63,804 nt of DNA from Thermodesulfobacteriota bacterium (GCA_034716155.1 JAYEFR010000095.1:1-63804), one strand, 5' to 3'. Positions 1 to 63,804 are shown, numbered from the stretch's first letter. Made by a program: numbers and translations. The notes: generated by a model not told the origin, from the sequence alone.

Positions 1-389
1 TATCCGATCGCGTCCTTTACCTCTTTAAGCCCATAGAAGGCAGGGAAGACCAGTATCTTGACTATAAGCAGAGACAAAGGGCCGGGAAATTCCGAATTCT
101 CAATCACATAAAACATTTCAGTGAGTTCATTTTCGTCCATAGAGGTCATTGCAGTTAGCTCTCTTAAGTATAGCAGGGGCCATACATAATTAAGGATGCG
201 CACTCCAAGCCTTAGCCCCAAACGAGTCAGGGGAGGCATCCTTGATAGCATATAATCTGTTTTGGGCAGCCACTTGTCTTCCAGGTCAGCTGCTCCAAGG
301 GTAAAATTTTCGCCACCTCTTGGGATCACGCCTCTTCCCATGGCTGCGATTATTCCGGCTTCGGTATTACTTAGTGCTTTGTAGGCCAT
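1..389 (-). CDS. hypothetical protein (C-terminal part cut by the window edge)
   Basis: A minus-strand open frame starts at ATG 389 (MAYKALSNTEAGIIAAMGRGVIPRGG...) and runs off the window at position 1. It is absent from the ORF track because there is no stop inside the window. No family recognised. Confidence 0.35.
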   Translation of the reverse strand, partial: MAYKALSNTEAGIIAAMGRGVIPRGGENFTLGAADLEDKWLPKTDYMLSRMPPLTRLGLRLGVRILNYVWPLLYLRELTAMTSMDENELTEMFYVIENSEFPGPLSLLIVKILVFPAFYGLKEVKDAIG

Positions 390-582
390 ATAAACCCTCC
401 ATAAGATTTATAGATTTACAAATGATAAAATAGTGTTGCTGTGCAATACACTTTATCTAATAAAAACCTAGTTTATTCGCAAAACCAAGTCAATCAGTTT
501 TTAGTCATAGATCCCAGATATATCCTTAAATAAAGCAGGCTCCCTTCTATCCTGGGGGAGAGAGTGAATGTTATGGAGGTGA

Positions 583-1488
583 TTATTTTATCGAAGTGAG
601 CCACTTGTCATATTTTTTGATCTTACCGCTATACACATCTTCCATCTTGTCCATAATGGCCCTGGTGATGGGCCCCGGGCAGGGACTTCCCAATGTTTTG
701 CCCTCAATGGATGTGATGGGTTGTATCTTGACAAGGCTCCCGGAATAGAAGGCCTCATCATATGATGTTAATGTCTCCGGGCTTATATTGGTCTCTTTGA
801 TAGGGTATTCCATATCTTTTATGACCTCTATCGCCACCTTTCTCGTGATACCAGGCAATGCATTTCTTAAGGAGGGTGTCTCTATTTTGCCATCCTTAAT
901 GAAAAAGATATTAGAGGTCGCCCCTTCAGCGACATAGCCTGAAGTGTCCAGTATAATTACATCTTCGTATCCTTTTTTAATGATTTCTGCCTTTGCTAGG
1001 AATGCATTGGTGTAATTACCAGCAACCTTTGCATGGACAGGAATGGTTTCAGGGTGCAGTTTTCTAAATGTAGATATTCCAGCAGAGACGGGGGCTGATA
1101 TATCCTCCTGTTTTACACCAAAGAGGCCAAAGTCTGCGCAAAAGACAGCAATGTCAATCCGGGGATTCGCGGGGAAAACGCTGAACTCTATTAAGGGGTA
1201 ATAGGCAAAGAATTTTGCAGCGCCGTAAGCCATGTTGTTTTTCCTGGCTGTCTCTATGAGGGCAGAAACAAGTTCGTCTTTTGTTATAGGTAGATCCATA
1301 AAGACCAATTTGGCAGTATTGAAAAATCGATTGATGTGATCATCAAGGCCGAAAAGGGCCGGTCCTTTCTGCGTAGATACGATGTCTAAAACCTCGAATA
1401 TTGCCGAACCCCTGCCAAAGCTGTGAGATAATATTGAGACTTCCGCCTTATCCCAATCTACAAATTCACCATTCATCCATACCTTCAT
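583..1488 (-). CDS. class IV (branched-chain / D-amino-acid) aminotransferase family protein
   Basis: 301 aa. The N-terminus is WMNGEFVDWDKAEVSILSHSFGRGSAIFE. A catalytic-Lys context HAKVAGNYTNAFLAK and the motif GYVAEGATSNIFF are typical of fold-type IV PLP enzymes. It is a diverged paralog of the canonical ilvE at 29664. Confidence 0.8.
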   Translation of the reverse strand: MKVWMNGEFVDWDKAEVSILSHSFGRGSAIFEVLDIVSTQKGPALFGLDDHINRFFNTAKLVFMDLPITKDELVSALIETARKNNMAYGAAKFFAYYPLIEFSVFPANPRIDIAVFCADFGLFGVKQEDISAPVSAGISTFRKLHPETIPVHAKVAGNYTNAFLAKAEIIKKGYEDVIILDTSGYVAEGATSNIFFIKDGKIETPSLRNALPGITRKVAIEVIKDMEYPIKETNISPETLTSYDEAFYSGSLVKIQPITSIEGKTLGSPCPGPITRAIMDKMEDVYSGKIKKYDKWLTSIK

Positions 1489-1664
1489 CTTACCTCCTTT
1501 AGATTTTACCTAGAATAACTTGCTTAAGGGCTCTGTTTTTCTATGCAACTTTTCTTGCAATGTCAACTTTATAACCTGCGTCATGCGAGAAAGGATTCAG
1601 GCCTGTCTTGTCTCCCTTGACAAAGTTGGTATGATGCAATAGTAGGGTACTCACGCCAAACATT

Positions 1665-2201
1665 ATGAAAAAGATAGAAGACATAAAAATAGATGTAGAT
1701 ACAATAGGGGTATCTGGCATAGAAGAGGATTTATGTATAGAGCCTGCAGCCTTTGAGGAGGTTCTTAAGGATGAAGATGTGCATATAACCAGGCCGTTGC
1801 AGATACATTATGAGATAACAGAGAATAATGAAAACATATATGCAACCGTCCATATCCATGGCCGGATTGACACATGTTGTTCTAGATGTTTATCTCCTAT
1901 GGTCTATCCTGTAGATTTAACCCTGGATACCCAATATGTTCCGGCAGAGGATGATATGCCGGATGACCTTGAGGCTGAAAGAGAAGGCCCGGGGTTTGGT
2001 TATTATAGAAATGTCATAATGCTGGGGGAATATATCGTATCTGAAATTATTGTGTCATTACCTGTTTATTATGTATGTGATAGCAGATGTAAAGGGCTTT
2101 GCCCAATATGCGGGGCCAATCTTAATAAAAACTCCTGTATGTGCAAAAGGCCTATAGACTCAAGATTCAGTATATTAAAACAATTGAAGCAACACGGTTA
2201 G
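1665..2201 (+). CDS. DUF177 / YceD-like protein
   Basis: 178 aa, located immediately upstream of rpmF as in many bacteria. It has C-terminal Cys clusters (CCSRC ... CKGLCPICGANL...C.C) typical of YceD. Confidence 0.75.
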   Translation: MKKIEDIKIDVDTIGVSGIEEDLCIEPAAFEEVLKDEDVHITRPLQIHYEITENNENIYATVHIHGRIDTCCSRCLSPMVYPVDLTLDTQYVPAEDDMPDDLEAEREGPGFGYYRNVIMLGEYIVSEIIVSLPVYYVCDSRCKGLCPICGANLNKNSCMCKRPIDSRFSILKQLKQHG

Positions 2202-2215
2202 GAGGTTATTAATAT

Positions 2216-2398
2216 ATGGCTGTACCAAAAAGAAGACATTCCAAAGCAAGAAGAGATACACGCAGGGCACATGACGCAATCAAGATGCAAAGCATTTCAT
2301 TTTGCCCAAACTGTAAGGAGCCAAAGCTTCCTCACAGAATATGCCCGAATTGTGGTTATTATAATGGCAGAGAGGTCATTAAACTCTCGGAAGAATAA
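2216..2398 (+). CDS. rpmF: 50S ribosomal protein L32
   Basis: 60 aa with N-terminus [19 protein letters not shown] and a CPNC...CPNC zinc ribbon. Confidence 0.95.
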
Positions 2399-2401
2399 GT
2401 T

Positions 2402-3244
2402 ATGTCCTACTGTCTTATGTTTCCAGGACAGGGTACACAATTCCCGGGGATGGCCCAAGGGCTTGATTTTAATGGTGTAGTGGATCCAAGGCTTTTAGCC
2501 CTTATGATGGATGGGCCGGAAGATGAGTTGAATCGGATGACAAACGCACCGCTGGCTGTCCTGGCTGCAAGTATAGCCCTGTGGAAGACATCAAATTTAT
2601 CGTCACCTGATATTGTCATGGGCCATAGCCTTGGCGAATACACAGCGCTTGTGGTATCAGGCGCTTTATCCCTAAAGGATGCAATCTCGCTTGTGGGGAA
2701 AAGGGCATCATTTATGGAAGAGGCCCAACCAGGGCATGTTACAGGGATGGCAGCCGTTATTGGGCTGTCTTTAGAGAAAGTTGAAGAGGCCATCTCGAAT
2801 GTGGATGATGTGTGGGTGGCCAATATAAATGGTGGAGGGCAGGTGGTTATTTCCGGCAAGCTTTCTTCTATTGACAAGGTGGTTCCCAAATTAAAGACCT
2901 TGGGTGCCAGACGTGTTATAAAACTCAAGGTGAGTGTGGCATCCCATTGTCCCCTTATGAAGACAGCTGCGCCCAAGCTCATGAATCGCCTCAAGTCTAC
3001 AGATATAAAGAAGCCCGGATGCCCTGTGATCTTTAATGCCACAGCAAGACCTGAGTCTGATCCTGGAAAGATAAAAGAAATCCTCGGCTTGCAGTTGGTG
3101 GAACCTGTAAGGTGGGAGGACTGTGTTGAGAAGGCCATCTCTATGGGAGTGGATGAATTTATAGAGATCGGCCCAAAATCCGTACTTGCACCCCTGGTAA
3201 AAAGGATTGCAAAGGGTGTTTCAGTAGAGGCAAAGACCTTATGA
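2402..3244 (+). CDS. fabD: malonyl-CoA:ACP transacylase
   Basis: 280 aa with FPGQGTQ, the GHSLGEY nucleophile elbow and a later VASHCPLM motif. It starts 4 nt after the rpmF stop. Confidence 0.9.
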   Translation: MSYCLMFPGQGTQFPGMAQGLDFNGVVDPRLLALMMDGPEDELNRMTNAPLAVLAASIALWKTSNLSSPDIVMGHSLGEYTALVVSGALSLKDAISLVGKRASFMEEAQPGHVTGMAAVIGLSLEKVEEAISNVDDVWVANINGGGQVVISGKLSSIDKVVPKLKTLGARRVIKLKVSVASHCPLMKTAAPKLMNRLKSTDIKKPGCPVIFNATARPESDPGKIKEILGLQLVEPVRWEDCVEKAISMGVDEFIEIGPKSVLAPLVKRIAKGVSVEAKTL

Positions 3245-3981
3245 AGATAGATCTTAGCGGGCAGGTAGCGGTTATTACAGGTGCAAGCCGTGGTATAGGG
3301 GCTGCAATCGCAAGGTTGCTTGGTTCATGCGGTGCCCATGTGGTGATAAATTATAAAACAAATGAGTCTATGGCTACCATGGTTATGGAGATGGTAAAGG
3401 CATCAGGCGGCAGTGCCGAGGTAGCAGGATTTGATGTAACTGATGAGGAGGAGGTTAAGGCATCGATCAAATCTATAGTAGGTCATCACGGGAAAATCGA
3501 TATCCTGGTAAACAACGCCGGCATTTCAAAGGATGGGCTGATATTGCGTGTTAAGCCTTCTGATTGGGATGATATAATAAATACCTCCTTAAAGGGTGCA
3601 TTTTTATGTACTTCCAATGTAGCACGTTATATGATAAGGGCAAAACACGGGAGGGTTATAAACGTATCCTCGGTTGTAGGGCTTGGAGGTAATGCAGGCC
3701 AAAGTGTTTATGCATCCGCAAAGGCAGGGCTGGTTGGTCTCACAAAGAGCATTGCAAAGGAACTGGGGCCAAGGGGGATACTGGTAAATGCAGTTGCCCC
3801 TGGATTTATAGATACAGATATGACAAAAGAGGTAGATCATAAAAGCGTCCTTAGTATGATCCCACTGGGCAGGGTGGGTGTCCCTGATGATGTTGCAGGT
3901 GTGGTTTTGTTTTTGTGCTCAAAGATCGGGTCATACATCACAGGGCAGGTTGTCGTAGTCGATGGGGGCCTGTATACTTAA
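3241..3981 (+). CDS. fabG: 3-oxoacyl-ACP reductase
   Basis: 246 aa SDR with TGASRGIG, NNAG and YASAKAG motifs. It overlaps fabD by 4 nt. Confidence 0.9.
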   Translation: MKIDLSGQVAVITGASRGIGAAIARLLGSCGAHVVINYKTNESMATMVMEMVKASGGSAEVAGFDVTDEEEVKASIKSIVGHHGKIDILVNNAGISKDGLILRVKPSDWDDIINTSLKGAFLCTSNVARYMIRAKHGRVINVSSVVGLGGNAGQSVYASAKAGLVGLTKSIAKELGPRGILVNAVAPGFIDTDMTKEVDHKSVLSMIPLGRVGVPDDVAGVVLFLCSKIGSYITGQVVVVDGGLYT

Positions 3982-4007
3982 AAATATGATTTAAGGAGGA
4001 TTTATAG

Positions 4008-4241
4008 ATGGCGTCAGTAGAAGAGCGTATTATCGAGCTTATTGCAGAACAGTTGGATAGAGACAAATCAGAGATTTCACCAGAGATGTCTTTTATAGAT
4101 GATTTAGGCGCTGATTCTCTAGATTTGGTAGAGCTTATTATGACAATAGAAGAAGAATATAACATCGAGATTCCGGATGATGATGCGGAGAAGCTCACAT
4201 ATATAAAAGATGCTATAGAATATATAAAAGGTAAGATATAA
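4008..4241 (+). CDS. acpP: acyl carrier protein
   Basis: 77 aa with the [13 protein letters not shown] phosphopantetheine site. An AGGAGG RBS lies upstream. Confidence 0.95.
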
Positions 4242-4249
4242 TTCATTAA

Positions 4250-5476
4250 ATGGACAGTGTTGTTATCACAGGTATAGGGGTGGTCTCTCCCTTAGGCAGT
4301 GATATATCATCGGTTTGGGAAAATCTGATTCAGGGTGTCTCTGGAATAGAGCGTATAGATGAATTTAATGGGCTACCTGTATCAATCGGAGGGAAAGCAA
4401 GGGGGTTCGATCCTACCAAATACTTAAGCTCAAGGGATATAAGGCACTTAGACAGGTTTTCCCAGATGGCCTTGATCGCTGGGATGGACGCTATTGATGA
4501 TGCCGGTATAGATAAAGGTATATATCAAGAAGACAAAATCGGGGTCTTGATCGGCTCTGGTATAGGTGGGTTGTCTACATTAGAGACCCAGATATCTTTA
4601 TTCAATAGCCGGGGACCTAGGAGGGTCTCCCCCTTGACAGTGCCAATGTGTATCATAAATATGGCATCCGGGGAGATAGCCCGGAGGATTGATGCAAAGG
4701 GTCCGGGCATGGGCCTTGCTACAGCCTGTGCATCGGGTGGGCATTCTATTGCGCTGGCGCTCAGGCTCATACAATCCGGGGATGCAGACTGTATGATCAC
4801 AGGTGGAGTGGAGGCATGCCTTACTCCATTTGCGGCGTCTGCGTTTGCATCTATGAGGGCACTGTCAACCAGAAATGATGAGCCTAAGAGAGCCTCATGC
4901 CCATTTGATTGCAGAAGGGATGGCTTTGTTTTATCAGAAGGTGGGGCAGTCCTTATCCTTGAGAGGGAATCAATGGCAAAGGCCAGGGGTGCACACATAA
5001 CGGCAACTATTCTTGGGGCGGGAATGAGTCAGGATGCATATCATATGGTAGCACCGGACCCCGAAGGTAAAGGTGCTGCAATTGCCATGGGGCAAGCGAT
5101 TAAAGATGCGGGTATTTCCCCTGAACAGATAAACTATATAAATGCCCACGGCACATCCACCGAGCTTAATGACAAGGTGGAGACCCTGGCAATAAAAAAG
5201 GTCTTTGGCGGGTATGCACATAGGTTGCATGTAAGTTCTACAAAATCCATGACAGGCCACCTTATAGGGGGTGCAGCTTCTTTAGAGACAGCTATATGTA
5301 TTATGGCCTTAAATAATGGGATTATCCCACCCACCATAAATCTGGACAACCCTGATCCGGCATGTGACCTGGATTATACACCCAAAAAGGCCATACATTC
5401 AGACATCACATACTGTTTGAACAATTCATTCGGATTTGGGGGACAGAATGTGTCTCTAGTAATAGGAAAGGGCTAA
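4250..5476 (+). CDS. fabF: 3-oxoacyl-ACP synthase II
   Basis: 408 aa with active-site ATACASG, later NAHGTST and a C-terminal NSFGFGGQN motif. Confidence 0.92.
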   Translation: MDSVVITGIGVVSPLGSDISSVWENLIQGVSGIERIDEFNGLPVSIGGKARGFDPTKYLSSRDIRHLDRFSQMALIAGMDAIDDAGIDKGIYQEDKIGVLIGSGIGGLSTLETQISLFNSRGPRRVSPLTVPMCIINMASGEIARRIDAKGPGMGLATACASGGHSIALALRLIQSGDADCMITGGVEACLTPFAASAFASMRALSTRNDEPKRASCPFDCRRDGFVLSEGGAVLILERESMAKARGAHITATILGAGMSQDAYHMVAPDPEGKGAAIAMGQAIKDAGISPEQINYINAHGTSTELNDKVETLAIKKVFGGYAHRLHVSSTKSMTGHLIGGAASLETAICIMALNNGIIPPTINLDNPDPACDLDYTPKKAIHSDITYCLNNSFGFGGQNVSLVIGKG

Positions 5477-5479
5477 CGC

Positions 5480-5923
5480 ATGAAGATAGGTATTGCATGT
5501 GATCATGGGGGGTTTACACTTAAACGGTTTATAAAGGAGGCCCTTGAAGATAAGGGGTGCGAGGTTGTAGACCTTGGTACAAACTCGTATTCTTCTGTGG
5601 ATTACCCTGATTTTGCTCTAAAGGGCTTGGCGATGCTGGTCAGTGGCGAATGCGACAGGATTATACTTATGTGTGGGACAGGTATAGGTATGTCCATATG
5701 TGCGAACAGGATACCTGGTGTGAGAGGCACCTTATGTTCGGATCCTTATACCGCTAAAATGAGCAGGCTTCACAATGATTCGAATTGTCTTATTTTAGGA
5801 GGCAGGGTTATAGGCCCGGGCATTGCGGGCGAGATTGTGGACGTATGGCTTGCTACCCCATTTGAGGGTGGTCGCCATAAAAGACGGTTGGAAAAGATAG
5901 AGTCAATACCAAGTAAAATTTAG
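5480..5923 (+). CDS. rpiB: ribose-5-phosphate isomerase B
   Basis: 147 aa with MKIGIACDHGG, CGTGIGMSI and the RpiB/LacAB pattern RHKRRL. Confidence 0.88.
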   Translation: MKIGIACDHGGFTLKRFIKEALEDKGCEVVDLGTNSYSSVDYPDFALKGLAMLVSGECDRIILMCGTGIGMSICANRIPGVRGTLCSDPYTAKMSRLHNDSNCLILGGRVIGPGIAGEIVDVWLATPFEGGRHKRRLEKIESIPSKI

Positions 5924-5939
5924 GGGGCTAATTTAAGGG

Positions 5940-7181
5940 ATGAAACACCTGAAAGAGAGCGATAAAGAAGTATATTCAGCGATAATGGAAGAGCTTACAA
6001 GGCAGAGGAATAAACTGGAGTTAATTGCATCAGAAAATATCGTGAGTCAGGCAGTGCTTGAAGCCCAGGGTTGCGTTATGACCAATAAGTATGCAGAAGG
6101 CTATCCCGCCAAAAGATATTATGGTGGATGCGAGTATGTGGATAAGGCTGAACAACTGGCAATTGAGCGGGCAAAGACCCTTTTTGGTGCAGAGCATGCA
6201 AATGTACAGCCTCACTCAGGCTCCCAGGCAAATATGGCTGTGTATTTTACCATACTTACCCCAGGTGATACATATCTGGGCATGAATCTCTCTCATGGGG
6301 GGCATCTTTCCATGGGTTCCCCGGTAAACTTTTCAGGTAAGATATATAATGTGATCCCTTATGGGGTAAGGCAAGATAATCACAGGATAGATTATGATCA
6401 GGTAAGAGATCTTGCAAAGAAGCACAGACCTAAACTTATAATCGCAGGTACGAGTGCTTATCCAAGGATTATAGACTATAAACTCTTTCGTGAGATAGCA
6501 GATGAAGTGGATGCATATTTTATGGCGGATATGGCTCATATAGCAGGCCTTATAGCAGTTGGCCTTCATCCAAGCCCTGTCCCTTATGCAGATTTTGTAA
6601 CCACCACCACTCATAAAACCCTTCGTGGGCCAAGGGGGGGGATGATCCTCTGCAAGGAGGAATTTGCAAAGAAATTAAATTCCAGTGTCTTTCCAGGTAT
6701 GCAGGGTGGGCCCTTAATGCATGTGATAGCTGCCAAGGCAGTGGCCCTGAAAGAGGCAATGAGTGATGAATTCAAGGTCTATCAGGGGCAAATTTTGAAA
6801 AATGCTCAAGCAATGGCAGATGAGCTAATGAGGCTTGGGTTTACATTAATATCAGGGGGTACAGATACCCATCTCTTCCTCGTGGATTTGAATAACAAGG
6901 GCATTACAGGTAAGGATGCTGAAGAATTTCTTGATAGCGCATGGATAACAGCGAATAAAAATACCATACCATTTGAGACCAGGAGCCCGTTTGTTACATC
7001 CGGTATCCGCATAGGCACCCCTGCGGTAACAACAAGGGGAATGAAAGAACAAGAGATGGCGGAGATAGCATCTTTGATAGCCCGGGTAATTGATTCAAAG
7101 GGAGATAGGGGTGTAATAGATGCAGTAAGAAAAGAGGTGGAAGACCTCACAGATAGATTTCCTATCTATCAAGGAATCTAA
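5940..7181 (+). CDS. glyA: serine hydroxymethyltransferase
   Basis: 413 aa with [20 protein letters not shown] and the PLP-lysine context [14 protein letters not shown]. Confidence 0.95.
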
Positions 7182-7184
7182 ACA

Positions 7185-7649
7185 ATGAAATGTCCCAGAT
7201 GTTCTGGGGTCGAAGATAAAGTAATCCAGTCCAGGGTAAGCAGTGGCGGTACATCCATCAGACGCAGGAGGGAATGTCTCCATTGCGGAAATCGTTTTAC
7301 CACATATGAGAGGATAGAGGAGTTTACCCCTGTGGTGATAAAGAAGGATGGGACAAGGCAGAAGTTTGTCCCTGAAAAGATTGTTGCGGGGGTTATGAAG
7401 GCGTGTGAGAAAAGGCCGGTGAGTATGGATGATATAGAGCAGGTACGGGATAGCATAATACAGGATATTCAAAGAAGCGGAGACAAGGAGGTGTCTTCTT
7501 CATACATCGGAGAGAAGGTAATGGATTTGCTTCACGGGCTTGACACGATCGCATATGTAAGGTTTGCATCCGTATATCGTGAGTTCAAGGATGTGGATGA
7601 GTTTATGGAAGAGGTTATGCGCTTGATCCAGCACAGGGAAAGTTCATGA
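7185..7649 (+). CDS. nrdR: transcriptional repressor NrdR
   Basis: 154 aa with MKCP.C ... RRRREC..C zinc ribbon followed by an ATP-cone. Confidence 0.93.
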   Translation: MKCPRCSGVEDKVIQSRVSSGGTSIRRRRECLHCGNRFTTYERIEEFTPVVIKKDGTRQKFVPEKIVAGVMKACEKRPVSMDDIEQVRDSIIQDIQRSGDKEVSSSYIGEKVMDLLHGLDTIAYVRFASVYREFKDVDEFMEEVMRLIQHRESS

Positions 7650-8707
7650 ATCAAGATAAGACCCTTATGAGACAGGCCATCGATCTAGCTAAAAAGGGGT
7701 TGGGGCGTACAGCACCAAATCCACCTGTAGGTGCGATGATTGTCAGGAACTCACAAGTCGTAGGGGAGGGGTTCCATCCCAAGGCGGGGCTCCCACATGC
7801 AGAAATATATGCATTGAGGCAAGCAGGCGAAAAAGCCAGGGGCGCCACAATGTATGTGACGCTGGAGCCGTGTTCCCACTTTGGGAAGACCCCTCCGTGC
7901 ACAGATGCCATAATCCGTGCGGGTATAAAAAAGGTAGTAATAGGGGCGATAGATCCCAATCCCATAGTGGCGGGCCAAGGCATAGAGAGCTTGAAATCTC
8001 ATGGTATAGAGGTGAAGCTTGGGGTGGCCTCACAAGAGGCCGTTGATTTGATAATGTGGTATGAGAAATGGATTAAGAAAAAGCAGCCATATGTGATACT
8101 GAAGGTGGCTATGACAATGGATGGAAGGATTGCCACCTCAAAAGGTGATTCCAAGTGGATAACATCAGAGAAATCCAGAGAAATGGTACATGGGTTAAGG
8201 GACAAGGTGGATGCAGTGCTTGTGGGTATTGGGACAGTCCTTACAGACGATCCCAGGCTTACATGCAGGATCTCAGGAGGCAGAAATCCATTAAGGATTA
8301 TAATAGATAAGGATTTTATAATACCTCAAGGGGCACGGTGTCTGGGGGAAAGGTGTTTGATATTTACATCCAAAGACCCTGGAATCAGGACTGATATCAT
8401 AAATACAAAGGTGGTTCAACTGCCACTTGATCCATCCGGGAGGTTGTCTTGGGATGGTATATTGGGTCATCTTGGGAAGCTTGGTTTGCATGCTGTAATG
8501 ATTGAGGGTGGTGGCAGGATAAATACTTCAGTTGTTGTTTCTGGCAAGGTTGACAAATTGATGGTATTTGTTGCCCCCAGGCTATTAGTAGGTGGAATTC
8601 CTGCGATGGATGGGGTCTCGCCTGATGCAATAAAGGACGCCATCCCTTTGAAGATTTATGATATGCAAAGATTGGATGATGACATCCTTATAGAGGCATT
8701 TATATGA
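7646..8707 (+). CDS. ribD: bifunctional riboflavin deaminase/reductase
   Basis: 353 aa with the deaminase motifs HAE and PCSHFGKTPPC, then a reductase domain. An ATGA overlap couples it to nrdR. Confidence 0.9.
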   Translation: MNQDKTLMRQAIDLAKKGLGRTAPNPPVGAMIVRNSQVVGEGFHPKAGLPHAEIYALRQAGEKARGATMYVTLEPCSHFGKTPPCTDAIIRAGIKKVVIGAIDPNPIVAGQGIESLKSHGIEVKLGVASQEAVDLIMWYEKWIKKKQPYVILKVAMTMDGRIATSKGDSKWITSEKSREMVHGLRDKVDAVLVGIGTVLTDDPRLTCRISGGRNPLRIIIDKDFIIPQGARCLGERCLIFTSKDPGIRTDIINTKVVQLPLDPSGRLSWDGILGHLGKLGLHAVMIEGGGRINTSVVVSGKVDKLMVFVAPRLLVGGIPAMDGVSPDAIKDAIPLKIYDMQRLDDDILIEAFI

Positions 8708-8872
8708 AAACAGGGGTCGGTTGTTTGTGGTATATTGGAAGGTGATAATCCTTTACAACGGACAACGAACTACTGACAAGTATATGTACAAAACTAAAAG
8801 ACCACTCATGGCTAGATATATTTTTATCCTTGGTCGTGAGAGCCCAGCAGGTATGAAGAGTTTATAGGTGAA
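8698..8872 (+). repeat. mosaic intergenic repeat, copy 1
   Basis: The copy starts with TTTATATGAAAAC, which contains the ribD TGA stop. It then carries GTGGTATATTGGAAGGTGATAATCCT...TTACAACGGACAACGAACTACTGACAAGTATA and ends in a degenerate TTTTTATCCTTGGTCGTGAGAG...GTTTATAGGTGAA module. It aligns by eye with 14988-15195. Confidence 0.75.
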
Positions 8873-8875
8873 TAG

Positions 8876-9511
8876 ATGTTTACAGGCATTATAGAGGCTA
8901 TTGGCAAGGTTATGTTGATCCAGCCCCGTGGGGGCGATCTTTATATAGATATAGACTCAGGGCTTGACTTGGAAGAAGATCATGTTGGGGACAGTATTGC
9001 AATAGATGGTGTCTGCTTGACCATCACCCGCATAAAAGGAGAGATCTTCACTGCAACAGCATCAGGTGAGACTATATCCCGTTCTACCTTTGGTTATCTA
9101 AAACCAGGCGCGAAGGTAAATATAGAAAGGGCGCTTAAGCTGTCTTCCAGACTTGGGGGGCATCTTGTATTGGGTCATGTAGACACCACATCTGCTATAT
9201 TACAAAGGGATAGAGCAGGGCAGTCCATTCGCATCAGGATATCTCTTGATAAGTCCTTTAGCAAATATGTGATAGAAAAAGGCTCTATTGCCGTTGATGG
9301 CATATCACTTACTGTAAATCAGGTAAAGGAAGGCTATTTTGAGACGAATATCATACCTTATACAACACTTGCCACCACCTTGACACTTAAAGGGCCTGGT
9401 GATAGGGTAAATATCGAGTTTGACATAATAGGTAAATATGTGGAGAGACTTATTAATAAAGATACGGATCGTGACTTGGAAGATCTCTTAAAAAGACAAG
9501 GTCTTACATAG
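8876..9511 (+). CDS. ribE: riboflavin synthase (alpha chain)
   Basis: 211 aa with MFTGII and the duplicated Lum-binding repeat pattern ([12 protein letters not shown] / [11 protein letters not shown]). Confidence 0.9.
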
Positions 9512-9524
9512 AAGGAGACAAGGT

Positions 9525-10727
9525 ATGCCAACGTGCAAAGTAGAGGAAGCCATAGAAGAGCTCAAGCAAGGAAAGGTGATTATCCTGGTAGATGATGAGG
9601 ATAGGGAGAATGAAGGGGATCTCACTATGGCAGCAGAGTTTATTACGAAAGATGCCATAAACTTTATGGCCGTCAATGCAAGGGGCCTTATATGCCTTGC
9701 ATTAGATACTAAGATAGCAGACAGATTAGATCTGCCCATGATGGTAAATGATAATACCAGCCGTTTCGAGACAGCCTTTACAGTCTCTGTAGAGGCGAAA
9801 CATGGTGTAACTACAGGTATTTCTGCAGCAGACAGGGCAGTTACCGTAAAGACCGCCATTGCCGAAGAGGCCAAGCCGGATGATCTTGTAAGACCAGGCC
9901 ATATATTCCCTTTAAGGGCTAAAAAAGGCGGAGTGCTGGTCAGAACAGGGCAAACAGAGGGATCAGTCGATCTTTGCAAGATGGCAGGACTACGCCCTGG
10001 CGCTGTGATTTGTGAGATCATGAATGCAGATGGGACCATGGCCAGGCGGCCTGATCTGGAAAAGTTTGCCAAGACCCATGGTCTCAAGATTTGCACCATA
10101 GCGGATATAATAGCCTACCGCATAAGGACAGAGTCATTGGTAAGACCGGTAGCAAAGGTATCCTTACCCACAAGATATGGTGAATTTGAGATGATAGGAT
10201 TTGAAAATGATCTCGACGACAGGGAGCATGTAGCCCTTGTAAAGGGTGATATTACCCCTGATGAGCCTGTTTTAGTCAGGGTCCATTCAGAATGTCTGAC
10301 AGGGGATATATTCGCATCTTATCGCTGTGATTGTGGTGAGCAGCTCCACAAGGCCATGGAGATGATAGAAGAAGAAGGTCGTGGTGTGATAGTATACATG
10401 CGTCAGGAAGGAAGAGGAATTGGGCTTTTAAACAAATTAAGGGCCTATCATCTTCAGGAAAATGGCAGAGACACAGTCGAGGCAAACGTGGAGCTCGGGT
10501 TCCCTCCTGACCTGAGGGATTATGGAATAGGCGCCCAGATATTGGTCAGTTTAGGGGTTAGAAAGATGCGTTTGATGACAAATAATCCTAAAAAAATAAA
10601 GGGGCTAGAGGGTTATGACCTTCACATAGTAGAGCGTGTGTCTATAGAAATATCTCCAAATGAAGCAAATAAAAAGTATCTCAAGACCAAGAAGGAAAAG
10701 TTGGGGCACCTACTGGAGGTGGTGTAA
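9525..10727 (+). CDS. ribBA: bifunctional DHBP synthase / GTP cyclohydrolase II
   Basis: 400 aa with [11 protein letters not shown] (RibB) and HSECLTGD...C.CG (RibA) motifs. Confidence 0.92.
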
Positions 10728-11204
10728 ATGACGAAGATTGTAGAAGGACGTCTTATCGGCAAGGGTAAGAAGATAGGTATAGTTGTCAGCAGATTTAACG
10801 AATTTATTACGTCCAGGCTTGTAGATGGTGCACTGGATGCGCTTTTAAGACATGGTGTAAATTCTGATGATATAACCATCTACAGGGTTCCGGGCGCATT
10901 TGAGATTCCTTCTGTGGCAAAAAAGGTTGCTTTGGGCGCTAAGGTTGATGGCGTACTATGCCTTGGCGCCGTGATCAGAGGTTCTACCCCGCATTTTGAT
11001 TATATATCTTCTGAGGTGAGTAAAGGTGTTGCAATGATTGCCCTCGATGCCCCGTGCCCTGTTGTATTTGGCGTTCTTACAACTGATACTATAGAGCAGG
11101 CGATTGAAAGGGCTGGGACAAAGGAAGGAAACAAGGGTTTCGATGCTGCCTTTGGCCTTCTTGAGATGATAGATCTATATGCAGCTATATCCGCTACTAA
11201 CTAA
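10728..11204 (+). CDS. ribH: 6,7-dimethyl-8-ribityllumazine synthase
   Basis: 158 aa with [17 protein letters not shown] and G.T.HFDY motifs. It starts directly after the ribBA stop. Confidence 0.92.
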
Positions 11205-11217
11205 TAGCGGATGAGAA

Positions 11218-11622
11218 ATGAGACTCAGGACAAAGGCAAGAGAGGTTGCCCTTCAGTATTTATATCAAGTGGATATTACAAAGAGGCACTCAGAAGAAAT
11301 TTTGAAGGCATTTATTGCTCACTTTGTCAGAAGTCAGAATGTTATCAAATATGCTCGAGAATTGATCAACGGTGTGTTCACCAACCTTGAGAAGATAGAT
11401 GAACTAATAGATAGTGCATCCAAGAATTGGCCTGTGCGGCGTATGTCAAAAACAGATCGAAATATCTTGAGGATTGCAACCTATGAGCTCATATTCAACC
11501 CGGATACCCCCTATAGGGTTGTGATAAATGAAGGTATAGAATTGGCCAAACGTTTCGGGACACCAAAATCTTCTGCCTTTGTAAATGGAGTCTTGGACAG
11601 GATAAGGATTGAGGGGGGTTAG
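11218..11622 (+). CDS. nusB: transcription antitermination factor NusB
   Basis: 134 aa with the R.KARE.ALQ.LYQ N-terminus and the FVNGVLD C-terminal motif. Confidence 0.9.
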   Translation: MRLRTKAREVALQYLYQVDITKRHSEEILKAFIAHFVRSQNVIKYARELINGVFTNLEKIDELIDSASKNWPVRRMSKTDRNILRIATYELIFNPDTPYRVVINEGIELAKRFGTPKSSAFVNGVLDRIRIEGG

Positions 11623-11626
11623 GCTT

Positions 11627-12169
11627 ATGAAGGTCTTGGTAGACACTCGACACTTAGATGATATATCCGGCGATCTTTTAGGGTTGTGGCACTTTAGTGA
11701 TGAGAAGCCTTTAAAAGGGCTCTCTGGGCTTGTAGACTGGAGGTTGGATGCAAAGATCTCACAGTTTATGATATCCGGCAGGATAGCAGGGACCTGGGGA
11801 GAAAAGGTATTATTAGGGGCAGCACCTCCCTTATCAGGGGTAAAGATTATTATTATAATAGGTGTCGGGTCGATCTTTGAGTGCTCACCTCAACGGATAA
11901 AGGATGCTGCGGGCCTGATGATAGGAACTGCTATGAAGTTGAAGGCGAAGAGTCTTTCCATGGCACTTCCCGGGATGGGGGTCATAGGTTTAGATAGAGC
12001 AGACATAGCTGAATATTTTTTGGATGGTTTAGCACAGGTAATTGATGAAAATGCATTTATGCCCAAAATTCTCTGCTCAGAGCAAGTGGTTGATGAGGTG
12101 CTTTTGGGGATGCAGAAGACAAAGGTGGCTTTAAAGGGCCATTTTCAGATAGATATCACCCAGGTGTAA
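11627..12169 (+). CDS. conserved hypothetical protein, M17-aminopeptidase N-terminal-like domain
   Basis: I moved the start to ATG 11627 (MKVLVD), which lies behind a GAGGGGGG RBS. The pattern DLLGLWHFSDEKPLKGLSGLVDWRLDAKIS....G...GTWGEKVLL resembles stand-alone Peptidase_M17_N-like proteins. This call is from memory only. Confidence 0.45.
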   Translation: MKVLVDTRHLDDISGDLLGLWHFSDEKPLKGLSGLVDWRLDAKISQFMISGRIAGTWGEKVLLGAAPPLSGVKIIIIIGVGSIFECSPQRIKDAAGLMIGTAMKLKAKSLSMALPGMGVIGLDRADIAEYFLDGLAQVIDENAFMPKILCSEQVVDEVLLGMQKTKVALKGHFQIDITQV

Positions 12170-12171
12170 AC

Positions 12172-13542
12172 ATGAATGTACTTGTCATAGGTGCTGGTGA
12201 TGTTGGGTTTATGATATCAAGACGCCTCTCCGAAGAGGGGATGAATGTATTTGTTGTGGAAAAGGACGAGGCCAAGGCATCGAAGATATCTCAAATGTTG
12301 GACGTGAAGGTGGTCCTGGGAAGCGGTGCAAGCCTAAAGACCCTCAAGGAGGCAGGTCTAGAGCATACAGAGATGCTGATTGCAGTTGCTGATTTGGATG
12401 AAGTAAATCTCGTAGCATCCTTTATTGCTGGTGCCTTCGCCAATATACCTACTAAGATCGTAAGGATAAGGGGGCAGGAATATAATGTAGCAAAAAAGAT
12501 ATTTCAAAAGGACTATCTGGATATTGACTTTATTATAAATCCCGAGCAAGAGGCAGCGTCTACCATAGACCTTCTTCTGGAGATCCCGGGCTCTTTAGAC
12601 GTGATTCAAGTAGCAGATGGCCGAGTACAGCTAGGTGGGTTTAAGATGGGGAATGGCTCGCCTGTAGTGAATAGACCCTTAAAGGATGTTACCGCAGAGG
12701 CGGTTGGCGTAAACTTTTTGATTGCATCCATCTTAAGACATGACAAATTGTTGATCCCTAGGGGGAAGGATCACATTCTTCCAGGAGACAGGGTGTATGT
12801 AGTGCTTGATAAAGACAACAATAAAGACGTCCTTTCTTTCATGGGGCTACGGGAGAAGCCTGCCCATAATGTAATGATCTATGGGGGGAGTATTACAGGG
12901 GAGATGCTTGCCAGAAGACTCGAGAGAAAAGGAATTAATGTAAAGCTCATAGAGCCAGATGAAGGGCGTTGTATAATTTTGAGTGAAACGCTTTCCCGCA
13001 CTACAGTGCTTAACAGTCCAACAGTGGATAAAGAAATGCTCTCTAGCGAGAGGATATCTGATATGGATGCCTTTATTACTACATCTGATGATGAAGAGGC
13101 CAATATACTTTCCGCCCTTTTGGCCAAACGTATGGGTAATCCGCATGTGATTGCCCTTGTGAACAATATGGACTATGTCTCTTTGGTAAGTGACATTGGG
13201 GTTGATGCAGTAATAAACCCCAGGATTGTTGCAGTCTCCAGAATCTTACAGTTTATAAGAAAGGGTAAGATCTTTTCCATAACCAGTCTAAGCGATATTG
13301 ATGCAGAGGTGATAGAGGTTGAGGCCATGGAGACATCTGACTTGGTGGACAGGCCAATCAAAAATATTAACTGGCCCAATGGCGCTATCATAGCCGGTAT
13401 CATTAGAAGAGGTCAGGGTAGAGTTATATTCCCCTCGGGGAGTACGGTTATTGACCCTGGTGACAGGGTGGTAATATTTGCCAATAAGAGAGTTATCCCC
13501 AAGATAGAAAAGATACTTAGCGTAAAACCGGATTATTTTTAA
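12172..13542 (+). CDS. trkA: Trk potassium uptake protein TrkA
   Basis: 456 aa with two RCK N-domains (VIGAGDVG and YGGSITG Rossmann starts), each followed by a RCK_C domain. Confidence 0.9.
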   Translation: MNVLVIGAGDVGFMISRRLSEEGMNVFVVEKDEAKASKISQMLDVKVVLGSGASLKTLKEAGLEHTEMLIAVADLDEVNLVASFIAGAFANIPTKIVRIRGQEYNVAKKIFQKDYLDIDFIINPEQEAASTIDLLLEIPGSLDVIQVADGRVQLGGFKMGNGSPVVNRPLKDVTAEAVGVNFLIASILRHDKLLIPRGKDHILPGDRVYVVLDKDNNKDVLSFMGLREKPAHNVMIYGGSITGEMLARRLERKGINVKLIEPDEGRCIILSETLSRTTVLNSPTVDKEMLSSERISDMDAFITTSDDEEANILSALLAKRMGNPHVIALVNNMDYVSLVSDIGVDAVINPRIVAVSRILQFIRKGKIFSITSLSDIDAEVIEVEAMETSDLVDRPIKNINWPNGAIIAGIIRRGQGRVIFPSGSTVIDPGDRVVIFANKRVIPKIEKILSVKPDYF

Positions 13543-14984
13543 TGAATATTCGAGTTGTCCTTAATTTCGTTGGGAGGGGTCTTGTTTTTATAGGCATATT
13601 TATGTGTCTACCTGTCTTGGCCTCCCTCTATTACAAAGAAGATGACCTTTTTGCGCTCCTTACCGGTGTATTGGTCTGTACCGCCTCAGGCATTGTGCTG
13701 GTCTTTTTGTTTCATGGGGCAAAAGGTGATCTCAGGCATAGAGAAGGATTTCTATTTGTCACCCTGTCCTGGGTTGCTGCAGGGTTTATGGGTGCTATCC
13801 CGTTTAGAGTCAGTGGGTATTTCACCACCTACATGGATGCCCTGTTTGAGACCATATCCGGCTTTACAACAACAGGGGCATCTATACTTATTGATATAGA
13901 GATGCTGCCTCATGGACTGCTTTTGTGGCGATCTCTTATTCAATGGCTTGGAGGAATGGGGATTATCGTGCTTTCTATTGCTGTCCTGCCTTTTTTGGGT
14001 GTTGGAGGTATGCAGATATTTAATGCCGAGGCCCCTGGCCCAGCAGTTGACAAGCTTGCCCCAAGGATGAGTGCAACAGCAAAGCTTCTCTGGGGTACTT
14101 ATCTTGGTATAACCATGTTAGAGATAGCCCTTCTATGGGCGGGCCCCATGAATCTGTTTGATGCCACATGCCATGCCTTTACCACCATGGCAACGGGTGG
14201 CTTTTCTCCGTGTAATGCAAGTATAGGTGGCTATGGCAGTGCATACATAGATACAGTGATTACTATATTCATGCTTATAGCAGGGGCCAACTTTGCTCTG
14301 CATTATGCTGCCATCAGAGGGGATGTAGGAAGATATATAAAGAATGCGGAATTCAGGTGGTATATAGGCATCTTTATTATAGGCTGTGTTATTATAATGT
14401 GGAGCACAAGACACATTTTTTCTTCTTTAGGGGAATCTATCAGGTATGTAACCTTTCAAGTAGCATCTATCCTTACCACAACGGGTTTTGCCACGTATGA
14501 TTATGTAAAATGGCCAATAGCCCCTCAAATTATATTGTTATTGTTAATGATCGTAGGAGGTTGTGCTGGATCAACCGGAGGGGGCATGAAGGTAATGAGA
14601 ATAGTCCTCCTTATAAAGTATGCCCACAGGGAGATCCTTAAACTCGTACACCCCAATGCAGTTGTAACCATAAAGTTGGGCAGGAACCCTGTGTCTGCAG
14701 ATGTCTTAAGGGCGGTGGTTGGATTTTCAATCTTCTATATGTTGATATTTGTAGCGGCATCGGTTGCCATGGGCCTTTTAGGCCTCGATTTTGAGACATC
14801 TTTATCTTCTGTTGTTGCATGTATGAGCAATATCGGCCCTGGTCTGGCACATGTAGGGCCTGCTACAAACTATGCACAGGTTCCTTATATAGGAAAGGCG
14901 ATACTTACATTTTGTATGCTTGTAGGCAGGCTTGAAATATACACTGTCTTGGTTGTATTGAGCCCGGCATTCTGGCGTGCATAG
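13542..14984 (+). CDS. trkH: Trk potassium transporter membrane subunit TrkH
   Basis: 480 aa polytopic protein with repeated selectivity-like TTTG / TTGF motifs. Its start overlaps the trkA stop. Confidence 0.9.
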   Translation: MNIRVVLNFVGRGLVFIGIFMCLPVLASLYYKEDDLFALLTGVLVCTASGIVLVFLFHGAKGDLRHREGFLFVTLSWVAAGFMGAIPFRVSGYFTTYMDALFETISGFTTTGASILIDIEMLPHGLLLWRSLIQWLGGMGIIVLSIAVLPFLGVGGMQIFNAEAPGPAVDKLAPRMSATAKLLWGTYLGITMLEIALLWAGPMNLFDATCHAFTTMATGGFSPCNASIGGYGSAYIDTVITIFMLIAGANFALHYAAIRGDVGRYIKNAEFRWYIGIFIIGCVIIMWSTRHIFSSLGESIRYVTFQVASILTTTGFATYDYVKWPIAPQIILLLLMIVGGCAGSTGGGMKVMRIVLLIKYAHREILKLVHPNAVVTIKLGRNPVSADVLRAVVGFSIFYMLIFVAASVAMGLLGLDFETSLSSVVACMSNIGPGLAHVGPATNYAQVPYIGKAILTFCMLVGRLEIYTVLVVLSPAFWRA

Positions 14985-14987
14985 TGG

Positions 14988-15140
14988 TTTATATGAAAAA
15001 TACTTGCCCGTTGTCCGTGGTTAGTCGTCAGTGGTATATTGGAAGGTGATCATCCTATTGGGAGGTTTTACAACGGACAACGAGCAACATACTACTGACA
15101 GGTATAACTGCAACTAAACGATCGCTCAGGGCCAAATACA
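14988..15140 (+). repeat. mosaic intergenic repeat, copy 2a (same module set as copy 1)
   Basis: GTTTATATGAAAA begins 3 nt after the trkH stop. It is followed by CCGTTGTCCGTGGTTAGTCGTCAGTGGTATATTGGAAGGTGATCATCCT...TTTACAACGGACAACGAGCAACATACTACTGACAGGTATA, which is collinear with 8698-8820. Confidence 0.75.
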
Positions 15141-15443
15141 TTTTCATGCTTCGTTGTTGAGCGTGGACCCCTCACGAGGGTTTATATGAAAACGGTTATG
15201 GGCATTTGTTTGGATTTATGGTTTACCACAGAGCTCGCAGAGAAAATATTTCTCTGTTTGCCAGTGAACACTGGCAAACAGAAATCATAAACTCTCTTTA
15301 GGAATCGATATTTTTTTGATTGGATAAAAAACAAACCCTTTTGTCCTCTGTGATCTCTGTGGTAAATAAGTCTTGTTTTTTGAATCTGATTGCTATTTCC
15401 ATCCTTGGTTGTGTCCGAAAAGGACATGACGGTTTGTATGAGA
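15141..15443 (-). repeat. ~300-nt composite repeat, inverted copy A
   Basis: The reverse complement aligns along its whole length with 20545-20840. Conserved blocks include CAATCAGATTCA, TTTACCACAGAGATCACAGAGGACAAAAGGGTTTG, CTGCGAGCTCTGTGG and AAACCATAAATCCAAACAAATGCCCATAACCGTTTTCATATAAA. A TCATATAA...ACAAC.AAG.ATGAAAA module sits at both ends. Confidence 0.8.
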
Positions 15444-15474
15444 CATGCCTTTATTTTAAGGAAGGGCTTGGGCT

Positions 15475-16110
15475 TCAGGATTGAGGCTCGTTTATAGACC
15501 CCTTTCTTATTACCCTGATAATATCTTTTATTATATCATCCTCTGTAAGATCTTTTTTATAATTGTGCCATACAAAGGCACTTCTTAATATCGCCTCGTT
15601 AAACAGACCGGCGAGTATATATGGATGTGTGTCTATTACCACACCCTCATCCTGAGCGTGTTTTATTATCTGCACTAACCGTGCCTCTATTTTTTTATAT
15701 GCAGTGATATTTTCCACCATAAATGCAGACATTGCCTTTATTTGCTTCTTATTCGTATCGCTTTTATATTGAGGAGTGAATATATTTAGCAGTTCAAAGT
15801 TTTCCACATATACATCCAAGAGCCTTGAGGTTAAAGTTTCTAATTGTTCTATAGAGGGTATACTCCTTAAATCTATTTCATTACAGATTTCTTCAATCTT
15901 AGTTATTACCTCAGACACCAATGCTGTCAGGATGTCCCCTTTATTCTTGAAATGATTATAGAGGGTGCGTCTCTCAAGGCCGGAATATCCGGCAATATCC
16001 TCCATGGTAATATTAGTGAAATCCTTGCTAAAGAAGAGTTTCTTGGCAGCCTGTAATATAGTCGCCCTATTTTTCTTAATTTGACTTTTGCGTACTATTC
16101 TTTTGGGCAT
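15475..16110 (-). CDS. TetR/AcrR family transcriptional regulator
   Basis: 211 aa with an N-terminal HTH (FTNITMEDIAGYSGLERRTLYNHFKNKGDIL) typical of TetR_N. Confidence 0.85.
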   Translation of the reverse strand: MPKRIVRKSQIKKNRATILQAAKKLFFSKDFTNITMEDIAGYSGLERRTLYNHFKNKGDILTALVSEVITKIEEICNEIDLRSIPSIEQLETLTSRLLDVYVENFELLNIFTPQYKSDTNKKQIKAMSAFMVENITAYKKIEARLVQIIKHAQDEGVVIDTHPYILAGLFNEAILRSAFVWHNYKKDLTEDDIIKDIIRVIRKGSINEPQS

Positions 16111-16169
16111 GGTGCGAATTTTCTCTCACATTATATGCTATTTTGCAATTCAAAAGTCTTTTTCATACC

Positions 16170-16184
16170 TAACTAACTTAGTTA
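16170..16184. promoter_or_regulatory. candidate TetR operator (perfect 15-nt palindrome)
   Basis: TAACTAAcTTAGTTA lies in the divergent spacer between the TetR gene and the transporter remnant. Confidence 0.3.
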
Positions 16185-16348
16185 ACCTGGAGGAATGCAT
16201 ATTTGACAACATATCTACTCTGCTATATAGGGGGCAGACAGATTCGTGATGAATGGGTGGATTCTTTTACCAAAGAATTTTGACTCTTTGCGAGACTGCC
16301 ATGATTGATGTTTAAAAAATGGGTGTTGTAAATTAAAGGAGGAATATA

Positions 16349-16792
16349 ATGTATGCAGCCACCAAGCTTTCCTTCAAAGCCAAATTAGGCTTCGGCACTG
16401 CTGAACTGGCAAGCTCGCTTACCTGGACTATGTTTTATGTGTTGTTTCTCTTTTTTCTGACCGATGAGTTCAAGTCCGGCCAGCGCCGCGAGGGCCTCTA
16501 TTTCGGGGTCATTTCGTTTTCGCGCAAGATTTCGGTTGCCATAGCCGTATGGCTGGTAGGTATTATTCTTTCCTGGATCGGCTATGTCCCTGATGCACAA
16601 CAGATAGACACCGCGATCTTCGGCATCAGGATGCTCTATGCCGAGGTGACAGCGCTATTCCTGTTTGTCAGCATCATTATGGCTTACCTGCTTCCTATGA
16701 CAAAGGCCAAACATCAGGCCCTCAGAGAGGCGATCGAGCTTAAAAAAGCCGGCAAGCCGTGGGATGAGGAAACAATTAAAGATATTTTATAA
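16349..16792 (+). pseudogene. internally deleted GPH-family (MelB/YicJ-like) sugar:cation symporter remnant
   Basis: The 147-aa ORF joins a GPH-type N-terminus (LSFKAKLGFGTAELASSLTWTMFYVLFLFFLTDEF, about TM1) directly to a GPH-type C-terminus (EGLYFGVISFSRKISVAIAVWLVGIILSWIGYVPDAQQ...). Roughly 300 aa (TM2-10) are missing. Hand counts on two 60-nt lines give about 52-55 % GC, against about 36-42 % in the neighbours. Confidence 0.6.
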
Positions 16793-16848
16793 TCTTTGGA
16801 ATATATTCGGCAATTTCTATAGTGAATGGGATTTAATTATTTTAGGAG

Positions 16849-18165
16849 GTGTATATAAAGACTAAGGTTAAGGTTATTTTGACAGCCTCAAGGAAAGGTG
16901 AGCCGACATGGCCATATATAGATTATGACTATGAAAAAAGAGGCGGGGATATATTATTTAAATTAGAAGAGAATTTTCCTGATATAGCATTTTCAAAGGC
17001 CATTTTCCATTCAATTGAGGAAGCAAAAGAAACGCTTGAGGCAGAAGATGTAGATGGCTATCTAATCTTCTTGACCACATTATGGACAGGAATTCCTGAA
17101 TTTATGGCCCTAAATTATCATCCGGTTATTATTGCTGATGACCTTTATTCAGGATCTGGAGACTTTCTTAGTGTGCATTCTTTAGTTAAGAGAGAAAAAC
17201 TTCCTGTTGCTTTAATTGCCTCTTCTAATTTTGAAGATATAATAGATAGGGTAAAGTTGTTTCCTGTTATGAAGGAGATGAAGGGCTCGCGTATTTTAGC
17301 AATTTATGATGAAAAATCATTTTTCACGTGTGATGAAATAATAGATAATGCAAAGCAGATTTTCGGGATAGAAGTGCTACGAATGAAGTCTGAGGAGGTA
17401 ATCTCTTATTATAATGAAATTGATGTAAATAAGGCTGAGAAGATTAAAACAAGATGGATAAAGGAAGCAATGAGGGTAGTTGAGCCAAGTGAAGATGAAA
17501 TTTTGAAGTCAGCAAAATTGTATTTAGCTATCAAAGAAGCTATGAGTGACAAGAATGCCGATGCGGTTACGGTTGATTGTCTCCCGTTGTGTTATGAGAA
17601 CAAGTTGCCGGCCTATCCCTGTCTGTGTTTTTTTCAATTGAACAATGATGGCATACCCGGGGTTTGTGAGGCCGATATAGATTCAGCAACAACTCAATTA
17701 TTAATACGATATTTAACTGGTAGGCCTGGTTATATTTCAGATCCTGTTATTGATATTGCTAAGGATCAAATTATTTATGCTCATTGTGTTGCGACAAACA
17801 GGGTTTATGGTCCAGATGGGCCTTCTAATCCCTATATTATTCGTTCACATGCCGAGGACCGCAAAGGAGCATCTGTCCAATCGCTTATGCCATTAGGAGA
17901 AATAACAACAACAATAAAGGTGAGTCTCCTAAATAAGGCCTTTGCCATACATCAGGGAAAAACAATAGCAAATGTAGATGAAGACAGGGCCTGTAGGACT
18001 AAATTAGCAGTAGAGGCTGATACAAAAAAGATTCTCGCCAACTATCATTTTGACTTATTTATTTGGCATTTAGTAACCGGTTATGGAGATTATAGACAAC
18101 AATTTATTGATTTAGCCACCCTGTATGGGCTTGAGGTATTTGAGCAGGACAAACAAGTGATTTAA
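16849..18165 (+). CDS. L-fucose/L-arabinose isomerase-like family protein
   Basis: 438 aa with ADAVTVDCL and GVCEADIDSATTQLL motifs that resemble the FucI/AraA-like (COG2407) metal-site region. The start is uncertain because the GTG at 16849 overlaps the AGGAGG; a TTG at 16879 is an alternative. Confidence 0.5.
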   Translation: MYIKTKVKVILTASRKGEPTWPYIDYDYEKRGGDILFKLEENFPDIAFSKAIFHSIEEAKETLEAEDVDGYLIFLTTLWTGIPEFMALNYHPVIIADDLYSGSGDFLSVHSLVKREKLPVALIASSNFEDIIDRVKLFPVMKEMKGSRILAIYDEKSFFTCDEIIDNAKQIFGIEVLRMKSEEVISYYNEIDVNKAEKIKTRWIKEAMRVVEPSEDEILKSAKLYLAIKEAMSDKNADAVTVDCLPLCYENKLPAYPCLCFFQLNNDGIPGVCEADIDSATTQLLIRYLTGRPGYISDPVIDIAKDQIIYAHCVATNRVYGPDGPSNPYIIRSHAEDRKGASVQSLMPLGEITTTIKVSLLNKAFAIHQGKTIANVDEDRACRTKLAVEADTKKILANYHFDLFIWHLVTGYGDYRQQFIDLATLYGLEVFEQDKQVI

Positions 18166-18395
18166 TTAATTGGTCAAGTATGTAGGAAGACACCATTTTA
18201 TCCTGACCCCGCGTCATTGCCAAATCACGGGCATGCAGCTTTGCGCCAAGGCCTTTACGAAAATTGCCAGAATGCCCCGCCAGGGAGGGGAGGTTTGGTT
18301 AAAATTTTTTCATAGATACATTTTTTTGCACGATTTAATCTGAATAAAATCTACCCTGATCAGACCCTCCGGGTCCATTCTCCCCGAGAAGCCCC

Positions 18396-19415
18396 TTACT
18401 CGAAAGCTATATCTCCCTTGGGCCTGCCCCAGCGTTTGTGTGCCCAAAACCACTGATCAGGATAAAGCCGGATGTATTTTTCTATCAGATCAAGAAAGAT
18501 TTTTACGTAGTAGGTGTAGGTTTCCTCTTTATCTTGAAGAGGTGTTACCTCGATAGGGTCTTCTATGTGCAGGCGATAATTCCGACCCTCCTGAGTCAGG
18601 AATGCTCCAACCACCGGGACATGCCCGCTCATGGCAATGTTAACCGGGAAATACGGAGTAAAGGCCGGGTGCCCCATAAACTCGGCGATAATACCTTTGG
18701 TGTGGCTGAGATTTCGGTCGAATATAAAGGCTACCATCTCCCCGCGGGCTATTATATCACTTATCAACTGGGTACTTGATGAACTGTCGTATATCGTCCC
18801 GACACCATAACGGTTCCTGCACTCCACCACGTAACGATCAAAATCTTTCTGGTTCCGTGCGATCAGGCTGATTTTGCCGAATCTCCTGAGATACCCGCAG
18901 AGCAGTTCACAGTTCCCAAGATGGGCGGTAAGAATAAGGGCTCCTTTCCCTTTACCGGCGATTGACCTGATCTTTTTCTCACAGGCGGGATCAACAAGCA
19001 CCTTGAATTCAGAGGATTCCTTTCGGTAGGAAAAGTAATAAAAATCCATCATACACGTTAATATACTCTTAAGAGATTCCCGACAAATACGGGTCTTTTC
19101 TCTTCTGGGAATAGTGTTAGCAAAGACGAGATCGAGGTTGTTCAGCCCCTTCTGGCGGCTCGATGGAATCAAGTTATACCATAGGGAGCCCACACCTCTT
19201 GCAAGGTCCAGTAGAACTCCACGGGGCATGCGGCGCCATATAGCAAGCGCGGGAGGGGTCAGCACTTCACCAACCGACCATAGAATATTTCGCAGGCTTT
19301 TCCTAAGGCGGCGTTTAAAAGGGCGGTTGTTAGTAATACTTAATTTTGAAGGAGCGATATTCCTTTTCTCCTTTACAGTGATTTTTACTATCCTCCCGAT
19401 TCTGCTTGCCCACAT
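18396..19415 (-). CDS. lysophospholipid / lipid A (LpxL/HtrB-family) acyltransferase
   Basis: 339 aa with the HX4(D/E) motif in LILTAHLGNCEL and a C-terminal YPDQWFWAHKRW motif typical of the LpxL family. The gene looks GC-richer than its surroundings. Confidence 0.7.
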   Translation of the reverse strand: MWASRIGRIVKITVKEKRNIAPSKLSITNNRPFKRRLRKSLRNILWSVGEVLTPPALAIWRRMPRGVLLDLARGVGSLWYNLIPSSRQKGLNNLDLVFANTIPRREKTRICRESLKSILTCMMDFYYFSYRKESSEFKVLVDPACEKKIRSIAGKGKGALILTAHLGNCELLCGYLRRFGKISLIARNQKDFDRYVVECRNRYGVGTIYDSSSSTQLISDIIARGEMVAFIFDRNLSHTKGIIAEFMGHPAFTPYFPVNIAMSGHVPVVGAFLTQEGRNYRLHIEDPIEVTPLQDKEETYTYYVKIFLDLIEKYIRLYPDQWFWAHKRWGRPKGDIAFE

Positions 19416-19533
19416 TTTACCTGTGTTTAGGCTATGAAGGTCGCAGATCTGAATCCTGCCGGGGGCACTTGGAAGACCTGGATCTTATGTCCCTTGGTTT
19501 CTTCTTCTCCTTGTGATGTCAGATATTTTAACC

Positions 19534-20427
19534 CTAACTTGATACCATTTCTTCTATAATCTCTTTGACAGGTTTGATTTCTTTAATAAGAGCGCCCACC
19601 TGACCAGAGCCTGCCGGGAAGAGATCAAAATCTCCGCTGTTCCAGGCCTGAGGGGCGTTCATCATATTATATTCTTGAGTAAGGTCTGCATCCGGATTAT
19701 CCATCTTCTCCTTGAGTTTGGGGTTTATGATAACCCGCATACGCATATTTCCTAGAGGAAGCAGCGTGGTACTGCCATCATTGCAGTTAATGATGGCTTC
19801 CTTCCATTCCTTAGGGGCAGGGCTTTCATCAGAGGCTAAGAAACGTGTGCCGATCTGTACCCCCTGAGCGCCTAAAGCCAGGGCAGCACGGTATCCCCTG
19901 GAGTCGGCGATACCTCCAGCGGCAATCACCGGGATATCTACATGATCCACCACCAAAGGGACGAGGATCATGGTCGTGCATTCAAGATTATTAGAACGAA
20001 GACCTCCCGCCTCCAATCCTGAAACACCCAGTCCATCCACACCGGCATCTGCAGCCTTTATGGAATAGGGGAGGGAAAGAACATTATGAATCCCCTTCAT
20101 CCCCAGGGCATGGATGTGCGGATAGATACGCTTTGGAGACCCTGCTGAAGTAGTGACGATTTTTACCCCTGCGTCTGCGAGTATATCGAGGATGTCTTGA
20201 TTTGCAGGATTCATAATCATGAGGTTTGCCCCGAAGGGCTTATTAGTCAACTCTTTGACATTGTCTACCAGACTCTTTGCCTCTTCTGGGTTGCTGAAAC
20301 CCATAGCCAGCATTCCAAACGCCCCAGCCTCGCAAATAGCTGCCACCAGTCTTGGATTGTTCATGGCACCAATAGGCCCCTGAATAATGGGGTAACGACA
20401 TCCTAGCATATCCAGTAATTTAGACAT
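19534..20427 (-). CDS. nitronate monooxygenase / FabK-like enoyl-ACP reductase II family flavoprotein
   Basis: 297 aa with YPIIQGPIG, AAGGIADSRG and GAQGVQIGTRF motifs (NMO/FabK TIM barrel). Confidence 0.7.
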   Translation of the reverse strand: MSKLLDMLGCRYPIIQGPIGAMNNPRLVAAICEAGAFGMLAMGFSNPEEAKSLVDNVKELTNKPFGANLMIMNPANQDILDILADAGVKIVTTSAGSPKRIYPHIHALGMKGIHNVLSLPYSIKAADAGVDGLGVSGLEAGGLRSNNLECTTMILVPLVVDHVDIPVIAAGGIADSRGYRAALALGAQGVQIGTRFLASDESPAPKEWKEAIINCNDGSTTLLPLGNMRMRVIINPKLKEKMDNPDADLTQEYNMMNAPQAWNSGDFDLFPAGSGQVGALIKEIKPVKEIIEEMVSS

Positions 20428-20544
20428 ATAAAAACCCTCCCAGTTGAAATAATTTAAATTTATATTTCTTACTTGTCAGATCTAAGCATAAAAGGAACAT
20501 CTAGGATAGTCAAGTATACAAATTTTGCTATAGAATCTTACATC

Positions 20545-20840
20545 CACTTGAGATCATATAAGCCCGCATGAGCGCGTGGCAGGTACAACCAAGCATGAAA
20601 ATGGCAATCAGATTCAGAAAAGCAAGACTTCTTTACCACAGAGATCACAGAGGACAAAAGGGTTTGTTTTTTTATCCAATCGGGAAAAGATTGGTTCTTA
20701 AAGAGGGTTCATGATTTTTGTTTACCGGTGTTTACCGGCAAGCAGAAAAATATTTTTTCTGCGAGCTCTGTGGCCTCTGTGGTAGACCATAAATCCAGAC
20801 AAATGCCCATAACCATTTTCATATAAGCGCGCACAACGAA
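20545..20840 (+). repeat. ~300-nt composite repeat, copy B (inverted relative to 15141-15443)
   Basis: See copy A. It differs by a 9-nt CCTCTGTGG duplication, a 1-nt T-run indel and a more diverged middle third. Confidence 0.8.
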
Positions 20841-20922
20841 AGATGAAAATATATGCTATTTTCTCCCTGAATCTGTAAAATCGTGAGGCAATCGTGAAGC
20901 TAAAACTGTTACCTATGTCTTG

Positions 20923-20999
20923 ACCTGTTCACCTGTTCACTCTCACTCTTTAACTCTTAACTCTTTACTCTTTACTATTCACTGATTACTTTCATATAG
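20923..20999 (+). repeat. cryptic degenerate 7-8-mer tandem array ending in the TTTCATATA motif
   Basis: The sequence is CCTGTTCA CCTGTTCA CTCTCA CTCTTTA ACTCTTA ACTCTTT ACTCTTT ACTATTC ACTGATT ACTTTCATATAG, directly upstream of rlmB. Confidence 0.6.
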
Positions 21000-21018
21000 A
21001 TATATTCAGGAGGTATGA

Positions 21019-21723
21019 ATGGAGATTATATATGGTCTGAATCCGATAAAAGAGGCACTTAATGCAAATAGCCGTGAATTTTTTGATGTTGTTGCGTGCA
21101 AACCCCGCTATAGGGATATAGCAGGAGTTGCTGGAGGGATACCGGTACATGAAGTTACAAAAAGAGAACTTGATAAGATAACCGGTACAAAGGGCCATCA
21201 GGGGGTTGCGGCAAGGGTCTCTGGTTATAGATATACAACCCTGGAGGATGTAGCTACGCTTAATGTTATTGTTCTTTTAGATTCTGTGGAGGATCCTCAA
21301 AACCTGGGGGCCATTATCAGGTCTGCGCATGCACTGGCCGGATCTGGTATTATTATTCCGGCTAAAAGGGCGGCATCTGTAACGCCCTCTGTTCTCAAGG
21401 CATCTGCTGGTGCTACAGAATATACCAAGATTGCACGTGTACCAAATCTTAGGATGGCAGCCAAGGTATTAAAGGGACAAGGTTTCTGGCTTGTAGGTCT
21501 GGAAGCTGAAAAAGGGGAACAAATAGGAAAGATTCCAACCTTTGAGAGATTGGGTGTTGTGCTTGGAGGAGAGGATGCAGGTATAAGGTCTGGAATGCGA
21601 AGTGAGATAGATGTGGTGGCCCATATCCCTATGAAAACCGCTTTCAACTCTCTTAATGTCGCTTCAAGTGCTGCTATTGCCATGTATGAGTTGGTCACAA
21701 GGAGGGCTTCAAACAAGGCTTAG
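21019..21723 (+). CDS. rlmB: 23S rRNA (Gm2251) 2'-O-methyltransferase, SpoU/TrmH family
   Basis: 234 aa with YGLNPIKEAL (SpoU substrate-binding domain), LDSVEDPQNLGAIIRSA, and the LGGE and SLNVA motifs. Confidence 0.8.
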   Translation: MEIIYGLNPIKEALNANSREFFDVVACKPRYRDIAGVAGGIPVHEVTKRELDKITGTKGHQGVAARVSGYRYTTLEDVATLNVIVLLDSVEDPQNLGAIIRSAHALAGSGIIIPAKRAASVTPSVLKASAGATEYTKIARVPNLRMAAKVLKGQGFWLVGLEAEKGEQIGKIPTFERLGVVLGGEDAGIRSGMRSEIDVVAHIPMKTAFNSLNVASSAAIAMYELVTRRASNKA

Positions 21724-21814
21724 GACGTATTAGTAGGCGATGTAAGCAAGAGAGAGTGCCCGCATACCGAGAATATTTTCACCCCTGGCTTTGCCTGCTG
21801 TGCATGTATGAAGG

Positions 21815-21920
21815 TTTATATGAAAATAGGGGTCAGGGATCGGGGGTCAGTTTTCAGGGATGGATATTTCTCTTCGCCCGAGCATGTTTTTATGCTTTCC
21901 GCCTGCCATGGGCGGAGCGG
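21815..21920 (+). repeat. mosaic intergenic repeat copy
   Basis: TTTATATGAAAATAGGGGTCAGGGATCGGGGGTCAGTTTTCAGG ... TTTCCGCCTGCCATGGGCGG is collinear with 26610-26865, apart from a large insertion in the latter. Confidence 0.7.
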
Positions 21921-21974
21921 ATGTGGTCGCTAGGACATGGTGGTCTATATAAAATTGGGTAAGGCCTGATTTTA

Positions 21975-23168
21975 CTATATGTGCCCTGCCATCTGGAATA
22001 TGGGTAAATACATGGATACCACAACCCCGCCTATAATACCGCCTAAGAATACTATAAGCAAAGGTTCGAGCATAGATGTAAGTCCGGTTACAGCAGTGTC
22101 TACTTCCTCGTCGTAGAAGTCGGCTATCTTTGTCAACATTTGGTCAAGTGCGCCAGTTGCCTCACCTACAGAGACCATTTGGACTACCATGTCAGGGAAA
22201 ATTCCAGCTTTCCCAAGGGGGTCAGCTATGGATTTGCCTTCGCTTATGGATTTACGGACAGCCAGAATGGCTTCTTCTACAATCTTATTGCCGGAAGTCC
22301 TGGATGTAATGTTTAGACCATCCATTATTGGTACACCGGAAGATGTCATAGTGCCAAGGGTCCTGGTAAACTTTGCTACAGCAACCTTTTTTAGTAATGA
22401 TCCGAATACGGGTAATTTTAATGCTATATTATCCAGGAAATATTTACCTTTTTCCTTGGATTTGATCCATTTAAAGGCAATAATTAACAATATAATAACC
22501 CCTATCAAGTGTAGTGTGTAATGACGGAAAAAATTACTTGCATCTACAATAAATTGTGTAGGAGCAGGCAGTGCTGCGCCAAATTGAGAAAACATATCCT
22601 GGAACGTAGGTATCACAAATATCATCAGTATGGCTATTACAGCAACGGCCACAAGCAGGACAACTGTCGGGTACATCATAGCACTTTTGACCTTTCTCTT
22701 TAGGGCATCAGCCTTTTCCATGTACTGTGCAAGTCGATTCAGAATTACATCAAGCACACCGCCTATCTCTCCGGCTGCGACCATGTTTACAAAGAGATCA
22801 TCGAAAACAGAAGGGTGTTTTTTTAATGCGTCTGCAAACGTAGTACCCCCTTCCACATCTTGCTTAATCTCTGTGAGGATCTTTTTGAATGTAGGGTTTG
22901 CCTGCTGGTTTCCAAGTATGGTCAGGCATTGTACAAGTGGAAGACCTGCATCGATCATAGTGGCGAATTGTCTTGTAAGTAATACAATCTCTGATGTTGT
23001 AACCTTTTTCTGGAATAAGACGATCTCTTTTGGCCTTGCCTTTATTTTTATAGGGGATATGCGCTGGCGTCTTAATATCAGATTAACAGCTGCTTTATTT
23101 TGCGCCGTAACCTCCCCTTTTTTTATATTACCGTCTATGGATCTTCCTTCCCATACGAATACCGCCAT
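21975..23168 (-). CDS. pilC: type IV pilus assembly platform protein PilC (GspF family)
   Basis: 397 aa with two GspF repeats and three TM segments. Its position after pilB-pilT supports the call. Confidence 0.9.
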   Translation of the reverse strand: MAVFVWEGRSIDGNIKKGEVTAQNKAAVNLILRRQRISPIKIKARPKEIVLFQKKVTTSEIVLLTRQFATMIDAGLPLVQCLTILGNQQANPTFKKILTEIKQDVEGGTTFADALKKHPSVFDDLFVNMVAAGEIGGVLDVILNRLAQYMEKADALKRKVKSAMMYPTVVLLVAVAVIAILMIFVIPTFQDMFSQFGAALPAPTQFIVDASNFFRHYTLHLIGVIILLIIAFKWIKSKEKGKYFLDNIALKLPVFGSLLKKVAVAKFTRTLGTMTSSGVPIMDGLNITSRTSGNKIVEEAILAVRKSISEGKSIADPLGKAGIFPDMVVQMVSVGEATGALDQMLTKIADFYDEEVDTAVTGLTSMLEPLLIVFLGGIIGGVVVSMYLPIFQMAGHI

Positions 23169-23171
23169 AAT

Positions 23172-24272
23172 CTATCTCCTCTCCCCGACATTGAGATTTT
23201 GCTGTCCATGTGACGAGGCTATTACTTGTTTGAGTTCTTCTGGGTCAGTAGACCACCCAAGTGCATCGTCTAGGGATATTAGTTTGCGTATAAACAGGCT
23301 ATAGAGTGATTGATTCATTGTCTGCATCCCGTATTTTTTCTGGCCTACCTGCATCTGAGAATATATCTGATGGATCTTATTTTCCCTTATTAGATTTCTT
23401 ATAGCAGGTGTAGATATCATCAGTTCTGCACCTAAGGTTCTCCCCTTACCATCCAACCTGGGGAGAAGTTGCTGAGCTACCACTGCCTCTAAGACAAAGG
23501 AAAGCTGCGCCCTTACCTGCGATTGTTGGTAAGCAGGGAAGGCATCTATTATCCGGTTGACAGTCTGGACTGCGGAATTGGTATGTAAGGTCGCAAGGAC
23601 AAGGTGCCCTGTTTCTGCTACGGTCAGGGCTGCTTGCATGGTTTCCAGATCCCGCATCTCGCCGATAAGTACCACATCCGGGTCCTGACGCAGTATATAT
23701 TTTAAGGCATTTGAGAACCCTTTTGTATCTGACCCTATTTCCCTCTGGTTTACAATACAACCCTTATGTTTGTGTACAAACTCAATGGGGTCTTCTATTG
23801 TTATTATGTGTCCATGACGTTCAGCGTTTATCTTGTCAAGCATTGCAGCAAGTGAAGTGGATTTGCCACATCCTGTGGGACCTGTGACAAGGACAAGTCC
23901 TCTAGGAAGTAGTGTTAGGTTATTTACACTACCAGGAAGGCCTAACTGTTCTATGGACATGATTTTATAGGGTATCATCCTGAATGCCCCGGCTGTTGCC
24001 CCCCTCTGTAGAAATATATTAGCTCGAAAGCGGGCAATCCCCTTTATACCAAACGAGAGATCCAGTTCGTGGTTTTCCTCAAAATGGTGCTTTTGTGCAT
24101 CTGTAAGGATGGAGTAGCATATTTTCTTTGTGTCTTGGGGAGAAAGTGGCTCCATGTCTAAAGGATATAATGATCCCCTTACCCTCATCTGGGGAGGGGC
24201 CCCGGTAGTAATATGAAGGTCAGATGCCTCTTTTTCTACCATCATTTTTAATAATTCATGGATACTTAACAT
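23172..24272 (-). CDS. pilT: twitching motility ATPase PilT
   Basis: I moved the start to ATG 24272 (MLSIHELLKMMVEKEASDLH), which has an AGGAG RBS 7 nt upstream; the track start is a TTG abutting the pilB stop. It has Walker A GPTGCGKST, the Asp box, Walker B VVLIGEMRD and the His box ATLHT. Confidence 0.9.
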   Translation of the reverse strand: MLSIHELLKMMVEKEASDLHITTGAPPQMRVRGSLYPLDMEPLSPQDTKKICYSILTDAQKHHFEENHELDLSFGIKGIARFRANIFLQRGATAGAFRMIPYKIMSIEQLGLPGSVNNLTLLPRGLVLVTGPTGCGKSTSLAAMLDKINAERHGHIITIEDPIEFVHKHKGCIVNQREIGSDTKGFSNALKYILRQDPDVVLIGEMRDLETMQAALTVAETGHLVLATLHTNSAVQTVNRIIDAFPAYQQSQVRAQLSFVLEAVVAQQLLPRLDGKGRTLGAELMISTPAIRNLIRENKIHQIYSQMQVGQKKYGMQTMNQSLYSLFIRKLISLDDALGWSTDPEELKQVIASSHGQQNLNVGERR

Positions 24273-24286
24273 TTGTATTCTCCTAA

Positions 24287-25996
24287 TCAATCAGCTATAG
24301 TGGTCCTTAATATTTCTGAAACACTAGTTGTACCTTCAGCTACCTTACTTAAGCCGCTTTGTCTCAAAGTCTCCATACCCTCTTCGATGGCCTCTTTTTT
24401 TAGTTCGGATTCGGAAGCGCCCATTAGAATTAGATCCTTCATCTTTTCTGTTATTGGCATGACCTCGTAGAGTGCTATTCTTCCTTTGAATCCTGTATTT
24501 CCGCACACAGGACATCCATTACCCTTGTAGCACACCATATCTTGGGCTTTTTGAGGGTCCACACCCATCTGTATCAAGGTTTCTTTTGATACATTGTCTT
24601 TCACTTTGCACTCAGCGCAAATTTTTCTCGCAAGCCTTTGTGCTACTACGAGATTTACCGAGGAGGCAACAAGAAATGGTTCTATACCCATATTGAGCAA
24701 TCTGTTTATAGTAGAAGGGGCATCATTGGTATGTAGTGTGGAGAGTACAAGATGACCTGTAAGCGCAGCTTTGATAGCGATTTCAGCTGTCTCAAAATCC
24801 CTTATCTCTCCAACCATGATGATGTCAGGATCCTGCCTTAGGAAAGATCTCAGTGCTGCAGCAAAGGTAAGGCCGATTTCTTCATGCATATGTACTTGAT
24901 TTATCCCTGTCAGGTCATATTCTACAGGGTCTTCTGCAGTGGAAATGTTTCTCTCTGTTGTGTTAAGTTCAGTAAGCGATGAATAAAGGGTGGTTGTTTT
25001 TCCGGATCCAGTAGGGCCAGTTACCAGAACCATGCCCCAGGGTTTATATATGGCCTCTTTAAATTTTTTCAGGGAATCTTCCTCGAATCCAAGTTTGGTC
25101 ATGTCAAGTTGGAGACTGGATTTATCAAGTATTCTTAAGACTATCTTTTCACCAAAGAGGGTGGGTAGTACTGATACACGGAATTCGACCTCTTTCCCGC
25201 CCTCTATTTTTAGTTTTATTCTTCCGTCCTGAGGTAGCCTACGTTCAGCTATATCCAGTTTGGACATGATTTTTATTCTGGAGATTACAGCATTTTTTAG
25301 ACGCAAGGGAGGTTTCATTACTTCATGGAGCACCCCATCCAGTCTGAATCTAATCCTGAAGAGTTTTTCATAGGGTTCAATATGTAGGTCACTTGCACCT
25401 TTTTTTATGGCGTCTACTAAGAAAAGATTGACTAATTTTATCACGGGGGCTTGGTCAGCCTCTTTCTCAAGATCCCCTACGGACACCTCGTCCCCTGCGG
25501 CAGCTATCTCGACATCCCCTTCCATATCCTCCATATCACTTAAGGCAGTATCTAAGGTAGCAGACTGATCATAGAAGTGGTCAATTGCCCATTTCAGGGA
25601 ATCTTCCGAGGTAGCATATACCTCTATAGAATAACCGGTTAAGAATTTTAAGTCGTCCACTGCGAATATATTGGCGGGATCAGTCATTGCGACATTGAGA
25701 GTGGCTCCTTCTCTTTTAAATGGAATTGCCATGTATTTTTTGACTATATTGAGTGGAATAAGCCTTATCACATCAGGATCCGGTTCGATCTTTTTAAGTA
25801 TTACAGGTGGGACTCCATATTGCCTGGCTAAAAATTCCACAAGCTGTTCTTCACTAAGGTAGCCTAACTTAACCAGCTGTGAGCCTAGCCTCGATCCTGA
25901 ACCCCTTTGTGTCTTTTGCGCCTCGATAAGTTGATCTTGAGTTATTAAGGCATTTTTGACTAGTTTTTCGCCTAACAGTTCCTTTGCCATCGCCAT
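24287..25996 (-). CDS. pilB: type IV pilus assembly ATPase PilB (GspE family)
   Basis: 569 aa with an N-terminal GSPII_E_N domain, Walker A GPTGSGKTT, a tetracysteine motif (CAEC...CPVCG) and IMVGEIRD. Confidence 0.9.
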   Translation of the reverse strand: MAMAKELLGEKLVKNALITQDQLIEAQKTQRGSGSRLGSQLVKLGYLSEEQLVEFLARQYGVPPVILKKIEPDPDVIRLIPLNIVKKYMAIPFKREGATLNVAMTDPANIFAVDDLKFLTGYSIEVYATSEDSLKWAIDHFYDQSATLDTALSDMEDMEGDVEIAAAGDEVSVGDLEKEADQAPVIKLVNLFLVDAIKKGASDLHIEPYEKLFRIRFRLDGVLHEVMKPPLRLKNAVISRIKIMSKLDIAERRLPQDGRIKLKIEGGKEVEFRVSVLPTLFGEKIVLRILDKSSLQLDMTKLGFEEDSLKKFKEAIYKPWGMVLVTGPTGSGKTTTLYSSLTELNTTERNISTAEDPVEYDLTGINQVHMHEEIGLTFAAALRSFLRQDPDIIMVGEIRDFETAEIAIKAALTGHLVLSTLHTNDAPSTINRLLNMGIEPFLVASSVNLVVAQRLARKICAECKVKDNVSKETLIQMGVDPQKAQDMVCYKGNGCPVCGNTGFKGRIALYEVMPITEKMKDLILMGASESELKKEAIEEGMETLRQSGLSKVAEGTTSVSEILRTTIAD

Positions 25997-26203
25997 CTCT
26001 CTGCAAACGTCTATCGGTAATAGAAGCTTCTGACTTTAATAAAGCCTATGATGATAATTATATATTATACAAACCTCAAATCTTCAGCCATCTTAGCCAT
26101 AGAATTAGGATAAATGCCAGCAGAATTCGGGAGGTCGGACTTATCCTACTTCTCTTTATGTTTTTGGTAAGGCCAATTTACCTCATTTAACTTTACTATA
26201 GAT

Positions 26204-26554
26204 TTAGGTGTCTTGATGTCCTTTTCTTTTGCGGATTTCATTTATGGAGACTACGCGACCTGAATCTGGGGTATCTAAGGATTGGTCTTTTCTTTTATCC
26301 TGTCTAGGATACTCTCTCTTTGTTGGGCTAGGAAGAGGAACAATCCGGATAGGAGTCCCCTTCATTGTGAAAGGGGTTCCATTGATATAATCATCCTTTA
26401 ATATCCAGGTCATTTCTTGTGGCGGAAATCCGAGAAATAGCAGCCTTATCTGGTACCATCTTGGTTTTATATCTGCCTCTATACCCTCTACCCTTACATA
26501 GACACTTGGCTTATTATCTATATGTATAGCTGCTATATCCCCTATCTTGAGCAT
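26204..26554 (-). CDS. hypothetical protein
   Basis: 116-aa ORF co-directional with pilB and about 200 nt upstream of it. It has a compact N-terminal domain plus a basic, low-complexity tail (KREYPRQDKRKDQ...RKRKGHQDT). No family recognised. Confidence 0.45.
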   Translation of the reverse strand: MLKIGDIAAIHIDNKPSVYVRVEGIEADIKPRWYQIRLLFLGFPPQEMTWILKDDYINGTPFTMKGTPIRIVPLPSPTKREYPRQDKRKDQSLDTPDSGRVVSINEIRKRKGHQDT

Positions 26555-26609
26555 ATAATATTTATATCATATCGAGGATATGATAGCAATATATTAGGTA
26601 CTGGGGCAA

Positions 26610-26865
26610 TTTATATGAAAACAAGGGTCAGGGACCGGGGGTCAGTTTGAGATGAGAGAAGACGGGGGAATGGAATATTGTTTCATTGGTTTTATTAGTT
26701 TGATTGGTTTATGTAAAGACAGGAACAAAGGCACAGAATTTTGTAGGGGCCTTTTGCCATCATCGGCCCGTTCAGGGGAAATATGCCCTACATTCCTGAG
26801 AGATATATGAACTAATTTTCCATTATCATAATTTCTATTTTCATCATTTCCGTCCGCCATGGGAG
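26610..26865 (+). repeat. mosaic intergenic repeat copy
   Basis: TTTATATGAAAACAAGGGTCAGGGACCGGGGGTCAGTTT is followed by GGCACAGAATTTTGTAGGGGCC (also present inverted at 33560-33580) and ends in TTTCCGTCCGCCATGGGAG. Confidence 0.7.
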
Positions 26866-26982
26866 TTTAACAGCATAATATTCTATTTGAGGTAACCCAC
26901 TTAAGAGAAGTCAAGGACTCAATGGGTTTATCTCAATAAATTCACTATGGGTTGGGAAAAATAGGCGGGAAATGAAAAAGTC

Positions 26983-27060
<78 letters not shown>

Positions 27061-27072
27061 GTACCAACTCAG

Positions 27073-27145
27073 TGAGCCAGGAGGGAATCGAACCCTCGGC
27101 CACCGGATTAAAAGTCCGATGCTCTACCATCTGAGCTACTGGCTC
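27073..27145 (-). tRNA. tRNA-Lys (anticodon UUU), no encoded CCA
   Basis: The reverse complement is GAGCCAGTAGCTCAGATGGTAGAGCATCGGACTTTTAATCCGGTGGCCGAGGGTTCGATTCCCTCCTGGCTCA. Acceptor GAGCCAG pairs with CTGGCTC, the anticodon loop is CTTTTAA and the T-loop is GGTTCGATTCC. Confidence 0.92.
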
Positions 27146-27304
27146 AAAGCGGTATTTCTATCTCATGCTTGGGCAGAAATATCAAGGCTAAATCTATGGT
27201 CTCTCACGCTTAGAGATATCAGTTAAAATATATAGCCGCCTTTGGCGGATAGAGGTGCTTTGCTTACATACTTAAATATGATACCAAGAGATGGGGGATA
27301 ATTT

Positions 27305-28339
27305 ATGGATATTAATTTAGGGAATCTTCTACCTATAGTATCTTTTGTAGGTATAGTAGCCATTTCATGGGTGATAGGGATATTATTTCAGAGGAGGGTA
27401 GTCTCCTCCCTGCGGGGTCTTGCAAAAAAGACTGTCTGGCGATGGGATGATATAGTTATAGAGGCCTTTCCTAAGGTAATAGTCCTGTGGTTTATTATAG
27501 CAGGTGTCTCTGTGGCAAATCATATAGGAGAGATCCCTTATTCTATAAAGGGCCCTGTAGATAAGATACTCATAATATTGGTCATATTTACTTTTACCTG
27601 GGTCATACTAAAAATATCCACGGATCTTATCCGGAGCTACATGGATAGGCTTCAGGAAAGACTACCCACGACCTCTTTATTAATAAACTTCATCAGGGTA
27701 TCAATCTTGGTTCTTGGTGGGCTGATGATTATGCAAGCCCTTGGTATAGCTATAACCCCTATACTTACAACCTTGGGTATAGGAGGGTTGGCTGTGGCAT
27801 TAGCCCTGCAGCCTACTTTGTCTAATCTCTTTTCTGGTATACAGATTTTGGCCTCTAGACAGTTAAAGCCAGGGGATTATGTAAGGTTGGAGACAGGTGA
27901 CGAAGGATATGTTAATGACATTACCTGGAGGAATACTACTATAAGGACATTTGGGAATAATACTGTAGTGATCCCAAATTCAAAGCTGGCAGACAATATC
28001 ATCACAAATTATTACCTCCCTAAAAAGGAGATAGCTGTAAGGGTTCAGGTGGGGGTTAGTTATGCAAGCGACCTGGACAAGGTAGAGGATATTACCCTTG
28101 ATGTCGCGAGACAGGTAATGAAGGATGTGGCAAGATTAACAGCATTTGATCCTCTTATACGCTACCATACATTTAACTCTTCCAGCATAGACTTTACCGT
28201 TATCATGAGGGCCGGCGAAGTGGTAGACCGGTATCTTGTAAAGCACGAATTTATAAAACGTCTACATAAGAGATACAAAGAGGAGGGGATAGAGATTCCT
28301 TTTCCTATTACTACTGTCTATATGCATGATAATGATTGA
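27305..28339 (+). CDS. mechanosensitive ion channel (MscS family)
   Basis: 344 aa with N-terminal TM helices, the pore-helix-like region LGIGGLAVALALQPTLSNLFSG, then a beta-domain (GDYV...GYV.DI..R.T). Confidence 0.85.
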   Translation: MDINLGNLLPIVSFVGIVAISWVIGILFQRRVVSSLRGLAKKTVWRWDDIVIEAFPKVIVLWFIIAGVSVANHIGEIPYSIKGPVDKILIILVIFTFTWVILKISTDLIRSYMDRLQERLPTTSLLINFIRVSILVLGGLMIMQALGIAITPILTTLGIGGLAVALALQPTLSNLFSGIQILASRQLKPGDYVRLETGDEGYVNDITWRNTTIRTFGNNTVVIPNSKLADNIITNYYLPKKEIAVRVQVGVSYASDLDKVEDITLDVARQVMKDVARLTAFDPLIRYHTFNSSSIDFTVIMRAGEVVDRYLVKHEFIKRLHKRYKEEGIEIPFPITTVYMHDND

Positions 28340-28492
28340 TGGCTTCGTAAAAAGTCCAACTTCTGCGCCAACCTGCATCTTTCGTCATTGTGGCGTACGG
28401 TAAGTACGCCTCATTCCTCAAGATTTGCGCGCCTTGAATTTGAAGCTTTTTACTTTGCCGTCTAATTTTGACTTTTTACGAGTGCATCAATG
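28334..28492. mobile_element. MITE-like element with terminal inverted repeats
   Basis: A perfect 12-bp inverted repeat (TCGTAAAAAGTC at 28345-28356, GACTTTTTACGA at 28470-28481) extends imperfectly outward (TTGATG-NNN on both sides). An internal 7-bp hairpin is GGCGTACggtaaGTACGCC. The left arm overlaps the mscS stop codon. No ORF is present. Confidence 0.5.
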
Positions 28493-28533
28493 ATTAGGTT
28501 TAAATTTTATCAAAGATAAAATCATAAAAGGCC

Positions 28534-28562
28534 TTGACATATGGAATCTATTACACTATAAA
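28534..28562 (+). promoter_or_regulatory. near-consensus sigma-70 promoter
   Basis: TTGACA (28534-28539), a 17-nt spacer, then TATAAA (28557-28562). Confidence 0.55.
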
Positions 28563-28568
28563 AAGTTT

Positions 28569-28648
28569 AAATCTATAGCTTATCCTCAAAAAAGCTATAG
28601 ACCTCCTTTTTGGGCCCACTACCGCCTTATTGAGTGGGCCATTTTTTT
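28569..28648 (+). ncRNA. candidate small RNA (promoter-to-terminator unit, about 80 nt)
   Basis: Starting about 7 nt after the -10 there is a 9-bp hairpin (CTATAGCTT/AAGCTATAG, loop AUCCUCAAAA). A single-stranded ACCUCCUUUUU follows, then an 8-bp GC-rich hairpin (GGCCCACT/AGTGGGCC at 28613-28640) and T7. There is no ORF, and it lies about 200 nt upstream of the Smr gene. Confidence 0.4.
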
Positions 28649-28849
28649 ATGTTATACTCTAGTAACTGCTCAGGTTATTAGCCTGAAGGCCATTAGACTG
28701 AAGGATACTGATATCCCTTGGGAGGCAAAGGCCGTATTTGGAGAATATGATACTTGAATGGCTATGCTATTATTGGGGTTTGTAAATCTTTTCCTTAAAA
28801 ACCTTCAGCCTTTAGCCTATCCACCTGAGTATTTACATACTTTATATAA

Positions 28850-29551
28850 ATGGATAAAGTTATGAAGGAAAGTAATGGTTTTAACATGCCCTTTGTAGTC
28901 TTGAAGGGTGTTAAAATAAAATCAAAGGATAGAAAGACAAATAAAGCAGCTGCCACAGAAGATATTCCCCTCAGGCGTGCAGAGATAGGGGATAATGATA
29001 GCTTTATCTCTGCTATGAAGGGTGTAAAACCTATAAAGAATAACATGGTGATGCTTGATGGGAAAGGCCATCACCCCATTGGTTTGGATCCTAGGAGAAA
29101 AGAAGACCAGGAAGCGCTTGATGAATTAAAGGCATTGGTGAAGGGTAAAGTAAAGTTTGATATTACATCCACAGGTGAATATATGGAAGGGCATGTCTGG
29201 TCTATGGACCCCTCGATGCTTTCCAAGTTAAAAGCCGGAGAATTTGCAATTCAGGCTTATATAGATCTTCATGGTCTCATTAAGGGTGAAGCAGCGCTGG
29301 ATTTAGGAAACTTTATTAATAGTGCCTATTCTAAAGGGCACAGATCTCTTCTTGTTATACATGGTAGGGGGCTAAAATCCAAAGGAGAGCCAGTGCTTAA
29401 AAACAGTGTTGTAAGGTGGCTTACTACAGGTAGGCTATCTTCTAAAGTCCTTGCCTTTTGTTCTGCCAGGCCATGTGATGGCGGGACAGGAGCGCTTTAT
29501 GTCTTGCTTCGAAAGCGGGCTAAAAAGGGAAAATGGATAAGACCTCTGTGA
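28850..29551 (+). CDS. Smr (MutS2-related small endonuclease) domain protein
   Basis: 233 aa with a C-terminal Smr domain (IDLHGLIKGEAALDL...GHRSLLVIHGRGLKS...LKNSVVRWL). The start is uncertain, with ATGs at 28850, 28862 and 28886. Confidence 0.75.
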   Translation: MDKVMKESNGFNMPFVVLKGVKIKSKDRKTNKAAATEDIPLRRAEIGDNDSFISAMKGVKPIKNNMVMLDGKGHHPIGLDPRRKEDQEALDELKALVKGKVKFDITSTGEYMEGHVWSMDPSMLSKLKAGEFAIQAYIDLHGLIKGEAALDLGNFINSAYSKGHRSLLVIHGRGLKSKGEPVLKNSVVRWLTTGRLSSKVLAFCSARPCDGGTGALYVLLRKRAKKGKWIRPL

Positions 29552-29596
29552 TAAGTATTTGATGGAGGTCGGCTTAAAAAGTTGAATATTAATTAT

Positions 29597-29625
29597 TTGA
29601 CAAAGGCAATGGTATTGCCTTAATA
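29597..29625 (+). promoter_or_regulatory. candidate sigma-70 promoter of ilvE
   Basis: TTGACA, a 17-nt spacer, then TTAATA. The spacer holds the palindrome AAGGCAATggtATTGCCTT, a possible operator. Confidence 0.4.
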
Positions 29626-29663
29626 TTCCCAAAATTTATACAAGTTTTAAGGGGGCATATGTT

Positions 29664-30581
29664 ATGGTCGACAAGTTGAAGAAGATTTGGTTTGATGGAG
29701 AATTAATAGATTGGGATGATGCAAATGTCCATATTCTGACTCATAGTCTGCACTATGGTCTTGCCGCATTTGAGGGTATACGCTGTTACAGGTGTGAAGA
29801 TGGGAAATCTGCTATATTCAGACACAAGGAACATACCAAAAGACTTTTCAATTCAGCAAAGATTTACCTTATGGATATACCATATACCGAAGAGGAAATC
29901 ATGGATGCGACAAAGCAGACATTAAAGGCAAACAATCTTAAGGAAGCATATATCAGACCTATTGTATTTATAGGGGATGGGGTGATGGGCGTCCATCCAG
30001 GGGATAATCCTATAAGGGCTTCCATTATATGCTGGAAGTGGGGTGCATATCTGGGGGATGAGGCATTAAATAAAGGTATCAGGATAAAGACCTCGTCCTT
30101 TACCAGACATCATCCAAATATAATGATGACAAAGGCAAAGATCAGTGGCAACTATGTAAATTCTATTCTATCCAAAAGAGAGGCAACACTTGCCGGGTAT
30201 GATGAGGCACTGATGCTTGATGTGCAAGGTTATGTAGCAGAGGGCAGTGGTGAAAATATATTCTTTGTAAAAGATGGTGTTATTATCACGCCGCCCTTGA
30301 CATCTGTATTAGGCGGGATCACAAGAGACACTATAATGGTTCTTGCAAGAGAGATAGGGTATACCCTCAAAGAGGAGATTTTTACAAGGGATGAGTTATA
30401 CATAGCAGACGAAGTCTTTTTTAGTGGGACAGCAGCAGAAGTAACCCCTATAAGGGAGATAGATGACCGCATCATTGGAGAAGGCAGGCCAGGCCCTGTT
30501 ACAAAGGAACTTCAAAAGGCGTTTTTTGATGTGGTAAAAGGAAAGAATAAGGATCATTCCAAGTGGCTGGATTTTGTATGA
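29664..30581 (+). CDS. ilvE: branched-chain amino acid aminotransferase
   Basis: 305 aa with [46 protein letters not shown] and [13 protein letters not shown]. Confidence 0.92.
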
Positions 30582-30680
30582 TTGATGATAATCAGGAATA
30601 ATTTTGAGGGAATCCTGAGGCTAATCCTTTTGCCTCTCGATTACTACAAGATTACTCAGGATTTATTTCTGGACCGACTA

Positions 30681-30747
30681 TTTTCATATAAACCAGCATG
30701 AGCGCCAGCGCTCACAACCAAGGATGAAAACTGGCCCCTGATCCCTG
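30681..30747 (-). repeat. mosaic repeat, hairpin module copy
   Basis: TTTTCATATAAACCAGCATGAGCGCCAGCGCTCACAACCAAGGATGAAAA contains the palindrome GAGCGCcaGCGCTC and is followed by CTGGCCCCTGATCCCTG. Confidence 0.75.
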
Positions 30748-30826
30748 TTTATGGGTGTCGATTTAAGAAAAGGTCTAAAGAGGGCGATATTAAGAGTACA
30801 TATTAATATATTTTAAGGAAATCACT

Positions 30827-31477
30827 ATGGAAAAAGATCGATATGTAATAGATTCTATAAATCCAAACGAGGCATGGAGAGTATTCAGGATTATGGCGGA
30901 GTTTGTGGACGGTGTCGAGACCCTATCAAAATTATCGCCTGCCGTTACAATATTCGGGTCTGCTAGGGCAAAACAAGGAGATAAATATTACAATCAAGCT
31001 CAAGAACTGGCCACTGAATTGGTAAAGGAGGGGTTTGCCCTGATTACAGGTGGTGGGCCCGGCATAATGGAGGCTGCAAACAGGGGAGCCATCGCTGCGG
31101 GTGGCAAATCCGTAGGGCTCAATATAGAGCTGCCATTAGAACAACAACCAAATCTTTATACAAACATTCACATCAACTTCCGCTATTTTTTTATTCGAAA
31201 GGTGATGTTTATCCGTTATGCAATTGGATATGTAATATTTCCAGGGGGATTTGGTACCTTGGATGAACTCTTTGAAGCCCTTACCTTGATCCAGACAGAC
31301 AAAATCAGACCATTTCCTGTAATTATGATAGGAAGGGACTATTGGGCCGGTCTGTTAGATTGGATTGATGGCTCCATGTTAAAAGAGGATAAAATCACAC
31401 AAGAAGACAGGTCTATCATAAAGACCGCAGACTCTATAGAAGAGGTAGTGGAGATCATAAAAAATTCCATTAAATGA
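30827..31477 (+). CDS. LOG family / TIGR00730 nucleotide 5'-monophosphate nucleosidase-like protein
   Basis: 216 aa with GGGPGIMEAANRGA and the PGGFGTLDELFE motif. Confidence 0.85.
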   Translation: MEKDRYVIDSINPNEAWRVFRIMAEFVDGVETLSKLSPAVTIFGSARAKQGDKYYNQAQELATELVKEGFALITGGGPGIMEAANRGAIAAGGKSVGLNIELPLEQQPNLYTNIHINFRYFFIRKVMFIRYAIGYVIFPGGFGTLDELFEALTLIQTDKIRPFPVIMIGRDYWAGLLDWIDGSMLKEDKITQEDRSIIKTADSIEEVVEIIKNSIK

Positions 31478-31635
31478 TGTGTTCATATCCGTTGATGGTC
31501 CATAAACAGTCGATAGTCAAGAGATCCGGCTTTCTGTTACACGTTAACAACCAACAACGGACCACGGGCAACTGACATCGTTTGATATAGAATAATCCTT
31601 CTTAATTTGCTTTGTGGGATTTGCCGGGACTCTTT

Positions 31636-32445
31636 TTAGTGTGTCTTCCACAGTTCTCTTGACCTCTTGTATGCAGCGAAGACTGCATCCATAACCGCAG
31701 ATCTAAACCCCCTTTTCTCTAAGACGGAGATACCTTCTATTGTAGTGCCTGAAGGTGATGTTACCATATCTTTCAGTACACCAGGATGGCTACCGGTCTC
31801 TAACACTAATTGGGCTGAGCCCTTGAGTGTAGCCGCTGCTATCTTTAATGCAATGTCTCTAGGTAGCCCTGCTTTTACTCCCCCATCTGCGAGGGCCTCA
31901 ATAAACATAAAGCAGAATGCAGGCCCTGAGCCGGAAAGACCGGTTATGGCGTCTAAAAGGTTCTCCTCCAGAATTACGCATATCCCGACTGCGGAAAATA
32001 TAGTTTTTGCCACTTGTATGTCTTTATCGGTGCAGGTCTCAGAGCATGCTATACCAGAGGCCCCCTCCAAGACCATGGCAGGGGTATTAGGCATTACTCT
32101 GACTACCCTGGCATCGTTACCTAATCTATCTAATAGAATACTTAGGGATATCCCTGCGGCGATTGATATTACGAGTTTATTTTTTAATAAATCCCTCAGT
32201 TCATCCACTACAGGTATTATCTTATCTGGTTTCACTGCAAGGATAACCACTTGAACACCTTCCACTAAATCTGTAGCCGAAGACGCAACCTTTACCCCTA
32301 CTTCTGATGAGAGCTTCTCGGTTTTATCTTTTGCTATATCGAATATAATTATATCCTTAGATGTATATACACCTTTTTTTATTATCCCTCTTATTAAGGC
32401 TTGGCCCATATTACCTGTGCCTATAAATCCAACAGGGACCATCAT
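31636..32445 (-). CDS. proC: pyrroline-5-carboxylate reductase
   Basis: I moved the start to ATG 32445 (MMVPVGFIGTGNMGQALIRG), which lies behind a GGGGGAG RBS; the track start is TTG. The C-terminal motif is VTSPSGTTIEG. Confidence 0.88.
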   Translation of the reverse strand: MMVPVGFIGTGNMGQALIRGIIKKGVYTSKDIIIFDIAKDKTEKLSSEVGVKVASSATDLVEGVQVVILAVKPDKIIPVVDELRDLLKNKLVISIAAGISLSILLDRLGNDARVVRVMPNTPAMVLEGASGIACSETCTDKDIQVAKTIFSAVGICVILEENLLDAITGLSGSGPAFCFMFIEALADGGVKAGLPRDIALKIAAATLKGSAQLVLETGSHPGVLKDMVTSPSGTTIEGISVLEKRGFRSAVMDAVFAAYKRSRELWKTH

Positions 32446-32574
32446 AGTTACTCCCCCTTTTTTTGGTATTGAGGAGAAGAACTTGCCATAGATGGTCTTA
32501 TTAGTCAATCATGCTTGGTGATTATTTATGATACAGCCTAAATTTTTATCCTATAAAGGCCGATATTGAGATAC

Positions 32575-33324
32575 ATGGACACAGCCACTAAGAAGATTAA
32601 CGGTATATTTTACGAAGAAACCACACTTACCCTTGGAACAGGAAGCACACAAAAAACTCAGATGGTGAAGAATTATTGCAAGGCCTTTCAGGAAGATGAG
32701 TACTCTGTGGAGGTAACATATCTTAATCAGGAAGGGAAACCTACGGGCATAAAGGTAGAGGTGCCCATAGGCGAATTTTTAAAAAAATTTGTGCTTGATC
32801 CGAATTACAGGGTGAAAACCAAAGAAGAACGCTTAGTAGATAAGCATGTTGCCCTGGCAGAAAAGCATAGGCAGCACGAGGAATTCTATTCTGCAGAGTG
32901 GGAATATACCTCAGCACTTAAACTTGATGAAGATGATGTCAGGGCAAACTTCGGGATAGGCACCCTTTATATGGAAATGGGGGAGGAAGGAAATGCGAAA
33001 AAGGTCTTCCAGAGGCTCGCTCAGGTAGATGCCATTTTTGATAAAGAAAATAAACATATATTCAACGAATTTGGTATGGCCTTAAGAAAGGTGGAAATGT
33101 TTGGTGAGGCCTTGAGCCATTATCTCAAGGCTGTTGAGATATCCCCTGATGATGAGCATCTATATTTCAATATAGCCAGGGTACATTATGAAAAGGGAGA
33201 AATAGATGAGGCCTGCAAATGGCTGGATAAGGCACTTGAGATAAATCCTGACTTTAGTGGAGCAAAGAAATTTGAAGAATTTTTGAAAATGGGCCAAAGA
33301 GGGAGAAGAACCAAAAAAACATAA
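32575..33324 (+). CDS. tetratricopeptide-repeat protein
   Basis: The C-terminal half shows 3-4 TPR units (ANFGIGTLYMEMGEEGNAKKVFQR..., FGEALSHYLKAVEISPDD, YFNIARVHYEKGEIDEACKWLDKALEINPD). ATG 32575 is preferred over TTG 32566. Confidence 0.7.
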   Translation: MDTATKKINGIFYEETTLTLGTGSTQKTQMVKNYCKAFQEDEYSVEVTYLNQEGKPTGIKVEVPIGEFLKKFVLDPNYRVKTKEERLVDKHVALAEKHRQHEEFYSAEWEYTSALKLDEDDVRANFGIGTLYMEMGEEGNAKKVFQRLAQVDAIFDKENKHIFNEFGMALRKVEMFGEALSHYLKAVEISPDDEHLYFNIARVHYEKGEIDEACKWLDKALEINPDFSGAKKFEEFLKMGQRGRRTKKT

Positions 33325-33354
33325 GTCTATTAAAAAATAGACATCGGTTCCTAA

Positions 33355-33630
33355 TTTCATATAAACCAGCATTGCCTTTGCGGACACAACGAAGGACGGA
33401 AAATATTCTCACGCAAAGAACGCCAAGTACGCAAAGATACTTTCTTTCCTTATCAGTTTTCCTTTGCGATCTTTGCGTCTTTGCGTGAGAGAAGATTCTT
33501 TGATCTTTTTTGCAGGACCTGTGATTTCTGCACCTCAACAGGGTCGATGAGGGCATCGGCCCCTACAAATCTCTGTGCCTATTTTCATATAAAGTGGGCA
33601 ACTGACCCCTGGTTCCCGACCCCTGACAGC
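33355..33630 (-). repeat. mosaic intergenic repeat, composite copy
   Basis: TTTCATATAAACCAGCATTGCC...ACAACGAAGGACGGAAAA is followed by CGCAAAG-rich low complexity (CACGCAAAGAACGCCAAGTACGCAAAG ... TTTGCGATCTTTGCGTCTTTGCGTGAG). It then carries GCCCCTACAAATCTCTGTGCC and ends in ATTTTCATATAAAG + CTGACCCCTGGTTCCCGACCCCTGAC. Confidence 0.7.
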
Positions 33631-33701
33631 TGCCTCTTCCATTACAGATCTAATGAATCCAAGTGCTTGCGTTTTCTCATCTTTTATTCTATTTGTAAAT
33701 T

Positions 33702-34283
33702 ATGACAAGAGAAGAATTTGAAAAGCAATTAGTAGAGTTTGAGACATTAGTAAGAAAGAGACTTACTGCTATAATCAATATTACTATTGCTAACAGGGGG
33801 AATCGAGATCAAGAGCTTGCATTTAGACAGTTTATTGATAAAATCCAACGACACAGAAAAGGGCTGCTTAGGGAACTTTCCCGGGTAGCTAGGCAAGGGC
33901 AGAAAGCGCGTTATTTCAATGCCACCTACAGTATGGATTCCCAGCTAAGAAGTATGAGTAAAAAAGAGGAGATCCAGACACGGGCCCGGCTTAGATATCA
34001 CAGGATTAAGGCACCTGTAGTCTATGATATTGGATCAGGTCCTGAAGAAGGCAAGGTGTTAAACATATCAGATGATGAGATTCTGCTTAAGACAGCAGAA
34101 GAGGTGCCTACGGATCAGGGAATAAAGATTTCAATTTCAGGCAAGGAGGCAAGGGGAAAGGCGCTTCGGTCTTCTCACACCACAGATGGAAACATTGAAA
34201 CAGAGGTGAAATTAGAGAGCCCCTCATCGGAATTACTAGAGAAACTAAAAAGACAGACTCTATCCACTGATAAAGATTCTTAA
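33702..34283 (+). CDS. hypothetical protein with PilZ-like C-terminal domain
   Basis: 193 aa. R.R..HR followed about 20 aa later by GKVLNISDDEILL resembles the RxxxR ... (D/N)xSxxG c-di-GMP motif of PilZ, but the Gly is missing. Confidence 0.4.
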   Translation: MTREEFEKQLVEFETLVRKRLTAIINITIANRGNRDQELAFRQFIDKIQRHRKGLLRELSRVARQGQKARYFNATYSMDSQLRSMSKKEEIQTRARLRYHRIKAPVVYDIGSGPEEGKVLNISDDEILLKTAEEVPTDQGIKISISGKEARGKALRSSHTTDGNIETEVKLESPSSELLEKLKRQTLSTDKDS

Positions 34284-34401
34284 CTCAGCGTTAGATGTAT
34301 TGACGAACAAGGCAGATTAAATTGTATCCAAGGTAAATCGGGTCGTATATCAATAAAGGATGATTGACACCCATACATGAGCATAGTATCTCTTTTCTAT
34401 C

Positions 34402-35613
34402 ATGAAGTTTGCTATAGAAACGCTTGGATGTAAGGTAAACCAGTATGATTCTGAACTTATAAGAGAGGGCCTTATTCGTTCAGGTCATACAGAACAGTCC
34501 TTTCACAAGTCTCTTGCCCATCTCTATATAATCAACACATGCACGGTAACTCACAGGGCGGATGCGGAAAGCAGAAAGCTCATAAGAAGGGCGCTAAGGC
34601 AATGCCCTGATGCAAGGATAGTTGCCACAGGGTGTCAGGCTGTAACAGATCCTTTTGCCTTGAAAGATATATCAGATAGGGTGGAGGTGGTAGCGTCCGC
34701 ACGGATAGGTGAAGTCCTGGATATAGGCATACAAACAAAGATTACAAGCTTTTATGGACATTCAAGGGCATTTGTAAAGGTACAGCAAGGGTGTAATATG
34801 TTCTGCACTTATTGTATAGTCCCTTATGCAAGAGGTAAACCCATTAGCAGGCCTCAAGAAGAAATTATTGAAGAGATAAAGGTACTCCATGACCATGGGT
34901 ATAATGAGGTAGTGCTCACAGGCATTAATATAGGACTTTATAGGGGAGGCATTGGAGATCTTGTAAAAAAAATCCTCATGTATACCCGCATACCCAGGAT
35001 CAGGATAAGTTCTGTTGAACCATGGACAGTGAATAGTACCCTTTTAGACATCATGGCTTATGAACCCCGTGTATGTAAGCATATACATCTCCCTCTGCAG
35101 AGCGGATGTGGTAGAATCCTAAGGGCTATGGGAAGACCTTACGATAAGGCATATTATAGTGATCTTATAAAATCCATACGATCGATGTCTAAAAATATTG
35201 CAATCGGTACAGATATCATGGTTGGGTTTCCTTCAGAAGACGAAGATGCCTTTGAAGAAACCTTTGAGTTTGTAAAGGATCTGGATATTACCTATATACA
35301 TACATTCCCTTATTCAAAAAGGCCCGGGACCAAAGCGGCCGGACTTAAGCCGCATATAGATACGGCCATAAAGAGAGAAAGGGTATCCAGACTAAGGGCT
35401 ATCTCGCGTGAAAAAAGGACGGAGTTTGCCCTATCCCAGATTGGCTGCAAAAGGGACATACTTGTCCTTAATACTGATGCCAAAGACTCGGTAGGCATGA
35501 CTTCCAATTATCTAAAGATGCGGTTACCAGGACACCAGAATATAGGCCATATTGTAGAAGCGAGTATAGAAGATATGACGGATGGGATACTTTCAGGACA
35601 TGTAAATGGATGA
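34402..35613 (+). CDS. mtaB: radical-SAM methylthiotransferase, MtaB/MiaB-like
   Basis: 403 aa with MKFAIETLGCKVNQYDSE (UPF0004 domain, three Cys) and the radical-SAM CNMFCTYC cluster. Confidence 0.78.
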   Translation: MKFAIETLGCKVNQYDSELIREGLIRSGHTEQSFHKSLAHLYIINTCTVTHRADAESRKLIRRALRQCPDARIVATGCQAVTDPFALKDISDRVEVVASARIGEVLDIGIQTKITSFYGHSRAFVKVQQGCNMFCTYCIVPYARGKPISRPQEEIIEEIKVLHDHGYNEVVLTGINIGLYRGGIGDLVKKILMYTRIPRIRISSVEPWTVNSTLLDIMAYEPRVCKHIHLPLQSGCGRILRAMGRPYDKAYYSDLIKSIRSMSKNIAIGTDIMVGFPSEDEDAFEETFEFVKDLDITYIHTFPYSKRPGTKAAGLKPHIDTAIKRERVSRLRAISREKRTEFALSQIGCKRDILVLNTDAKDSVGMTSNYLKMRLPGHQNIGHIVEASIEDMTDGILSGHVNG

Positions 35614-35711
35614 TTACCAGATTGCACAGCTACTATCTGAAGATGCAATAGGCCTGGGAGTTCTTGGCATTAGAAGAAGTCAGGGCAAAGGGAAGGCTTT
35701 AAAAAAGGCAG

Positions 35712-36587
35712 ATGAAAATAGAATTGATTGATGTCTGGTTCAGGTATGACACCCTGGCCAATGACTGGGCATTAAAAGACATAAGCTTAAAATTATCTGA
35801 AGGCGAAAAGGTTGTTATAGTAGGGCCTGCAGGCTCCGGTAAGACCACTTTGATCCAATTGCTTGATGCACTTATCCTGCCTACAAAAGGTGACATCTTA
35901 TTTGATGGCATAAGTGTGGGCTCCCTTTCCAAGAAGAAGAAGCTGTCCACTATAAGGAGACGCACAGGTCTATTGTTTCAGTTCCCTGAGCATCAATTTT
36001 TTCAAGAGAGTGCATATGAGGAGATCTGTTTTGGGGTAAAGAACTTTTTTGACTTAAATGATGACAAGATTGAATCTATGGTAAAAGACCTTCTTGCCAG
36101 CTTTGGTATGGATATAGATATGATAAAAAAGGTCTCCCCGTTTAATCTAAGTTCAGGAGAGAAGAGAAAGCTCGCTCTAGCATCAGTAATTATAATGTCT
36201 CCGGAATTTCTCATATTGGATGAACCTACAGCAGGGCTAGATGCCCCGGGGAGACATGAGTTGATAAATATTATGTCATCCCTTAAAGATACCTCCGTGA
36301 TAATAGTTACTCATAATCTTGATGATTTTCTTGGTATTGCAGACAGGGTCATTGGACTATCAAAAGGATGCAAGGTCTTGGATGTACAGAAAGAAGAGAC
36401 AATAAATTTTCTTCAAATCATGGAGGATAATGATATTATGCCTCCCCTTGTACTTCAGATCCAAAGATGGCTTTTGGATAAAGGCATCCATCCAGACCAG
36501 AGCTATTGGGAGATGGAAGATTTGATAACCCACCTGAAACAGGAGTTGGGGATTTATCCCAATTGGGATAGTGGAATAACAAAGTAG
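35712..36587 (+). CDS. ABC ATPase, energy-coupling-factor (EcfA/CbiO)-like
   Basis: 291 aa with Walker A GPAGSGKTT, signature LSSGEKRK, Walker B LILDEPT and the Q-helix region FQFPEHQFF typical of ECF ATPases. No EcfT or a second ATPase is adjacent. Confidence 0.78.
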   Translation: MKIELIDVWFRYDTLANDWALKDISLKLSEGEKVVIVGPAGSGKTTLIQLLDALILPTKGDILFDGISVGSLSKKKKLSTIRRRTGLLFQFPEHQFFQESAYEEICFGVKNFFDLNDDKIESMVKDLLASFGMDIDMIKKVSPFNLSSGEKRKLALASVIIMSPEFLILDEPTAGLDAPGRHELINIMSSLKDTSVIIVTHNLDDFLGIADRVIGLSKGCKVLDVQKEETINFLQIMEDNDIMPPLVLQIQRWLLDKGIHPDQSYWEMEDLITHLKQELGIYPNWDSGITK

Positions 36588-36657
36588 ATCTCTCTTAAGG
36601 ATAAAAATCATTGGAAATGATCCTGCTTTTCTTATACTGCCATCTCAACGTTCCATA

Positions 36658-36816
36658 TCTCATATAAACGCGTATGAGCGATCCACGCTCACAACCAAGG
36701 ATGAAAAAGTATCCAGAATCCAGGAGCCAGAATGAAGTCCCCCTTTGAAGGGGGTCAGGGGGTTGTTATTGGGGACCCTCCTGATCCCTGATCTCCGGCC
36801 CCTATTTTCATATAAC
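36658..36816 (-). repeat. mosaic intergenic repeat copy
   Basis: TCTCATATAAACGCGTATGAGCGATCCACGCTCACAACCAAGGATGAAAAAGTATCCAGAATCC carries the same junction as copy 59001. It is followed by GGGGGTCAGGGGG...CCTGATCCCTGATC and ends in ATTTTCATATAAC. Confidence 0.75.
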
Positions 36817-36848
36817 TTAAGCAAAATAGCCGGAGTCTATTTTGAGTG

Positions 36849-36877
36849 TTGACTTATGTGATTCTTATGCTTAATCT
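36849..36877 (+). promoter_or_regulatory. candidate sigma-70 promoter
   Basis: TTGACT, a 17-nt spacer, then TAATCT, about 25 nt upstream of the ATG at 36900. Confidence 0.4.
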
Positions 36878-36899
36878 GCGGATATAAACAGGAGGGTCT

Positions 36900-37427
36900 A
36901 TGAAGGATAAAACCTTTGAGGAAATGAAGGTAATTGGAATTGCCTTGGATCCTACGAATAATACACCCATTGTTGTATTGAGAGACCAGAATAATAAAAT
37001 AATATTGCCAATCTGGATAGGCATCATGGAGGCAAGTGCCATAGCAGCAGCCATGGAAGGGGTGACCTTTTCCAGGCCTATGACGCATGATCTTCTTAAG
37101 GTTGCTATAGAGAAACTAGGCGGCAAGGTTATAAAGATTGAGGTTGTAGATCTCAAGGATAATGTATTCTATGCAGTGGTAAGTATAGAGACTAATAAAC
37201 AAGATATCATTACTATAGATGCAAGACCCTCTGATGCCATTGCGCTGGCCTTGAGGACTGACGCTCAGATATTTGTCGCAACCCATGTCCTTGATGAGGC
37301 AAGCCATATTGAGTCTGCATCTGGCGTTGACAAAAAGGCCATCTTTGGTTTTGGAAAGGATAAGGACAAACTCAAGGAAATTCTGGAAAAGATGAAACCT
37401 GAAGATTTTGGTAAGTATAAGGCATAA
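36900..37427 (+). CDS. bifunctional nuclease (DUF151/BFN) family protein
   Basis: 175 aa with PIVVLRD......LPIWIG..EA.AI, RPMTHDL and DARPSDAIALALR motifs. Confidence 0.8.
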   Translation: MKDKTFEEMKVIGIALDPTNNTPIVVLRDQNNKIILPIWIGIMEASAIAAAMEGVTFSRPMTHDLLKVAIEKLGGKVIKIEVVDLKDNVFYAVVSIETNKQDIITIDARPSDAIALALRTDAQIFVATHVLDEASHIESASGVDKKAIFGFGKDKDKLKEILEKMKPEDFGKYKA

Positions 37428-37634
37428 TAGGGAAGATAATTTTGAGTTATGAATTCTGATTTTATCTTTGTCATTGCGATCTTTCTTAAGAATCCCTCAT
37501 AGCAGTTAGCCTTGATCATCTCCTTACAAGGAAATCATTTTTTAGTTCGTGATTCCAAAGTGGTTATTATAGTTGATAGCCCATGGTTTATAATGTATCC
37601 TTTATACTAAATAAATCGTGTATGGTGGCAGATA

Positions 37635-39911
37635 ATGGCAAGGTCTCATATATCTTCACATCCCAAGGCCATAAAGATAGGGAAAGGGATCTATCAATCC
37701 TTTGTAGAAAAGGCAAATGATGGCGTCTTTGTGTATCAGGATCACCATTTCTGTTATGTAAACCCCGAATTTAAAAGGGCATTAGGCTATCAAACCTCAG
37801 AACTTCTGTGTATGGGGCTTAAAGATATCGTGCGTGCCGGGATGAGAGATATAATCGAACAGCGCTATGAAAAGCGTATAAGGGGAGAGGATGTGCCACA
37901 GCGCTATGAGGTTGTCTTTATAACAAAAGACAGTATTGAGCGTATCTTTTCCCTTTCGCCCTCTGTTATCAAGTTTAACAACAGAGCAGCAACATTGAAT
38001 ATTGCCAGGGATATTACTGAGCGGGTGCATATTCAGCAGCAGTTGGAGGCCTCAAACCGGTTTGTAACAAGCCTGATAAATAACTCCAGTGATGCCATTA
38101 TTGCTACAGATATGGAAGGTAAGATATTAATATTCAATGATGCCGCTGAGAAGATCACGGGTTACAAGGCTGAGGATCTCTTGAACACCAAGATATCCAT
38201 AAGGGATTTTATGGGCCCGGGCGAGCAAAAGAGGATATTGGCCCTTTTGAATAAAGGATCTGCCAGGGCTCCATCTCGGATCATAGGCGAAGAGACCACA
38301 CTGCATGGCTTGGATGGCTCCCTTATCCCTATTTCTTTATCAGTATCCTATATCTATAAGGATGATAAACCTGTTGCCACCATAAGTATCTTTAGGGATC
38401 TCAGGCCAATACGAGAGGTAGAAGAAAGGCTCAGGGAGTCAGAGCAAAAATACCGCATATTAGTGGAAAAGGCCAATGATGGGATATTCGTATATCAAGA
38501 CCACATGTTTAAATACACCAACCCAAGGTTCAGGGAACTCCTGGACTATTCTCAAGACGAAATATTCAAGATGGGTCTGAAAGATCTTGTCAGGCCTGAA
38601 TTAAAAGATGAGATTGAGGATCGGTATGAACGCCGTATACATGGAGAAAAGGTTCCAGAACACTATGAGATTTCCTTTTTCGGTAAGGATAAAAAATGGA
38701 GAGATTTTGAGATCACGCCTGCTGTTATAGAATACGAAGGCAAAATAGCTACTCAAAATATCATCAGGGATATCACCGAGAGAAAATTGGCTGAAAGGGC
38801 ATTACAGATCAGTGAGGCAAGGTATAGGACAACAGTAGAACATACGGGTACTGCTATGATGATATTTGAAGATGATTATACTATATCGTTGGCTAATCAC
38901 CAGGCTGAGCTGCTAACAGGTTACTCAAGGCAAGAGATGGAAGGTAAGATGCTCTGGCCGGATATTGTCTTTGAAGAAGATATAGGGCGTATGAAGCTTT
39001 ATCATAAGGCTAGAAGGCAAATGGATAAAGGGACACCATCAGAATATGAATTTCGTCTTGTTGACAAATTTGGCAGAATAAAGGATGCATTTATTACCAT
39101 AGGAGTTATACCAGGGACAAAAAGCAGCGTTGCCTCAATAATGGATATAACCCAGAGAAAGCGCATGGAAGAGGAATTGGCCCAGACAAAGAAGCTGGCA
39201 ATGTTAGGAGAGATGTCGGCACATGTTGCACATGAGGTAAGGAATCCATTGCAACAGATCAAAACAGGTGTGGATTTCTTTTCCATGGCAGGCGAGCTTG
39301 ATCAAAGACAAAAGAAGATCCTAAATGGCATAATGAGCGGGATAAAAAATCTTGAAAGCTTTGTAACCCAGATCCTTGAATGGACAAAATCTGGCAAGGT
39401 CAGGCTGAGAAGACATAGTATAAATAATATCATAAATGGCCTGGTCTTTAACTATGAAGATCAGTTTAAGGCCCAAGATATCAAGGTAGAGGCGAGCTTT
39501 ACAAAGGATGTGGATAAGATAACCATAGATGGAATACAGCTACGGCAGGCCATGGAGGATATCATTGATAATGCTATGGATGCCATGCCGGATGGAGGTA
39601 TCTTAAAGATTGCCACGCAATATCTACCCAGGTATCCCTTTAAAGGGGAGATGGGCTATAATAAAGAATCTTTTACGGCAGACGCATTGGAGATCCGGAT
39701 CAAAGATACCGGCCGTGGGATCCCCAAGAAAGATCTGGGAAGGGTATTCCAACCGTTCTTTACGACAAAGACCAGGGGTACGGGTCTGGGCCTGGCCCTG
39801 GCTCAGAAGGTTGTATCGATCCACCATGGAGAGATTGAGGCCAAAAGCGATGGTAAAAATGGAGCGGAGTTTATTATCAGGGTGCCTATATCCCAGGGTG
39901 AGAGAAAATAG
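37635..39911 (+). CDS. multi-PAS sensor histidine kinase (cytoplasmic)
   Basis: 758 aa with about four PAS units, the H-box SAHVAHEVRNPL, the N-box DNAMDAM, and the G-boxes DTGRGI and GTGLGL. Confidence 0.88.
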   Translation: MARSHISSHPKAIKIGKGIYQSFVEKANDGVFVYQDHHFCYVNPEFKRALGYQTSELLCMGLKDIVRAGMRDIIEQRYEKRIRGEDVPQRYEVVFITKDSIERIFSLSPSVIKFNNRAATLNIARDITERVHIQQQLEASNRFVTSLINNSSDAIIATDMEGKILIFNDAAEKITGYKAEDLLNTKISIRDFMGPGEQKRILALLNKGSARAPSRIIGEETTLHGLDGSLIPISLSVSYIYKDDKPVATISIFRDLRPIREVEERLRESEQKYRILVEKANDGIFVYQDHMFKYTNPRFRELLDYSQDEIFKMGLKDLVRPELKDEIEDRYERRIHGEKVPEHYEISFFGKDKKWRDFEITPAVIEYEGKIATQNIIRDITERKLAERALQISEARYRTTVEHTGTAMMIFEDDYTISLANHQAELLTGYSRQEMEGKMLWPDIVFEEDIGRMKLYHKARRQMDKGTPSEYEFRLVDKFGRIKDAFITIGVIPGTKSSVASIMDITQRKRMEEELAQTKKLAMLGEMSAHVAHEVRNPLQQIKTGVDFFSMAGELDQRQKKILNGIMSGIKNLESFVTQILEWTKSGKVRLRRHSINNIINGLVFNYEDQFKAQDIKVEASFTKDVDKITIDGIQLRQAMEDIIDNAMDAMPDGGILKIATQYLPRYPFKGEMGYNKESFTADALEIRIKDTGRGIPKKDLGRVFQPFFTTKTRGTGLGLALAQKVVSIHHGEIEAKSDGKNGAEFIIRVPISQGERK

Positions 39912-39919
39912 AGGGCTTT

Positions 39920-41323
39920 ATGGATAACAAAAAGAGTGTCCTATTGGTAGATGATGAAGAGGTCTTCTTAGAACAATTAAAGGAGGCACTAGAGGCCAAC
40001 CATCCTGAACTTGGGATAGATACCGCAGAAGACGGGGTGTGTGCTTTAGAAAGGCTTTCAAAATTTCACTACGATATCGTACTTACTGACATAAAGATGC
40101 CCCGTATGGATGGAATTTCTCTCTTAAAGGAGATCCGTAGCAGGTTTCCATCTACATATGTAGTAATGATCACAGCATTCGGCAGTGTATCCTCTGCAGT
40201 GGAGGCCATGAAATATGGCGCATATGATTTCCTAGAAAAGCCCTTTAATATGGAGACATTAGAACTTTCTCTGGCAAAGATAATAAAGCAACAGGAGATA
40301 TTAGAAGAAAACATCGGGCTCAAAGGACAGATCCAGCAGCATGCTCAGGGGATGGATCAGATTGTGGGTGCGCACCCAAAGATGCAGAAGGTCTATGAGC
40401 AGATTATCACGGCAGCGGATATTGAGCTTACTGTGCTTATAATGGGAGAGACAGGGACAGGCAAGGAACTAGTAGCCAGGTCCGTTCATTCAAGGAGTGA
40501 GAGGAAAGGAAGACCCTTTGTGGTCATTAACTGCGCTGCCGTGCCGGAAAACCTTTTAGAATCCGAGTTTTTCGGACATGAGAAAGGAGCCTTTAGCGGG
40601 GCTATAGCTCAGAGGATAGGGAAGTTCGAAAAGGCTCATACAGGCACCCTTTTTCTTGACGAGATAGGTGATATCCCTTTGGGTCTGCAGGCCAAGATGC
40701 TAAGGGTCTTACAGGATGGCCACATTACACGATTGGGGAGCAACCAGGAGATAAAACTGGACTTTCGGGTGATTTGCGCCACTAACCGTCCGATTGAAGA
40801 GATGATCAAGAAAAAGCTCTTTCGTGAAGACCTCTATTATCGTATCAGTGTCTTTCCTATCTGGGTGCCGCCTCTTAGGCAACGGGTACAAGACATACCA
40901 TTACTTGTTAACCACTTTATTACAAAATACAGGGAAAGTCTTAATTCAAATCTAAAAGGGGTGTCCCCTGAGGTAATGGATCAATTGATGAAGTATCCGT
41001 GGCCAGGCAATGTGCGTGAGCTGGAAAATGTTGTGCAGCGGGCCATGGTTTCTATTAGTACTGAGGTTATTGAGAAGATCCCTTCTCTTGGTGCAGGTTT
41101 GGAAAATAATCTCCCGCTCCAAAACATCTCCATAGAGGGCAGGGAAGATACGACATTTCAAGATCTCAAGCAATCCCTTGTTGAGGAATTTGAAGAAAGA
41201 TATTTCTCATCCTTGCTGAATAAGCATGGTGGTGTAATTGCTGCAGCAGCGCGTGAGGCAGGGCTGAATTATAAGACCTTTTATCTGAAACTGGGAAAGT
41301 ATGGGCTATTAAAGAAACGCTAA
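39920..41323 (+). CDS. sigma-54-dependent response regulator (NtrC family)
   Basis: 467 aa with REC (DDEE...DIVLTDIKMP), AAA+ (GETGTGKE, GAFSGA, LFLDEIGD) and a C-terminal Fis-type HTH. Confidence 0.9.
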   Translation: MDNKKSVLLVDDEEVFLEQLKEALEANHPELGIDTAEDGVCALERLSKFHYDIVLTDIKMPRMDGISLLKEIRSRFPSTYVVMITAFGSVSSAVEAMKYGAYDFLEKPFNMETLELSLAKIIKQQEILEENIGLKGQIQQHAQGMDQIVGAHPKMQKVYEQIITAADIELTVLIMGETGTGKELVARSVHSRSERKGRPFVVINCAAVPENLLESEFFGHEKGAFSGAIAQRIGKFEKAHTGTLFLDEIGDIPLGLQAKMLRVLQDGHITRLGSNQEIKLDFRVICATNRPIEEMIKKKLFREDLYYRISVFPIWVPPLRQRVQDIPLLVNHFITKYRESLNSNLKGVSPEVMDQLMKYPWPGNVRELENVVQRAMVSISTEVIEKIPSLGAGLENNLPLQNISIEGREDTTFQDLKQSLVEEFEERYFSSLLNKHGGVIAAAAREAGLNYKTFYLKLGKYGLLKKR

Positions 41324-41617
41324 CCGTTCACGGGGTCCAGAAATCGGGATTTTATTTAACCCTATAAAACTTGGTCCTTTGGGCCAGGGCGGAGTTCGAC
41401 AGCTTTGCCGATAAAATCGGATTAGCACTGCTGGAGTACTGGAGTATTGAAAAGATAATGGGCAGTTATTATTGCTCTAAAGTGCGTAATTCCGTGGTTG
41501 GTGAGATGGTTTTCGCATTTTCATTACTCTATTACTCCATAAAATTTTTTGCGCTCATGCATAGTTATCCGCAATACTAAATTTTTTCGTAACCATTGAA
41601 ACGTGAGCGGATACAAC

Positions 41618-42388
41618 CTACCTTCCTATTATATATCGATGAGGGTCTACCTCTTCCCTCAGGATTTTAAGCTCTACTTCAGTAGGGGGCTTGGTTATGA
41701 AGACCTTGGGGGCTTGGAGTATCTCAAAGCCGCAGTTATCCTGTATATCCTTAAACGTATACCCGGGATTGATGGATAATACCCGCATGCGCTTGCTCTC
41801 AGGATCAAAATCCATCACCCCCATATTGGTAATGACCCTGTAAGGCCCTGTATTCAGAGGTAGCCCGGAGACTGCCCTGGAATCCCCCCCCTCAAGCCAG
41901 CCCGGAGTAGTAATAAAATTCAGCTTTTTTACAAAACGACGTGTGTCTTGTATGGTCATGATTATCTGCTTCCAGCAGAATGAAGCAAAGTCATTGGACC
42001 CGCCGCTTCCGGGAAATCTTATCTTGGGCTTGCTGTGGTTTTCTCCTATCATAGTGGAGTTCAGGTTCCCGTACATGTCGATCTGCACACCCCCCAAGAT
42101 GGTATAATCCACAAACCCCCTGCAGCATGTCTCCATGACATCACACATCCCTGATGCCATGACAGCATTATGAAAGGTTCTGGAATCCCCGACAGAGATG
42201 GGCATTTCGGGCAGTTGCGGGTCTACACCTCCCGACTCAAACATGATTACGAGGTGAGGAGCTAGGGTCTTCTGGGCAAGCATGGCAGCTGCGCAGGGGG
42301 CACCCGTCCCAACACTTGCCGTGTAACCATTTCCAAGCTCTCTTGATGCCACGCATATCATGAGCTCCATTATATTAAAGTCCGCCAT
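41618..42388 (-). CDS. family-I CoA-transferase subunit B (GctB / 3-oxoacid CoA-transferase B-like)
   Basis: I moved the start to ATG 42388 (MADFNIMELM...), which lies behind GGAGG and overlaps subunit A by 14 nt. It has the catalytic-Glu context MFESGG. Confidence 0.8.
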   Translation of the reverse strand: MADFNIMELMICVASRELGNGYTASVGTGAPCAAAMLAQKTLAPHLVIMFESGGVDPQLPEMPISVGDSRTFHNAVMASGMCDVMETCCRGFVDYTILGGVQIDMYGNLNSTMIGENHSKPKIRFPGSGGSNDFASFCWKQIIMTIQDTRRFVKKLNFITTPGWLEGGDSRAVSGLPLNTGPYRVITNMGVMDFDPESKRMRVLSINPGYTFKDIQDNCGFEILQAPKVFITKPPTEVELKILREEVDPHRYIIGR

Positions 42389-43379
42389 TTTTCGCCTCCC
42401 TGTGGAGCAAAAATTCCTTCTGCCGTAGTTCATTGAGCCTGGCAATGCCCCCGTTTTTCTCAATGTACTCAGCATGATCGGCACAGTCGTAGATGTTACG
42501 TTTCAAAAACTTGGCAAATTCGTCTGGATCTCTCTGCACGATTAACCACTGCATAAGGTGATCTTCGTCTGAGAAGTACTCGTATGGCATGGTCCCAGGG
42601 TATGCACCATATGGAACCTCACACACCGCATCGACAAGGTAAAACGGGATTGATGTACTGGTGGGGTCCTTTCGGATCTCCTCATTGGGGATCAAGCGCT
42701 CGGTGGTGATAATCAGGTGCTTGGAAGCCCCGGCAAGGTCATCATCAGAGATCATGATCCCCTTGATTCTCGCATTCCCATAGATATCTGCCTCATGCAC
42801 GTGGATTATTGATATATCCGGATACAGAGCGGGCTGTAACATTATCTTCTTGCCGGTAAAGGGGCATTCTGCGATCTTACCTCCGCTGTACTTGAATGTG
42901 TCAGTGCCGAACATATTACGTGTAGGAACATATGGTACACCCATAGCCGCTGCCTTAAGCCTGGCGGAAAGGCTGTAGTTGGTCCATTCACAGATCTCTA
43001 CCTTGCCGCTTTGGATGTATTTTCTGGCACATGGGGATAGGCCCCTGGCTTCCAGTCCAATAACATAGGCAACGTCAACCCTGTTAAAGACCTCTCCTGC
43101 TGCCAAGATCTGGAAATCATGTGTGGATGTATGGCCGGCAAATCCCATATTTTTCCTGCCTTGGCGGACTATCTCATGACATGCAGCCACAGGGGTCCTG
43201 TTGGCCCCAAAACCCCCTATGGCAAGGTACTCGCCATCATGTACAAATTCCCTTATAGCCTCACTCAGTCCCATCAGCTTGTTTTTCATCCTCCGTGATT
43301 TCTTACAGAAGGAATCTCTTGCCTTGTCCGGGTCAGGATCCGTAAAAAACTCGCCTTTCCCTTCTTCTAGGACAACCAC
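42375..43379 (-). CDS. family-I CoA-transferase subunit A (glutaconate CoA-transferase GctA-like)
   Basis: 334 aa with L.EAI.EFV.DGEYLAIGGFG, and a later HVHEADIYGN motif. Confidence 0.78.
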   Translation of the reverse strand: MVVLEEGKGEFFTDPDPDKARDSFCKKSRRMKNKLMGLSEAIREFVHDGEYLAIGGFGANRTPVAACHEIVRQGRKNMGFAGHTSTHDFQILAAGEVFNRVDVAYVIGLEARGLSPCARKYIQSGKVEICEWTNYSLSARLKAAAMGVPYVPTRNMFGTDTFKYSGGKIAECPFTGKKIMLQPALYPDISIIHVHEADIYGNARIKGIMISDDDLAGASKHLIITTERLIPNEEIRKDPTSTSIPFYLVDAVCEVPYGAYPGTMPYEYFSDEDHLMQWLIVQRDPDEFAKFLKRNIYDCADHAEYIEKNGGIARLNELRQKEFLLHREAKNGGL

Positions 43380-43406
43380 TGATGCAACCTCCTTTTGTTT
43401 CGAGAA

Positions 43407-45032
43407 CTATGCTGCATCTTTCCGTTCATGTTTATATAAAGAGTATGTCTCATCTGTTTTTGCCATTTTACTCTTTGATATGATTTCGTCCTTTATCAGC
43501 ATCTTTGCATCTACGAAGATCCGCGGATCCATTTCATGCAGATTAGCCGATATCAAAGGCTTGAACTCCATTTGATCTAAGACATCTCTGTTTAGATTTA
43601 AGCCCGGAGCGATTTCAATGAGGGTTACGCCTTCTTTTCTCAGTTCGAATACGGCCCTTTCCGTAATAAACATGACCTTTTGACCTGTCTCTTTTGCATA
43701 TTCCCCGCTGAATGTAATCTGTTCAACACTATCTACGTACTTCTTTTTATTTCCTTCTTTTATAATGTTTGGTTTTCCACTCCGAGCTTCAACTTGAGCC
43801 TTACAAGTTAATTCCCCGATAAAGACCACCTTTTTTGCGTTTTGTGTAATATTTATAAAACCGCCACAGCCAGCCAGCCGCGTGCCGAAACGGCTGACAT
43901 TTACATTCCCGTATTTATCTATTTGGGCTGCCCCCAAAAATGCCATATCCAGACCACCGCCATCATAAAAATCAAACTGAGAGGGCTGATCGATGATGGC
44001 ATCAGCATTTGCAGCAGCCCCAAAGCTTAACCCTCCGGCAGGGACACCGCCCACTGGCCCGGCCTCTACTGTGAGTGTTATCAGATCACTAATCCCTTCT
44101 TCGGCAGCAACTGCTGCAACGCCATCTGGCATGCCAATGCCCAGATTGACAATAGCACCAGGAGATAGTTCCATTGCAGCCCTGCGGGCAATTAATTTCC
44201 TGTTGTTAAACGGCAATGGATCTAGATTGCCAAGAGGGACAAACACCTCTCCTGACAATGCCGGGTTGTATTGTTCGATATATGTCTGCCAATGATTTCC
44301 CGGTCTGGCTACAACAACCGCGTCCACATAGATTCCTGGGATCTTTACATCAAACGGTTTAAATCTCCCATTGACTGAAACTCGCTCTACCTGAGCGATG
44401 ACGATGCCGCCGGAATTTTTCGCCGCCTGTGCCATGGATAACATCTCAAGCGTAGCTGTTTCCCTCTCCATTGTAATATTCCCATTTAAATCTGCAGTAG
44501 TGCCTCTCGCAAAGGCTACATCAATGGGAAGTGTCTTATAAAACAGTTTTTCTTGCCCTGCGATCTCTATAAGTTCCACAAGGTCTTCTTTTGTCCTTTC
44601 ATTGACCTTTCCCCCACTTTGGCGTGGATCGACAAATGTCTTGAGGCCCGTATGGGTAATGAATCCAGGCCTGCCGCCTGCTATCTCCCTAAACAGGCAA
44701 GAGATCACCCCTTGAGGGAAATTGTATGCCTCTATCTTGTTTTCCATTGCCAATTTGCCCAATTTTGGGGCCAGGTTCCAATATCCCTCAATAACCCTCT
44801 TTACAAGCCCCTCATGCGCCAGGTGATTTAGACCTCTATCTCTTCCATCACCTTGCCCTGCTGCACCGACAATAGTAAGGTTTACAGGTTTGCCTGTTTC
44901 GACAAACATCTCTTCCAATGCAGATGTCAGATCTTCAGGATGTCCGTTCCCGACAAATCCTCCAATAGCAACAGTGTCTCCATCTTTTATCAATCCTATT
45001 GCCTCTTGAACATCAATAACTTTTCCTGACAT
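43407..45032 (-). CDS. fused acyl-CoA:acetate/3-ketoacid CoA-transferase (YdiF/Pct-like)
   Basis: I moved the start to ATG 45032 ([26 protein letters not shown]) behind GGAGGA. The single ~540-aa chain carries both transferase halves. Confidence 0.78.
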
Positions 45033-45033
45033 A

Positions 45034-45984
45034 TTATCCTCCATATATAATCTTTATGAGATCAAACAATTTATCATCTCTCCATTTTACAAAATCTTTA
45101 AAGGATTTGCCTTTCATTTCATCTTTTACGCCATCTATCAATTTTTCTTTCATGGGTTCGGTGATATAATTCCATGTGGTAAGTTCTTCCCAGATTGCCT
45201 TGAATGTTGTGTTTCCAATACCATCAATAAAATGTCCGATCCCTCCCTTTTCTCCACCTCCAAGATGATAGATCATATGCGAGCCCATCAATGCCCATCT
45301 AAGACCCGGGCCGGCGCATAGTGCCTTGTCTACGTCTTCTACGCTTGCAACCCCATTTTCCACCAAATCGATTGCCTCTCGCCACAGGGCAACAGCAAGC
45401 CTGTTGCCTATAAATCCAGGGACCTCCTTTCTCACAACCACAGCGACCTTTCCCAGTTCTTCCATGAATTTAAGGGTGTTATCGACGGTTTCTTCAGATG
45501 TATCTTTCCCCGGCACTATCTCAACCAAAGGGATTAAGTGCGGTGGATTCCATGGGTGTGTGATTACACATCTATCTTTATGCGTAACTGCTTGTTGGAT
45601 CTTTGTCATACTTAAGCCGGAAGAACTACTCCCGATAATCACATGGGTCGGGGCATACTTGTCTATTTCTTTAAAGATTGGTTTTTTAATCTCGTAGGTT
45701 TCGCCGGTACATTCCTCAACAAAATCCGCATCCCTTACCGCCTCGGATATCTCTGTTACGAGGGTTATCCTCTCAAGGGCCTTCTTTTTATCAACCTCTG
45801 ATAACACCCCTTTCTCTATAAAGAAGTCGAGGTTTGAGCGAACATTTTTTATACCTTGTTGCCTTGTCTCGGCCCTTCTTGAATATGCAGTGACGTAGTA
45901 CCCCTTTTCTGCAAACAGTGTCACCCACGCAGCGCCTATGACCCCTGTTCCTATGACAGCGACCTTTTCAATCCCATCCGCCAT
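45034..45984 (-). CDS. 3-hydroxyacyl-CoA dehydrogenase family protein (LcdH / lambda-crystallin-like)
   Basis: 316 aa with the Rossmann start [13 protein letters not shown] and the 3HCDH pattern ...[15 protein letters not shown]... Confidence 0.78.
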
Positions 45985-46150
45985 TGTTACTTCTCCCTTT
46001 CACAGTCGTTTAAAAACGCAGATCCAAAGTTCTTATCCCCTCAGCATTTATTACGGTCTCCATTTTTATTCCCTTCTATGGAGAGCACAGCTTGGTAGTT
46101 GTTTAACATCTGCCGGGTTTGCTAACCGCTTTATGGCAGATAGCCTTATC

Positions 46151-46423
46151 CTAAGCAGCGTGGCGGATTTTATTTGTCATATCTACTACATCTTCCAGGT
46201 CGAATACCTTGTCATAAGCGCCCCATGGGTTAACATCAGGGTCTTCCTTGCATGTTGGGCAAAAATATTTTACGGTAAGGTCCTCAGCACCAGACCCCCA
46301 TATCTCCATCTTGCGGCATTCTCTGCAAAGTGCCTTTCCGCAGCCGGCACAGACGTCAACTGCCTCGTTCTTTCCGCAGATCTCACAGGGTTTTTTATTC
46401 ATCTCTAAATCTTTCATAGCCAA
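46151..46423 (-). CDS. small Cys-rich (4 x CxxC) zinc-ribbon protein
   Basis: 90 aa with CEIC...CAGC...CREC...CPTC. An AGAGGGAGG RBS lies upstream, and it sits directly downstream of a -24/-12 promoter motif. Confidence 0.55.
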   Translation of the reverse strand: MAMKDLEMNKKPCEICGKNEAVDVCAGCGKALCRECRKMEIWGSGAEDLTVKYFCPTCKEDPDVNPWGAYDKVFDLEDVVDMTNKIRHAA

Positions 46424-46455
46424 CCTCCCTCTTTTTTTTATTCTATTCTCACTAC

Positions 46456-46471
46456 TGCGAATCCCATGCCA
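46456..46471 (-). promoter_or_regulatory. candidate sigma-54 (-24/-12) promoter
   Basis: The minus strand reads TGGCATGGGATTCGCA, against the consensus TGGCACG-N4-TTGCA. GG and GC are at the correct 10-nt spacing, 33 nt upstream of the ATG at 46423. Confidence 0.55.
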
Positions 46472-46558
46472 GCATAAAAGATTTCAGTGCGAAACCATAA
46501 CTGTTTGTATTTATTATCTATCTGTATAATATGGCTGGCCAGCACTATTGTCTTATGA

Positions 46559-46572
46559 CCATAATATTATGG
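46559..46572. promoter_or_regulatory. candidate enhancer (UAS) palindrome
   Basis: A perfect 14-nt palindrome, CCATAATATTATGG, lies about 90 nt upstream of the -24 element. It is followed by a half-site repeat, CCATAAATATT. Confidence 0.3.
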
Positions 46573-46645
46573 TGTTACCACCATAAATATTCTGAAAATT
46601 CTCGATGGACAAAATAGAGTTACCTGGCTAAACTTGATAACATAA

Positions 46646-47095
46646 ATGAAATATTTGCTATTAATTTTAGCGGTAATTTATGCCTTAAGCCCCTATGACC
46701 TCTTGCCCGATTTTATGATCGGGTGGGGATGGATTGATGACTTGGTCATAGTGTTCCTTTTGTGGAGGTATTTTTTCTCTACTAAAAGGAAGGCATACAG
46801 CAATAGAGGCCCTTATCAGGAAGGCACTCAAGCCTTTGAGGGGAAGACCGGCGAGGAATTCTCTGAAAAAGGGGACTCGGATTCTCAGCTCAAAGAAGAG
46901 CCAACAGAAAAGGACCCCTACACAGTTCTCGGCATCTCAAGGGATGCATCCTCAGAAGAGATAACACACGCGTACAAAAGGCTTGCAAAGAAATACCATC
47001 CTGACAAGGTGCTTTATCTGGGAGATGAATTCAAAGAACTGGCGGAAAAACGCTTCAAGGAAATACAGAAGGCCTACCAGGATTTGATGCCCTGA
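46646..47095 (+). CDS. DUF1232 (YkvA-like) membrane domain fused to a J-domain
   Basis: 149 aa. The N-terminal [20 protein letters not shown] matches DUF1232. The C-terminal [32 protein letters not shown] is a DnaJ J-domain with HPD. Confidence 0.8.
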
Positions 47096-47315
47096 TAATA
47101 TGCATCCCCAAAATTTTCGGTAGATATTACAATCAGCTCTTAAATTTGTAATAGAGGGTGTAACTATTTAACGGGGATGTATCAAATAACCTTTTCAGCG
47201 GGCGGAAAAGAATTTTCGCAACAACCCGTTTATTATTTACAAATTATAATTTTCTTGATTAAATTTTTATCATATTGTAAGACCTGACACTATTAATACT
47301 AGCAGGAAAAACATT

Positions 47316-48428
47316 CTATTCTTGAGGTATTTCCTTTCCAAAGTTAGTTTTCTTGGCATACTCAATACATGCTGTCAGAAAACGTTCCATATCGGGGAGT
47401 TCGATACCAGAGCCTTGCAGGGCTTTTCTGGTCTCTTCTACGCTGTAGATGGGGCTCAATTCCCATGCATATGATTGAAATGCATAGAAGGGGTTATTTA
47501 CATACATTGAAGGCTTGATGATTTTAAGAATGGGCCGAGCAATATATTTCCAGAGTATGGGTGGGAAAGTATGGGTGTGCTGGTTAAATACAGTTGAGGT
47601 CAAATCGAGGAAACGTATAATCTTTATATTTCCATCAGGGCCGGCTGCCAAGTGAAAGGATTTGCCGATGTTTCGCTCATCAGCGGAGATGTAAACGAAG
47701 GCCTTGGCTACAAAATCCACAGGTACTATATCGAGTCTGGTTTTTCTGTTTACTGGAGACCAGGACAGGGAAAGCCTGCTAAGAAGCTCCAGCATTGGAT
47801 ACAGAACATTTCTTGGTTTTGCTTCCCCGCTCTCTGATACCCCTGCCACAATTGATGGTCGGAAAATTATAACAGGCAGACCTTCGTCTCTGTATGAGCG
47901 CACCAGCTTTTCAGCCTCGTACTTTGTTTGTTCATAGGTATTTTTGAATCCGAACTTATCTGTAAGATCATCTTCGCCAGCTATACCTTTTCTCTTTCCT
48001 GCGACAAAGGCTGTACCAATATAGTTTAAGTGAGAAAAGGAAGGATTATCCCTCTGACAATCCTTAGCAAGCTCTAATATACGTCTTGTACCTCCTACAT
48101 TAATTTTGCGCATTTTTTCAATTGGCTGGTTAAATCTGACATCAGCCGCACTATGTATAATATGGGTAACTTTTTTGATTAGATATTTATAATCATCTTC
48201 ATTAATACCTAATTTCTCAGCACCAATATCCCCTTCTACAACATTAATGCGATCATCTCCGCTGAAACCGATTTCAGAAAGAGTTTTATCGAGTCTTTGT
48301 TGAGGATTCTTGTCTTTATTTGCCCGGATTAAACAATAGAATCGATTTGCATGATCAATGGCCAGCAGACTCAATATCTCTGCGCCCAGGAACCCGGTTA
48401 CACCAGTAAGAAAATATACCTTTTCCAT
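47316..48428 (-). CDS. SDR-family thioester-reductase-like / fatty acyl-CoA reductase-like protein
   Basis: 370 aa with the N-terminal FLTGVTGFLG Rossmann start, the catalytic YEQTKYEAE (YxxxK) and a standalone terminal-reductase-type layout. Confidence 0.7.
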   Translation of the reverse strand: MEKVYFLTGVTGFLGAEILSLLAIDHANRFYCLIRANKDKNPQQRLDKTLSEIGFSGDDRINVVEGDIGAEKLGINEDDYKYLIKKVTHIIHSAADVRFNQPIEKMRKINVGGTRRILELAKDCQRDNPSFSHLNYIGTAFVAGKRKGIAGEDDLTDKFGFKNTYEQTKYEAEKLVRSYRDEGLPVIIFRPSIVAGVSESGEAKPRNVLYPMLELLSRLSLSWSPVNRKTRLDIVPVDFVAKAFVYISADERNIGKSFHLAAGPDGNIKIIRFLDLTSTVFNQHTHTFPPILWKYIARPILKIIKPSMYVNNPFYAFQSYAWELSPIYSVEETRKALQGSGIELPDMERFLTACIEYAKKTNFGKEIPQE

Positions 48429-48651
48429 CGAATTTTCTCCTTTCCTGCAATACTCTCCATATCTTTATTCGAAAGATATGTGAAAAAACTTTATAATAAA
48501 AGGGGATAATACTAAACGATAGTAAGAGATTGGCTCTTGGCCTCTTTTTAGATGAATCAAAATCAATCAGTATCTTGACGCATAACCATCTTTTGATCAT
48601 ACATGATATCAAAGAAGAAAGATTCCTGTCCCTTGATTAAGGAGGAAAATC

Positions 48652-49245
48652 ATGAAACGTGTATTTAAATACATTGGGAAGGGGCTATTAATCATTATAG
48701 TTGCTTTTGCTCTTGGGCTAGGTTCTTTGGTTGCATCAATATATATACAGGAAAAGGGCCCATGGAGGAAAGTAAGGAACGGCCCATGGGAAACCGGTCT
48801 GAACACCGGAAGTATAGAGGCCGGGCCGTATACCAGGGCAAAAGTAGCCCTGTTTGGAACATTGGCGCTCGATCCATCCGAGGTGGTTTATTACATTGCG
48901 TTTAATGATTCTACGGGCCAGCCGCTCGATTGCAGATGTAATTACAGGATTGAGGGTAAGGATCTTAGCACGCGCTGGTGGAGTGTTACTGTCTACAAAG
49001 ACTTTCACTTTATCCCCAATGATCAGAAACGATACTCGTATTCCAAGACCAACATTAGCAGTGATAAGGATGGACGATGGATAGTAAAATTGTCTTCGAA
49101 GCCCCAGGAGGGAAACTGGATTCCCTTAGGGGATAGGGAAGGGAGATTGATACTCGCTCTGAGACTATATAACCCTGATCCCTCAGCAATTGAAGGTCTC
49201 GATAGTATTGATCTGCCAGACATTATCAGGGAGGGATGCAGATGA
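48652..49245 (+). CDS. membrane-anchored DUF1214 domain protein
   Basis: 197 aa with an N-terminal TM. The pattern EVVYYIAFNDSTGQPLD...NYRI....LSTRWWSVTVY.......N...RYS....NISSDKDGRW..........NWIPL......L.LRLYNP fits DUF1214. Confidence 0.65.
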   Translation: MKRVFKYIGKGLLIIIVAFALGLGSLVASIYIQEKGPWRKVRNGPWETGLNTGSIEAGPYTRAKVALFGTLALDPSEVVYYIAFNDSTGQPLDCRCNYRIEGKDLSTRWWSVTVYKDFHFIPNDQKRYSYSKTNISSDKDGRWIVKLSSKPQEGNWIPLGDREGRLILALRLYNPDPSAIEGLDSIDLPDIIREGCR

Positions 49246-49802
49246 AAGGTTGGAAACAGGATATATTGGCAATACTTATTTTAGCTGTAGTAGTACATCT
49301 TATCGCGCTTTGGGCCATTCCACGTCTTATCGAGGGTATGGTCGAAAAAGGGATGTTAGCCAAGGAGAGATGCAAGCTGAACGCCATATGCTGCAGGGAC
49401 ATTAACGTGGCAGGCATAGATGAGATACCCATGGCCAACCCTGACTCCTTATTCTCGCGCTTGGTCTATGATGTGTCTAAAGAGCCGCTTCGCATACATT
49501 TAACCGTGCCTGATACTGGCATGTATTGGTCATTTTCATTATATGCTAGAAACCTGGATAATTACTATGTTTTGAATGATAGGCGCCTTAAATCAGAGTA
49601 TGGCTCAAGGGAGATGGAGATAGCCTTGGTAGGGCCGAAATCTCATTACAAAAAGACCTCGACAAACGAAGTGATGGTGGTATCGCCAAGCGATAGGGGC
49701 ACAGGTCTTATCCGGATGATAATTGCGGACAGATACAGCGCCAAGGGAATCGAAGAAATAAGAGAATTAAAAAAGGCACAAGAGCTGTCATACACTGAAT
49801 AA
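49236..49802 (+). CDS. membrane-anchored DUF1254-like protein
   Basis: 188 aa with an N-terminal TM. The pattern NPDSLFSRLVYDVSKEPLRIHLTVPDTGMYWSFSLY resembles the DUF1254 core. It overlaps the previous gene by 10 nt. Confidence 0.5.
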   Translation: MQMKGWKQDILAILILAVVVHLIALWAIPRLIEGMVEKGMLAKERCKLNAICCRDINVAGIDEIPMANPDSLFSRLVYDVSKEPLRIHLTVPDTGMYWSFSLYARNLDNYYVLNDRRLKSEYGSREMEIALVGPKSHYKKTSTNEVMVVSPSDRGTGLIRMIIADRYSAKGIEEIRELKKAQELSYTE

Positions 49803-49814
49803 CTGAATAAAGAA

Positions 49815-49904
49815 GGGGACAGATTGGTTCTTTCGCCTGAGCATAATCATTTCTGCAACGACAACATTATCACTGTAAATATCTAAAAAGATAAATCTGT
49901 CCCC
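49815..49904. terminator. long-range 11-bp inverted repeat between convergent genes (possible bidirectional terminator)
   Basis: GGGGACAGATT (49815-49825) pairs with AATCTGTCCCC (49894-49904). It is followed by TTTTGTT on the + strand and TTCTTTATT on the - strand. The loop is unusually long, at 68 nt. Confidence 0.35.
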
Positions 49905-49920
49905 TTTTGTTGTGGTTAGA

Positions 49921-50157
49921 CTAGCACTTTTTGCCCTTCCGACGCACCTCCCAATATAATCTTCCGATACATAGGAACACGGCCAGAATCAATAAACCGG
50001 CCATGAAGAGGGGTTCTGTGTTAAACTTTGTATCAACCCAGCGACCAACAAGGAGAAATAAAAGCGAGGAAATAACGATAGTAAAACCCCAGGCACTGAC
50101 CATAAATATCTGAAAGTTGTTTAATCTATCCTGGTCTCTTTTGTGTGCGATCATCAT
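49921..50157 (-). CDS. AtpZ / ATP-synthase gene-1 (PF09527-like) small membrane protein
   Basis: 78 aa with two TM helices joined by LLVGRWVDTKFNTEPLF, matching the G..LD....T.P pattern I recall for ATPase_gene1 proteins. An AAGGAGG RBS lies upstream. Confidence 0.5.
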   Translation of the reverse strand: MMIAHKRDQDRLNNFQIFMVSAWGFTIVISSLLFLLVGRWVDTKFNTEPLFMAGLLILAVFLCIGRLYWEVRRKGKKC

Positions 50158-50192
50158 TATTTATCCTCCTTAGTTTACATACTATCTTACCT

Positions 50193-50222
50193 GGAGGATG
50201 GGGAAAAAGATCCCCATCCTCC
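50193..50222 (-). promoter_or_regulatory. perfect 12-bp GC-rich hairpin between two small genes
   Basis: GGAGGATGGGGA-aaaaga-TCCCCATCCTCC has no U-run on the transcribed strand. It may be an attenuator, stabiliser or processing site, and one arm is SD-like GGAGGA. Confidence 0.5.
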
Positions 50223-50228
50223 AAACAC

Positions 50229-50504
50229 TCAGCTTACTAGGCTTTTGAGGGTATCTATAACCGGTGCGGTGAAAAGGGCTATAAGGATCGTGTAAAGTGC
50301 GAAGGAGCCAACTGCTTCACTGAGGTATATCTTGGGATATCTGTGTTTTAAAGAGGTGATAATCAGACCACCCATGATCAGGCATCCGAGGTGAAAGTAG
50401 GGGAAATTTCCGCCGGCAGTAGTGATGTATTCTGCATAACCAAATGATGCGGTTATTAATATAACAAAGACTGTCATCAAGAATGTTTGAAATGTCCTTT
50501 TCAT
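50229..50504 (-). CDS. small secreted/membrane protein, unknown family
   Basis: 91 aa with a signal-like N-terminus ending FGYA-EY, then two hydrophobic helices. An AAAGGAGGA RBS lies upstream. Confidence 0.5.
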   Translation of the reverse strand: MKRTFQTFLMTVFVILITASFGYAEYITTAGGNFPYFHLGCLIMGGLIITSLKHRYPKIYLSEAVGSFALYTILIALFTAPVIDTLKSLVS

Positions 50505-50557
50505 AATTTATATCCTCCTTTGTTGATTTTTTTATTTGCTCTACTGCTTTACAGTAA

Positions 50558-50573
50558 TGAAATAATCATGCCA
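50558..50573 (-). promoter_or_regulatory. weaker candidate sigma-54 promoter
   Basis: The minus strand reads TGGCATGATTATTTCA. The -24 element and spacing are correct, but the -12 is TTTCA instead of TTGCA. It lies about 55 nt upstream of the ATG at 50504. A 6-N7-6 palindrome, ATTGAAtgaaatgTTCAAT, sits at 50711-50729. Confidence 0.4.
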
Positions 50574-50807
50574 TCCGTCGCCAGCGGAACGGATTTATGG
50601 AAAACACCCATAACTCATTGATTATAAAACAATTTTCTCACGTCGCCCACGGGACTGAAAAAAATCAAGGATCAAAAAGACTAAAATTTTTAAAAGAAAC
50701 GTTTAGTGGCATTGAATGAAATGTTCAATTACTGATAAGATATGAGCACATTCTTATGGCCAAAAACATTTTTGATCAGACAGACTACGGATACCGTCAA
50801 CAGCCTT

Positions 50808-52187
50808 TCAGTCTTTCTCGAAGGGGATCGAGTACCTTTCTAATTTCCTCTCAAAGGTGGGTCGAGAGATCCCGAGGATTTCACAGATCTCCCCCTTATT
50901 TTTATTGGTCTCCCTTATGACTCTTCTGATATGTCTCTCCTCCACCTCGTCAAGGGTCGTAAACCTTCCGGATTCCATATGTGCGTCCTCTCCATGCTCT
51001 CCTTTTGCAACTTCGTCGGGGGCGATATCGAGAAGTTCAGGGAAGTCCCCCTTTCCGAGGATTTGCCCCTTGGCAACCACAGCAGCCCTGACCAGCAGAT
51101 TTTCCAACTCTCTGATATTCCCAGGCCAGCTATACTTAAGAAAGCTATCCATCACCTCATCGGATATCCCGGCTATTCGCTTGTGGAGATCTATATTTAT
51201 CTTGGCCAGAAGATAATCGATAAGGGGCTTGATATCTTCCTTTCTCTGCCTTAATGGAGGTATCTTTATGGATACGATATTCAGGCGATAAAACAAGTCA
51301 TCCCTGAATCTGCCTTCTTTTACCAGGGTTTTGAGATCCTTGTTAGTTGCGGCAATGATGCGTGCATTCACCCTTACTTTGTCTTTGCCGCCAACCCTTT
51401 CAAACTCCATCTCCTGAAGTACCCTTAGGAGCTTGGCCTGAAGGTTTACGGACATCTCGCTGATCTCGTCTAAAAAGACAGTGCCATAGCGGGCAAGTTC
51501 GAACTTGCCCAGTTTTCTGCTGATTGCACCGGTAAATGAACCCTTCTCATGACCGAAGAGTTCCGATTCAAGCAATGTTTCTACAATGGCAGAACAGTTA
51601 ACCGCAATATAGGGCTCATTTTTTGCGGTGTTGTTATGGATAACCTTGGCAATTAGCTCTTTGCCTGTTCCGCTCTCACCCTCGATAAGCACCGTTGTCC
51701 TGCTTTGAGAAACGATTCCTACCGTCTTGAATATCTCTCTCATCTCTGTTCCGGTGCCAATAATATCCCCCACCTTGAAATCGCGTGAGGGCTCCATGAG
51801 GAGCCCATCTATCTTCTTTTCCATCTCAATGGTATTTATCGCCTTCTTGATTGCTATATCGAGTTCATCAATATCCACAGGCTTATGAATATAGTCAAAT
51901 GCCCCTTCCTTCATAGCCCTGATAGTGGACTCCATATCATGGTGGGCGGTAATCATTATTACCTTTACGTTCTCATCCTCTTTTATCAAATCCTCGAGGA
52001 TGGTGAACCCGTCTACATCGGGAAGCCTGATGTCAAGTATGACCACATCCGGAGATGCTTCAACAAACCTTCCTAGACCGTCTGTGCCGGTCAGGGCGGT
52101 ATATACCTTATATCCTTCTTCAGTAAGATAGAGATCAAGTGTTTCGCAAATAGAACTGTCATCATCGATAACAAGGATTTTTGACAT
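50808..52187 (-). CDS. sigma-54-dependent response regulator (NtrC family)
   Basis: I moved the start to ATG 52187 (MSKILVIDDD) behind GAGGGA. It has REC, AAA+ (GESGTGKE, GSFTGA, VFLDEISE) and a C-terminal HTH. Confidence 0.9.
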   Translation of the reverse strand: MSKILVIDDDSSICETLDLYLTEEGYKVYTALTGTDGLGRFVEASPDVVILDIRLPDVDGFTILEDLIKEDENVKVIMITAHHDMESTIRAMKEGAFDYIHKPVDIDELDIAIKKAINTIEMEKKIDGLLMEPSRDFKVGDIIGTGTEMREIFKTVGIVSQSRTTVLIEGESGTGKELIAKVIHNNTAKNEPYIAVNCSAIVETLLESELFGHEKGSFTGAISRKLGKFELARYGTVFLDEISEMSVNLQAKLLRVLQEMEFERVGGKDKVRVNARIIAATNKDLKTLVKEGRFRDDLFYRLNIVSIKIPPLRQRKEDIKPLIDYLLAKINIDLHKRIAGISDEVMDSFLKYSWPGNIRELENLLVRAAVVAKGQILGKGDFPELLDIAPDEVAKGEHGEDAHMESGRFTTLDEVEERHIRRVIRETNKNKGEICEILGISRPTFERKLERYSIPFEKD

Positions 52188-52222
52188 AATAGTATCCCTC
52201 AATATAAGATGGCAGCCATGTG

Positions 52223-54829
52223 TTATTCGCTCATGGCCGTATGTACCTTCATATCTTGCTGGCTTATTGGAAGAGTTACTATAAACTTTGTCCCCTCTCC
52301 CTTAACACTTAAGATCTCTATCATACCCCCATGCTGTTCTATGATCTTTTTGACCTGCGAGAGCCCCAGGCCGGTACCATACCTTTTTCTGGTAAAGAAC
52401 GGGTTGAACAGATGCGGCAGGTCTTTCTTATCTATACCGCACCCATTATCCTCAATCTCAATTATTATTGATTCATGGCTGGCCCGGTTCGTGGATATCA
52501 AAAGGTTTCCTCCTGTGTTCATGGCATCAATGGCATTGCGATAGATGTTTAAAAATGCATGTTCCAACATCGCGGAATCAACCTCGATAGTCGGCATATC
52601 TTCCTCAAATCTTGTCTGGACATGGATATGTTTATCTAATATTGATTTTTCCACCAGTGCAAAGGCATGTTCAAGAATCTTTTTTATATTAGAAGATGCC
52701 TTTTGGGGTTCTGCAGGCTTGGCAAAAATGAGGATATCATTGACGATTTTTTCGAGGTGCTCGACCTCTCTTTGGGCGATCTTAAATCTTTTCAAATCAT
52801 TGCCTGCTGGCTGTATGCGTTTTTCTAAAATTTTTAGGCTCATCTTGATGGAAGATAAAGGGTTTCTCACCTCGTGGGCAATACCTGCAGACAACTGTCC
52901 GACTGCAGCAAGTTTCTGGCTCTCGTAATACTTTTTTTCTAAGCTCTTAAACTCTGTAATATCCCGCTGGACAAGGACATAACGGTCTGCCCCTTTTACA
53001 GGGCACGGGGTTATTAATAAGCTTCTTCTTGAGCCATCCCGCGCCGTTGCTTCAAGCTCCCAGGGCAAAAATATGCCTTTCTTCGCATCCGCCCATTTTC
53101 TTAGAACAAGTTCTCTGTTTTCAGGGTCAGCGAACTCTGTGAAGTGTTTGCCCTTGATCCCCTTGGAGACCACCCCTTCTCTTTTCATATCCTTACTCAC
53201 ATAATTGATGATCCCGTCACTGCTAAGATCAAATATCTTATCCGGCAGGCTGTCAACAATAGACTGGAGATAATTGTAGAGTCCTTCTATCTCTTTTCTG
53301 AGATTGATATTCTCCGCCAGCTCATTTTTGAGTGTCTCGGCATATTCCCTTAAATTATGGGCCATTTCGTGTTCTTTTGACACATCCTGAATGGTCTCAA
53401 TGGCTGATATTATCTCACCCTTCTCATCATAGATCGGGGCAGCTAAGAAATAGAGATAACGGTCTTTTCCTCCCAGATTCTTAAAAAAATCCCTCGCTTC
53501 ATAGGCACCTTCTAGTGTTTCCGATCTTTTTACCCTCTTGGCGCCATAATATTTTATAAGGTCTTCAATATCGTAATCAATGATAATGTCGGCAATAAGT
53601 GGACGTTTTTCACTGTAAAACGGTTTATAATGATTGTCTGTAGCGATCATATCTTTTACATCATAACCTGTCAGTTCAGCGCATGCCTTATTCCAGAAAG
53701 TGACCTTGTGTTCTCTGTTAATAACGAATGTGGGCACGGGAGAACCTTCGGTAATTCCCTCAACGGTTTTTTTCTCTCTGAGGAGCTTTCCTTTCCAGTC
53801 GTCTCTTTCCTTGAGCCTTTTAAGCTCTTCTTTACGGCGCAATCGCCTCACACCTGAATGGGCAATTGCCATACCCGTGATGATGACTGCTACAATAAGG
53901 CCGGCGGCCCCTAGAATAATGCTTACAAAGGCCTTCCTAATCAGTGCAATAACCGTATTATAGGGGGTAGCGATGGCAACAGACCATATATTTGAGCCCA
54001 CATGAATCGGGGCATAGGCAATAATACTTTTTTGGGCCTTCCCTTTGTTATTCCTTAATACATATTCTCCATACCCCTTTTTTCCCTTAAGCAGGAGTTT
54101 TTTGAGAGACACTCCGGTATTGGCTGCAATAAGTTTCACACTACTTCCAATTAAATCCGGGTTTGGATGAGAGATGAACACGCCATTCTCATCAATAATC
54201 CATGGACGGGATGATTCAATCTCACCCACTTGACGCACGTAGCGGTCCATTATTGACTTCAGAGAAAGTGTTGCAAGAACTAAGCCTGCAAACTCACCTT
54301 TTGCATTTAGTTCAGGGATAGCGATCACAATCGAGTTGATCCGGGGTTTCCCCTCTTCATCCTGTTCTGTTTTCGGCAGGATCAGGTTGCTGATATAAGG
54401 TTCCTTTGTTTTTTTTATTTCCTGTAAAGAGAAATACCCCCCAAGGTTTTTACCCGCGATCTTCTTCAAGGGGGAAGGCGGATAACTACACAGGATGAGA
54501 CCTTTTTCATTCAGTCTTGCAATGAATTGAATCTTTCCTTCCATGGTGTCATAGAGGGTCTTTATGCTTTCTTCGGACTTTATCCCATCCTCAGCGGGAA
54601 GCCTGGATAGTATGATCATGCTTTTTTCGGCACTGATAATGAGGTCTTCAATTACGGCTGCCGCACCACTGGCAATGGTTGCTTGTTGTCGGCTGAATTG
54701 CTCCACGATACCTTTCTCCTGTGCATGATTGATGGTTAGAGCAAGCAGAATAATCAATATGACAACGGCTGACGTCGCCAGCCAGGTGGAGACCCTCACA
54801 TTGGTTTTGAAATAGCCTTTTTTCATCAC
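52223..54829 (-). CDS. transmembrane Cache + PAS sensor histidine kinase
   Basis: 868 aa with TM, a ~270-aa periplasmic Cache-like domain and a second TM. It then has two PAS units, the H-box AGIAHEVRNPL, the N-box RNAIDAM, and the G-boxes DNGCGI and GTGLGL. Confidence 0.88.
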   Translation of the reverse strand: MMKKGYFKTNVRVSTWLATSAVVILIILLALTINHAQEKGIVEQFSRQQATIASGAAAVIEDLIISAEKSMIILSRLPAEDGIKSEESIKTLYDTMEGKIQFIARLNEKGLILCSYPPSPLKKIAGKNLGGYFSLQEIKKTKEPYISNLILPKTEQDEEGKPRINSIVIAIPELNAKGEFAGLVLATLSLKSIMDRYVRQVGEIESSRPWIIDENGVFISHPNPDLIGSSVKLIAANTGVSLKKLLLKGKKGYGEYVLRNNKGKAQKSIIAYAPIHVGSNIWSVAIATPYNTVIALIRKAFVSIILGAAGLIVAVIITGMAIAHSGVRRLRRKEELKRLKERDDWKGKLLREKKTVEGITEGSPVPTFVINREHKVTFWNKACAELTGYDVKDMIATDNHYKPFYSEKRPLIADIIIDYDIEDLIKYYGAKRVKRSETLEGAYEARDFFKNLGGKDRYLYFLAAPIYDEKGEIISAIETIQDVSKEHEMAHNLREYAETLKNELAENINLRKEIEGLYNYLQSIVDSLPDKIFDLSSDGIINYVSKDMKREGVVSKGIKGKHFTEFADPENRELVLRKWADAKKGIFLPWELEATARDGSRRSLLITPCPVKGADRYVLVQRDITEFKSLEKKYYESQKLAAVGQLSAGIAHEVRNPLSSIKMSLKILEKRIQPAGNDLKRFKIAQREVEHLEKIVNDILIFAKPAEPQKASSNIKKILEHAFALVEKSILDKHIHVQTRFEEDMPTIEVDSAMLEHAFLNIYRNAIDAMNTGGNLLISTNRASHESIIIEIEDNGCGIDKKDLPHLFNPFFTRKRYGTGLGLSQVKKIIEQHGGMIEILSVKGEGTKFIVTLPISQQDMKVHTAMSE

Positions 54830-54897
54830 TTGATCTTATTTTTATCCATAGGCCTCTTGCGAACAGGAGAGACCCATGGCCTTAAAGAATATGTTCA

Positions 54898-55071
54898 TCA
54901 TGCCTTATTTTTTTTCTTACCTTCAGATTCTTTAATAGCGATTAACACATAAATAGCTATAGCAGCACCTAAAGAAACGAGAAGGGTAACCAATCCGCTT
55001 TGGATTCCAATAACCCACTTGCAAACAAGCCAGGCAACCAGGTAGGTCGCTACAGTTAATATCTCCCTCAT
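54898..55071 (-). CDS. possible 57-aa two-TM membrane peptide upstream of the kinase
   Basis: It falls below the ORF-track cutoff. ATG 55071 has an AAGAGG RBS 7 nt upstream. My hand translation is MREILTVATYLVAWLVCKWVIGIQSGLVTLLVSLGAAIAIYVLIAIKESEGKKKNKA. Confidence 0.35.
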   Translation of the reverse strand: MREILTVATYLVAWLVCKWVIGIQSGLVTLLVSLGAAIAIYVLIAIKESEGKKKNKA

Positions 55072-55195
55072 TATTTAGCCTCTTAAAAGATACGATCTCT
55101 TAATAGATTATATAATCCCACCCCGAAATTCTAATGTCTTAATACTACAGGCCTTAGCCTTAATTTTCAATAAAAATCATATAACTGTTCAAACG

Positions 55196-55214
55196 TGGAC
55201 AGTTCAGATGTCCA
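55196..55214. promoter_or_regulatory. candidate enhancer palindrome
   Basis: TGGACA-gttcaga-TGTCCA is a perfect 6-N7-6 inverted repeat in the divergent spacer, about 280 nt upstream of the -24 element. Confidence 0.3.
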
Positions 55215-55482
55215 AGGTACGAAGGCAATAGAGGGGCAAGGAATAAAAAAAGGGGACGTGCAGAGATTGTAAAATAAGTCTTAGCATCGTGATACCTTTA
55301 GCACCCGATGAGTTACCCAATATTTTGATCTTCATGCTTCACTTTTTGTTCAATTTATCAGGCCAATTGAATAAAATGTTAAACGATATTGCCCCCAAGT
55401 ACGGGTATCTCTTGTTGGGAAATGAAGTGATAACTAAGTGATTATATAGTGTTAGCGCAAAGGCTTCTTCCTGGGATATAAA

Positions 55483-55498
55483 TGGCATATCTGTTGCA
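55483..55498 (+). promoter_or_regulatory. candidate sigma-54 (-24/-12) promoter
   Basis: TGGCATATCTGTTGCA matches TGGCAC-N5-TTGCA at every position except the C-to-T in the -24 element. It lies 105 nt upstream of the ATG at 55604. Confidence 0.6.
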
Positions 55499-55603
55499 GA
55501 GATAAATTGTAGTTGTGAGAGCGAGTACATTTTCTAAAAAGACATTAATGTGTACCATCAGGTACTAATTAAGATATAGATTAACTAGGAAAGGAGAAAA
55601 AAG

Positions 55604-55978
55604 ATGTTACGGGAATTTGAAAGGATGTTATTATTCCTACTTGCAGTAGTAGCGATTTTGTTGGTATTTTCACCAGGTGTGTTTGCCGCGGAAGCCATTC
55701 CAACAGATGATTCTTATATAAAGGTCATCTTCTCCGTGGGTGCCATGATCGGAGCTGGATTGGCAATGGGCTTGGGGGCTATCGGCGCTGGCGCAGGTAT
55801 AGGTCAGGCTGCAAGCGGAGCATCCGAGGCAGTCGGAAGGAACCCGGGGGTTCAGGGAAAGATTATGATGACCATGATGGTTGGTATGGCCATGGCAGAG
55901 TCAATTGCAATATATGCCCTGGTTATTTCGCTTATCCTTCTATATATGAATCCCTACAAGACCTTTCTTTTTGGTTAA
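55604..55978 (+). CDS. atpE: F-type ATPase subunit c homolog with N-terminal signal/TM extension (Na+-type ion-site signature)
   Basis: 124 aa. The C-terminal ~85 aa align by eye with the Ilyobacter/Propionigenium c-subunit (GIGQAASGASEAVGRNPG...MVGMAMAESIAIYALVISLILLYMNPY). Gln in GIGQ, Glu-Ser in AES and Tyr in IY correspond to the Na+ ligands. The first ~40 aa are a hydrophobic helix ending VFA-AEA. Confidence 0.8.
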   Translation: MLREFERMLLFLLAVVAILLVFSPGVFAAEAIPTDDSYIKVIFSVGAMIGAGLAMGLGAIGAGAGIGQAASGASEAVGRNPGVQGKIMMTMMVGMAMAESIAIYALVISLILLYMNPYKTFLFG

Positions 55979-56048
55979 TTGATTGTTAATTAATTATTGT
56001 ATTATGTAGTTAACACCAAAATTAACAAAAGTTAGGGGAGAGTAGACA

Positions 56049-57365
56049 ATGGCGGATACTAAAGAAGGTAAACGGATTTTCACGGTGGCAAGAGTATTTT
56101 TCCTGCTTATCGTCATCCCCTTATTACTGACAGTCTTTCTGATCTCCACCAGTATTATTCAATTAGGGGGCACATCTAAGAGAGGGGCGATTACTGTTTT
56201 GGATCGGAAATCCAAGGAAGAAATTCTGACACGGGCCACTGCTGTAGCCGAAAACGTTGCCGATTTTATCGAAGAAAGAAAAAGGGATATGTTGATTTCA
56301 ACAATTCTGCCGACAACAGCTGCAGCATATAAAGAGTTTATCGACAAGAATAAGCAGGCCCTCTGGGTTAAGAAGAATGGGAATATCGTCAAGGTTTTTG
56401 AACCCTTATATGTGGAAATGTCACTGATAGACAAGACAGGGAAGGAAATCATTAAAATAGCTGATGGCAGGGTCGAACCAAAGGCGAAGTTGGTGAATGT
56501 CAGAGACCCCGAGAACACCACTTACAAATCAGAAGATTATTTTTCAAAGGCAAAAAACCTCAACAAAGGTGAGGTTTATATATCCCGTGTTACCGGCTGG
56601 TACGTAAACAAGGCTGATTTTGAAAAGGGGGGACGGTTTAAAGGTATTATTCGCCTTGCAACGCCACTATTTAATAAGGATGGATTTGCAGGGACCATCA
56701 CCCTTGCTCTTGACGCAAGATACCTTGCAAAGTTTACTGACACAATTATACCAACCCAGGCCGGTCATATTCTAGAAGCGGATGCATCAACGGGAAATTA
56801 CACCTACATGGTTGACAACCAAGGGTTTGTTATCTCTCATCCAAATGATTATCATATAGCGGGTCTTTACAAGGATGGAACTCCAGTCCCACCTCTTAGG
56901 GATGAAATTGTTGATGAAATGACTAAGAAAGGGGAAGAGGTCTTAAATCTTAATCTACTTGGTTCTATGGATCCTGGCTTGCCGGAGGTTGCAAAGGACG
57001 CAGCTGCCGGACATTCAGGCATCAAGACCTATAAATTTGGGGGGCATACCAAGGTTGTGGCCTACTCCCCAATACAGTTTTACTCTAAAGACTTTCCGGC
57101 GCCAGCCGGATTTGGATGGGTCGGAATGGGGATAGACGTAGACAAGTTCAATGAACAGGCAACAGAGACTTCCCAACAAATAGAGAAAGAAGCACAGACA
57201 TGGATAACGACGGTAGTTTTGATCCTTATCATTGCCATTGTACTGCTCTTCATCATCTCCGCCATCCTTGCAAAAGGGATCAATCGTTCTATTGAGGCGG
57301 AGGTCCCGCCAGAGGCCGAGGAGGCAGGTCGTCATTACGATGATGAAGTTCAAGAGGATCAATAG
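56049..57365 (+). CDS. Cache-like extracytoplasmic sensor domain protein without output domain
   Basis: 438 aa with TM1 (FFLLIVIPLLLTVFLISTSII) and a ~340-aa extracytoplasmic region with Cache-like strings (YISRVTGWY..., GTITLALDARYL, YTYMVDNQGFVISHPN, VVAYSPI). TM2 follows, then only ~35 acidic residues after a HAMP-like start, AKGINRSI. Confidence 0.6.
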   Translation: MADTKEGKRIFTVARVFFLLIVIPLLLTVFLISTSIIQLGGTSKRGAITVLDRKSKEEILTRATAVAENVADFIEERKRDMLISTILPTTAAAYKEFIDKNKQALWVKKNGNIVKVFEPLYVEMSLIDKTGKEIIKIADGRVEPKAKLVNVRDPENTTYKSEDYFSKAKNLNKGEVYISRVTGWYVNKADFEKGGRFKGIIRLATPLFNKDGFAGTITLALDARYLAKFTDTIIPTQAGHILEADASTGNYTYMVDNQGFVISHPNDYHIAGLYKDGTPVPPLRDEIVDEMTKKGEEVLNLNLLGSMDPGLPEVAKDAAAGHSGIKTYKFGGHTKVVAYSPIQFYSKDFPAPAGFGWVGMGIDVDKFNEQATETSQQIEKEAQTWITTVVLILIIAIVLLFIISAILAKGINRSIEAEVPPEAEEAGRHYDDEVQEDQ

Positions 57366-57376
57366 ATTAAAGAAAA

Positions 57377-57407
57377 GGCCGGAAGAAAGCCTTCCGGCCT
57401 TTTCTTT
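57377..57407. terminator. bidirectional intrinsic terminator
   Basis: The stem is GGCCGGAAG-aaagc-CTTCCGGCC (9 bp). It is flanked by AAAA on the left and TTTTCTTT on the right, between convergent genes. Confidence 0.8.
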
Positions 57408-57423
57408 AGACATATAATCCTTA

Positions 57424-58884
57424 TTATTCCTCTCTTTTCTTCCTGAATTTGTAATACCTATACATTTCTCCCACTGCATGACATGTCATTTCGATATTAT
57501 CGCAGATTGCCATTGGCTTATCTCCCTGCTTTTCAGCAAGGCGTACCCCTTCCTGATCGGTTATGTTCATGACAGAATAGATTGGTACATTGTAATCATG
57601 GCTTAAATTACGAAGTTTTTTTGAGAAGACAGGGTAATTTTCAATGATGAGCTTTTTCCAATCAGGAATCTCAACCCCTCCTGTATTTTCCGTAAGGGTG
57701 GCATCCCAGCTTGATTGTGGTGGAACAATAAACAGTAACATAAGAGAATCAATCTCTTCACTTTTGATAAGGATTTCCATGATTGGCATGAGAGCTGCCG
57801 GGTTAAGCCCGGCTACCAGATCAACAGGGTTTCCGGGCACCCACCAATCCGGCAAGAGCTTTTTTAGCTTATCCAGGGTTTTATCCGACAACTTCACTAT
57901 TTTAAGGCCTTCTTCATAGCATCCGTCCGATGCAATCACCCCTAGTCCACCTCCGCCTGTGAGGATTGCAGTCCTGTTTCCCCTTGGGAGGGGTCTGCCC
58001 ACAAATGATGCGGCAAGGAAGCCTCCTTCATCAATTGTTCTGGCCTGTATAATGCCATACTGTCTGCACATTGCCGAGAAGAGATCATCGCTGACTGCCA
58101 TTGCCCCTGTATGCGAGCTTGCAGCTGATGCCCCAAAATGAGTGCGTCCCCCCTTGAGCACTACAATAGGTTTTTTAGGGGTAATGTTTTCGATGCGTTC
58201 TTTGAAACGCGTCCCATCTACCATGCCTTCAATATATGACATGATGACATCTATGCCCGGATCATCGGTAAAATACTGGAAAAAATCTTCAATCTTCATG
58301 TCTGCTTCGTTGCCTGAAGAAACGGCCTTTGCAATCCCCATCCCTGATTTCACCACTCCGTCAATAAGCATGTTCATAACATTGCCGCTTTGAGATGCCA
58401 CAGCTACTGTGCCAGGGCGTGGATAAAATTGAGCCATCCAGGGAAAGAGCCTTTCACTGACACAGCATAGACCCTGTCCATTTGGCCCTGCCAGTACCAT
58501 ATTGCCTGCCCTTGCCTTTGCAACCAGTTCAGTCTCAAGGTCTACATTTTCCCCGCCCGTTTCCTTGAAACCCGCGCTTATAACAAGACCAGCCTTTACA
58601 CCTTTAGCCACGCATTCTTCAATTGATGCTATCACATGCCTGGCAGGCACGGTAAATACAGCCAGGTCTATTTCATCCGGGATATCCTTTACAGAAGGGT
58701 AGGCCTTTATTCCAAGCACATTTTCACGTCCAGGGTTTACAGGGTAGAGTCTCCCTTTCCATCCGCCGCGAAGTAGATTATTAAAGATAATAAAACCCCA
58801 CTTCCCCATTGTTTCAGTGGCGCCAACAAAGGCTATTGAACCGGGGTGGAACAGGTATTTCAGGTTTTCATATCTTGTATCCAT
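57424..58884 (-). CDS. acetyl-CoA synthetase (ADP-forming) alpha-type / CoA-binding succinyl-CoA-synthetase-like protein
   Basis: 486 aa with FHPGSIAFVGA, the CoA-binding VNP.......G..AYPSV.DIP..IDLAVF motif, and later ligase-CoA/flavodoxin-like domains. No ATP-grasp partner is adjacent. Confidence 0.75.
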   Translation of the reverse strand: MDTRYENLKYLFHPGSIAFVGATETMGKWGFIIFNNLLRGGWKGRLYPVNPGRENVLGIKAYPSVKDIPDEIDLAVFTVPARHVIASIEECVAKGVKAGLVISAGFKETGGENVDLETELVAKARAGNMVLAGPNGQGLCCVSERLFPWMAQFYPRPGTVAVASQSGNVMNMLIDGVVKSGMGIAKAVSSGNEADMKIEDFFQYFTDDPGIDVIMSYIEGMVDGTRFKERIENITPKKPIVVLKGGRTHFGASAASSHTGAMAVSDDLFSAMCRQYGIIQARTIDEGGFLAASFVGRPLPRGNRTAILTGGGGLGVIASDGCYEEGLKIVKLSDKTLDKLKKLLPDWWVPGNPVDLVAGLNPAALMPIMEILIKSEEIDSLMLLFIVPPQSSWDATLTENTGGVEIPDWKKLIIENYPVFSKKLRNLSHDYNVPIYSVMNITDQEGVRLAEKQGDKPMAICDNIEMTCHAVGEMYRYYKFRKKREE

Positions 58885-58970
58885 ATTTTCCTCACAATCA
58901 GTGCATCAGCACAGTTTAATATGGTTTCTTGAAGAAAGTATTAATAAGAACTTTGTTTCTTCGTTGAAAA

Positions 58971-58999
58971 CGTATAGTAAAATTGCCTTTCTGTGTCAA
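58971..58999 (-). promoter_or_regulatory. candidate sigma-70 promoter
   Basis: The minus strand reads TTGACA, a 17-nt spacer, then TATACG, about 90 nt upstream of the ATG at 58884. Confidence 0.4.
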
Positions 59000-59000
59000 T

Positions 59001-59157
59001 GAGTATAAACCTGTAAATCTGCACGCCTGCCGGACACAGTCAAGAATGAAAAAGTATCCAGAATGCTTCCGATTGGATAAAAATATTTTCTCTGCGAGCT
59101 CTGCGGCCTCTGTGGTAAACCATAAATCCAAACAAATGCCGGTGACCATTTTCATAT
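59001..59157 (+). repeat. mosaic repeat, shortened third copy of the composite element
   Basis: GAGTATAAACC...ACAGTCAAGAATGAAAAAGTATCCAGAATGC is followed by ATTTTCTCTGCGAGCTCTGCGGCCTCTGTGGTAAACCATAAATCCAAACAAATGCCGGTGACCATTTTCATAT. It abuts the stop of the RDD gene. Confidence 0.75.
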
Positions 59158-59649
59158 TTAGGGCATAAGCGCCTGATTGGCTATTCCCTTTTTGTCTTTT
59201 GAACTTTGTTTCTTTGGCCGGATAACGACTGTCTTGGCAATCTTGTCATGCCAACCCTGTTTGCGGGCATCAAAGGCAACCCATATGATGCCAAGACCAA
59301 GCGGGATAGTGGATATATAGTAGCCCAGGTAGCGGATAATTAGCTGGGTGGTAGTGGGTTTTCCCCCTGTTCTGGCATCTACAATCTTAGCCGAGATAGA
59401 CATCTTGCCCGGTGTCGCCGATTTATAATACCAAAAGACAATGATCGCAATTGCGGGGAATACCCAGGTAAGCACAAAATCCATTGGGCCGGATATGAAA
59501 TTATGGGCGCTTAGATATTTTTGGCCGTAAATCTTGAAAAGGACTGGCCACGTGATAACGACGACCAAAACAGAATCGATAATTGCCGCACCGACACGCG
59601 CCCAAAACCCTACGTACTCAAAATCTGAATTCTCTTTTTGTTCTTCCAT
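59158..59649 (-). CDS. RDD family membrane protein
   Basis: 163 aa with YVGFWARVGAAIIDSVL (the R..D..D start of the RDD domain) and three TM helices. Confidence 0.78.
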   Translation of the reverse strand: MEEQKENSDFEYVGFWARVGAAIIDSVLVVVITWPVLFKIYGQKYLSAHNFISGPMDFVLTWVFPAIAIIVFWYYKSATPGKMSISAKIVDARTGGKPTTTQLIIRYLGYYISTIPLGLGIIWVAFDARKQGWHDKIAKTVVIRPKKQSSKDKKGIANQALMP

Positions 59650-59853
59650 TCTGTCTTACAAAAAAGGATAAAGTCTTGTTATACTAATCCACCTGTTTCA
59701 CTAGCATCAATGTTCATACCTTGCAATATTTTTCGGCGGGAGACGATTGTGACCAATATCATTCCCCTTGATAAGATAGTCTCAGATGGTTTCGAGATGC
59801 TGGCAAATCACAAGGATAAAGAAATCAAGATCCTGGTTAAGCCCTGATTCCCT

Positions 59854-60555
59854 TTACTTGTTTTTATCCATTTTTTCGCGGATGAATTTAAAACCAGGTG
59901 TCAAATTTTCATTTAAATCCATATTGATCATAAATTTCATTGGATAACCCATATTCATTTTGCCGCCTGTTTTAAAGATGTTGTCCATAACATAAAATAA
60001 TAAAGATGAAGGCATCCCTATTCCTATCTCATGTTCTGAGATGCCTGCAAACGACCGGTCTCCCATACCGGGTATAACAATCTGAGGCCTCTGTGTTATG
60101 AATGGGATAAGGCCTCCTTTCATACATGACTTTCCAAAGCCCTCGAAAGAGGAGTTGGGGACATGCTTGAATTCATAACTCAGGGCGTGAATGATATGAG
60201 TTAATTGAAACCCGTCGCCGTATACCAGTACTGAATCCGGTATAAAGCCTGTCTCTGTTAATGGCGAACAGATAAGCCCGCAGTATTCCCGTAGATTTTT
60301 GATGTCATAATCGCCCAATAGCTCAAACGCGGCCTCGATTCCCTTCTTTTCGGCCTCAATGTCTTTGTGCCACCCCTGACGAGCCTGGCTTTCGATCAAA
60401 TCTTCTATGGCAATGTCTTCCCACCTGTGGAATCCAGTGGATGGTGTGCAGAAATTATCCTCTGATGTCATGGCAACACTTGTGCCCCGGCGACGTGCAT
60501 AGGTAAAGGCCTGGCAAAGAGCCATTTTCTTTCCAAATGTTGATGGCCTCATCAC
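59854..60555 (-). CDS. DUF169 domain protein (N-terminus possibly frameshifted)
   Basis: 233 aa with the pattern IPEGV....F.KKMALCQAFTYARRRG, as I recall it for DUF169. A strong AGGAGG-ATG at 60604 opens a different frame that stops after 10 codons; see findings. Confidence 0.55.
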   Translation of the reverse strand: MMRPSTFGKKMALCQAFTYARRRGTSVAMTSEDNFCTPSTGFHRWEDIAIEDLIESQARQGWHKDIEAEKKGIEAAFELLGDYDIKNLREYCGLICSPLTETGFIPDSVLVYGDGFQLTHIIHALSYEFKHVPNSSFEGFGKSCMKGGLIPFITQRPQIVIPGMGDRSFAGISEHEIGIGMPSSLLFYVMDNIFKTGGKMNMGYPMKFMINMDLNENLTPGFKFIREKMDKNK

Positions 60556-61001
60556 CCCTTCAGGGATCTCTTCAGCACTTTTTATACTCTTGGATCTGTT
60601 TCATAACCGCCTCCTTTTTTTGCCAGCCATATAGCAATTACTATTGCAGACTTATATTTATGAAGATATTAATTAAAACATAAATTCATTAGGTTTTCAT
60701 GTATAACTTTATGGACATCCTCCTAACCTGCTCATGCATAGAGACATCTGCATAATTATTTGATCCGTCTCTGCGAGTCTTTGATCCACCACAGAAGTGA
60801 GGTATTATATCCTAAATGAATTTCAGGCTGTCATTGCGAGGAGGCCAAAGGGCGACGAAGCAATCTCAAGGGATAGGAATGCCTGATCCATTCAGAGAGG
60901 AGATTTATGGGCTTTAATTTGTTTTATTCGTCTCGTCCGCCCGCATACCACTAATCATATATCACAGGTGTGTTGCACTTAATGGTTGAATCCAGGTACA
61001 C

Positions 61002-61379
61002 CTATAAAAGTTTTTCGGAGCCTGAATAGACCTCTTCTACTTTCAATACTGCTGCAGCATGACCTGGATGCTGTTTTGGATTCCATTTTTTCATATCCTC
61101 AAAAATATCACCTTCTTTGTGGTATTCGATAGACCCTTTAACTTGAAAAGCCTCGTCTTTATTAGTAATAAAAAGGATAGAACCCTTGCTTCCTGCGAGA
61201 ATATTTTTCCGTGTTTTGTCAAAAAAATTATCCGCGATCACTATTGTATCTTCATTGAATTTATTCACACATGTAGCATAGATAACATTTGGAACTCCAT
61301 TTTCATCTACAGTGGCAAATATGATGGGTACTTTTCGCTCATCCCATGCTTTACTTACTTTTTCTGGTAATACCGGCAT
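61002..61379 (-). CDS. pyridoxamine 5'-phosphate oxidase-like FMN-binding split-barrel protein
   Basis: 125 aa with the PNPOx-like pattern IIFATVDENGVPNVIYA......DTIVIADNFF.KTRKNI......SILF. Confidence 0.7.
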   Translation of the reverse strand: MPVLPEKVSKAWDERKVPIIFATVDENGVPNVIYATCVNKFNEDTIVIADNFFDKTRKNILAGSKGSILFITNKDEAFQVKGSIEYHKEGDIFEDMKKWNPKQHPGHAAAVLKVEEVYSGSEKLL

Positions 61380-61581
61380 TTTTCCTCCTTTGGTATAACG
61401 TTGTGCGTCAGTCGTACGGCCTTAGACGCGTCGGCTGGACGCAATGGTGTACGCCCGGCATGGGCGTGAACGTATGGGGTGAAAGCCCCCTATACGGTAA
61501 GCCCTGCTAAAGTTTTAATAATTTAGCAGAAGTATTAGCCGAAGGCAATGGGGAGTTGCGGGGGACCCCCCCGGGCTAACC

Positions 61582-61629
61582 GATTAGGGCAGTCTTTCAT
61601 TTTGTCCAATCCAATGTCAAGGGCTGACC
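61582..61629 (+). repeat. ~45-nt direct repeat, copy 1
   Basis: GATTAGGGCAGTCTTTCATTTTGTCCAATCCAATGTCAAGGGCTGACC. Confidence 0.65.
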
Positions 61630-61649
61630 ATATTTTTCCTACAGATTAT

Positions 61650-62090
61650 TCAAACAGTAGAAACTATAGCCCCTATCATCAGCAGCACAGCACCCAAAAT
61701 CTTTTTTAAGGTGATCGGATCTTTTGGGGATTCCAATACTCCGAGATGACTTATAATAATTGCAGCTATTATTTGGCCGGTTATTGTAAGTATAAAGAAC
61801 TTTCTTGCTCCGAGTTTTGGAATAAGAAAGGTTATCCCAAGAACCGCAAATGCACTTACAACTCCGGTTAAAAACAGATAAGGAGGGACATTTTTGATCT
61901 TGCAAATTGCCCCAAAGTTTCCAGAGATCGCAAATATCAAAATCGATGTTACAAGTGCCAACAAGAAGAATGTGATGTTTGCGGTTATCACAGACCCCAA
62001 ATATCTTGATACAGAGCTATTCATCGGCAGGTATATCGAGAATACAACCCCCATAAGTAGAGCAAGTAAGACGTATAATGATGTCTGCAT
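61650..62090 (-). CDS. DMT-superfamily DUF606 (YdcZ-like) transporter
   Basis: 146 aa with five TM helices. The N-terminus LALLMGVVFSIYLPMNSSVSRYLGS fits YdcZ/DUF606. Confidence 0.7.
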   Translation of the reverse strand: MQTSLYVLLALLMGVVFSIYLPMNSSVSRYLGSVITANITFFLLALVTSILIFAISGNFGAICKIKNVPPYLFLTGVVSAFAVLGITFLIPKLGARKFFILTITGQIIAAIIISHLGVLESPKDPITLKKILGAVLLMIGAIVSTV

Positions 62091-62207
62091 AAAACCCCCT
62101 TTTCTTGTGGTTTATTATCTTTAAAATCCGATTAACAAATTTCAAATATCCCTACACAAATATGGTTATCGTGTCTTAAATTGTGTTAGTAGTCCGCTGC
62201 AGGGAAT

Positions 62208-62250
62208 GATTAGCCGAGTATCTATCTTTGTCCAATGTCAAGGGCTGACC
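62208..62250 (+). repeat. ~45-nt direct repeat, copy 2
   Basis: GATTAGCCGAGTATCTATCTTTGTCCAATGTCAAGGGCTGACC has the same orientation as copy 1 and lies on the other side of the DUF606 gene. Confidence 0.65.
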
Positions 62251-62336
62251 CTGTTTCCCCACATTTATCATCAGGCCAGCCCGGCCGTAGTCAATTTTGA
62301 TCTTCATAACCGCCTTTAATAGCTATATCTCTATGT

Positions 62337-63804
62337 TCAGATATTCACCGGGACAGGGGCGATTACAGACGAAGAGGTAAACATCCATGCCACCAGCAGG
62401 GCATTTAAGATCGCAGCGGTGCAGATGTTGCCGGTCAGCCGGTAGAACCAGGTTGAAATTGATATTGCCATGAGAAGTACGATGATGATGTGCACAAGGT
62501 TAATTATAAAACCTACCAGCGATGCCCCGGGGCCTACAAATGGAATAAATCCCGTGGTGAAGAGAGGGATATATTGGATCGCCAGCAATATGAATAAAGG
62601 AATAAGCATTGCAGGAATGTTATATAGCAGATCGTTGGCAAAGGTCTTCATAAATACCCCTTTTTCCGGCTGTCTCAGCTGTCCGTGCAGGAGGATGCCC
62701 ATCTGGATAAATCCGATCAGCAGTAAAGGAGAATATTCCAGGAACATCAAAAATCTGTATGGGGTGAAGTTACTGGCAAAGGGGAAGATAAACCTGAAGT
62801 CAACGATGAAGATTGCCTCCAGGATGTGTTCCAGTACACAGGCATATGCGAATAGCAGGATGCCAAAAAGGATGGTCTTGCCTGCCTTTGTCCTGTTGAA
62901 TCTAAACCTTTTCTCATCGCTTGATATGCCCAGGTCAGTCAGGGTTAGGTTATCTTTTGAAGCTCCTTTTTTAAACCAGGATTTAAAGATGAAGAATCCG
63001 ATCAGATTTGTAATCACAAACCAGAACACTATACCATTGACCATCATCATTGGAAATACCTTGTCAATTCTTACAACGAATATATGGAAAGCGAACAGGA
63101 TCAGGATTATCGGGAGGTAGAAGAGCATCAAAACCCCGTTGATGCCGGCGAATTTGAAATAGTTTTTGGGGCTGCAAATGTATGTGCGCTTCATGCCCGT
63201 TGCCTGGAGCGGTTTGAAAAATCCTGCGCCGAGCAGGATCAGGCCCAGGGGCAGAATGGATGCAAAGCAGGCCAGCATGGCGATAAAACATGCCCATTCT
63301 TTTATAGGCCATATCTGTTTGTCTGGCGAAATCCAGTACCTGGTGTCGGGCTTTAGCGCTTGGCGCATCCATTCTAATGCCTCGGCTATTGCCTCACGGC
63401 TGAATGACTCCTTTACGTGGGTAGTATGGGGCATGAACACCCTGCGGGCAGTGCCATCAGCAAAATTGCCATAGGTGACACCAAACTGAGGATTAGGGTG
63501 ATCAATTACCTTTCTGGTACGCTCAGATGTCATCCATTCGCTTTCAAAGTCTTTAGTATTGGTCATACGTTTGCGATATTCATCCCATTTGCCTAAGATC
63601 ATCAGCATATTTTTTGGGTTGTCAAAGGTGGCCTCCTCGGTGTAGCCAAACCCGGAAAATGCTATGGCCTTAAGACCTGGATCCTTTAAGGCCACGGTAT
63701 AGCACATCTCAGAGCCCAGGCTGTGACCCATCAGCCCGGTGTAACTGGCATTCACATATGGGAGCGCACGCAGATATTTCAGCGAGGAGAGGGTACCATA
63801 GGTG
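62337..63804 (-). CDS. alpha/beta-hydrolase domain fused to a polytopic membrane domain (N-terminus outside the window)
   Basis: The frame stays open to the window edge (...LKYLRALPYVNASYTGLMGHSLGSEM). A GHSLG nucleophile elbow is followed by about 8-10 hydrophobic helices over ~330 aa. Confidence 0.6.
   Translation of the reverse strand, partial: TYGTLSSLKYLRALPYVNASYTGLMGHSLGSEMCYTVALKDPGLKAIAFSGFGYTEEATFDNPKNMLMILGKWDEYRKRMTNTKDFESEWMTSERTRKVIDHPNPQFGVTYGNFADGTARRVFMPHTTHVKESFSREAIAEALEWMRQALKPDTRYWISPDKQIWPIKEWACFIAMLACFASILPLGLILLGAGFFKPLQATGMKRTYICSPKNYFKFAGINGVLMLFYLPIILILFAFHIFVVRIDKVFPMMMVNGIVFWFVITNLIGFFIFKSWFKKGASKDNLTLTDLGISSDEKRFRFNRTKAGKTILFGILLFAYACVLEHILEAIFIVDFRFIFPFASNFTPYRFLMFLEYSPLLLIGFIQMGILLHGQLRQPEKGVFMKTFANDLLYNIPAMLIPLFILLAIQYIPLFTTGFIPFVGPGASLVGFIINLVHIIIVLLMAISISTWFYRLTGNICTAAILNALLVAWMFTSSSVIAPVPVNI

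Follow-up and report, generated by a model that had tools for sequence, protein, structure and literature searches.

A Two-Component System and a Sigma-54 Promoter Are Conserved beside an F-Type ATP-Synthase c-Subunit Gene in Syntrophales and Relatives

Results

Gene Content of the Locus

The locus lies within a 63,804-nucleotide stretch of DNA from a Thermodesulfobacteriota bacterium (64 kb, hereafter the window). A preliminary description of this stretch had listed seven open reading frames, two promoter motifs, a hairpin, and a terminator, all of which we recovered at the same positions (Table 1). Pfam and NCBIfam profile searches against curated cut-offs confirmed the c-subunit, PF09527, dCache_1, and Sigma54_activat families among the encoded proteins.

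Table 1. Genes and regulatory features of the locus (window coordinates).
Feature	Coordinates	Strand	Description
AtpZ'	49921..50157	-	78 aa, two-helix membrane protein; PF09527 ATPase_gene1
Stem-loop, perfect 12-bp	50193..50222	-	Between the p91 gene and AtpZ'
p91	50229..50504	-	91 aa, small membrane protein without a family
Sigma-54-like promoter of p91-AtpZ'	50558..50573	-	TGGCATGATTATTTCA; non-canonical -12
Upstream activator-site-like motif	50712..50728	.	TTGAATGAAATGTTCAA; ~140-155 nt 5' of the p91 promoter
NtrC-type response regulator / sigma-54 activator	50808..52202	-	REC + Sigma54_activat + AAA_lid_14 + HTH_8
Membrane sensor histidine kinase	52223..54829	-	dCache_1 (periplasmic) + 2 PAS + HisKA + HATPase_c
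p57	54898..55071	-	57 aa, two-helix membrane peptide; opens the kinase operon
Candidate enhancer dyad	55349..55383	+	TTCAA-N13-TTGAA extended by TTGAATAAAATGTTAAA
Sigma-54 promoter of c1-Cache	55483..55498	+	TGGCATATCTGTTGCA; -24 TGGCAT / -12 TTGCA
c1	55604..55978	+	124 aa, F-type ATP-synthase c subunit; PF00137, TIGR01260
Cache-only membrane protein	56049..57365	+	438 aa; TM, dCache_1, TM, 30-aa acidic tail
Bidirectional intrinsic terminator	57367..57409	.	19-bp stem between A and T runs; closes the c1-Cache unit

The activator has the architecture of an NtrC-family enhancer-binding regulator: a receiver domain, an AAA+ domain with a GAFTGA-type sigma-54 contact loop (GSFTGA in translation), and a Fis-type helix-turn-helix, with the domains above cut-off (Sigma54_activat, 222.7 bits). 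Assignment to a named NCBIfam equivalog failed. The activator's best scores, to AtoC (464 versus a cut-off of 714), NtrC (411 versus 559), and ZraR (353 versus 760), are all sub-threshold; the AtoS model also fell short (260 versus 646). The peptide p57 (consensus MqEiLTavtYlvvWLiC..v..IeSGL.kLliSL.aAi.vYvli) matched no known family in Pfam, NCBIfam, or profile comparison. p91 likewise matched neither database, nor did it show profile similarity to AtpI or AtpZ; it always lies directly 5' of AtpZ', which in Smithella-type loci is preceded by a 63-71-aa version of p91 without the N-terminal hydrophobic segment. AtpZ', a small two-helix membrane protein, scores 33.5 bits against PF09527 (cut-off 26.6) and 22.4 against TIGR02230, below the cut-off of 46.7; profile-profile comparison (hhalign) with canonical Syntrophales AtpZ gave a probability of 92.6% (E 4.5e-7). 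As the canonical atpZ is found elsewhere, with atpI-atpB, AtpZ' is, by profile comparison, a second, divergent paralogue.

The preliminary description had also reported that atpA, atpD, and atpB are missing from the 64 kb, and this held. Neither the Walker motifs of alpha and beta nor the RLFGN motif of the a subunit occur in the six frames of the window, Syntrophales AtpZ, AtpI, and AtpB queries gave zero tblastn matches in it, and its 20 largest other open reading frames belong to unrelated families. Individual searches covered alpha, beta, the a subunit, AtpZ, and AtpI.

c1 Has the Features of an F-Type c Subunit

c1 scores above cut-off against PF00137 (69.7 bits, cut-off 24) and TIGR01260 (50.5 bits, cut-off 43.95) and begins with a signal-peptide-like extension. 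The solved chains closest to it are the c subunits of Acetobacterium woodii, Fusobacterium nucleatum, and Ilyobacter tartaricus, with which it aligns over both helices. All hallmarks of the c-subunit hairpin are present, namely a glycine-rich helix 1 (GxGxxGxGxGxG), the R-N-P polar loop, which in F-ATPases is cytoplasmic and touches gamma and epsilon, and a helix-2 carboxylate (E99); these elements are invariant or conserved among c1, a second paralogue (c2, described below), and Desulfomonilia-type c. Residues R79-N80-P81, E99-S100, and Y104 are invariant in a six-sequence c1/c2 alignment and present at 90% or more in the consensuses of 88 c1, 59 c2, and 6 Desulfomonilia-type sequences. Judged by its sequence, c1 is a bona fide c subunit. 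Tight conservation extends from its coding sequence to its strong ribosome-binding site.

A Na+-binding subunit was also considered, using the ligand set Gln/Glu32, Glu65, Ser66, Thr67, and Tyr70 (I. tartaricus numbering). c1 retains the Glu-Ser pair and the Tyr and carries Ile at the positions of Gln32 and Thr67, leaving the set incomplete. Because the position matching Gln32 is Ile or Met in both c1 and c2, no obvious change of coupling ion separates the two, and both look H+-type.

The Module Recurs, and c1 Can Occupy an Old atpE Slot

To assess conservation, we surveyed 80 species-level genomes, all of them Syntrophales, Smithellaceae, or Desulfomonilia-type MAGs, whose loci are the best 80 of at least 573 c-subunit relatives from species-representative genomes. 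Among these best 80, 79 loci are c1-type and one (L077) is c2-like; in 71 of 74 loci the Cache-only gene comes next after the c gene, which in 48 of 62 is divergent from the small peptide-kinase-NtrC-type operon. Kinase orthologues stand at the equivalent position in 49 of the 62 loci with sufficient flank, p57 in 60 of 77, and AtpZ' is linked to the module, on either side, in 21 of the 80 genomes. Regulator orthologues are 71-95% identical across loci and those of the Cache-only protein 60-90%. The neighbourhood recurs in relatives as a conserved module. Its wiring, in which a c-subunit gene and a Cache-only gene share a sigma-54 promoter beside a two-component system and are linked to an AtpZ-like gene, is real. 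None of the literature searched describes such an arrangement.

The preliminary description had treated a c gene outside an atp operon as anomalous, and c1 as an orphan; neither view is borne out. The atp genes of this lineage are dispersed, and no co-directional atpE ever accompanies atpZ-atpI-atpB. c1 does not fit the canonical atp operon, in which the c gene would be adjacent to and co-directional with atpB and precede atpF: our searches of the window gave no further genes of an atp operon, and in relatives either an inverted three-gene operon separates atpB from c1 or the two lie megabases apart. Five loci (L013, L063, L065, L094, and L095) show the order atpZ-atpI-atpB, opposite-strand regulator-kinase-p57, then c1-Cache. 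Since c1 here sits in the atpE slot 3' of atpB with the two-component operon in between, its position is that of a displaced native atpE and not of an add-on. In Desulfomonilia-type loci the c-Cache pair adjoins rnf genes and lacks both the two-component system and the sigma-54 promoter. c-Cache adjacency is older than the association with the two-component system and has a wider distribution.

A Second c Subunit with a Different Promoter Class

c2 is approximately 50% identical to c1 and abundant (at least 439 metagenome matches), and it often lies 2-5 kb from atpZ-atpI-atpB. The two paralogues occur within one genome in at least two lineages. A single 2.59-Mb contig carries c1-Cache (L002) as well as atpZ-atpI-atpB followed by a convergent c2 (L091), and c1-Cache-c2 clusters are present at L005, L011, L012, L022, L126, L141, L156, L167, L168, L172, and L175. 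The published annotation of Candidatus Smithella cisternae has a single atpB, along with two c genes that are separate from each other (PMC5606693). Most of 71 c2 upstream regions have a perfect TTGACA -35 spaced 16-18 nt from a -10-like hexamer that begins with TA, and 32 of the 71 agree with the sigma-70 consensus at no fewer than 10 of its 12 positions. A -24/-12 element is absent from all c2 regions, the lone apparent match being a mis-assigned c1. In Desulfomonilia-type loci, the c gene paired with Cache is c2-like in sequence. Scattered atp genes with this c gene as the sole copy had been named as the outcome that would make it the housekeeping copy: the scattering is indeed found, but relatives possess c2.

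Sigma-54 Promoters and Shared Upstream Motifs

A near-perfect -24/-12 promoter had been proposed before the c-subunit gene, and the survey supports it. The element is the only exact TGGCAYN5TTGCW match in the 64 kb, and an equivalent lies 67-146 nt 5' of the c1 ATG in 84 of 90 loci, with the GG and GC invariant. It thereby conforms to the sigma-54 consensus (TGGCAC-N5-TTGCW, GG and GC 10 nt apart) at orthologous positions, forms an invariant island amid diverged intergenic DNA, and is missing exactly in those loci without two-component genes. Upstream, a TTCAA-N13-TTGAA dyad is positioned at -134 +/-3 relative to the -24 T in some 36 of the 78 non-redundant loci (extended consensus ACTTTTCGTTCAA-N13-TTGAAYGAAAYGTTAAAC), while Smithella-type loci have another inverted repeat, AATGTTTT...AAAACATT, near -200. 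The dyad is a candidate enhancer, probably bound by the regulator of the locus. c1 and the Cache-only gene are predicted to be co-transcribed up to the terminator (-29.9 kcal/mol, z = -7.7).

The second proposed motif, before p91, fared less uniformly. Its -12 element is non-canonical (TTTC), and taken alone it does not exceed chance, with 7 one-mismatch matches in the 64 kb against 5.3 expected; yet every related locus with this gene order retains it before p91. TGGCAYGAWTATTTCA is kept 42-53 nt 5' of the p91 ATG in the window and in L005, L006, L011, L012, L016, and L022, and L076 has a variant form. The associated upstream motif is one of two sites in the 64 kb within two mismatches of the c1 upstream consensus TTGAATGAAATGTTAAA (0.05 expected), such that the motif occurs at both promoters of the window and nowhere else in it. 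Related motifs precede p91 in L005, L011, L012, L016, L022, and L076, and in L024 the same pair of upstream motif and promoter precedes AtpZ'. The second AtpZ copy and p91 thus have a promoter related to that of c1 and its upstream motif. Between these two genes, the 12-bp hairpin (-29.8 kcal/mol, z = -3.9) has GC-rich counterparts of different sequence in the p91/AtpZ' spacers of L012 and L016. Because no T-run follows it, we only infer its role, which may be processing or stability, or partial termination.

A Cache Protein with a Short Cytoplasmic Tail

The Cache-only protein contains dCache_1 alone (63.4 bits, cut-off 45; residues 54-344), held between two hydrophobic helices, and its TM1 is conserved as strongly as the sensor domain. 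Only about 30 residues follow TM2, which leaves no cytoplasmic output domain to which the sensor could be coupled. Some homologues do carry kinase, GAF, HAMP, or MCP outputs, and the nearest longer relatives are kinases and chemoreceptors with the same sensor module; one of them, the kinase P0362, is 54% identical over the whole module. The kinase of the locus also has a dCache_1 domain, with weak similarity to that of the Cache-only protein. A structure model of the latter was too poor (pLDDT 41) to bear out its fold.

Discussion

Of the two readings offered in the preliminary description, the better fit is an alternative rotor subunit that is conditionally expressed, given c2 and its sigma-70-type promoter in relatives. 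We consider the chances about even that c1 is such a subunit of the cell's single F1Fo, made with helpers of its own; the same balanced estimate covers, jointly with the helpers, the claim that c1 is a working rotor subunit of F1Fo whose gene is under signal control. The kinase would sense an extracytoplasmic or energetic cue and phosphorylate the activator, which would bind the dyad and open the sigma-54 promoters. c1 would then be made together with AtpZ', p91, and the Cache protein, and could replace c2 or mix with it in the ring, which might alter rotor properties such as the size of the ring and its H+/ATP ratio, its affinity for the ion, or how fast it assembles. For its part, the Cache-only protein might report back to the kinase or associate with the c1 ring; since Cache is also paired with a c gene where two-component system and sigma-54 promoter are both absent, the alternative-rotor model leaves its role unexplained. 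The H+-type appearance of both paralogues and the non-canonical -12 before p91 also count against this model.

Synteny places c1, and not c2, in the ancestral atpE slot, which would allow c1 to be the main copy. c1 might accordingly be the housekeeping atpE, displaced from atpB by the two-component operon, with sigma-54 tuning rotor supply, and with it the amount of ATP synthase, to a signal and c2 a lineage-restricted extra. The five loci with c1 in the slot after atpB, the 79 c1-type loci among the best 80 of at least 573 relatives, and the joint occurrence of c1 and c2 in only some lineages are all consistent with this. We nevertheless regard it as unlikely: c2 is abundant, is often near atpZ-atpI-atpB, and has a strong sigma-70-type promoter, the Desulfomonilia-type Cache-paired gene is c2-like, and it would be unusual for an essential high-copy subunit to depend wholly on an enhancer-dependent promoter. 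The same synteny bears on the main idea of the preliminary description, that of a stand-alone, signal-induced membrane complex built from c1, the Cache-only protein, p91, and AtpZ' and working without F1, a, or b, the c-ring serving as an ion pore or scaffold. A dedicated Cache partner (71 of 74 loci, from the best 80 of at least 573), a dedicated AtpZ paralogue, the persistence of the c-Cache pair beside rnf, and the strongly conserved TM1 would suit such a complex. It is weakened because c1 holds the atpE position, directly after atpB in some genomes, because no other co-directional c gene accompanies atpB, and because the R-N-P loop and the ion-binding Glu are strictly kept; to our knowledge, no stand-alone function is established for a bacterial c-ring. 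We therefore judge it quite improbable.

The true output might instead be the Cache-only protein, which, once induced, would serve in the periplasm as a co-sensor or would modulate the kinase by feedback, much as ZraP acts on ZraS and CpxP on CpxA, with c sharing the transcript for historical reasons. This would accord with a family otherwise fused to kinases (P0362 among them), GAF/HAMP outputs, or chemoreceptor domains, with the dCache_1 domains of both proteins, weak as their similarity is, and with a divergent layout like that of zraP/zraSR. However, c-Cache adjacency predates and exceeds that to the two-component system, tight conservation covers c1 and its ribosome-binding site, and the regulon includes an AtpZ paralogue, which points to regulation aimed at the c subunit, making this reading the least probable of those considered.

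Several known systems resemble parts of this arrangement. The Na+ F1Fo of A. woodii (atpE1, atpE2, atpE3; heteromeric c-ring, PDB 4BEM) also has more than one c gene for one F-type enzyme, and its c1 and c2 chains are the solved sequences closest to c1 of the window. Its c genes are in tandem inside the atp operon and co-expressed, and one encodes a duplicated four-helix form without the carboxylate, whereas both paralogues here are two-helix proteins with the carboxylate, in separate loci and under different promoter classes. In enterobacteria, a sigma-54 promoter drives small envelope or membrane proteins divergently from a kinase and NtrC-type activator at zraP/zraSR and from an activator alone at pspF/pspABCDE; the induced periplasmic Zra product feeds back on its kinase, and the Psp system guards the proton-motive force. 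The best NCBIfam scores, all of them sub-threshold, include those to ZraS and ZraR, but here the targets are a rotor c subunit and a Cache-only protein, and the kinase has dCache and PAS inputs. N-ATPase operons (atpDCQRBEFAG) encode AtpQ (gene 1, PF09527) and AtpR, and Syntrophus aciditrophicus has two F-type enzymes (Dibrova et al. 2010, PMC2881411). The likeness is a second c-related gene set beside a PF09527 protein; our searches of the window recovered no gene for AtpR, F1, a, or b, the model TIGR03322 (alternate F0 C) scored 63.8 against a cut-off of 130.85, and, unlike N-ATPase c, c1 has a single carboxylate with Ile at the helix-1 Gln/Glu position. Split atp loci are well known, with a delta-proteobacterial split between c and b and, in the same survey, an a/c split only in epsilon-proteobacteria (Koumandou and Kossida 2014, PMC4154653). 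By contrast, the a/c junction here is either occupied by a two-component operon in inverted orientation or broken up altogether, and c is duplicated.

The bacteria concerned are energy-starved, and one of their two c genes has a dedicated kinase, activator, and sigma-54 promoter. If c1 is indeed a conditionally expressed rotor subunit, these observations suggest that syntrophic deltaproteobacteria (Syntrophales and relatives) could remodel the ATP-synthase rotor in response to a signal.

Gene content and conservation of the module

The seven open reading frames of the preliminary description lie where it placed them and its domain calls stand (see table). Folding also agrees with the 12-bp hairpin and the bidirectional terminator that it reported, and a built-in sigma-70 promoter and terminator scan of the region gave background level.

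Coordinates of module genes and other features, in the window unless a related locus (L-number; other genomes or metagenome contigs) is named
Feature	Position (strand)	Description
AtpZ-like protein	49921-50157 (-)	78 aa; above the PF09527 (AtpZ/gene 1) cut-off
p91		91-aa membrane protein, upstream of the AtpZ-like gene
Activator	50808-52202 (-)	464 aa, complete NtrC type: REC, AAA+ sigma-54 domain (GSFTGA loop), Fis-type HTH
Kinase	52223-54829 (-)	868 aa; dCache_1, PAS, PAS, HisKA, HATPase_c
p57		57-aa membrane peptide, first gene of the kinase operon
c promoter, TGGCATATCTGTTGCA	55483-55498	Sole exact TGGCAYN5TTGCW match within 64 kb
c1	55604-55978 (+)	124 aa; above the PF00137 and TIGR01260 equivalog (F0 subunit c) cut-offs
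c1 N-terminal segment	55604-55690	Ends VFAA|EA
Cache-only protein	56049-57365 (+)	438 aa; dCache_1 flanked by two hydrophobic helices, ~30 cytoplasmic residues past the second
DUF1214/DUF1254 gene pair	48652-49802	Overlapping genes directly adjoining the module; pair also flanks it in L001
Second sensor kinase and second NtrC-type sigma-54 activator	37635-41323	Co-directional; kinase with three PAS, HisKA, HATPase_c
Type IV pilus or type II secretion genes	21975-25996	T2SSF platform protein, PilT-like ATPase, PilB-like ATPase with MshEN domain
438-aa protein	16849-18165	No Pfam match at E <= 1e-5
488-aa protein	62337-63803	Runs off window end; no Pfam match at E <= 1e-5
c2 N-terminal segment	L005:11950-12037	Ends LALAAA
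c2 upstream regions (examples)	L005:12038-12240; L090:11585-11720	Sigma-70-type elements
AtpZ-like gene, Smithella-type	L024:12376-12800	Separated from a 64-aa gene; own TGGCATGATAATTCCA element
Spacer, 64-aa gene to AtpZ-like gene	L018:12249-12483	251 nt; long inverted repeat (-66.6 kcal/mol)
c-Cache pair, Desulfomonilia-type	L081:8272-14909	Between a T2SSE/MshEN-like ATPase gene and an rnf operon

To assess conservation, a one-genome-per-species scan returned at least 573 c-subunit relatives, and the best 80 loci, all from Syntrophales, Syntrophobacterales or Desulfomonilia lineages and, like the related genomes throughout, from MAGs, were probed by tblastn with the window proteins as queries. 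The proposed neighborhood of two-component system, sigma-54 promoter, c subunit and Cache protein was found to recur. In 71 of the 74 loci with sufficient flank, the c gene is immediately followed by the Cache gene; p57 is divergent and upstream in 60 of 77, and kinase and activator were found in 48 of 62. The p91 and AtpZ-like pair occurs within 10 kb of the module in 21 genomes, either 3' of the activator, as in the window, or 3' of the Cache gene in the Smithella type. Gene order is reshuffled across loci while the gene set is retained, which argues for a functional link among the module genes. Hundreds of Cache-only homologues, 60-90% identical, occur in Syntrophales, Syntrophobacterales and Desulfomonilia MAGs, and the c1 orthologue set is equally tight.

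In some relatives c1 lies in the classical atpE slot

Motif scans, tblastn with Syntrophales AtpZ, AtpI and AtpB, and Pfam scans of the 20 largest other ORFs revealed no further atp gene in the window, in line with the preliminary description. The c subunit is nevertheless not an orphan in the sense first assumed. In L063, L013, L065, L094 and L095 the order is atpZ (PF09527), atpI (PF03899), atpB (PF00119), an inverted activator-kinase-p57 operon, c1 and Cache; c1 thus follows atpB and the inverted operon, in the classical atpE position, and the two-component operon, judged from gene order, is inserted at the a/c junction. A search with AtpB showed that the 2.59-Mb contig bearing c1-Cache (L002) also carries atpZ-atpI-atpB without a co-directional atpE, and that a second c paralogue, c2 (123 aa), lies convergently just past atpB. 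Another large contig has no c gene within 10 kb of atpZ-atpI-atpB. Candidatus Smithella cisternae likewise has, as annotated, a single atpB and two c genes at separate places, with the F1 operon distant (PMC5606693), and a survey of atp loci reported an a/c split for epsilon-proteobacteria only (PMC4154653).

In L090-L094, L123 and L133, a ComEA-like HHH_3 gene and an AsnC/NirDL-like (siroheme-decarboxylase-type) gene almost always precede the Syntrophales atpZ-atpI-atpB genes; this preceding cluster sometimes includes a class-III aminotransferase gene, and c2 is often divergent from it.

Conserved sigma-54-type promoters and a shared upstream motif

Of 90 loci, 84 have a -24/-12 element 67-146 nt 5' of the c gene, its GG and GC invariant; apart from this element and the ribosome-binding site, the intergenic DNA has diverged, with no further conserved island. 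Farther upstream, at -134 ± 3 from the -24 T, approximately 36 of 78 non-redundant loci carry a TTCAA-N13-TTGAA dyad extended by TTGAAYGAAAYGTTAAAC; in Smithella-type loci, an inverted repeat of another kind lies near -200. With up to two mismatches, the consensus TTGAATGAAATGTTAAA has exactly two sites in the window against 0.05 expected, one 5' of the c promoter and the other 5' of the p91 promoter. The latter promoter, TGGCAYGAWTATTTCA, had been described as a second -24/-12-like motif; taken as a single match it is unremarkable, with a non-canonical -12, but it is kept in every locus that shares the window gene order. From these sequences we infer that the c1 and p91 promoters may belong to one regulon controlled by the adjacent activator.

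Upstream of TGGCATGATAATTCCA, the Smithella-type AtpZ-like gene of L024 has a CACTTTTCGTTCA...TTTAATATTTCATTTAAA motif similar to the candidate enhancer of c1. The inverted repeat of L018 is possibly a miniature transposable element inserted into the operon.

Two c paralogues with different promoters

The paralogue c2 shares ~50% identity with c1. In L005, L011, L012, L022 and several metagenome contigs it follows the Cache gene in convergent orientation, and elsewhere it lies 2-5 kb from atpZ-atpI-atpB; the genome scan yielded almost only c1 loci, and co-occurrence of c1 and c2 is demonstrable only where both fall on the examined stretches. A genuine -24/-12 element was found in none of 71 c2 upstream regions, most of which instead carry a perfect TTGACA, a 16-18 nt spacer and a TA-initial -10-like hexamer. 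In L005, L090 and about 60 further loci, the perfect -35 is combined with a 17-nt spacer. With these elements placed 135-195 nt 5' of the start codon, the 5' leader would be unusually long for so small a gene. The leader has conserved blocks among the five c1-Cache-c2 loci compared.

The R-N-P loop, Glu-Ser and Tyr are retained by the two paralogues, which are consistently distinguished by helix 1 (GAGxGIG in c1, GxGxGMG in c2), by the loop (RNPGVQ versus RNPEAQ) and by the residue preceding Glu. At the helix-1 position where Na+ rings have a Gln or Glu ligand, the two carry Ile or Met, so Na+ specificity is apparent for neither; for c1, which has Ile there, it was rejected, as was membership of the module in the N-ATPases (NCBIfam profiles and comparison with N-ATPase operons). 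The two also share a signal-peptide-like N-terminal extension with an Ala-rich end. The mature N-terminus of a c subunit is expected in the periplasm, where that of c1 and c2 would lie if the predicted segment were cleaved.

Helper proteins and the Cache-only family

The module's 78-aa protein represents a second, divergent copy of AtpZ, matching the canonical copy beside atpI-atpB with an hhalign probability of 92.6%. p91 and p57 are conserved small membrane proteins that matched no Pfam or NCBIfam family and showed no relatives in profile-profile comparison with AtpI and AtpZ; a role for p91 as AtpI or AtpR equivalent is accordingly unsupported.

Clustered at 50% identity, the Cache-only family is small: 440 clusters out of 1.84 billion representatives. 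Its nearest longer relatives carry the same sensor module in kinases, HAMP-GAF proteins and one chemoreceptor, and one kinase is 54% identical across the whole module. In the Cache-only protein, conservation of the first helix and juxtamembrane segment equals that of the sensor domain. A close paralogy with, or recent duplication of, the sensor of the neighboring kinase was rejected (30% identity over 104 residues, E 0.001 only). A sequence search of the PDB gave no meaningful match, and an AlphaFold2 model from a 30-sequence alignment was too poor for use (pLDDT 41).

Desulfomonilia-type loci place a c2-like c gene and a Cache gene (36-38% identical to that of the window) beside rnf genes, with neither a two-component system nor a -24/-12 element, indicating that the c-Cache partnership is older than sigma-54 control. 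The arrangement seen in L081 also occurs in L047, L055, L064, L077, L117, L121, L139 and L146, and the rnf operon comprises RnfA/E, RnfB and RnfC.

Interpretation and alternatives

The best-supported reading, to which we give about an even chance, has c1 as a working rotor subunit of a single F1Fo, with c1 and its helpers sigma-54-switched and c2 constitutive. The dCache/PAS kinase would respond to a signal and, by phosphorelay to the NtrC-type activator, switch on c1, the private AtpZ copy, p91 and the Cache protein through sigma-54, with c2 supplying the constitutive rotor subunit. Alternatively, c1 may be the sole or main housekeeping subunit, its expression tuned, which seems unlikely. The stand-alone c-ring complex, one of two readings offered in the preliminary description, is weakened both by the conserved F1-contact loop and by the synteny with atpB, and we consider it quite improbable. 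That the Cache protein acts in a ZraP-like feedback role with the c gene as passenger appears slightly less probable still.

An extension of the sigma-54-switch reading, which we regard as quite unlikely, is a "gear change" in Syntrophales. A periplasmic or energetic signal would cause c1, aided by its own AtpZ-type helper, to be swapped or mixed into the rotor, altering ring stoichiometry and the H+/ATP ratio, and the ring would have the Cache-only protein as a partner that binds a ligand. The two conserved helices of that protein might dock on or inside the ring, by analogy with Ac45 and Voa1, which dock so on V-ATPase rotor rings.

The components of the module are all of known kinds: Acetobacterium woodii has multiple c isoforms. 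In N-ATPases, a PF09527 protein accompanies a second F-type set (PMC2881411). Neither a c subunit governed by its own two-component/sigma-54 switch nor a Cache-only partner for one was described in the literature that we searched, which also offered nothing relevant on sigma-54 with atpE or Cache, RpoN regulons or Smithella transcriptomics.

The number of ions spent per ATP is set by the c-ring, which is usually regarded as invariable within a species. For syntrophs such as Smithella and Syntrophus, which grow near the thermodynamic limit and whose ATP synthase works both ways, the coupling ratio consequently counts more than for almost any other organism. The module also flags a conserved Cache-only family whose sole consistent genomic partner is an ATP-synthase c gene. 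With two rotor paralogues, one presumably constitutive and the other behind a dedicated kinase/sigma-54 switch and accompanied by a private AtpZ copy and a sensor-like partner, whether the rotor is adjustable becomes directly testable, and the module would be of real bioenergetic interest if the isoform switch alters the rotor.
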